Shown here: in pieces, positions 1 to 13,368 of the stretch | How the letters are laid out: each line of letters begins with the position of its first letter | Position numbering within the stretch: the first letter of the stretch is position 1 | DNA from: an uncultured bacterium | Lineage (GTDB): Bacteria > Hydrothermota > Tepidihabitantia > Tepidihabitantales > CAIPLT01 | Assembly: GCA_964642595.1 (NCBI GenBank) | Contig: CAZXRM010000021.1 | Span: 1-13,368, forward strand | Direction: 5' to 3' | Length of the DNA: 13,368 nucleotides | Notes under the pieces: model-generated | The model's input: only the letters and a program-made list of their open reading frames with translations | Database searches by the model: none | What the model was told of the DNA's origin: nothing | Translations under genes and position numbers: made by a program

Positions 1-210
1 CTTACTGAAACACGCTTGGATAGAACCCGTCAAATACGCGGATTGAGATTGGCATTAACTCGTAATAAATCAAGTAAACTCAGAAGTATGTTTTCTAGTT
101 TGTTTAGATTTATATTTATCTTCCTTATTACAAAACATAGAAAACAAGCAAAATCCCCTAATAATTCACGCTTGACTTGAAGTAGGGGATACCTCCCCTT
201 GTAAAACAGT

Positions 211-249
211 GATTAGGGGTTAGGGATTGGGGATTAGTGAGTTAGAGAG
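211..249. repeat. G-rich dispersed element, copy A (GATTAGGGGTTAGGGATTGGGGATTAG...), inside a cluster of six TAGGGGAT-like motifs spanning 153-237
   Basis: It shares the 12-mer ATTGGGGATTAG and the 10-mer GATTAGGGGT with copy C (10735-10764). It contains the telomere-like unit TTAGGG. Confidence 0.6.
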
Positions 250-265
250 AAAATCAACTCGAAAA

Positions 266-289
266 ATACTCTACTTATAAGTAGAGTAT
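266..289. repeat. Perfect 24-bp palindrome ATACTCTACTTATAAGTAGAGTAT; candidate operator or weak intrinsic terminator of the minus-strand operon
   Basis: Read directly from the sequence. On the minus strand the hairpin is followed by UUUUC (rc of 261-265). It lies 210 nt downstream of the activase stop. Confidence 0.4.
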
Positions 290-500
290 GTAAAATTTTG
301 GTTATTAATTACTTAAATGAAATTTCTCTTGTTTCTTGTCAGTTTTTGTTTTGTCATTTTAATTATTTGCCTGGTATTTAAGAACTTGCAGTTGCATTTC
401 CGTTTTTAGCCTTATTTTATCGGTGTTCGGAGCGATGCTCTGAATAGAAATCAATAAATTCAATGATTATGGGATTCAGATATATTAGAAGCTATTTTAT

Positions 501-1469
501 TTAATGCTTTATTGTAAGTTCTTCGGACCATTTGCCGCAACGGTCGCCATAGCGGTCAATGATTTCGTTTTCCCGAAAGGTTTCAATTACTTCGCAAGAA
601 TTCGGGCAGTCTTTGCATTCAAATGCTTTGGTAGTAAATTTAATATCTGCGGTTTCAAAACCAGCAAACTTGGTTTGTTTTCCGTCACTAATATATTCCT
701 GAGCAAGGATTGCCGCACCGATTGCTCCCATCACTAGAAAGTGTTCGGGGATTATAACTTTTTGTTCTAATGCCCGTTCAAATGCAGACTTGACACCGAT
801 ATTTGCCGCAACTCCGCCCTGAAATAGAATCAAGGGATGAATCTCTTTTCCTTTAGCGACCGTATTAAGATAATTTCGGACAATCGCATCGCATAATCCA
901 CGAATAATATCTTCAGTTGAAACACCGAGTTGTGCTTTATGCACCATATCGGATTCAGCAAAGACCGTGCAGCGACCAGCGATTGTTACACCAGTTTCGG
1001 CTTTCAGTGCATAATGACCAAATTCCTCAATCGGGATACCAAGACGGGTTGCCTGATGCTCTAAGAAAGAACCAGTGCCCGCAGCGCAGACTGTGTTCAT
1101 CGCAAAGTCAACTGGTATTCCATCCCGCAAAATAATAATTTTTGAATCCTGTCCTCCAATCTCAATTATAGTTCTGACTTGGGGATGATAATAAGAAGAA
1201 GCAAGGGCGTGAGCAATAATTTCATTTTTTACGACATCCGCGCCAATCATCACACCGGCTAATCGTCTTGCTGAACCGGTTGTGCCGGCACCGATAATTT
1301 TTACATTGTTAATTTGTCTGTGTAATTCTTTTAAAAGTCCTTTGATTGCTTCAACTGGTCGACCTTGGGTTCGGTGATAGGCACTGGCAAGGACTTTACC
1401 ATCTTGAGTAAAAACTACTCCTTTGGTCGAGATTGAACCGACATCAATACCTAAATAAGCAACAGACAT
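501..1469 (-). CDS. ATP-dependent [4Fe-4S] electron-donor ATPase of the BadF/BadG/BcrA/BcrD family (HgdC / YjiL-type 'activase'), with a C-terminal Cys-rich extension
   Basis: The N-terminus after the ATG at 1469 reads MSVAYLGIDVGSISTKGVV, the canonical phosphate-1 motif of HgdC-like ASKHA ATPases. CAAGTGSF and AGRCTVFAESD match the two cluster-ligating Cys motifs of HgdC homodimers. FQGGVAAN is an adenosine motif. The ORF track extends to 1490 using a TTG. The ATG at 1469 is preferred because it restores the family-typical N-terminus. The C-terminal ~45 aa carry CKDCPNSC...DRCGKW. Confidence 0.85.
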   Translation of the reverse strand: MSVAYLGIDVGSISTKGVVFTQDGKVLASAYHRTQGRPVEAIKGLLKELHRQINNVKIIGAGTTGSARRLAGVMIGADVVKNEIIAHALASSYYHPQVRTIIEIGGQDSKIIILRDGIPVDFAMNTVCAAGTGSFLEHQATRLGIPIEEFGHYALKAETGVTIAGRCTVFAESDMVHKAQLGVSTEDIIRGLCDAIVRNYLNTVAKGKEIHPLILFQGGVAANIGVKSAFERALEQKVIIPEHFLVMGAIGAAILAQEYISDGKQTKFAGFETADIKFTTKAFECKDCPNSCEVIETFRENEIIDRYGDRCGKWSEELTIKH

Positions 1470-1480
1470 ATTTATAAGGT

Positions 1481-1590
1481 CAAAGCTCAAAACTCAAAGT
1501 GCAAAACCTCAACTCAAAATTCAAAGTTAATTCTATCTGAAATTTTGAGCTTTTAGCTATAGTTTTGAGTTTTGACATTTGAGTTTTGAG
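1481..1590. repeat. Two inverted arrays of about seven heptamers each (CTCAAAR at 1481-1526; TTTTGAG at 1543-1590), separated by a 16-nt spacer
   Basis: Read directly from the sequence. The core CTCAAAACTCAAA (1486-1498) is a perfect 13-bp complement of TTTGAGTTTTGAG (1578-1590). The right array encodes the C-tail of the 365-aa protein. The left array lies in the region immediately 5' of the activase start. Confidence 0.75.
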
Positions 1591-2654
1591 TTCTCTTTTA
1601 CTGCAGTCAATTTTCTACGTTTGATTAAATCGACAAAGGCCTCTAATCGTGTCAGCAAACCGGTTTTTGATGTATGTTCGTCGATGGATAACGAGAGAAT
1701 TGGTGTCGAGTAGTCATCGCTCATTTTTTGTAATGCTTCGAGTGCAATATTTTCCGGCATACAGGTAAACGGGAAAATATGAATTATACCATCTGCGCCA
1801 TTTTTAATGAAAGTGCGGGCTTCACCGACCGTGTTCAGTGCTTCACCGCCGGGTGATTCTTTGAGATAATCTCGGGCTTGAGAATAATGTTTGTATCTTC
1901 GCCAGTCAATGCGCAGCAGATGTTTCAGATGACTATAAAGACTCCGCTCATTCCAAACCCAGACACCCATTTTGCCTAGTTCTTTTTCAATATCGTGATT
2001 GGCAAACGGCTCAAGCATCAGATAGATTTCACCGACCAAGCCGATTTTAATATTATTTTCAGGTATCTTACTGGTAAAAATGAAAAGTTTTTTCAGTTCT
2101 TTTTTAGCAGTCCGTATCTGTGATAGGATATGGGCATCAGACAGGATTTTTAATGCTTGTTTTTCCAGTTGAGTTGCTTGATTATAATCAATTGCCCTTG
2201 CCTTGCGGATGTATTTACGAAACTCGTCAATCAGAGCGCTGTGTATAAGCATTTGATAGGTTGCTTTGATTACTTTGGCGGGCTTGATTGAGAAAATTTT
2301 CGGCATAATCTGAAATAAAAATTGTAATGGCGTGTACTGGCTGATTGGATAGAATTTGATGTTGGGATTGAATTGTTTTACGATGTTTTCCTGAATGAAG
2401 TGATAATAACCAAACCGGCACTTTTTGGCACCAGCCGCCATAAAAAGTGTGTCGGCGCCGTTTTCGATTGCTTCGATAAAATTACCAAGCGTGATTTTAA
2501 AAGGCAGGCAGATAAGTTCAGGAGAATATTTTGTACCAAGCGAAATAGTTTTTGCGGTTGGCAGAGCAGGCATCCGCACTTCAGCACCAAGCGTCTCAAG
2601 AAAATTTTTGATGGCAATTGTGTCATAACCGAAATAGGGGAAAGCGGCTTTCAT
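1557..2654 (-). CDS. Activase-associated partner subunit, paralog B (resembles the DUF2229-type 'CoA-substrate-specific enzyme activase uncharacterised domain'); substrate unknown
   Basis: A 365-aa ORF overlapping the upstream gene by ATGA (2651-2654), indicating translational coupling. It shares motifs with its neighbour: E-L-I-C-L-P-F-K-I, I-F-P-F-T-C-M-P-E and S-I-D-E-H-T-S-K-T-G-x-x-T-R-L-E-A-F. The last 14 aa (VKENSKLKCQNSKL) are encoded by the TTTTGAG heptamer array. Confidence 0.7.
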   Translation of the reverse strand: MKAAFPYFGYDTIAIKNFLETLGAEVRMPALPTAKTISLGTKYSPELICLPFKITLGNFIEAIENGADTLFMAAGAKKCRFGYYHFIQENIVKQFNPNIKFYPISQYTPLQFLFQIMPKIFSIKPAKVIKATYQMLIHSALIDEFRKYIRKARAIDYNQATQLEKQALKILSDAHILSQIRTAKKELKKLFIFTSKIPENNIKIGLVGEIYLMLEPFANHDIEKELGKMGVWVWNERSLYSHLKHLLRIDWRRYKHYSQARDYLKESPGGEALNTVGEARTFIKNGADGIIHIFPFTCMPENIALEALQKMSDDYSTPILSLSIDEHTSKTGLLTRLEAFVDLIKRRKLTAVKENSKLKCQNSKL

Positions 2655-3562
2655 TGTAATTGGGGTGTGGGGATTTGGGAATGGGGGTTAGTATTTCTAC
2701 GGATAATATCAGCAAATGCTTCGATGCGGGTGTTGATTCCGGTTTTAGAAGTATGCTCGTCAATAACCAATTGCAGAAACGGCAGTTTATATTCACTTGC
2801 CTGTTTCATCATTATTTCACTTATCAAAGAATCAGGACCGCATCCGAAAGAAATAATATTACATACCCCGTCAATTTTATCTAAATTATAGTGAAAGGCA
2901 TTATAAAGTTCCCGTTCGTAAACCCATTTGATATTTTTTGCAAATCCCTGTTCAGAATTGAGGATTTGGGGTGATAAATTTTCTTTGGTGGTAATTGCGA
3001 AATTATTAGATTGGAATAAGTTTATAATATCTTTGCTGATAAAATCATCGGACAGGTTATAAAAATGGCTCAAAAGCAGGATTTTTCTCTGATTATTATT
3101 AATCTTTGATTCTTTAGGATAATCCGATAGATAGGGCAGTCCATTTTTTAGAGCATTGATTGTTTTTACGGGATTTTTTGTTAATTTTAATCCGGTTATA
3201 AAATGGGGATATAGAAAATTATTTTTAATAGTTGGTGAAAGAATCTTACATACACTGCCTGCCTGAATTCTCGCAATATCAACAATCCCAATCATTTTCG
3301 GGCAGGTGTGAAGACCAGAATTGAGATTTAAAAACCGGGGTAAAAAGATATGGTCAACTTTATCTTTGAGAAATTCGATGTGACCGCAGATAATTTTAAT
3401 CGGCAGGCAGATTTCGCTTGACACTTTTTTCAGACCCTGCTGTAAAATATCGTTATTGGTCGGGGGCGAGATTAAATAGTCGATGCCCAGCCCCTGAAAA
3501 AATTTTTCCCAGAACCGGCCATAACGAAAATAAAATAAAGCACGCGGTATCCCGATTTTCAT
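2651..3562 (-). CDS. Activase-associated partner subunit, paralog A (DUF2229-like); first gene of the operon
   Basis: A 303-aa ORF. Its N-terminus, KIGIPRALFYFRYGRFWEKFFQGLGIDY, is of the type I recall from 'acyl-CoA dehydratase activase-related' proteins. It carries S-E-I-C-L-P-I-K-I, I-S-F-G-C-G-P-D-S and V-I-D-E-H-T-S-K-T-G-I-N-T-R-I-E-A-F. The C-terminal tail NTNPHSQIPTPQLQ is encoded by the G-rich element at 2659-2693. Confidence 0.7.
   Translation of the reverse strand: MKIGIPRALFYFRYGRFWEKFFQGLGIDYLISPPTNNDILQQGLKKVSSEICLPIKIICGHIEFLKDKVDHIFLPRFLNLNSGLHTCPKMIGIVDIARIQAGSVCKILSPTIKNNFLYPHFITGLKLTKNPVKTINALKNGLPYLSDYPKESKINNNQRKILLLSHFYNLSDDFISKDIINLFQSNNFAITTKENLSPQILNSEQGFAKNIKWVYERELYNAFHYNLDKIDGVCNIISFGCGPDSLISEIMMKQASEYKLPFLQLVIDEHTSKTGINTRIEAFADIIRRNTNPHSQIPTPQLQ
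2659..2693. repeat. G-rich dispersed element, copy B (AATTGGGGTGTGGGGATTTGGGAATGGGGGTTAGTA); canonical G4 motif with four G-runs and loops of 3, 4 and 3 nt
   Basis: It starts AATTGGGG and ends GTTAGTA, as copy C starts AATTGGGG and ends GTTTGTA. It sits at the junction of the two partner genes and encodes ...NPHSQIPTPQLQ*. Confidence 0.6.
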
Positions 3563-3574
3563 ATTCTATAATCA

Positions 3575-3633
3575 ATTGTATAACCTGCGTGTAAAATGTC
3601 AACTATTGACATAATTTCAGAAAATCATATAAT
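3575..3633. promoter_or_regulatory. Divergent sigma70-like promoters; their -35 hexamers form the 17-bp inverted repeat ATGTCAA-cta-TTGACAT
   Basis: Plus strand: TTGACA (3606-3611), 16-nt spacer, TATAAT (3628-3633), 46 nt upstream of the pilT ATG. Minus strand: TTGACA (rc of 3597-3602), 16-nt spacer, TACAAT (rc of 3575-3580). This places a transcription start only ~5-8 nt before the ATG at 3562, giving a near-leaderless mRNA. Confidence 0.55.
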
Positions 3634-3679
3634 ATCATTATAATTGAGTGAGAATATTTACTTAAACGATTTATAACTT

Positions 3680-4798
3680 ATGGCAAATAATGACGAAAAG
3701 TTTTTTGATGAACTTCTCGACGAATGCGTCCGTCGAAATGCTTCTGACCTTCATTTAACTGTTGGACTTCCCCCAGTATTAAGAATTGATGGTGTTTTAA
3801 GACCGATTGAAAAATCAGCAGTTCTGACACCGGATGTAACCAATCGCATCAAAGATATTACAATTGAAAATGCGCCGCAGATAAAACATCTGGTCACCGA
3901 AGACGGCGGCGCAGATTTTAGTTTAGCATATAAAGACCTTGCTCGTTTTCGGGTCGCTATTTACCGCCAAAAAGGTCATTATGGCCTGGCTTTGCGTCTT
4001 ATTCCCAATAAAATATTACCGTTTGAAGATATTGGTTTTCTTGCCAATCAAGTTCCGAGAATAAAAAATCTCTTAGACCGTCCACATGGTTTGATACTGG
4101 TAACTGGTCCTACCGGTTCGGGCAAGACGACGACCCAGGCAACTTTTGTTGATTATATTCTGGAGAGTCCGCGGCATGTTTTAACTATTGAAGACCCGAT
4201 TGAATTTGTACACAATCATAAAAATGGTTTGATTACCCAGCGCGAAGTCGGTGTTGATGTGCCTTCGTTCCGCGAAGCGATTATGAAAGGTCTGCGTTCC
4301 AATCCTAATGTTATATTGGTTGCTGAAATCCGAGATGTAGCAACCGCCGAAGCAACAATTTGGGCAGCGGAATCAGGGCACTTGGTAATTGGCACATTGC
4401 ATACGACTAATGCATCCGAAACAGTTACGCGGTTTATTGATGTTTTTCCACCGGAAATTAGAGACCAGATTCGAATTCAATTCTCGATATCATTGCTGGC
4501 GATTTTTGCGCAGCGGTTATTACCCAGAGCGACCGGTAAAGGACGGGTTGGAGTATTCGAAATAATGATTGCGACACCAGCCGTGCGTAATCTCATCCGG
4601 GAACGGAAAATCGAACATTTACCGTCAGCCATTCAATCATCAATTGCCGAAGGAAGCTGTACTTTTGATAGCGCATTGGCAGAATTATACCGAGCCGGAA
4701 AAATCACATTTGAAATGGCATTGATGAACGCTTTTGACCCAAGGGCATTACGCGAGCTGGTTGAATTTGGAATGAAGAGCAGATACGCACACCGTTAA
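3680..4798 (+). CDS. pilT: Type IV pilus retraction (twitching motility) ATPase PilT
   Basis: DLHLTVGLPPVLRIDG N-domain motif. Walker A LVTGPTGSGKTTT. TIEDPIEF, REVG, His-box GHLVIGTLHT and TPAVRNLIRE are all PilT/PilU hallmarks. At 372 aa the length is right for PilT. Confidence 0.88.
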   Translation: MANNDEKFFDELLDECVRRNASDLHLTVGLPPVLRIDGVLRPIEKSAVLTPDVTNRIKDITIENAPQIKHLVTEDGGADFSLAYKDLARFRVAIYRQKGHYGLALRLIPNKILPFEDIGFLANQVPRIKNLLDRPHGLILVTGPTGSGKTTTQATFVDYILESPRHVLTIEDPIEFVHNHKNGLITQREVGVDVPSFREAIMKGLRSNPNVILVAEIRDVATAEATIWAAESGHLVIGTLHTTNASETVTRFIDVFPPEIRDQIRIQFSISLLAIFAQRLLPRATGKGRVGVFEIMIATPAVRNLIRERKIEHLPSAIQSSIAEGSCTFDSALAELYRAGKITFEMALMNAFDPRALRELVEFGMKSRYAHR

Positions 4799-4810
4799 TT
4801 CATAATAAGG

Positions 4811-4871
4811 ACGCAGATAAACGCAGATATGAAAGAAATAGAAAATCAAAGCAATCAGCAAAAATCTGCGT
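4811..4871. promoter_or_regulatory. Intergenic repeat set: ACGCAGATA x2 direct (4811-4819, 4821-4829) and one inverted copy ATCTGCGT (4864-4871); candidate operator or long-loop hairpin
   Basis: Read directly from the sequence. A possible 17-codon ORF, MKEIENQSNQQKSAFNLS (4829-4885), lies between the repeat arms. Confidence 0.3.
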
Positions 4872-4917
4872 TCAATTTATCATAAAATATTCCAAGTTGA
4901 AAAGAAATTAATTTTTA

Positions 4918-5559
4918 ATGTTTTTTATCATACCGATGACACTGCAGGGCAATAATTATTCAATTTATTTCATATCATTGTTTTTTGGGTTTCTTACTGG
5001 CAGTATTCCATTTGGTTATCTTTTAGCCCGCACCCGAGGTATTGATATCCGAAAACAGGGAAGTAAAAACATCGGTTTTACTAATGTCAACCGGGTAATG
5101 GGATTGATTTACGCGATACCGGTTTTGATTTTAGATGTTGCTAAAGGTTTTATCCCGACATATTTTGCCAGCCGTCTCGAATTTATACCAGTTTTAGTCG
5201 GATTGGGAGCCATCATCGGACATATCTTTACGCCGTGGTTATCATTTAAAGGCGGTAAAGGAGTCGCAACGACCATCGGAGTTTTTTCCGCACTAGCACC
5301 GCTTGTTCTTGTTTGTTGTTTGGGAATATTTATTTTAGTCTTATCAATTCTATCGTATATATCAGTTGCATCGCTTGGTTTTGTATTGTCTTTGCCGATA
5401 TTTTCAATTATTCTATATTCAGAAAATAAAATGATATTTTTTTTGGCATTAATTACGGCAATAATTGTAATTATTCGCCATAAAGAGAATATTAAAAGAT
5501 TAATTCAGAAAACTGAACCGAAATTTTCTTTTTTGCGTCTAAAAAGAGACAAGGTATGA
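4918..5559 (+). CDS. plsY: Glycerol-3-phosphate acyltransferase PlsY (acyl-phosphate dependent)
   Basis: GSIPFGYLLA, GSKNIGFTNVNRVMG and FKGGKGVATT motifs. The protein is polytopic and hydrophobic, 213 aa. The real start may be the ATG at 4936 (MTLQ...). Confidence 0.85.
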   Translation: MFFIIPMTLQGNNYSIYFISLFFGFLTGSIPFGYLLARTRGIDIRKQGSKNIGFTNVNRVMGLIYAIPVLILDVAKGFIPTYFASRLEFIPVLVGLGAIIGHIFTPWLSFKGGKGVATTIGVFSALAPLVLVCCLGIFILVLSILSYISVASLGFVLSLPIFSIILYSENKMIFFLALITAIIVIIRHKENIKRLIQKTEPKFSFLRLKRDKV

Positions 5560-6566
5560 AAATTACATTTATTGGTGCCGGACGTTGGGCAATGACCCTG
5601 GCTTTAGTTTTGCACCGTAAAAATATTGCAATATCAATGTGGGAATATTCAGAAGAAAGACTGAATATTTTAAAGAAAACCAAAAAATTAAATGACCTAC
5701 CAGAATCGGTTATAATACCGGATACAATTAATATCAGTAATGATTTAACCGACTCGCTCAAGTTAAGTGAAGTTATATTTTTTGCGATACCATCTCAGGA
5801 ACTGAGGTCAGTATTGACTAAAATGTGGTCAATCGTAGATATTAAAAAAAGTCCGATATTAGTCAGTGCGATTAAAGGGCTGGAAAATAATTCGTACAAA
5901 AGAATTTCAACAATCATTAAAGAATTCTTCCCGGATTTACCGGTAGTTGTACTGGCTGGCCCTGGGATTCCTTTTGAAATAGCACAAGGAAAACCGGCTT
6001 CATTGGTTGCCGCATCGCAGGAACATAATGTTGCGGATATAATCCAAAACCTATTATCTGATGAAAATCTAAGGGTTTATACTCATCCGGATGTAGTCGG
6101 AGTAGAACTGGGCGGTGCACTGAAAAATGTGATAGCAATTGCGGCTGGAATATCAGATGGTTTAAAATTAGGGGATAATGCTAAATCTGCTTTAATTACG
6201 CGCGGGCTCTCCGAGATTACTCGTCTAGGTATAGCACTTAATGCAAATCCGATGACTTTTGCCGGATTATCGGGAATCGGTGATGTAATTGTAACATCTT
6301 ACTCGCCATATTCGCGCAACCATATTTTAGGCGAGCAGATTGGACAGGGTATAATATTGGAGGAGACGATTAAATCACTTAATGGCATTGCCGAAGGAGT
6401 TATGACTGCTAAATCAGCAAAAGGACTTGGTTCAAAAATGCGGGTTGAACTGCCGATTATCGAGCAGATGTACTCAATATTATTTGAGCAAGGCGATATT
6501 GAAAAAAGTATAAAGAAATTAATGGCTCGTCCGTTAAAAAGAGAGATGAATTATGAAAAATTCTAA
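5556..6566 (+). CDS. gpsA: NAD(P)H-dependent glycerol-3-phosphate dehydrogenase GpsA
   Basis: N-terminal Rossmann motif KITFIGAGRWAMTLA. GVELGGALKNVIAIAAGISDGL and LSGIGDVIVT are GpsA signatures. The ATGA overlap with plsY follows the canonical plsY-gpsA pairing. Confidence 0.92.
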   Translation: MKITFIGAGRWAMTLALVLHRKNIAISMWEYSEERLNILKKTKKLNDLPESVIIPDTINISNDLTDSLKLSEVIFFAIPSQELRSVLTKMWSIVDIKKSPILVSAIKGLENNSYKRISTIIKEFFPDLPVVVLAGPGIPFEIAQGKPASLVAASQEHNVADIIQNLLSDENLRVYTHPDVVGVELGGALKNVIAIAAGISDGLKLGDNAKSALITRGLSEITRLGIALNANPMTFAGLSGIGDVIVTSYSPYSRNHILGEQIGQGIILEETIKSLNGIAEGVMTAKSAKGLGSKMRVELPIIEQMYSILFEQGDIEKSIKKLMARPLKREMNYEKF

Positions 6567-6891
6567 TAAAAAGTTTTACACATTGTCACAAGTTGCTCAC
6601 TTGACCAATATCAAAGTGCACACTTTAAAATACTGGTGCAAAGAATTTAAGTTAATGCTTCAGAAAAATTCATCGGGAAGAAAAATATTTTCGCAAGATG
6701 ATATTGACAAGATTCTTTTGATAAAACATTTAAGACAGCAGGAAAAATTGACTCTGACTGGTATCAAACGAAGGTTACGCGAGATGAAAAATATTCCAAA
6801 ATCGAAACAAAATAGCAAGTATCGTCAAAATATTTTATGGATACAAAAAGAACTGCTGGCAGTAAAAAATCTGCTTCAGCAACAAATATAA
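6553..6891 (+). CDS. Small MerR-family HTH transcriptional regulator (HTH plus coiled-coil only, 112 aa)
   Basis: [25 protein letters not shown]...[20 protein letters not shown]...[10 protein letters not shown] fits the MerR N-terminal wing-HTH plus dimerisation-helix pattern. There is no effector domain and no C-terminal Cys. The ORF overlaps the gpsA 3' end by 14 nt. Confidence 0.6.
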
Positions 6892-6907
6892 ACAAAGGAG
6901 AAATATT

Positions 6908-7651
6908 ATGTATAGTATAATAACTTTAATTGTCTTATTCATAATTATTCTATCAACGATGATTAAGGTCTTACGTGAATACGAACGAGCAGTAATTTTC
7001 CGTCTGGGGCGGCTTATTGGAGTCAAAGGTCCGGGATTGATTTTCTTAATACCGTTTATTGACCGGATGGTCAAAGTCAGTCTGCGGGTCGTTACATTGG
7101 ATGTGCCGCCACAGGATGTTATTACGAGAGATAATGTCTCAGTAAATGTTAATGCGGTCGCCTACTTCAGACCAATGGACCCGACACGAGCAATCACCGA
7201 AGTTGAAAATTACCTGTATGCAACCTCGCAGATTGCACAGACAACTTTACGGAGTGTTTTGGGCGAATACGAACTTGATGATTTACTAACCAAACGGGAA
7301 ATGATTAATCAACGACTGCAAAAAATTATTGATGTGCAGACCGACCCTTGGGGTATTAAGGTTTCGATGGTGGAAATTAAACATGTTGATTTACCAGAAA
7401 CTATGCGAAGGGCAATCGCACGTCAAGCCGAAGCGGAAAGAGAGCGCAGGGCAAAAGTCATTCATGCGGACGGTGAATTCCAGGCATCGGATAAATTGAG
7501 GGAAGCAGCAGAAATCTTGGCGAAAACTCCGACATCAGTGCAATTAAGATTTTTACAAACGCTCACCGAAATTGCCACCGAGAAAAACTCGACAATTATT
7601 TTCCCAGTACCGATTGATTTATTATCATCGTTTATGAAGAAAAAGGAATAA
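6908..7651 (+). CDS. SPFH/band-7 (stomatin-like) membrane protein
   Basis: An N-terminal TM helix is followed by V-IFRLGRL, the [33 protein letters not shown]... core and a C-terminal coiled coil ([16 protein letters not shown]). A strong SD, AAAGGAG, sits 8 nt upstream. Confidence 0.9.
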
Positions 7652-7656
7652 ATCAG

Positions 7657-7712
7657 AAAAAAAATAGAAACTCATTGATATAAATTTGACTTATACCAAC
7701 AAATTTCTATTA
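7657..7712 (-). terminator. Candidate bidirectional factor-independent terminator between the convergent SPFH and ftsZ genes
   Basis: ATAGAAA (7664-7670) pairs with TTTCTAT (7704-7710), or the inner arms AAATTTG/CAAATTT pair instead. On the minus strand the hairpin is followed by a U8 run (rc of 7657-7664), 20 nt after the ftsZ stop. The stems are AT-rich and the loop is long, so this is a weak call. Confidence 0.3.
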
Positions 7713-7729
7713 GTTTAAACAATATTTTT

Positions 7730-8824
7730 TTAGTCCATTTGCCTTCGGATAAATGCCGGGATATCTAAGTCGTCTTTGTTAATTGGTGTCGGCTCACCGG
7801 TTTTAATCGGTCTTCGGGTTGGGAATAATTCGTCGGAATTGAGCATATCCATAATCTCTTTTAAATGGGGCAGTGATTCTTCGATACCGGTCGCAATAAC
7901 TGTAACTCGCATGGAATCTTTCAGGTTTTTATCTTTAGTTGCCCCAAAGCGTATATCCGCATGACCATTGGCAGCATTATGAATGATAGTTGCTGCTTCA
8001 TTGACTTCCTGCAAAGTCATTCTTTCATCACCGGCGATATTAAGTAAAATTTTAGTCGCGGTTTCAATATTAGTCTCCTCGATAATCGGTGCGTTGATTG
8101 CCAAATGCGCTGCTTCGGAAGCACGTCCCTGACCTGCTGCAATACCACTGGAAATTAAGGCACCACCTTTTTCTAGCATTACATTTCGGACATCAGCAAA
8201 ATCAATGTTAATTATGCCTGGCTGGGTTATTAAGTCCGAAATACCTTTTACCGCATTTAATAATACATCGTCGGCAATCCGAAATGCCTGAAGACAGGTA
8301 ACCTGACCGTAGTTTTCAATAAGTTTTTGGTTGGGAATGACTATCAATGTGTCAACTTTTTCTTTAAGTTGTTTAATTCCATTATACGCCTGATTGATTC
8401 GGTTTTTCCCTTCAAAATCGAACGGTTTGGTAACGATTGCGATGACAATTGCACCTTGAGTTTTTGCGATTTCCGCAATCAAAGGTGTTGCGCCGGTTCC
8501 AGTACCGCCACCTTCGCCGCATGCCAGAAAAATCATATCATAACCGGTTAGAATATTTTTTATCAAATCCAACGATTCTTCACATGCTTTTCGACCAAGG
8601 TCGGGATTTCCGCCCGAACCGAGTCCACCGGTTATCTGGGCACCGATTTGTATTCTGTTTTCTGCTAGATTCATTGATAATGCCTGCAGGTCAGTATTTA
8701 TCGCATAAAATTCAACATTATTCAATTTTGCCTCGATCATATGATTGATTGCATTATTACCGGCACCGCCGATACCGATAACGGCAATCTTTGCTAAGTT
8801 TTTTTCTTCTACTGGTTCAATCAT
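7730..8824 (-). CDS. ftsZ: Cell division GTPase FtsZ
   Basis: GIGGAGNNAIN and GGGTGTGATP tubulin signatures. The C-terminal conserved peptide DDLDIPAFIRRQ is present. SD GGAG sits 5 nt upstream. Confidence 0.97.
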   Translation of the reverse strand: MIEPVEEKNLAKIAVIGIGGAGNNAINHMIEAKLNNVEFYAINTDLQALSMNLAENRIQIGAQITGGLGSGGNPDLGRKACEESLDLIKNILTGYDMIFLACGEGGGTGTGATPLIAEIAKTQGAIVIAIVTKPFDFEGKNRINQAYNGIKQLKEKVDTLIVIPNQKLIENYGQVTCLQAFRIADDVLLNAVKGISDLITQPGIINIDFADVRNVMLEKGGALISSGIAAGQGRASEAAHLAINAPIIEETNIETATKILLNIAGDERMTLQEVNEAATIIHNAANGHADIRFGATKDKNLKDSMRVTVIATGIEESLPHLKEIMDMLNSDELFPTRRPIKTGEPTPINKDDLDIPAFIRRQMD

Positions 8825-8842
8825 TATTACTCCTTTTAATGG

Positions 8843-10105
8843 TTACATAAATAATTGTTTTATCATTGCTGAAAGCTGTTCGAATATGTTTTCACTCGAT
8901 GATGTTTTAATATCCATACCATTGACGGTCGGTATAATTGATTGACTGCGTGTTCCATTTTGAATCAGACCATATCGAATCAAACCGAGTGCGGTATAGT
9001 AGGTCGGGTCCGAGATATCACTTGTTTCATCGGAATTTGTCCGATAATTGGCAACTTTAACCGGCAATCTAAAAATCTGCTCAGCTAGAATATCTATTCC
9101 TTTGAGCAATGAAGTCCCCCCGGTCAGAATAATACCACCGGAAAGCCCTTCGGCTAAACCAGTCTCCCGGATTGCATTGTCACAATGCTGTAGAATTTCT
9201 TCAATTCTGGGTTCGATAATTGATGTGAGTAATCGCTGAGAAATCGGGCGATTGACACGACCACTCATATCCTCGATAACAATTGGTTCGTCATGGTCAA
9301 TGCAGCTAATCATTGCCCGACCATAAAGTTTTTTAATTTCTTCGGCTTTTTTATACGGAGTGCGAAGCCCAATTGATATATCTTTAGTTAGATTATCACC
9401 GCCTAAAGGTAATGCTTTATAAAAACGCAAGACACCATCTTTAAAAATAGAAAGATTGGTATTGCCGCCGATATCAACGAGTGCAATTCCTAAATCTTTA
9501 TCTTCAGGTTCGGCAACCGTTAAGGAAATTGCTTGGGGTTGCAGCACTAAAGAATTAGCTTTCAGTTCAAGATGGTCAAGCACCCGATGCAGATTTTCAA
9601 CTGCGGAAAGCGTGCCAATTATTAAAAGCGCATCGAGTTCCAACCGTACTCCGAACATACCAATTGGATTGCGAATTCCCTTTTGCCCGTCAACGATGAA
9701 CTGGTTGGGTATTAAATGAATGATTTGCTCATCGGGCGGGAGCCGAATTGCCTGTGCCTGGCGCAGACATTCATTGACATCTTTTTCAGTTATTCCTTTA
9801 CCGGGATTTTTCACGGGCGCGGTTCCAACGCTGGGCATTTGTTTGATGTACGAACCAGAAATTCCGACAAAAATACGGCAGTTCTTCGCTCGGACATTGG
9901 CCATTTTTTCCGCATCTTCGATAGCTTGAGCAACCGAAACAACTGCTCGTTCTAAATTAATCACGATACCGTTTCTAAAGCCCTCGGGATTGGAAATTCC
10001 CTGACCAATAATATTTAATTTACCGTTATTGTCACTTTCCGCAATGACACTTGCGATTTTGGTCGAGCCGACATCTAAACCAAGTATTCTTTTTAACTTT
10101 GCCAT
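8843..10105 (-). CDS. ftsA: Cell division protein FtsA
   Basis: LGLDVGSTKI N-terminal actin fold. VDIGGNTN, ILTGGTS and a C-terminal amphipathic helix are present. SD GAGGTG is upstream. It lies directly upstream of ftsZ. Confidence 0.95.
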   Translation of the reverse strand: MAKLKRILGLDVGSTKIASVIAESDNNGKLNIIGQGISNPEGFRNGIVINLERAVVSVAQAIEDAEKMANVRAKNCRIFVGISGSYIKQMPSVGTAPVKNPGKGITEKDVNECLRQAQAIRLPPDEQIIHLIPNQFIVDGQKGIRNPIGMFGVRLELDALLIIGTLSAVENLHRVLDHLELKANSLVLQPQAISLTVAEPEDKDLGIALVDIGGNTNLSIFKDGVLRFYKALPLGGDNLTKDISIGLRTPYKKAEEIKKLYGRAMISCIDHDEPIVIEDMSGRVNRPISQRLLTSIIEPRIEEILQHCDNAIRETGLAEGLSGGIILTGGTSLLKGIDILAEQIFRLPVKVANYRTNSDETSDISDPTYYTALGLIRYGLIQNGTRSQSIIPTVNGMDIKTSSSENIFEQLSAMIKQLFM

Positions 10106-10109
10106 TTTT

Positions 10110-11084
10110 TCACCTCACTTCACTTAATTTATTTGGAAAGATTTGTATTTCCTGTTTTAATAATGTACCGGTTTTTAATTCAACGGTACTATTAATGATT
10201 TGAATAAGTTCATAAACATCATTAAAATCTGCATTGTTTTGATTTATTATAAAATTGCCATGCTTTTCCGAAATACAGGCGCCTTTAATTTTCAATCCCT
10301 TAAGCCCACAATCATCAATTAATTTACCAGCAGCAGCGATTGATGGATTTCTGAATACTGAACCAGCTGATGCACCGGTGGGCTGGGTTGCTTTTCTTTT
10401 TAGTTGATACTCGTTAATCTTCCGTCCGATTTTTATTTTGTTACCAAATTCCAATTTCAATTTGCCATGAGTTATAACAAAACCATCTGGCAAATTTGAT
10501 TTACGATATTTAAAATTTAATTCTTTTCGGGTAAGTATTACATCTTCGCCAGTACTTGATATTCCATTGATTTGTTCGATTAAATCTCCGATGTTCTGTG
10601 AAAACGCACCGGCATTAGAATAAATTGCCCCGCCGAATGAACCAGGAATTCCCCAGACGAATTCGATACCGGATAAAGATCGGGCAACCGCATATCGAAG
10701 CAGTTTTGACAAAGGTGTCGCGGCGCCAACAGACAATTGGGGATTAGAGATTAGGGGTGGGGAGTTTGTATGTGCTGACACTATATTATCGAATGCTTTG
10801 CCAAGTTTGATTGTAATTCCTTTTAATCCTTGTTGCGATATCAAAATATTTGAACCTTGACCGATTATGAAATATGGAATTTTTTCTTGATGGGAAAATT
10901 GCAATATCCTTTTCAGGTCGTCTGAAGAATTGATAATAACCAAACATTCAGCATTGCCACCGATGTGAAATGTCGTGTACTTAAATAGTGGTTCGTTCCA
11001 CAGTACTTTAGTTAATTCAGACTCGCCTCGCTGAGTCGAAGCGGGAGTTATAATATTTTTAATAATTCTTCGCCAATCTGCCAT
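10110..11084 (-). CDS. murB: UDP-N-acetylenolpyruvoylglucosamine reductase MurB
   Basis: YTTFHIGGNAE FAD-binding N-terminus. GQGSNIL, GIPGSFGGAIYSNAGA and GACISEKHGNFIIN motifs. SD AGGAG is upstream. The ORF contains an in-frame G-rich element at 10735-10764 encoding SPPLISNPQL. Confidence 0.9.
   Translation of the reverse strand: MADWRRIIKNIITPASTQRGESELTKVLWNEPLFKYTTFHIGGNAECLVIINSSDDLKRILQFSHQEKIPYFIIGQGSNILISQQGLKGITIKLGKAFDNIVSAHTNSPPLISNPQLSVGAATPLSKLLRYAVARSLSGIEFVWGIPGSFGGAIYSNAGAFSQNIGDLIEQINGISSTGEDVILTRKELNFKYRKSNLPDGFVITHGKLKLEFGNKIKIGRKINEYQLKRKATQPTGASAGSVFRNPSIAAAGKLIDDCGLKGLKIKGACISEKHGNFIINQNNADFNDVYELIQIINSTVELKTGTLLKQEIQIFPNKLSEVR
10735..10764. repeat. G-rich dispersed element, copy C (AATTGGGGATTAGAGATTAGGGGTGGGGAG) in frame inside murB
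   Basis: Its reverse complement is translated in the murB frame as (N)SPPLISNPQL. The tail P-Q-L from CCC-CAA-TT is the same as at copy B. Confidence 0.6.
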
Positions 11085-12433
11085 ATATTACCTGCTCCTA
11101 ATGTAATAATAACATCATTTGGTTTAATTATGTTTAATAAATAAGTTATGATATCCGGAAAACTTTCTTTATAAATTATTTCTAAATTGGGCATCTTAGT
11201 TTTTTTATTTGTTGTGTTTTTTATCGCATCAATAATAATTTCGGATGTTATACCGGGAATGGGTGTTTCGGAGGCAGAATATATCTTGGTCAATACAAGA
11301 TTATCAATCGAGTTAAAGCAGTTTTGGAAATCATTTACCAAAAATTTCGTTCGGGTGTAACGGTGCGGTTGAAAAATAGTTATAATTCTATTATTGGGAT
11401 AGGCATTGCGTAAGGTGGTAAGAGTTGCTTTTATCTCAGTCGGATGATGCCCATAATCATCATAGATGCTTATATTATTTTTTTCGCCTTTGAATTCCAG
11501 ACGGCGATGAACGCCTTTAAAATTTTCAAGCGACTGGATGATTTGAGACAGTGAAATTTCGAGTTTCAAACCAACGCAAATTGTTGCCAATGCATTTTTA
11601 ATATTATGTTTGCCGGCGACATTAAGTTTACAGTCAAGTGATTGACCATTATACCGTAAGGTAAATCGTGAGCCAAAATTTAAAAGCTTAATATTTTCAG
11701 CACGCACCTGAGCGTTCTTATTGATACCAAAAGTGATGTATTCTCTTTTAATCATCGGTATTACTTTACGGACTTGCGGGCAGTCAATGCCAAGAATCGT
11801 CGAGCCAAAAAATGGAGTTTTATTGACAAACCGAATAAATGCTTTCTTAATTTCCGAAATATTACGGTAATAATCCAGATGTTCGCGTTCGATATTTGTC
11901 ACAACCGCAATGGTCGGATAAAGCAATAAAAATGAGCGGTCACTTTCATCGGCTTCCGCAATCAAGTATTGACCGGTACCGAGTTTTGCACCGGAATTCG
12001 ATCCCAGAACTCGTCCACCAATGATAATCGTCGGATTAAGACCAGAGTCTTCCAACATTGTTCCGACCATTGATGTGACGGTTGTTTTGCCATGAGTTCC
12101 GGATACGGCAATGGAAAATTTCATTCTCATTAATTCGGCTAACATTTCGGCACGGGGGATAACTGGTATTTTATTTGCCAAAGCATATTGGATTTCTGGA
12201 TTATTTTGGTTTATTGCCGAAGAATAAACGACAACCTCGGCATTCTGACAATTTGACGAATTATGTTCATAAAAAATTTTAATAGCCTGCTTTTCTAAAG
12301 TGTCAGTGAGGTTTGATTTGCTTATGTCCGAACCAGAGATATTAAATCCCATATTTTTCAGAATTAAAGCAATACCCGACATACCCGAACCGCCGATACC
12401 GACAAAATGAATATGATTAATTTTACCGAACAT
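11048..12433 (-). CDS. murC: UDP-N-acetylmuramate--L-alanine ligase MurC
   Basis: IHFVGIGGSGMSGIA N-terminal motif. GTHGKTTVTSM P-loop. The Mur ligase middle and C-terminal domains are present (DDYGHHPTE). The ORF overlaps murB by 37 nt. Confidence 0.95.
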   Translation of the reverse strand: MFGKINHIHFVGIGGSGMSGIALILKNMGFNISGSDISKSNLTDTLEKQAIKIFYEHNSSNCQNAEVVVYSSAINQNNPEIQYALANKIPVIPRAEMLAELMRMKFSIAVSGTHGKTTVTSMVGTMLEDSGLNPTIIIGGRVLGSNSGAKLGTGQYLIAEADESDRSFLLLYPTIAVVTNIEREHLDYYRNISEIKKAFIRFVNKTPFFGSTILGIDCPQVRKVIPMIKREYITFGINKNAQVRAENIKLLNFGSRFTLRYNGQSLDCKLNVAGKHNIKNALATICVGLKLEISLSQIIQSLENFKGVHRRLEFKGEKNNISIYDDYGHHPTEIKATLTTLRNAYPNNRIITIFQPHRYTRTKFLVNDFQNCFNSIDNLVLTKIYSASETPIPGITSEIIIDAIKNTTNKKTKMPNLEIIYKESFPDIITYLLNIIKPNDVIITLGAGNIWQIGEELLKIL

Positions 12434-12435
12434 TT

Positions 12436-13368
12436 TTATTGTTTATGAGTTAATGGATTTTTGAGTTGATGGGTTGATGATGTTGTGTTATTTAATATAT
12501 GTTGTGCGATTTTTTCCGCCGAATCAATTTTTGCAAGAGCAAATGCATTTTTACTCATTTCGTTTAATTTGTTTTTATTATTTATTAATGATTCAAGGAT
12601 GTTTTTTAGTTGTGAAACAAATTCTTGAGAATATCCAGAGCGGCGGTGTTGGTCTAAAATGATTGCAGCGTTGTTTTGGGCTAAAAACTGAGCATTCGCT
12701 GCTTGGTGGTTATCTGTGGCAAATGGGAAGGGAATAATTATGGATGGGATACCAAAAACTAATATTTCTGATAAGACCATACCGCCGGCTCGGGATATTA
12801 CAATACTCGATTTTTCGTAATACGTTTCTATGGACAAAGTAAAATCAATTAACTGACAATTATTTGATTTTACTAATTGTTTGATTTTCTCATAATCACG
12901 CTTGCCGGTCTGAATAATAAAATTCAGTTCCGGCATTTGTGCGGCAAGTTCTACAATATTTAAATTGATAAAACTCGCACCCTGACTTCCGCCAAGAACT
13001 AAAATAGTCTTGCCATCATCTTTTCGTTTGTGATTCAATACTTCGAGACGCAATGGATTTCCAGTATAAACAGTTCTTGCCTTAATCTTTTTCAGTAATG
13101 GAAATCCAAGAAATACCAACTTTGCCCATTTTGCAAAATATTTGGTGGTGCGACCCGGGATGCGATTTTGTTCTAATATAAAGAATTTAATATGCAAAAT
13201 CAATGACCAAAGAATCGGAACTAATGCAGTATAACCACTACTTGAGACAATTGCATCCGGTCTTTCTTTATATAAAATTTTAGGAAATATTATCATCGCC
13301 ATTATGATATTTAAGAAGAATGTAATTTTATCTTTTACACCTTTACCAAAAAAACCGCTGAATGGCAA
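12436..13368 (-). CDS. murG: MurG, undecaprenyl-PP-MurNAc-pentapeptide UDP-GlcNAc transferase; the N-terminus lies beyond the window edge
   Basis: ILVLGGSQGA and the GT-B C-domain motifs (GIPSIIIPFPFATDNHQAANA) are present. The ORF is open to the window end. It carries an unusual C-terminal tail, NNTTSSTHQLKNPLTHKQ. Confidence 0.9.
   Translation of the reverse strand: MPFSGFFGKGVKDKITFFLNIIMAMIIFPKILYKERPDAIVSSSGYTALVPILWSLILHIKFFILEQNRIPGRTTKYFAKWAKLVFLGFPLLKKIKARTVYTGNPLRLEVLNHKRKDDGKTILVLGGSQGASFINLNIVELAAQMPELNFIIQTGKRDYEKIKQLVKSNNCQLIDFTLSIETYYEKSSIVISRAGGMVLSEILVFGIPSIIIPFPFATDNHQAANAQFLAQNNAAIILDQHRRSGYSQEFVSQLKNILESLINNKNKLNEMSKNAFALAKIDSAEKIAQHILNNTTSSTHQLKNPLTHKQ

Follow-up and report, generated by a model that had tools for sequence, protein, structure and literature searches.

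Three adjacent genes of a WOR-3-type bacterium as a putative split form of the plasmalogen synthase family

Among the radical enzymes of the benzoyl-CoA reductase / 2-hydroxyacyl-CoA dehydratase superfamily, the three adjacent genes A, B and C described here appear to represent a member of the DUF2229 branch in completely split form. They are encoded on the minus strand and span positions 501-3562 of the window, as we call the whole analysed stretch of 13,368 nucleotides from a WOR-3-type bacterium. With a probability of roughly 0.55 we read the module as an ATP-dependent, ferredoxin-fed reductase by which a glycerolipid sn-1 acyl ester becomes a vinyl or alkyl ether. The three genes would then be the unfused form of an oxygen-sensitive, ATP-driven ester-to-ether membrane lipid enzyme family of anaerobes, and for this reason we would regard them as a widespread variant of a known system and not as an unknown one.

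Genes A and B overlap by four nucleotides (ATGA), and translational coupling is limited to these two genes. An earlier note on this DNA had described three translationally coupled genes; this holds for the A/B junction and fails at the B/C junction, where a spacer of 87 nt holds a strong inverted repeat (Table 1). The repeat folds as RNA with -35.4 kcal/mol (z = -3.32) and is probably an intercistronic stem-loop. It is missing in close relatives, where the spacers are about 10-12 nt long (L001, L003). For gene C we prefer the ATG start because the resulting 322 aa fit the ortholog lengths of 317-322 aa; an alternative TTG start at 1490 would give 329 aa. Upstream of gene A a consensus scan returned a putative promoter, a pattern match alone, which lies back to back with the consensus promoter of pilT.

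Table 1. Positions of the genes, sites and conserved cysteines in the window
Feature	Position	Strand	Description
Gene A	2651..3562	-	303 aa, putative DUF2229 reductase subunit, Red1 type
Gene A C52	3409-3407	-	invariant
Gene A C87	3304-3302	-	invariant
Gene A C241	2842-2840	-	invariant
Gene B	1557..2654	-	365 aa, putative paralogous reductase subunit, Red2/PlsR type
Gene B C49	2510-2508	-	invariant
Gene B C79	2420-2418	-	invariant
Gene B C298	1763-1761	-	invariant
Inverted repeat	1476..1592	-	arms of at most 22 nt; covers B-C spacer and 3' end of B
Gene C	501..1469	-	322 aa from ATG, HgdC/BcrAD-type ATPase (activase), putative Act2 type
Gene C C135	1088-1086	-	[4Fe-4S]-bridging by homology; numbered from TTG
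Gene C C174	971-969	-	[4Fe-4S]-bridging by homology; numbered from TTG
Gene C Cys-rich C-terminal tail	537..617	-	C292-x2-C295-x3-C299 ... C318
Promoter-like site	3575..3602	-	TTGACA-16-TACAAT, 11/12 consensus matches, upstream of gene A
pilT consensus promoter	3606-3633	+	12/12
plsY	4918-5559	+	NCBIfam TIGR00023 PlsY, 166.8 bits (cut-off 137.2)
gpsA	5556-6566	+	NF000942 GpsA, 358 bits (cut-off 257)

Gene C encodes an authentic activase of the HgdC/BcrAD class, as had been recognised before. It matches Pfam PF01869 BcrAD_BadFG with 171.6 bits and TIGR00241 with 193.7 bits (cut-off 125.4), carries the GIDVGS motif and aligns with HgdC (1hux, E 5.8e-34) such that C135 and C174 fall on HgdC C127 and C166. 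Overlooked in the earlier note was a C-terminal tail that keeps C292, C295, C299 and C318 in all of the 62 orthologs. This CxxCxxxC...C tail was not found in HgdC, HadI and MbdQ, and the activases in the PDB (243-276 aa) stop short of it. In the fused PlsA-type proteins the linker between Act2 and Red1 is made of this motif, and the tail aligns to residues 604-632 of the Listeria protein (RCNLCSNTCQ...GNRCER).

Genes A and B encode two small paralogous partners, and in the Pfam search which the earlier note had proposed both match DUF2229 (128.8 and 48.4 bits, cut-off 29.4). HGD-D matches the last 60 residues alone and does not reach its cut-off of 28.4 in either protein (19.3 and 21.9 bits). 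In the C-terminal 60 aa the two proteins are 48% identical (E 3e-17), in the N-terminal 76 aa 30%; at residues ~109-196 gene B carries an insertion of about 90 aa, which is helical. The AF2 models have pLDDT values of 87.8 (A) and 86.4 (B). With Foldseek both match HadC, DCCP, BzdN/O and MbdO/N; A matches HadC 3o3n_B with E 1e-9, and B matches DCCP 7yyl (top) and HadC 3o3n_B at about 1e-7 (HadC 4e-7).

The motifs E-I/L-C-L-P-x-K-I, F-x-C-x-P-D/E and IDEHTSKTG, to which attention had been drawn before, are present in both proteins and conserved in the orthologs. The count of two shared cysteines per partner has to be corrected, however, as each has three invariant ones, that is, C52, C87 and C241 in 83 of 83 A sequences and C49, C79 and C298 in 78 of 78 B sequences. 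Further invariant are H61 and the motif D268-E269-H-T in A and D325-E326 in B. D-E-H-T is invariant in the WOR-3-type orthologs of both genes; in the wider split family D-E is near-invariant and the histidine is kept in 88% of A and 33% of B. The PlsA clade has IDEINNLG in its place, and outside the split family D-E-H-T occurs only in an uncharacterised 1282-aa Paraclostridium type. Three cysteines per subunit are the pattern of the superfamily, and HadB and HadC reportedly each bind their own [4Fe-4S] cluster via three cysteines. One [4Fe-4S] site per A and per B subunit, as in HadBC, would fit the three invariant cysteines of each.

Family HMMs built from 83 A, 78 B and 62 C sequences suggest a one-to-one correspondence with the domains of the fused enzymes. 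The A-family model gives 114-191 bits over the full length of Red1 versus less than 10 bits for Red2, the B-family model 48-67 bits for Red2/PlsR-type domains versus 14-21 for Red1, and the C-family model 177-287 bits over the full length of Act2, tail included, versus 108-180 for Act1. By these scores gene A would be the counterpart of Red1, which is the first reductase domain and sits C-terminally in PlsA, gene B that of the second reductase domain Red2/PlsR and gene C that of the second activase domain Act2. BLASTP against the fused protein of Listeria monocytogenes gives 24% identity over 318 aa for A (with Red1, E 1e-17), 20% over 383 aa for B (E 1e-5) and 34% over 315 aa for C (E 3e-51); gene B is also 22% identical over 394 aa to a Fusobacterium PlsR-like protein (E 3e-10). 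The Listeria, Collinsella and Fusobacterium proteins have all six cysteines of A and B as well, in their Red1 and Red2 domains.

Two PF01869 domains plus PF09989 are the published architecture of the plasmalogen synthase PlsA/PlsR (Jackson 2021) and of the glycerol ester reductase Ger (Sahonero-Canavesi 2022), and for both the substrate class is known, namely glycerophospholipids attacked at the sn-1 acyl ester (PMC13159169, PMC9702350, PMC12838417, PMC8788747). Listeria makes plasmalogens anaerobically and has a pls ortholog (PMC9702350). A-B-C is indeed the unfused 'acyl-CoA dehydratase activase-related / DUF2229' module named in the earlier note, yet because of this published architecture the fused module can no longer be called biochemically unassigned. 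The idea of an undescribed redox system is weakened, since the partners match a family with a known substrate. The split form itself is neither characterised nor treated in any paper of the literature searched.

We suggest the following mechanism. The C homodimer would hold one [4Fe-4S] cluster between its two C135/C174 pairs, as its homology to HgdC indicates. Reduced ferredoxin or flavodoxin could donate an electron to C, and ATP hydrolysis would lower the potential of this electron to a very low value. The electron would then enter the A-B heterodimer, possibly via the 4-Cys tail. A and B may each bind a [4Fe-4S] cluster on three cysteines, which would leave the fourth iron free for the carbonyl oxygen as in HadBC. 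A membrane glycerophospholipid would most likely serve as substrate through its sn-1 acyl ester. Protonation and two ATP-coupled steps of one electron each could yield a hemiacetal, and dehydration the 1-alk-1'-enyl (plasmalogen) ether; alternatively, further reduction could end at a saturated 1-O-alkyl ether as in Ger.

The window shares its split layout with many other bacteria: a conserved A-B-C operon, with 2557 clusters at 50% identity, occurs in WOR-3, Bacillota, Actinomycetota, Dehalococcoidia and Petrotogaceae. The gene order is kept across phyla, in line with selection, and C lies adjacent at 62 of 85 loci. The gene neighbourhoods, whose comparison had also been proposed, offer two themes. 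The first is phospholipid synthesis. In the window the divergently oriented plsY and gpsA, whose products open glycerophospholipid synthesis, are found at a distance of 1.4 kb from gene A; a pilT-like gene occupies the interval. The close relatives L001-L003 have this layout and L004 does not. The pair is given as context, and its membership in the A-B-C system is not implied. Elsewhere, plsX immediately follows C in five Dehalococcoidia-type loci, four Clostridia loci have cardiolipin synthase (TIGR04265, 401 bits) as the next gene upstream, on the strand of the module, and in one Actinomycetota locus the next gene upstream is gpsA. Phospholipid enzymes make up 10 of the 134 immediate neighbours of the split module and, as plsX, cls, gpsA and plsY, are the only metabolic neighbours that recur across unrelated lineages; the adjacency is confined to three to four lineages, and most loci have no adjoining lipid gene. 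The second theme is sporulation. The commonest conserved neighbour is spoVAF/GerA (17 of 134), and in at least 17 Firmicute loci the module lies within a sporulation block between spoVA and lysA. Genes that could serve the electron supply are neighbours too: an NfnAB-like pair follows the module in five Actinomycetota loci, and thioredoxin with thioredoxin reductase in the Dehalococcoidia-type loci.

It is possible, if rather doubtful, that A-B-C belongs to a separate DUF2229 clade which delivers ATP-driven low-potential electrons to a substrate other than the glycerophospholipid sn-1 ester, for example another ester or thioester, an acyl-CoA or, in Firmicutes, a sporulation-linked metabolite. 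This comes close to the 'orphan' activase of the earlier note. Accepted pls orthologs share 41-55% identity (PMC12838417), and far below this range are the identities to PlsA-clade proteins of 23-27% for A, 20-22% for B and 31-34% for C, a comparison made with homologs of the tested enzymes Q8XL48/Q8XL47 (C. perfringens), Q835P9 (E. faecalis) and AGL49404 (T. maritima). A-B-C is also without the tandem activase pair and the fusion that define PlsA-type enzymes. The DUF2229 superfamily comprises several deep clades, two of which can share one genome (Collinsella), so functions may differ among them. The distinctive D-E-H-T motif, the sporulation block and the many loci without a lipid gene point in the same direction, as does the silence of the literature searched on the split form. 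Against this, the parts map one to one on Red1, Red2 and Act2 including the Cys tail and the six reductase cysteines, and the two characterised clades of the branch act on one substrate class. The phospholipid enzymes stand alone as recurrent metabolic neighbours, and the neighbour census contains no CoA-transferase, acyl-CoA ligase or hydroxyacid dehydrogenase.

We consider it improbable that A-B-C is a miniaturised 2-hydroxyacyl-CoA dehydratase (HgdAB/HadBC-like) or a class I benzoyl-CoA reductase acting on a CoA thioester. The best Foldseek matches in the PDB and the weak C-terminal HGD-D matches would suit such an enzyme, NCBI automatically names some B orthologs '2-hydroxyacyl-CoA dehydratase', and in one paper a DUF2229 protein of the fused kind is interpreted as an aromatic acyl-CoA reductase (PMC11362221). 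However, HGD-D stays sub-threshold, the NCBIfam models for HadC, BCR, Bzd and DCCP are far under their cut-offs (for example 14.5 versus 700 and 11.7 versus 350), and a PDB sequence search with A and B recovers the C-terminal helix only. Moreover, benzoyl-CoA reductase requires two different ATPase subunits where one is present here, and there are no CoA-handling genes among 270 neighbours. Very improbable, finally, is the earlier proposal that A and B give two cysteines each to a single interfacial Fe-S cluster: only two positions align directly in plain pairwise or MAFFT alignments, but the third invariant cysteine follows directly after the same beta-strand in both (C87 of A in 'CPK', C79 of B in 'C-R-x-G-x-Y'), is offset by MAFFT because the loop lengths differ, and makes up the superfamily's set of three that is kept at the same positions in fused Red1 and Red2.

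We return to the putative lipid reductase and compare it with the closest known systems. DCCP/DCCP-R has a related fold (7yyl) and likewise a separate homodimeric ATPase partner; the DCCP model NF040772 scores only 11.7 bits (cut-off 350), and from what is reported of the double-cubane [8Fe-9S] site three invariant cysteines each in A and B are probably too few for it. The class I benzoyl-CoA reductases BcrABCD, BzdNOPQ and MbdONPQ would follow the same logic as A-B-C, in that a difficult substrate receives electrons in a stoichiometric, ATP-coupled transfer, and their folds are related to A and B (8s02, 9g87); they differ in that their ATPase consists of two different subunits and their catalytic subunits are larger. 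HgdAB/HgdC and HadBC/HadI have a homologous activase with the same two cluster cysteines, the HadC fold common to A and B, three cysteines per catalytic subunit and a separate homodimeric activator next to a heterodimeric catalytic pair. HadC, the beta subunit, has 374-385 aa (PDB chain lengths) compared with 303 and 365 aa for A and B, and HgdA/HgdB at ~45-50 kDa, as given in the earlier note, are larger than both. Sequence similarity to these dehydratases is restricted to the last 60 residues. In contrast to them, A-B-C has the extra 4-Cys tail on its activator and no CoA-pathway neighbours, and it would likely carry out a net reduction instead of a redox-neutral dehydration.

A further member of the DUF2229 branch is Ger, known from Thermotoga maritima (Tmari_0479) and Desulfatibacillum alkenivorans (SHJ90043). 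The likeness to A-B-C is based on the Pfam strings published for it, BBDHDDH and BBDHDHDH, in which small HGD-D matches follow DUF2229. A and B have the same D plus H order; in the Listeria PlsA-clade protein no HGD-D match was found. Unlike A-B-C, Ger is one continuous polypeptide and has two activase domains. PlsA/PlsR, finally, is known from C. perfringens (CPE1194/1195) and in single-gene forms from Enterococcus, Listeria, Lactococcus and Bifidobacterium. Like A-B-C it comes from anaerobes and combines a BcrAD_BadFG activase with two paralogous DUF2229-type reductase modules; by reciprocal HMM scores A matches Red1, B Red2/PlsR and C Act2. All six reductase cysteines, two activase cluster cysteines and the 4-Cys linker motif are common to both. 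The identity is 20-34%, the D-E-H-T motif is found in A-B-C and not in the PlsA clade, and the gene order is Red1-Red2-Act in three genes compared with Act1-Act2-Red1(+Red2). A-B-C has one activase domain in place of the tandem pair, and we presume that its activase works as a homodimer instead of a tandem pseudo-dimer.

The module is made up of three minus-strand open reading frames, A, B and C, within positions 501-3562 of the window (see the table, where L-numbers are loci in other genomes that carry the module or fused homologs). A and B overlap in an ATGA junction. B and C are separated by a spacer of 87 nt which holds inverted repeats with arms of up to 22 nt, folds with -35.4 kcal/mol (z = -3.3) and has no counterpart in close relatives. 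For C the length from the ATG start fits the orthologs (317-322 aa). A consensus scan found the promoter-like element TTGACA-16-TACAAT just 5′ of A (11/12 matches). It shares the 118-bp gap between A and the divergent pilT-like gene with a perfect match to a consensus promoter for that gene on the plus strand, and the two near-perfect sigma-70 consensus sites stand back to back. The region 3′ of C is AT-rich and has no open reading frame of at least 60 aa, and scanning the window for tRNAs and Rfam families gave no matches. The far end of the window carries a cell-division block without a ddl or ftsQ reading frame between murB (end 10110) and ftsA (start 10105); the block is equally compact in the related WOR-3 loci L001 and L003.

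Coordinates of the module and of features in the window and in other loci
Sequence	Feature	Position	Strand	Size or content
Window	gene A	3562..2651	-	303 aa
Window	gene B	2654..1557	-	365 aa
Window	gene C	1490..501	-	329 aa from TTG; 322 aa from ATG at 1469
Window	region 3′ of C	1-500		32% GC
Window	sigma-70 consensus promoters	3575-3633	+ and -	12/12 (+), 11/12 (-)
Window	murG-murC-murB-ftsA-ftsZ	7730-13368	-	
L011 (Actinomycetota)	NfnA/NfnB-like pair	5502-7775		
L015 (Tissierellia/Clostridia)	gene 5′ of A	2025-3488		~487 aa
L017 (Firmicute)	sporulation block with A-B-C	215-11025		
L043 (Dehalococcoidia-type)	plsX cluster with A-B-C	4830-11441		
L070 (Dehalococcoidales)	tandem B-type pair	6996-9151		
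L089 (Collinsella aerofaciens)	PlsA-like fused gene	1249-6030		1593 aa
L092 (Collinsella aerofaciens)	second fused DUF2229 gene	3841-8280		1479 aa

A and B both match DUF2229 (PF09989, cut-off 29.4) with 128.8 and 48.4 bits and are paralogs of each other (E 3e-17). C matches BcrAD_BadFG (PF01869) with 171.6 bits (cut-off 31.5) and TIGR00241 with 193.7 bits (cut-off 125.4). The activator HgdC (1hux) aligns to C with E 5.8e-34, and C135 and C174 of C, invariant in 62 of 62 orthologs, fall on C127 and C166 of HgdC. In HgdC each monomer contributes these two cysteines to one [4Fe-4S] cluster held between the two subunits of the dimer. Judged by the family models, all scoring above their thresholds, and by both cluster cysteines, C is a member of the ASKHA-fold HgdC/BcrAD/BadFG ATPases. 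The domain matches, the 1hux alignment and the paralogy of A and B thus confirm the observation of the earlier note that an HgdC-type ATPase is encoded together with two small paralogous partners.

The cysteines tell otherwise. The earlier note had counted two in each partner and had proposed a single interfacial cluster with 2+2 ligands. Alignments of 83 A-, 78 B- and 62 C-type proteins, taken from 85 loci, show three invariant cysteines in A (C52, C87 and C241, together with H61) and three in B (C49, C79 and C298). Three cysteines per catalytic subunit is the usual pattern of the superfamily; this counts against the 2+2 cluster, which we reject. Overlooked as well was a C-terminal tail of C with four cysteines, C292-x2-C295-x3-C299...C318, which is invariant in 62 of 62 orthologs and missing from the activators in the PDB (243-276 aa).

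AlphaFold2 models of A and B (pLDDT 87.8 and 86.4) retrieved HadC, DCCP, BzdN/O and MbdO/N with Foldseek at E values of 1e-9 to 1e-4. The matches to 3o3n_B had E values of 1e-9 for A and 4e-7 for B and TM scores of about 0.53-0.56. As modelled, A and B share the fold of the 2-hydroxyacyl-CoA dehydratase catalytic subunits, which denotes membership of the superfamily and not of the family. When the PDB was searched by sequence with A, B and the A-family profile, matches were limited to the C-terminal helix of HadC and DCCP, and neither these searches nor Foldseek found a solved structure for the DUF2229 family.

The earlier note had described the DUF2229 module as biochemically unassigned. An unfused activase/DUF2229 module it is, but the fused counterparts are by now assigned to the plasmalogen synthase PlsA/PlsR and the glycerol ester reductase Ger. 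PlsA-PlsR of Clostridium perfringens converts diacyl glycerophospholipids to 1-alk-1′-enyl lipids, and single-gene Pls forms in facultative anaerobes carry out the same conversion (PMC9702350, PMC12838417, PMC10191378). Anaerobic expression in Escherichia coli of Ger from T. maritima and D. alkenivorans leads to 1-O-alkyl ethers. Ger contains PF01869 twice, PF09989 once and small PF06050/PF09989 pieces, and a BBD core, where BB stands for two tandem activase domains, is kept in all tested ether-lipid producers (PMC13159169). As a mechanism, two one-electron reductions in succession have been proposed, with protonation and dehydration (PMC8788747).

We collected fused homologs by tblastn from a plasmid collection that includes chromosome-sized records. 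The homolog from Listeria monocytogenes has 1475 aa; relatives at 45-54% identity come from Acetoanaerobium, Collinsella, Subdoligranulum and Fusobacterium, the last with two genes (975 and 404 aa) as in C. perfringens. Haliovirga, Brevibacillus and Paraclostridium have more distant types, and so does Collinsella as a second gene. Collinsella aerofaciens has two fused DUF2229 paralogs of different clades in one genome, one PlsA-like and one 45% identical to the Haliovirga protein, and both adjoin a TetR-family regulator.

The A-family HMM matches the first reductase domain (Red1) of the fused proteins over its full length with 114-191 bits and the second (Red2) with less than 10 bits. For the B-family HMM the Red2/PlsR-like domains score 48-67 bits and Red1 14-21 bits, and the C-family HMM gives 177-287 bits for the second activase domain (Act2) and 108-180 bits for the first (Act1). 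It extends across the cysteine tail in four of six fused proteins (Listeria, Haliovirga, Fusobacterium and Collinsella, to 314-320 of 323 positions) and does not cover it in Paraclostridium (264/323) and Brevibacillus (298/323). BLASTP against the Listeria protein aligned C at 34% identity over 315 aa (E 3e-51), with the tail ECKDCPNSCE...DRCGK on RCNLCSNTCQ...GNRCER (residues 604-632), A at 24% over 318 aa (E 1e-17) and B, on Red2, at 20% over 383 aa. Red1 and Red2 of the fused proteins have all six reductase cysteines of A and B. By HMM scores, BLASTP and shared cysteines, A is of the Red1 type, B of the Red2/PlsR type and C of the Act2 type. A second BcrAD reading frame was found neither in the window nor adjoining the module in 62 loci. 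The nearest fused type sampled is an uncharacterised Paraclostridium protein of 1282 aa (27% identity to A, E 1e-27, and 44% to C), which shares the D-E-H-(T/S) motif; the PlsA clade lacks this motif.

The named relatives of the window proteins belong to candidate division WOR-3. A search of 1.84 billion cluster representatives gave 2557 clusters at E ≤ 1e-3, 358 of them at E ≤ 1e-30. The best 150 of the 2557 are nearly all stand-alone proteins of 283-386 aa; ten have 670-770 aa, consistent with A-B fusions as in loci L018 and L038, and none is of the fused form of about 1400 aa. A scan of the GTDB species genomes, run from a 10-sequence alignment, yielded 80 loci in Bacillota, Actinomycetota, Dehalococcoidia, Petrotogaceae and WOR-3. 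Cultured Bacillota among the carriers are Alkaliphilus peptidifermentans, Anaerovirgula multivorans, Caloranaerobacter azorensis, Orenia metallireducens and Fervidicola ferrireducens, and Monoglobus pectinilyticus carries the same A-B-C operon (L006, positions 6001-9218). The order A-B-C is constant throughout, with C adjacent in 62 of 85 loci. Thus, the split layout is conserved and common rather than a peculiarity of the window, and conservation across phyla rules out a pseudogene or chance reading frame. One Dehalococcoidales locus has a tandem B-type pair (A-B-B-C). In the literature searched we found no description of the three-gene form and nothing usable on ether lipids of WOR-3, fatty acids of Monoglobus or plasmalogen synthase in Dehalococcoidia.

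The module adjoins pilT-plsY-gpsA both in the window and in close relatives. Since the neighbours differ in a relative with 48% identity, what is conserved is the set of three genes A, B and C. We took a census of 134 immediate neighbours in which plsX directly 3′ of C accounts for five, all Dehalococcoidia-type, with thioredoxin and thioredoxin reductase encoded next. Cardiolipin synthase directly 5′ of A accounts for four, all in Clostridia (genes of about 500 aa; TIGR04265, 401 bits), and gpsA directly 5′ of A for one, in Actinomycetota. Three genes of about 390 aa 3′ of C, considered as PLD-domain proteins, turned out to be alanine racemase and others. Among second neighbours plsY of WOR-3 is the only added lipid gene, and the census turned up no CoA-transferase, ligase or hydroxyacid dehydrogenase. 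By this count phospholipid genes (plsX, cls, gpsA, plsY) are the only metabolic group to recur across unrelated lineages. They make up, however, only about 7% of the immediate neighbours.

The extended Dehalococcoidia-type cluster encodes, all on one strand, an M20 peptidase, A, B, C, plsX, thioredoxin, a 113-aa protein without Pfam match and thioredoxin reductase (L043, L051, L052, L066, L080); the layout of L070 and L074 is partly the same, and plsX was not found in them. An NfnA-like gene makes up 3 of the 134 neighbours. In five Actinomycetota loci (L011, L013, L016, L053, L057) a DHODB_Fe-S_bind protein (NfnA-like) and a Fer4_20 + Pyr_redox_2 protein (NfnB/GltD-like) are encoded 3′ of the module, and the two could plausibly supply reduced ferredoxin. 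A protein of about 487 aa without Pfam or NCBIfam match is encoded on the same strand directly 5′ of A in L015 and nine other Tissierellia/Clostridia loci. The most frequent conserved neighbour is spoVAF/GerA with 17 of 134. In anaerobic spore-formers of several orders the full block reads spoIIAA-spoIIAB-sigF-spoVAC-spoVAD-spoVAE-spoVAF(GerA)-[A-B-C]-lysA (L017, L024, L034, L045, L084 and about 12 other Firmicute loci). The placement between spoVA and lysA suggests forespore-linked expression or an ancient insertion.

We suggest that the module is a split Pls/Ger-type reductase, ATP-dependent and fed by ferredoxin, which acts on the sn-1 acyl ester of glycerolipids, and we put the probability of this reading slightly above one half (about 0.55). 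Every part has its homolog in the fused enzymes, the metal-ligand pattern and the operon are conserved and phospholipid genes lie next to it repeatedly. The cluster content, the electron route and the lipid substrate are inferred, with about two [4Fe-4S] clusters predicted per A-B pair and one per C2, plus a cluster or Zn in the tail of C. By analogy with HgdC, C would form a homodimer that replaces the tandem Act1-Act2 pair, and it would pass electrons in an ATP-dependent manner to the partner Fe-S protein. The putative product, formed anaerobically, would be a plasmalogen or a 1-O-alkyl glycerolipid.

The main rival, less likely, is that the same machinery as in Pls/Ger works on a different substrate. 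A-B-C would then be no ether-lipid synthase; it would be a radical reductase or dehydratase in its own right, driven by ATP and very widespread. The identity of A and B to PlsA-clade domains (20-27%) speaks for this, and such a substrate would explain the family-specific D-E-H-T motif, the location between spoVA and lysA that anaerobic spore-formers conserve, and the fact that single genomes can hold several DUF2229 clades; the recurrent phospholipid genes speak for the glycerolipid.

A true acyl-CoA dehydratase or benzoyl-CoA reductase is quite improbable. The models for HadC (NF052456, 14.5 bits versus a cut-off of 700), for Bcr/Bzd (TIGR02259, TIGR03192 and TIGR02261 with 101, 76.7 and 69.4 versus 578, 380 and 313), for DCCP (NF040772, 11.7 versus 350) and for methanogenesis marker 15 all score far below their cut-offs. 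Class I benzoyl-CoA reductase is further set aside by the single ATPase gene in place of two different ones, and DCCP by the three invariant cysteines per subunit, probably too few for its [8Fe-9S] site.

Should the module make ether or vinyl-ether lipids, the predicted anaerobic producers would extend to WOR-3, many Actinomycetota, Dehalococcoidia and numerous Clostridia. Published surveys used the fused Ger/PlsA of about 1400 aa as query and counted only hits with E ≤ 1e-50 that covered 30% or more of it (PMC13159169). A subunit of 300-365 aa would cover only about a quarter of such a query and would probably fail the coverage threshold, so that carriers of the split form would have been overlooked. 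This would bear on the lipid divide and on the question of which organisms leave ether-lipid biomarkers in anoxic sediments. If the function is another one, few uncharacterised ATP-dependent radical enzymes of anaerobes would be as widespread as the module. The split form would also offer a practical minimal system for structural and mechanistic work, with three small proteins and a presumably homodimeric activase.

Of the known systems, the HGD-D dehydratase family (PF06050, cut-off 28.4) has no full-length match above threshold in A or B, which reach 19.3 and 21.9 bits over the last ~60 residues only. With the Pls/Ger enzymes the module has in common the DUF2229 reduction domain in A and B, two paralogous reductase modules that match Red1 (the C-terminal domain of PlsA) and Red2 (PlsR), and the cysteine-rich CxxCxxxC...C segment after Act2. 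It differs in that the fused enzymes have two tandem activase domains where there is here one Act2-type gene and no Act1 counterpart, and in that activase and Red1 are fused there and three reading frames are present here, with the activase last. Accepted pls orthologs are 41-55% identical to C. perfringens PlsA/PlsR (PMC12838417). The identities of the split proteins to the PlsA-clade homologs from Listeria, Fusobacterium and Collinsella lie below this range: A reaches 23-27%, B 20-22% and C 31-34%.

Follow-up and report, generated by a model that had tools for sequence, protein, structure and literature searches.

A gene-less palindromic element with heptamer arms at a partner/activase operon junction of candidate division WOR-3, and its likeness to PF05635 intervening-sequence cassettes

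The inverted heptamer arrays at positions 1478-1593 of the window, which is the whole stretch of 13,368 nucleotides analyzed here, very likely represent a non-autonomous copy, without an open reading frame (ORF), of a dispersed palindromic cassette of the rRNA intervening sequence (IVS) type. As judged from sequence comparison, this copy would have been inserted in a formerly overlapping gene junction. The element family is of a known kind, that of the palindromic intercistronic repeats and the rRNA intervening sequences, and the hairpin in the operon would be an insertion, not a designed switch. The part most worth following is the possible link between heptamer repeats and the PF05635 cassette. 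In every case examined, short tandem arrays, inverted for the most part and mainly of 7-nt units, stand on both sides of the PF05635 gene. If this rule holds genome-wide, three matters become parts of one mobile element: what the '23S rRNA IVS protein' does, where rRNA IVSs come from, and the heptamer excess of bacteria.

The element at the partner/activase junction

The operon genes around the element are all encoded on the minus strand, where a 303-aa DUF2229 gene is followed by the gene of a 365-aa DUF2229/HGD-D protein (the partner) and by the gene of a BcrAD_BadFG activase (Table 1). The homologues of the contig and its synteny place it in candidate division WOR-3, and the further neighbors are a PilT-like gene, plsY, gpsA, merR, a Band_7 gene, ftsZ, ftsA, murB, murC and murG.

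The earlier note had described heptamer arrays on both sides of a short spacer, with a perfect core complement of 13 bp, and both features are present. Tandem Repeats Finder reports TCAAAAC in 6.7 copies at 1480-1525 and TTTTGAG in 7.3 copies at 1543-1592, the units being imperfect, with 67-75% matches. Over 49 nt, the arms (1480-1528 and 1541-1589) show 71% complementarity, and their outer core, formed by CTCAAAACTCAAA (1486-1498) and TTTGAGTTTTGAG (1578-1590), pairs perfectly over its 13 bp. The 14-mer TTTTGAGTTTTGAG, with up to two mismatches allowed, occurs seven times versus 0.32 expected, each time within 1479-1590; the single heptamer is not enriched in the window (7 versus 4.0 expected).

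The hairpin predicted from these inverted arrays beats the shuffled controls as RNA and as DNA. The minus-strand RNA of 1470-1600 reaches -34.4 kcal/mol versus -19.6 +/- 3.4 for dinucleotide shuffles (z = -4.4, with none of 200 shuffles folding as well), and the DNA fold of the same interval has a z of -4.25. The stem is AU-rich and interrupted, with paired segments of 13, 11 and about 15 bp and a 15-nt asymmetric internal loop. An intrinsic (Rho-independent) terminator was considered and rejected: the AU-rich stem is followed by CCUUAUAAAU, and the promoter and terminator scan of the window returned no site within the element (1470-1600). On reading the sequence, TTGACA-like hexamers are present in the arms without a matching -10 at the correct spacing. 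Rfam 15 gives no match in the window at the gathering threshold, and a search by E-value of five element-bearing loci gives only sub-threshold matches, to long AU-rich hairpins of miRNA precursors.

The two cistrons are parted by this imperfect AU-rich hairpin of about 50 bp, whose 3′ arm ends 8 nt before the activase ATG. The partner ORF runs 11 codons into the 5′ arm and stops there, so the predicted pairing of the 3′ tail of this gene with the activase leader, as the earlier note had it, is borne out. The same applies to the activase start, upstream of which no AGGAG-like motif is found; of the remaining genes of the window, about half have an SD-like motif. No PF05635 or TIGR02436 ORF is present in the element, and only a relic ATG is left, which in our reading of the sequence is out of frame with the partner ORF and opens a frame of 32 codons ending at 1482-1480.

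Table 1. Features of the operon junction in the window and repeats at orthologous junctions
Feature	Position or locus	Strand	Basis or remark
DUF2229 protein, 303 aa	3562-2651	-	
DUF2229/HGD-D partner protein, 365 aa	2654-1557	-	
BcrAD_BadFG activase, 322 aa	ATG 1469-1467, end 501	-	Pfam E = 3e-50
Sequence upstream of the activase ATG, CCTTATAAAT	ATG 1467-1469	-	Without SD
TAG stop of the 365-aa gene	1557-1559	-	Inside the 5′ arm
Eleven C-terminal codons of the 365-aa protein (NSKLKCQNSKL), element-derived	1560-1592	-	Translation, orthologue alignment
Whole element, 116 nt, gene-less two-armed copy of the dispersed palindromic family	1478-1593	-	nhmmer, hairpin z
5′ arm, C/A-rich in mRNA sense, CTCAAAA-type units	1543-1593	-	Tandem Repeats Finder, period 7
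3′ arm, G/U-rich in mRNA sense, TTTTGAG-type units	1478-1528	-	Tandem Repeats Finder and fold
Loop/spacer between the arms, 14 nt	1529-1542	-	ORF of about 390 nt here in full cassettes
Family signature 22-mer, CTCAAATGTCAAAACTCAAAAC	1562-1583	-	Exact-match scan, metagenome contigs
Relic ATG, odd 'ATGTC' unit	1576-1578	-	PF05635 start codon in full-length cassettes
Junction repeat, AAATTCA-type	L003, L087		
Junction repeat, AATTCGA/AATTCAA	L010		
Junction repeat, CCTCACT-type	L002, L084		

A dispersed family and its full-length cassettes

A scan of metagenome contigs finds the 22-mer CTCAAATGTCAAAACTCAAAAC as an exact match in at least 120 metagenomic stretches, the sources of which include groundwater and sediments. 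The genes adjoining it are unrelated (rplB-rpsS, murC, murA, recR, dnaB, pilins, a tRNA). Since an irregular string of three units at no fewer than 120 loci is beyond the reach of a simple sequence repeat (SSR), these are copies of one element. With 19 two-armed metagenomic copies as its basis, an nhmmer profile matches the window with 85.6 bits (E = 5e-24) at model positions 2-113 of about 113, covering both arms, and detects 141 elements in 720 kb of metagenomic loci, with several per contig. The hosts comprise Gottesmanbacteria, Falkowbacteria, Woesebacteria, Parcubacteria and WOR-3, the last represented by the window, by the loci L082/L083 and by a degenerate copy in L039 (13883-14001), from a WOR-3 genome of 51% GC, where two other genes flank it.

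The matches listed fall into 113 unique contexts, with 42 two-armed copies without an ORF, 22 solo 5′ arms, four strict full cassettes (about eight with the frameshifted or reversed cases) and 45 others. The hairpins of the 42 two-armed copies have a median z of -3.9. Where both flanking ORFs are called, 25 of 29 two-armed copies among these matches lie between co-directional genes, and the adjacent stop or start codon is commonly only a few nucleotides away; both orientations occur. The window copy matches this habit of position. In the 22 solo 5′ arms among the matches listed, the ATG of the arm opens a host ORF with the N-terminus MSKLKT-; as 22 of 67 solo arms is what the one-third chance of frame would give, exaptation cannot be claimed. 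Neither these N-termini, present in many Patescibacteria proteins, nor the 11-residue tail of the 365-aa protein should be annotated as the biology of the proteins that carry them.

Copies are also nested in the loops of other copies (L154, L155, L172, L150). Visual inspection of the aligned flanks, where the ends are fuzzy in AT-rich sequence, reveals no consistent target-site duplication, and no transposase is consistently linked to the element copies. With RNAalifold, 15 two-armed copies yield a weak consensus (-4 kcal/mol) with one compensatory pair, which together with the ambiguous register of the heptamers makes the alignment uninformative on selection for structure. In a strand test based on G-U wobble pairs, the antisense strand folds better in 30 of the 42 copies, but this count is confounded, because an exact 22-mer was required in the C/A-rich arm and all mutations were thereby pushed to the G/U-rich arm. 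Between co-directional genes, 16 antisense and nine sense copies give no significant orientation bias (rough binomial p ~0.2).

The full form of the element is seen at loci in which the same two arms bracket an ORF of about 130 aa (L159, L175, L184, L218, L150, L178 and, frameshifted, L157/L181). The ORF starts at the ATG inside CTCAAATGTCAAAAC, its product begins with MSKLKTQN, and its stop codon lies just before the 3′ arm. It matches PF05635, named '23S rRNA-intervening sequence protein' (E = 1e-23 to 4e-27), as well as TIGR02436, the 'four helix bundle protein' (9e-27), with a faint match to the profile of Avd from diversity-generating retroelements (DGR). As the ORF starts at the ATG of the arm, the ATG at 1578-1576 of the window is a relic start codon, and the window element appears, from its sequence, to be a miniature that lost its gene.

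A homology search with the cassette protein retrieved 3,411 relatives. All of the 120 best carry PF05635; the named hosts among these 120 are Patescibacteria (Woesebacteria, Microgenomates, Parcubacteria) and one DPANN record, and their N-termini mostly read MS[KN]LK[TS]QN (in longer form MS[KN]LK[TS]QN.N.NLK), which is the translated 5′ arm. Three loci (L241, L243, L246), retrieved solely for the similarity of their protein, have the 3′ arm directly after the stop codon, so the arms are not an artefact of the search. A Y1 transposase gene was noted about 1 kb from the L241 cassette. In about 0.8 Mb of WOR-3 loci, neither a narrow nor a broad HMM finds a PF05635 ORF, and an autonomous partner is thus not demonstrated for this phylum.

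Several families of short palindromes provide a comparison. The ERIC/IRU, Correia/NEMIS, REP/BIME and Rickettsia palindromic elements (RPE) are imperfect palindromes of about 100-150 nt, dispersed in many copies. They occupy transcribed spacers between co-directional genes in either orientation and fold in the mRNA. Such intercistronic palindromes are sometimes read into neighboring ORFs, as in the case of RPE, and Correia hairpins are cut by RNase III. The window family likewise consists of dispersed intercistronic imperfect palindromes, of about 115 nt. It differs from all of these in having no sequence relationship to them, in arms built of 7-nt units, in an autonomous form that carries a four-helix-bundle gene and not a transposase or RAYT, and in its host range, Patescibacteria and WOR-3.

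The closer likeness is to the 23S rRNA IVSs with a PF05635 ORF, known from Coxiella burnetii, Leptospira and Azospirillum, as the element's full-length relatives likewise encode a protein of this family, flanked by terminal inverted repeats that form a long stem. In the Coxiella IVS, the PF05635 (S23p) ORF lies between terminal inverted repeats that form a 28-bp stem, and tandem GACAGAT heptamers stand just upstream of the ORF; excision of the IVS is carried out by RNase III, which makes the 5′ cut at the first heptamer, as established in vitro and through RACE mapping (PMC4990558). IVSs with PF05635 ORFs are also present in the rRNA genes of the Candidate Phyla Radiation (CPR) (PMC11270868). 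Both kinds of element have arms with tandem heptamers, i.e., GACAGAT in Coxiella (PMC4990558), GACAGAG/GACGGAG in Azospirillum as seen here, and units of about 7 nt in the window; in both, the start of the ORF lies at the 5′ arm or within it, and the element is considered selfish. The differences concern the location and the stem. The window copy is ORF-less and intercistronic in an mRNA, between protein-coding genes, whereas IVSs reside in helix 25 or 45 of the 23S rRNA, and its arms are longer (about 50 nt), AU-rich and imperfect. Excision by RNase III is proven for IVSs, while for the window it would follow by analogy. The loci collected up to and including the metagenome set contain no rRNA motifs, so the CPR and WOR-3 copies are not directly tied to rRNA. 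The repeat sequence was not found in a relevant context in the literature searched, the coverage of which is incomplete, and a repeat family common to Patescibacteria and WOR-3 appears to be undescribed in the searchable literature.

Orthologous junctions and the fate of the operon transcript

The state of the junction before the insertion can be read from its orthologues. The distance between the RLEAF motif of the partner and the GIDVGS motif of the activase was measured in 80 loci with relatives of the 365-aa protein, taken from species-representative genomes. It is fixed at 76-79 nt in about 30 WOR-3 genomes, in which the partner gene overlaps the activase start, AGGAG lies inside the KRRK codons, and neither spacer nor repeat is present. 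Such an overlapping junction with an in-gene AGGAG is, as far as sequence can tell, an arrangement of classic translational coupling. In the window the distance is 216 nt, which leaves about 140 nt extra.

At this junction the closest relatives also have repeats, which differ in sequence from those of the window and mostly have a single arm (Table 1), and none of these (L003, L087, L010, L002, L084) folds better than shuffles (z > 0). The orthologues of the 365-aa protein are typically 349-356 aa long, with unrelated tails in the alignment; the C-terminal tails of the partner proteins are, on the sequence evidence, the read-through of whichever repeat is present. Among the orthologous junctions, both arms occur only in L082/L083, where the partner protein is 79% identical to that of the window. 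The 5′ arm there is identical to the window arm over 33 of 33 nt, while the 3′ arm is 77% identical, with uncompensated changes, and the fold has a z of +0.1 versus -2.7 for the window under the same extraction. L082 and L083 are the same at the element and do not differ in copy number.

Between the window and L082, identity is 84% for the element as a whole and 91% for its 5′ arm, compared with 58% at the third codon positions of the activase, so a purely neutral passenger is insufficient as an explanation. Selection on the sequence of the 5′ arm, or conversion from other copies, could account for this difference. The loss of hairpin stability in L082 without compensation argues against a selected fold; if anything is selected in the element, the sequences suggest that it is not the fold.

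The following course of events is proposed. A copy of the element would have landed at the junction of the DUF2229/HGD-D partner and the activase in one AT-rich WOR-3 lineage, where the two genes would until then have overlapped and been translationally coupled. The ancestral AGGAG in the KRRK codons, thereby left some 150 nt away from the start of the activase, has decayed in the window. In the operon transcript, the hairpin may serve as a substrate of the double-strand-specific RNase III, like the stems of the PF05635-bearing rRNA IVSs, and the cleavage would part the activase cistron from those of the two preceding genes. As the partner stop lies within the 5′ arm, ribosomes terminating there would open the stem and make the start of the activase accessible. 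By analogy with the IVSs, the hairpin is probably an RNase III substrate; whether it is cleaved in vivo could, on the same analogy, go either way, since the AU-rich interrupted stem makes susceptibility plausible and not certain. The RNase processing site that the earlier note had put forward thus gains indirect support, from an architecture in common with the PF05635-bearing IVSs and their RNase III-cut heptamer stem in Coxiella. The element is most likely a selfish insertion that is tolerated and that affects processing and coupling incidentally. An adaptive role in the operon is unlikely, and no evidence was found for its selection as a regulator of this operon.

The alternative in which the hairpin is a regulatory structure of this locus, either evolved in place to gate the activase or to set the ratio of subunit to activase, or inserted and later co-opted, is improbable. 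The activases of this enzyme class are required only in small amounts, which would fit a control of this ratio. The significance of the fold against shuffles speaks for such a role, and so does the geometry of the junction, which suits coupling by ribosome unwinding: the hairpin stops 8 nt short of an SD-less ATG, and its 5′ arm holds the upstream stop. A second species, moreover, retains the element at this junction, and its conservation exceeds that of synonymous sites. Against these points stand the direct overlap without any hairpin in about 30 orthologues, the unrelated one-armed arrays without a fold (z > 0) in the relatives, the uncompensated loss of stability in L082, and the occurrence of the identical sequence beside unrelated genes in over 100 places.

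The suggestion of the earlier note that a structure evolved at this locus gates the translation of the ATPase accordingly finds little room: about 30 WOR-3 orthologues are repeat-free, the same sequence is found at at least 120 unrelated loci, and the only orthologue with both arms, L082, folds like shuffles (z = +0.1). The note had named two grounds for refutation, a lack of the repeat in orthologous operons and an array that is compositional noise. The former is true of most orthologues, while the latter is not the case, as the array is a defined dispersed element.

PF05635 genes and heptamer arrays in other lineages

Period 7 is dominant among the tandem arrays of the sampled loci. Among the period-7 arrays of at least 3.5 copies in the sampled loci, 33 of 43 are located in spacers or at ORF edges, compared with 6% of bases outside long ORFs. 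Published examples of such repeats are the STRRs and other heptameric SSRs of cyanobacteria, Xanthomonas and Beggiatoa, which show an intergenic bias, lie near start or stop codons and sometimes form inverted pairs. In related species they often recur at the same gene junction while their sequence varies; units such as (TTCAAAA)n and GGGGAYT are recurrent, the repeats are treated as unexplained SSRs, and the STRR papers draw no link between the repeats and PF05635 genes (PMC4692102; bioRxiv 10.1101/2022.06.06.494920). The arrays of the window differ from STRRs in that they are imperfect, have a fixed unit order and belong to a copy of a defined element that is not freely expanding.

A tblastn search of plasmids with the CPR protein gave 40 records, half of them from Nostoc, and the flanks were read for 16 plasmid-borne PF05635 genes of five phyla (from Nostocales, Planktothrix, Gloeocapsa, Pseudanabaena, Picosynechococcus, Euhalothece, two Bacteroidota, Chloroflexota, Treponema, Monoglobus and Azospirillum). 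Each of the 16 has short tandem arrays on both sides, the sequence of which is specific to the lineage, and those flanking the inspected cyanobacterial genes are of the STRR kind. The units are mostly of 7 nt, sometimes of 6-8 nt, or longer (Pseudanabaena), and the arrays are mostly inverted and often perfect. One example is (CAATTCG)4 / (TTGCGAA)4 in N. punctiforme, and another is (ACTGGTC)13 in Euhalothece; the genes of Bernardetia and Treponema have direct and not inverted repeats. The Azospirillum gene, with GACAGAG/GACGGAG units that come close to the heptamer of Coxiella, is located within the 23S rRNA (Rfam LSU, E = 1e-123) and represents a true IVS. In a 50-kb stretch of the N. punctiforme plasmid pNPUN02 with 49 annotated features, only three heptamer arrays are present, two of which flank the single PF05635 gene. 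In the literature searched, no link between PF05635 and tandem repeats was found beyond the Coxiella IVS, with incomplete coverage that makes prior knowledge possible.

These observations allow a broader proposal, which we hold tentatively and at slightly less than even confidence. The cyanobacterial STRRs and the heptamer excess of bacteria may largely be the arms and footprints of one class of selfish cassette, with a PF05635 four-helix-bundle (Avd-like) gene and inverted arrays of about 7 nt. Such a cassette would colonize the intercistronic junctions of operons, often those of defence, as well as 23S rRNA helices, where it appears as an IVS, and would decay to gene-less hairpins and to solo arms read into neighboring proteins. 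The 7-nt period would then reflect recognition by a pentameric protein or the insertion mechanism, rather than slippage.

The arms could, with the same low probability as the regulatory hairpin, be primarily an iteron-like array bound by a protein on DNA or RNA, e.g., by the four-helix-bundle protein of the cassette (an Avd relative) acting in trans, the hairpin being secondary. The 5′ arm is conserved beyond the needs of the fold, with 33 of 33 nt common to L082 and the window and a 22-mer that is exact in different phyla, the conservation of the latter across loci being partly ascertainment and, in full cassettes, partly a coding constraint. A 7-nt period that is universal around PF05635 genes, with a unit sequence that depends on the lineage, is expected if protein and site co-evolve, and the weak match of the cassette protein to the Avd profile points the same way. 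On the other side, the WOR-3 loci contain no PF05635 gene that could supply the protein, and no replication gene is nearby.

Slightly less probable still is a classical transposase-mobilized element of the MITE/REP type that has no relation to the PF05635 gene, the latter being an occasional passenger of the loop. The size of about 115 nt, the inverted arms, the many copies and the insertions nested in loops (L154, L155, L172, L150) would all be expected of such an element, as would the Y1 transposase gene near one cassette (L241). A passenger gene is hard to reconcile with the PF05635 start codon and about 15 N-terminal codons lying within the 5′ arm in more than 100 homologues, or with the lineage-specific short tandem-repeat arms of all 16 inspected plasmid-borne genes from five phyla. 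The flanks show no target-site duplication on inspection, no transposase is consistently linked, and the partner ORF belongs to PF05635 and not to a known transposase.

The growth of an STRR-like SSR in place by slippage, with an inverted copy arising by chance or template switching, or mere AT-rich compositional noise, is very improbable: period 7 does account for 43 of 91 arrays of at least 3.5 copies in the sampled loci versus 1.8 expected under a third-order Markov model, and heptamer SSRs are over-represented in many bacteria (PMC4692102), but the units are only 67-75% alike, their fixed order, including the odd ATG-bearing unit, recurs exactly at at least 120 other loci, three assemblies at 99.5% identity show no difference in copy number, and the rest of the window shows no enrichment of the bare heptamer. 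The element sequence is identical in these three independent strain-level assemblies (the window, L001 and L173), which gives no sign of slippage. The earlier idea that slippage of the heptamers alters the C-terminal tail of the partner is not supported, in view of this identity, of the imperfect units and of the fixed unit order common to other loci.

Nearly all of the 16 plasmid-borne PF05635 genes are situated between co-directional genes, often in defence operons, such as drmD-MmeI, DUF1156-Swt1 (twice), hsdS-hsdR and cas10-cmr3.

Heptamer arrays at gene junctions of the operon and its orthologues

The junction between the partner gene and the activase gene is occupied, in other WOR-3 species, by unrelated one-armed heptamer arrays of three types, AAATTCA, AATTCGA and CCTCACT (Table). 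In a Bacillota genome (L069), four copies of AGGAGTC lie at this junction and a complementary CTGACTC array follows directly after the activase. Such junctions seem to have been colonised repeatedly. The AAATTCG/CGAATTT unit is also present on the flanks of a second PF05635 gene of the metagenomic locus L178 (3318-3731).

A second heptamer array of the window lies one junction upstream in the operon, between the 303-aa and 365-aa genes. The C-terminal tail of the 303-aa ORF is a read-through of this array, which also takes the SD position ahead of the ATG at 2654. The array does not fold into a hairpin (z = 0). Arrays of this type are retained in the loci L082 and L084, and the unit is similar to the GGGGAYT repeats of Nostoc as well as to the (ATCCCCA)n arm in the PF05635 cassette of Planktothrix. 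The array may represent a solo arm derived from a different cassette subfamily.

Features located in the window and in the fetched loci
Feature	Locus	Positions	Strand	Site
Heptamer array, CCCCATTCCCAAATCCCCACACCCCAAT	window	2657-2695	minus	303-aa/365-aa gene junction
AAATTCA-type one-armed array	L003	7904-7936		partner-activase junction
AAATTCA-type one-armed array	L087	~11050-11090		partner-activase junction
AATTCGA-type one-armed array	L010	11039-11071		partner-activase junction
CCTCACT-type one-armed array	L002	11304-11332		partner-activase junction
CCTCACT-type one-armed array	L084	~11060-11095		partner-activase junction
GATTAGG x3.9 array	window	211-237		within feature 150-240
Partial complement of GATTAGG array, AATCCCCTAAT	window	158-168		
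TTGAATG / ATTCCAA inverted array pair	L001	3225-3330		just past the window's left end
16-nt tandem repeat, TTTATGAGTTAATGGA x2.4	window	12442-12480		murG-murC junction
GC-rich small palindromes, e.g. gggggattgaggaggatt and cgcaggctgaagcctgcg	L001	3590-3670 and 3830-3900		
Y1_Tnp gene (IS200/IS605 or RAYT-type)	L241	2877-3393		~1 kb from Patescibacteria PF05635 cassette

Element sequence within host proteins and nested repeats

The internal ATG of the element starts a host ORF in 22 loci (among others L130, L133, L134, L141, L174, L176, L179 and L208, all metagenomic), resulting in the N-terminus MSKLKT-. Proteins beginning in this way include MurC, a NadA-like protein, GatC, an AspRS-like protein, an S1-like protein and several type IV pilins. 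The rate of such openings equals the one third expected from reading frame by chance, and these element-derived N-termini will be annotated by gene callers. The loops of some copies (L154, L155, L150, L172) hold other, nested GC-rich small hairpin repeats, and L172 runs on into a long perfect (CTACAAG)n heptamer array at the contig end.

Surroundings of PF05635 genes

In the Dolichospermum plasmid pAfl69 (L256), AATTACG/TAATTCG heptamer arrays occur about 10 times within 27263-33647, mostly inside the helicase-related, hypothetical and DNA methyltransferase ORFs adjoining the PF05635 gene, which suggests in-frame colonisation of coding sequence. In other plasmid loci (L247-L254, L257-L264), genes annotated as 'four helix bundle protein' are flanked by co-directional genes in operons for defence or transport: drmD-MmeI, hsdS-hsdR, cas10-cmr3, upstream of cas1, RND adaptor-permease and, in two phyla, DUF1156-Swt1 HEPN. 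The Y1_Tnp gene of L241 might encode a mobilising enzyme, or its proximity might be a coincidence.

Other repeats in the window and its genome

The TTGAATG / ATTCCAA pair of L001, from the same organism as the window, folds as a hairpin (z = -3.1), and therefore several heptamer-armed hairpins with differing unit sequences exist in this genome. Downstream of the activase gene, about 270 nt from its stop codon, the hairpin that the GATTAGG array makes with its partial complement is only weak (z = -1.6). The murG-murC repeat includes AACTCAAAA and is 81% complementary to the element part 1502-1522. The GC-rich palindromes of L001 lie within an apparent opposite-strand ORF of the class II aldolase type and may be additional small insertions into coding sequence.

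Follow-up and report, generated by a model that had tools for sequence, protein, structure and literature searches.

Three related G-rich segments in the genome of an uncultured WOR-3 bacterium, probably decayed heptamer arrays, between genes, at a gene junction and inside murB

The window analyzed here is a continuous stretch of 13,368 nt from the genome of an uncultured bacterium of the WOR-3 group. It encodes, among others, two DUF2229 proteins and the enzymes MurB, MurG and MurC, and it contains three segments, termed copies A, B and C, which are all G-rich on the plus strand (Table 1). The original prediction, made from the sequence alone, proposed a family of mobile mini-elements at these three places, and the segments indeed lie where it had put them; a repeat-family search of the window (family D2) redrew the bounds of copies B and C. 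Copy A is located between convergent genes, more than 200 nt from each, with stops in all six frames and a G4Hunter score of 1.72. Copy B reads NTNPHSQIPTPQLQ* on the minus strand and thus forms the tail of the 303-aa protein, as had been claimed; at the same time, it serves as a G-poor leader immediately 5' of the ATG of the 365-aa gene. Copy C is intragenic, with its G-rich sequence on the non-coding strand, and is translated within MurB in agreement with the prediction (AHTNSPPLISNPQLS; read on the minus strand as (H)TNSPPLISNPQL). An assembly artefact is ruled out by copy C, which is identical base for base in six independent assemblies (JGI, ENA, Logan); the sequence of copy A is unchanged in L007.

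Table 1. Positions of the G-rich segments and of the associated genes and repeats in the window.
Feature	Position	Strand	Description
C-rich complement of the array unit	150..165	+	AAATCCCCTAATAAT; paired with copy A in the fold prediction
Copy-A unit	205..325	+	Array, spacer AGAGAAAATCAACTCGAAAAA, hairpin TACTCTAC-TTATAA-GTAGAGTA (266-290), short tail
Copy A	211..249	+	Intergenic degenerate heptamer array GATTAGGGG TTAGGG ATTGGGG ATTAGTGAG TTAGAGAG
Heptamer arrays (TCAAAAC)n and (GTTTTGA)n	1480..1592		Intercistronic hairpin; TRF; fold z = -4.4
365-aa DUF2229 paralog	1557..2654	-	Start without Shine-Dalgarno, 4 nt from copy B
ATGA overlap	2651..2654	-	Stop of the 303-aa gene and start of the 365-aa paralog (ORF list and sequence)
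303-aa DUF2229 protein	2651..3562	-	PF09989, acyl-CoA dehydratase activase-related; hypervariable C-tail is copy B
Copy B	2658..2694	+	AATTGGGG TGTGGGG ATTTGGG AATGGGGG TTAGTAT
murB (324 aa)	10110..11084	-	Insertion is coil residues 104-115, between strands 101-103 and 116-120
Copy C	10735..10771	+	AATTGGGG ATTAGAG ATTAGGGG TGGGGAG TTTGTAT
Low-complexity junction	12442..12480	-	MurG tail TTSSTHQLKNPLTHKQ; also leader of murC (without Shine-Dalgarno)

The three sites are related beyond chance. Exact words are shared as predicted, both of them between copies A and C: ATTGGGGATTAG is found at 226-237 and 10736-10747, and direct reading gives GATTAGGGGT at 211-220 and 10748-10757; these two copies also have a 15-mer in common save for one base. 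Copies B and C align without gaps, with 27 out of 37 positions identical (73%). In local alignments, the three copies score higher against one another than shuffles do, even when G runs are left intact as blocks (P = 0.005, 0.019 and 0.003). Of the 22 runs of at least four G on the plus strand of the window, eight fall within the approximately 110 nt of the segments. Furthermore, three regions reach a G4Hunter score of at least 1.7, against 0.13 expected from 1000 first-order Markov simulations, none of which gave three.

According to the interpretation we favor, the segments are probably decayed tandem arrays with approximately 4-5 units of GGGGATT, which corresponds to ATTGGGG or ATTAGGG. 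For copy A, TRF reports a period of 7 at 211-237 (3.9 copies, 80% matches). Copies B and C have degenerated too far for detection and remain below the TRF threshold; by eye, B, C and the ortholog of B in the sister species (L131) share one 7-nt register, AATTGGGG-nnTrGrG-nTywGGG. Head-to-tail 7-nt units consisting of a G-tract and A(T/C)T are therefore present in all three copies, in A by TRF and in B and C by eye only. We think it likely that the segments belong to the G-rich heptameric simple-sequence repeats of Nostoc and Xanthomonas, an assignment that for B and C is based on the manual register and their 73% match. Perfect GGGGATT occurs exactly once per copy (229-235, 2669-2675 and 10739-10745), and none of the three contains the two or more perfect GGGGATT/GGGGACT runs per array used as search criterion in Nostoc. 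Because the arrays are degenerate, we regard them as decayed relatives rather than textbook members of the class. The position of copy B follows the placement rule of the class, i.e. 4 nt 5' of the ATG of the 365-aa gene, on the antisense strand and between aligned ORFs. The arrays are unusual in their placement in a MurB loop and a protein tail, yet they are no new kind of element. A phase-variable simple-sequence repeat or contingency locus was also considered; it is rejected because no length polymorphism was seen, the alignments of 2-9 kb across assemblies having no gaps, and the units are imperfect in copies that recur unchanged between assemblies.

The comparison with the sister species indicates that copy B is ancestral, an old junction array. 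Its ortholog at 18532-18570 of L131 has the same length and 27 of 37 identical positions, and it retains CCCCAATTA and the ATGA overlap. Since the 303-aa protein is only 76% identical between the two species, this array of equal length is not a recent insertion. Against the GTDB representative genomes, the only relative matched by the DUF2229 protein is archaeal (30% identical), so that neither the genome of the window nor its close kin are part of that set. A Shine-Dalgarno sequence is present in about half of the genes of the window and absent at the 365-aa gene, the activase gene and murC. In the mRNA, copy B (CCCCAAUUACA-AUG) would provide a G-poor, structure-free stretch ahead of an overlapping start without Shine-Dalgarno. 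The region around it has an MFE of -0.5 kcal/mol over 61 nt, and shuffles of its G-poor sequence are equally unstructured. To judge from its composition, copy B most likely keeps the re-initiation site unstructured.

In MurB, alignment and structure prediction point to a lineage-specific in-frame insertion of 9 aa in a disordered surface loop. The original prediction took MurB homologs to be shorter in this linker and suggested an ortholog alignment: the protein of the window is 9 aa longer than 20 of the 24 aligned homologs, and the segment is likewise missing from MurB structures in the PDB, with a gap of 9 aa opposite the insertion in the alignment to 4pyt. The AlphaFold2 model has a mean pLDDT of 89.8, falling below 50 at residues 108-111. 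In two homologs (P0015 and P0018), insertions in the same loop consist of ordinary AT-rich sequence rather than arrays, which makes the loop a site of general tolerance to insertions. Copy C presumably survives there as a passenger.

Copy A, on the other hand, demonstrably belongs to a dispersed unit, as would be expected for an element that moves or is copied. This unit, placed between convergent genes in the window, recurs in three other contigs (L145, L192 and L230) with 79-85% identity over 73-107 nt and with different flanking genes; in L145, the adjoining gene encodes a radical SAM protein of WOR-3 type. L145 and L192 share their JGI sample with L004. With its array and hairpin 3' of several WOR-3 genes, this unit of approximately 80-110 nt is probably a 3'-end or terminator module. 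A terminator scan of positions 1-520 made no call, the hairpin narrowly failing the T-run rule on the minus strand. Folds of positions 120-300 reach z = -2.75 and -3.15 on the two strands, and the C-rich complement that pairs with copy A in the prediction may be its vestigial inverted arm.

Repeats of other unit types occur at further junctions. One arm of the intercistronic hairpin at 1480-1592 encodes the tail of the 365-aa protein, and the tail of MurG is array-encoded as well. An Rfam scan returned only sub-threshold miRNA-like matches, on the hairpin (1470-1610), and a tRNA scan found no tRNAs. Arrays with periods of 7, 14 or 21 number three in the window and seven in L131 (34 kb combined), and three other AT-rich WOR-3 loci, 32 kb in total, have none. 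Hence, period-7 arrays are enriched in the WOR-3 clade of the window. They have units of several types and lie mostly at the ends and junctions of genes; where the frame is open, they are translated. The MurB protein of L131 carries two insertions, one of period 21 (3x7) at the N terminus and one, (AAAGAGC)3, in the loop that copy C occupies in the window, and the class II aldolase just left of the window contains further in-frame hairpin repeat insertions. Both agree with the earlier expectation that small intragenic repeats are tolerated in this genome. In a GC-rich WOR-3 clade, a 42-nt (CAGATTN) array equals the 14-aa tail difference between DUF2229 proteins of 311 aa and 297 aa. Among the tail insertions of DUF2229 proteins, that of L258 is array-like and that of L256 not clearly so. 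For annotation, such arrays account for hypervariable tails, odd insertions and contig breaks in metagenome-assembled WOR-3 genomes.

These cases trace a path from array to protein, in the form of C-terminal tails at overlapping junctions and, rarely, of a loop insertion in an essential enzyme. The arrays would originate from 7-nt units through slippage or template switching, and any without stops would extend the upstream ORF, forming a C-terminal tail. In rare cases, an array would arrive in a permissive loop and persist as a passenger if its net length is a multiple of three; copy C would be such a case. Growth of copy C in situ is awkward, because slippage by 7 nt within an ORF shifts the frame, and its origin may be templated or transposed.

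The array type extends beyond WOR-3. We scanned metagenomes with the pattern ATTGGGGATTAGWGA(N)TTAG, and among the matches listed (R)GATTRG arrays occur in contigs of 26-74% GC; the list does not extend to the contigs that carry copy C of the window. Further GATTRG-like units flank 86 of the 113 listed sites, compared to approximately 0.12 per site by chance. Of the 81 intergenic arrays among these matches, 32 lie at most 50 nt 3' of a same-strand stop and 11 at most 50 nt 5' of an antisense start. Matches in viral contigs are mostly random, but (GGGATTR)n hairpins are found in contigs of 65-67% GC. A literature search with the exact array sequences found nothing bacterial, and we found no report of such repeats in WOR-3.

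A bolder proposal is that the heptamer arrays and hairpin repeats of the clade constitute a self-propagating population similar to Rickettsia palindromic elements (RPE), 30-110 nt in length and copied into new sites by a templated mechanism. Its sites would include two or three positions in the MurB proteins of two species, the aldolase, and the tails of MurG and both DUF2229 proteins; in a broader version, a conserved cellular factor would recognize (R)GATTRG arrays across contigs of 26-74% GC. We consider this proposal rather unlikely; if true, the templated spread of elements of this size would be a mechanism not yet described.

The reading closest to the original prediction is that of short non-autonomous mobile elements, RPE- or MITE-like, inserting in frame into genes. 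The relatedness of the sites and the lineage-specific copy in murB stand, and this reading further gains from the collinearity of B and C over 37 nt with similar ends, the near-identical 15-mer of A and C, the recurrence of the copy-A unit beside unrelated genes in WOR-3 contigs of the same sample, and the hairpin insertions in the aldolase of the same genome. A discrete element with defined ends is not supported; the common feature is the 7-nt unit ATTGGGG or ATTAGGG. The similar end GTTWGTA represents, in copy B, codons of the conserved residues N-T-N, i.e. conserved coding sequence, and copy B itself is not recent. The frame shared by B and C, taken as a sign of common descent, is weak evidence, because two of the minus-strand frames of copy C are closed and the third, the one in use, is thus forced. 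Copies B and C, 30-40 nt long, lack inverted arms, and shuffles fold about as well as they do (z = -0.28 and -0.21); a repeat search of the window detected no inverted partner for either. Neither terminal inverted repeats nor a target duplication are seen at copies B and C. A MITE proper was rejected for its absent inverted termini, the flanks of C having only GACA in common. Moreover, a lineage-specific element leaves unexplained the heptamer arrays in contigs of 26-74% GC among the listed matches. Altogether, we regard insertion of mobile elements as unlikely.

Could the G-tracts instead be selected as G-quadruplex (G4) or i-motif regulatory elements, on the template strand or in RNA, that control transcription or translation of the operons? 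Copy B is, as predicted, a canonical G4 motif on the plus strand (2662-2687), which is the template strand for the minus-strand genes, and it is predicted to fold as a G4 (-11.3 kcal/mol, versus -5.0 kcal/mol with G4 disallowed). In vitro, (GGGGATT)4 oligonucleotides fold into G4s of very high stability, and arrays in Nostoc and Xanthomonas favor four units (PMC4692102). Changes between the window and L131 in copy B affect two of 16 G-tract positions versus eight of 21 others, a hand count that is not significant. However, copies A and C have only three tracts of at least three G each and no predicted G4, and the L131 ortholog of B lacks the fourth such tract (GGCGG), so that of these four sequences only copy B has four G-tracts and the two species do not share the G4. 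This comparison argues that the conserved feature at the junction is not quadruplex formation. In addition, the RNA transcribed from these genes is the C-rich strand, and Rehm et al. identified no regulatory role for their repeats (PMC4692102). A G4 in the template DNA is possible for copy B only and, as far as the predictions go, probably incidental; selection for such elements appears quite improbable to us.

A coincidence of three unrelated low-complexity patches, without common origin or process, is already disfavored and very improbable: the segments are short, likeness among sequences rich in G runs is readily obtained, and an old B and a lineage-specific C require no shared history, but the excess of high-scoring regions, alignment scores above those of shuffles that preserve G runs, the same strand orientation of all three copies, the period-7 enrichment of the clade and the arrays of the same unit in many other genomes speak against it.

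Among known systems, the heptamer repeats reported by Rehm et al. 2015 (PLoS One, PMC4692102) come closest to the decayed arrays proposed here; their units are GGGGA(C/T)T in Nostoc sp. PCC 7120 and GGGAATC in Xanthomonas. The Nostoc genome (41% GC) has 89 GGGGA(C/T)T arrays with a preference for four units, 68% of them intergenic, and favored locations are at most 50 bp 5' of an ORF on the antisense strand or at most 50 bp past a stop (PMC4692102). The function of the class was left open in that study (PMC4692102), and we found no later report in the literature. The window agrees with this class in the 7-nt unit GGGGATT, approximately four units per array, a low-GC host as in Nostoc and the presence of some intragenic copies on the non-coding strand. 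Copy B has G4 potential, and its G-rich strand is antisense to the adjoining ORF and a few nt from its start; related species also have arrays at the same gene junction with varying sequence. The arrays of the window differ from the described repeats in their strong degeneracy, each retaining a single perfect unit, and in that G4 competence is limited to one of the three. Moreover, two of them are translated, including the one within an essential enzyme, and the host belongs to WOR-3.

We take the Nostoc unit to be that of the cyanobacterial STRR1 repeats, which Mazel et al. in 1990 are said to have given as CCCCA(A/G)T. STRRs are 7-bp tandem units that often form hairpins between genes of one operon, e.g. 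hupS/hupL, with proposed roles in transcript stabilisation or translation coupling (PMC2670836). The hairpin at 1470-1600 and copy B occupy such intercistronic positions, whereas the STRR arrays described from heterocystous cyanobacteria are long, nearly perfect and for the most part intergenic. A further parallel are the TAACTGA heptamer direct repeats of marine Beggiatoaceae, cyanobacteria and Bacteroidetes, for which a translational role, e.g. S1 binding, has been proposed (MacGregor 2015, PMC4679880). They too are short arrays a few nt 5' of starts without Shine-Dalgarno, and some overlap the upstream stop or encode extreme protein ends, including that of MurG (PMC4679880). Their unit is a different one, with stops in all forward frames, and is not G-rich.

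RPEs are reportedly, from the work of Ogata et al. in 2000, in-frame and lineage-specific insertions tolerated at the surfaces of conserved proteins. Copy C resembles them as an in-frame insertion at a surface-exposed, tolerant site that is missing from orthologs and modeled as a low-pLDDT coil, and this part of the RPE-like reading is retained. The palindromic hairpin of approximately 100-150 bp, recognizable over its full length, has no counterpart in copies B and C, which have 37 nt, are non-palindromic and share only the 7-nt unit. Because unit and placement match the GGGGA(C/T)T and GGGAATC heptamers (PMC4692102), we prefer that class over RPEs; if the assignment is correct, it extends G-rich heptamer arrays, a poorly understood class of bacterial repeats, to an uncultured phylum.

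Three related G-rich segments, as put forward in the original prediction, lie in the window: copy A between genes (211-249), copy B at the end of the gene for the 303-aa DUF2229 protein and copy C inside murB, the latter two redrawn here as 2658-2694 and 10735-10771. On the plus strand, 8 of the window's 22 runs of at least four G fall inside the roughly 110 nt that they make up, and three regions reach a G4Hunter score of 1.7, where chance would give 0.13 (1000 simulations with a first-order Markov model never yielded three). Pairwise similarity of the copies exceeds that of shuffles with G runs kept as blocks (P = 0.003-0.02); B and C align ungapped with 27 of 37 positions identical, and A and C have the 12-mer ATTGGGGATTAG in common. 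Six assemblies, drawn from three sources, agree on copy C at every base, and a seventh has an identical copy A; the segments are no assembly errors, and the arrays do not vary in length. Copy A has a period of 7 (TRF); B, C and the ortholog of B in the sister species L131 share one register, AATTGGGG-nnTrGrG-nTywGGG, and ATTGGGG is GGGGATT in another phase. The copies belong to a class of G-rich heptamer repeats that is known but has yet to be explained. The original observation is thus confirmed and its interpretation supported in part: the in-frame coding copies stand, but this is no new kind of element, nor a palindromic one like that of Rickettsia.

The window has a GC content of 38%, and named homologs place its host in candidate division WOR-3.

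Features of the window and of the syntenic L131 contig
Feature	Position	Strand	Remarks
Dispersed unit with copy A	205-325		Array, spacer AGAGAAAATCAACTCGAAAAA, hairpin TACTCTAC...GTAGAGTA
Acyl-CoA dehydratase activase-like ATPase	501-1469	minus	
Inverted arrays (TCAAAAC)n/(GTTTTGA)n	1470-1600		Long hairpin between 365-aa stop and activase start
Paralogous DUF2229 genes	1557-2654, 2651-3562	minus	ATGA stop/start overlap
ftsZ, ftsA, murB, murC, murG	murB 10110-11084	minus	End of division/cell-wall cluster
GC-rich hairpin GACTCGCCTCGCTGAGTC	11020-11037		Encodes ~8-aa extra MurB N-terminal segment TPASTQRGE
Period-16 low-complexity stretch	12442-12480		Encodes MurG C-tail TTSSTHQLKNPLTHKQ; also murC leader
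L131 purine-arm/pyrimidine-arm low-complexity insertions	10034-10118, 10328-10405, 19596-19668		MurB N-terminus, MurB loop, 365-aa tail
L131 CT-rich murD/ftsW junction	6520-6560		

JGI metagenomes were scanned with the pattern ATTGGGGATTAGWGA(N)TTAG, which matches both A and C. Among the matches listed, contig GC spans 26-74%, and 86 of 113 sites have further GATTRG-like units alongside (chance about 0.12 per site). Also among these, 32 of 81 intergenic arrays lie at most 50 nt past a same-strand stop codon, and a complementary C-rich array stands within 150 nt on the right in 26 of 112 cases and on the left in three, forming hairpins. Between the genes of one IMG/VR contig classed as viral (IMGVR_UViG_3300047586_000299; L024, L042; 65% GC) stand nine hairpins in which (GGGATTR)n precedes (YAATCCC)n. 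The spread of arrays over contigs of such different GC among the matches listed is beyond what a lineage-specific mobile element can explain.

The strongest point for copying or mobility is the dispersed unit that includes copy A, and it applies to this unit of about 100 nt, not to the 37-nt coding copies. Copy A itself is intergenic and closed in all six frames. The unit has matches in three contigs with different flanking genes, L145 (85% over 107 nt), L192 (85% over 81 nt) and L230 (79% over 73 nt); L145 and L192 share a sample with L004, the carrier of the window's murB locus, and next to the unit in L145 lies a gene for a radical SAM protein, the named homologs of which are from WOR-3. 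About 100 nt right of the array, L230 (reverse complement) has nested palindromes, GCAAACCTTTAGGTTTGC and GCAAGGCTAAAGCCTTGC, resembling the hairpins of the aldolase inserts described below, and an (ATTCRAA)n array in L192 (256-290) is similar to that on the window's left side. These WOR-3 contigs seem to have several small repeat families in common. The contig of L145 ends within the G-rich array, and in every sample the organism's assemblies reach just 2-13 kb pieces; assembly may break at repeat arrays.

For copy B, the sister species L131/L132 is informative, with full synteny and 13 ortholog pairs of 58-94% identity. The tail of the 303-aa protein beyond ...EAFxEIIRR is hypervariable family-wide, a consequence of its overlapping or adjoining the next gene's start. 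The L131 protein has the C-terminus NTNRQTLNPKPQLS, for which AATTGGGGTTTAGGGTTCAGGGTTTGGCGGTTGGTGT codes; the ortholog of copy B has equal length, is identical at 27 of 37 positions and keeps CCCCAATTA and the ATGA overlap. Copy B is ancestral and no recent arrival. The "similar end" GTTAGTAT, originally read as an end of the element, merely holds the codons for a conserved N-T-N. The canonical G4 motif in the window's copy B (2662-2687) is not conserved, since a fourth G3 tract is missing from the copy in L131.

Copy B lies on the antisense strand 4 nt upstream of an ATG, with aligned ORFs on both sides. The resulting leader is G-poor and unstructured (MFE -0.5 kcal/mol over 61 nt), its shuffles equally so, and the downstream gene has no Shine-Dalgarno sequence, which about half of the window's genes possess. 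Judged by composition only, the most economical function of copy B would be to keep the ATGA re-initiation site open. The leader segment CAAUUACAAUG (2655-2664, minus, before the 365-aa gene) is identical to the 3' end of omega, the translational enhancer of tobacco mosaic virus; this likeness is almost certainly a coincidence, yet it agrees with the view that the leader is G-poor and unstructured.

Copy C gives MurB nine residues more than 20 of 24 aligned homologs and PDB 4pyt, as predicted. In the AlphaFold2 model (mean pLDDT 89.8) they form a coil between two strands (residues 104-115), with pLDDT below 50 at residues 108-111. The insertion is not finely datable, because the nearest insertion-free homologs (P0002, P0006) are only about 60% identical. 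The loop is permissive in general: in homologs P0015 and P0020 it holds unrelated insertions, that of P0015 being ordinary AT-rich sequence, and the corresponding loop in L131 contains (AAAGAGC)3 together with a pyrimidine-rich arm (fold z = -2.6). A single minus-strand frame of C is open, so the frame that it shares with B is forced and tells little of a common origin. C matches B as well as B matches its L131 ortholog. In murB, copy C is most readily understood as a passenger that is tolerated; it may have entered by copying from an array such as B or by another route. At the MurB N-terminus, the extra segment (residues 16-21 with pLDDT below 50) comes from a hairpin with z = -2.3 and no second copy in the window; L131 has in its place a period-21 (3x7) array of CTCYYTG.

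The window's clade is rich in period-7 arrays, many of them translated. Arrays of period 7, 14 or 21 number three in the window, besides the degenerate B and C, and seven in L131; three further AT-rich loci from WOR-3, 32 kb in all, have none. One arm of the (TCAAAAC)n hairpin (z = -4.4; only sub-threshold miRNA-like matches in Rfam) encodes the 365-aa protein's tail ENSKLKCQNSKL. The MurG tail is absent from the L131 ortholog, and murC has no Shine-Dalgarno sequence. Apart from the MurB loop, the L131 insertions fold no better than shuffles. At the gene junction corresponding to copy B in a WOR-3 clade of 61-63% GC (contig L258, 2382-2411), a (CAGATTN) period-7 array accounts with 42 nt for the 14-aa tail difference between 311-aa and 297-aa DUF2229 proteins; array lengths of 21 and 42 nt agree with a requirement that the reading frame be preserved. 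In L007, a contig matching the window, a class II aldolase gene in the 832 nt (2154-2985) that directly precede window position 1 has in-frame insertions of about 36 and 10 aa relative to PDB homologs, built of small hairpins (AATCCCCCTTTAATAAAGGGGG...GGGGGATT, GCAGGCTTCAGCCTGC, GCAACCTAAAGGTTGC), and intergenic (GGAATYT)n/(ARATTCY)n arrays lie 3' of it.

We propose that slippage or template switching would build arrays of 7-nt units at gene boundaries. Those open in the right frame could be absorbed as protein tails; copy A, with all six frames closed, remains intergenic.

Arrays of GGGGA(C/T)T in Nostoc PCC 7120 (89 in a genome of 41% GC) and of GGGAATC in Xanthomonas were reported by Rehm et al. 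(2015; PMC4692102). Four units are preferred, 68% of arrays are intergenic, and the preferred sites are, on the antisense strand, the 50 bp ahead of an ORF or else the 50 bp past a stop codon; G4 formation was observed in vitro and a regulatory role was not identified (PMC4692102). The placement of copy B is exactly a preferred position of that class. What is new here is not the kind of element but its presence in a new phylum, with unusual in-frame copies. Close analogues are the short tandemly repeated repetitive sequences of cyanobacteria, 7-bp hairpins between operon genes (PMC2670836), and the TAACTGA heptamers, which adjoin starts without a Shine-Dalgarno sequence and encode protein ends, including that of MurG (PMC4679880).
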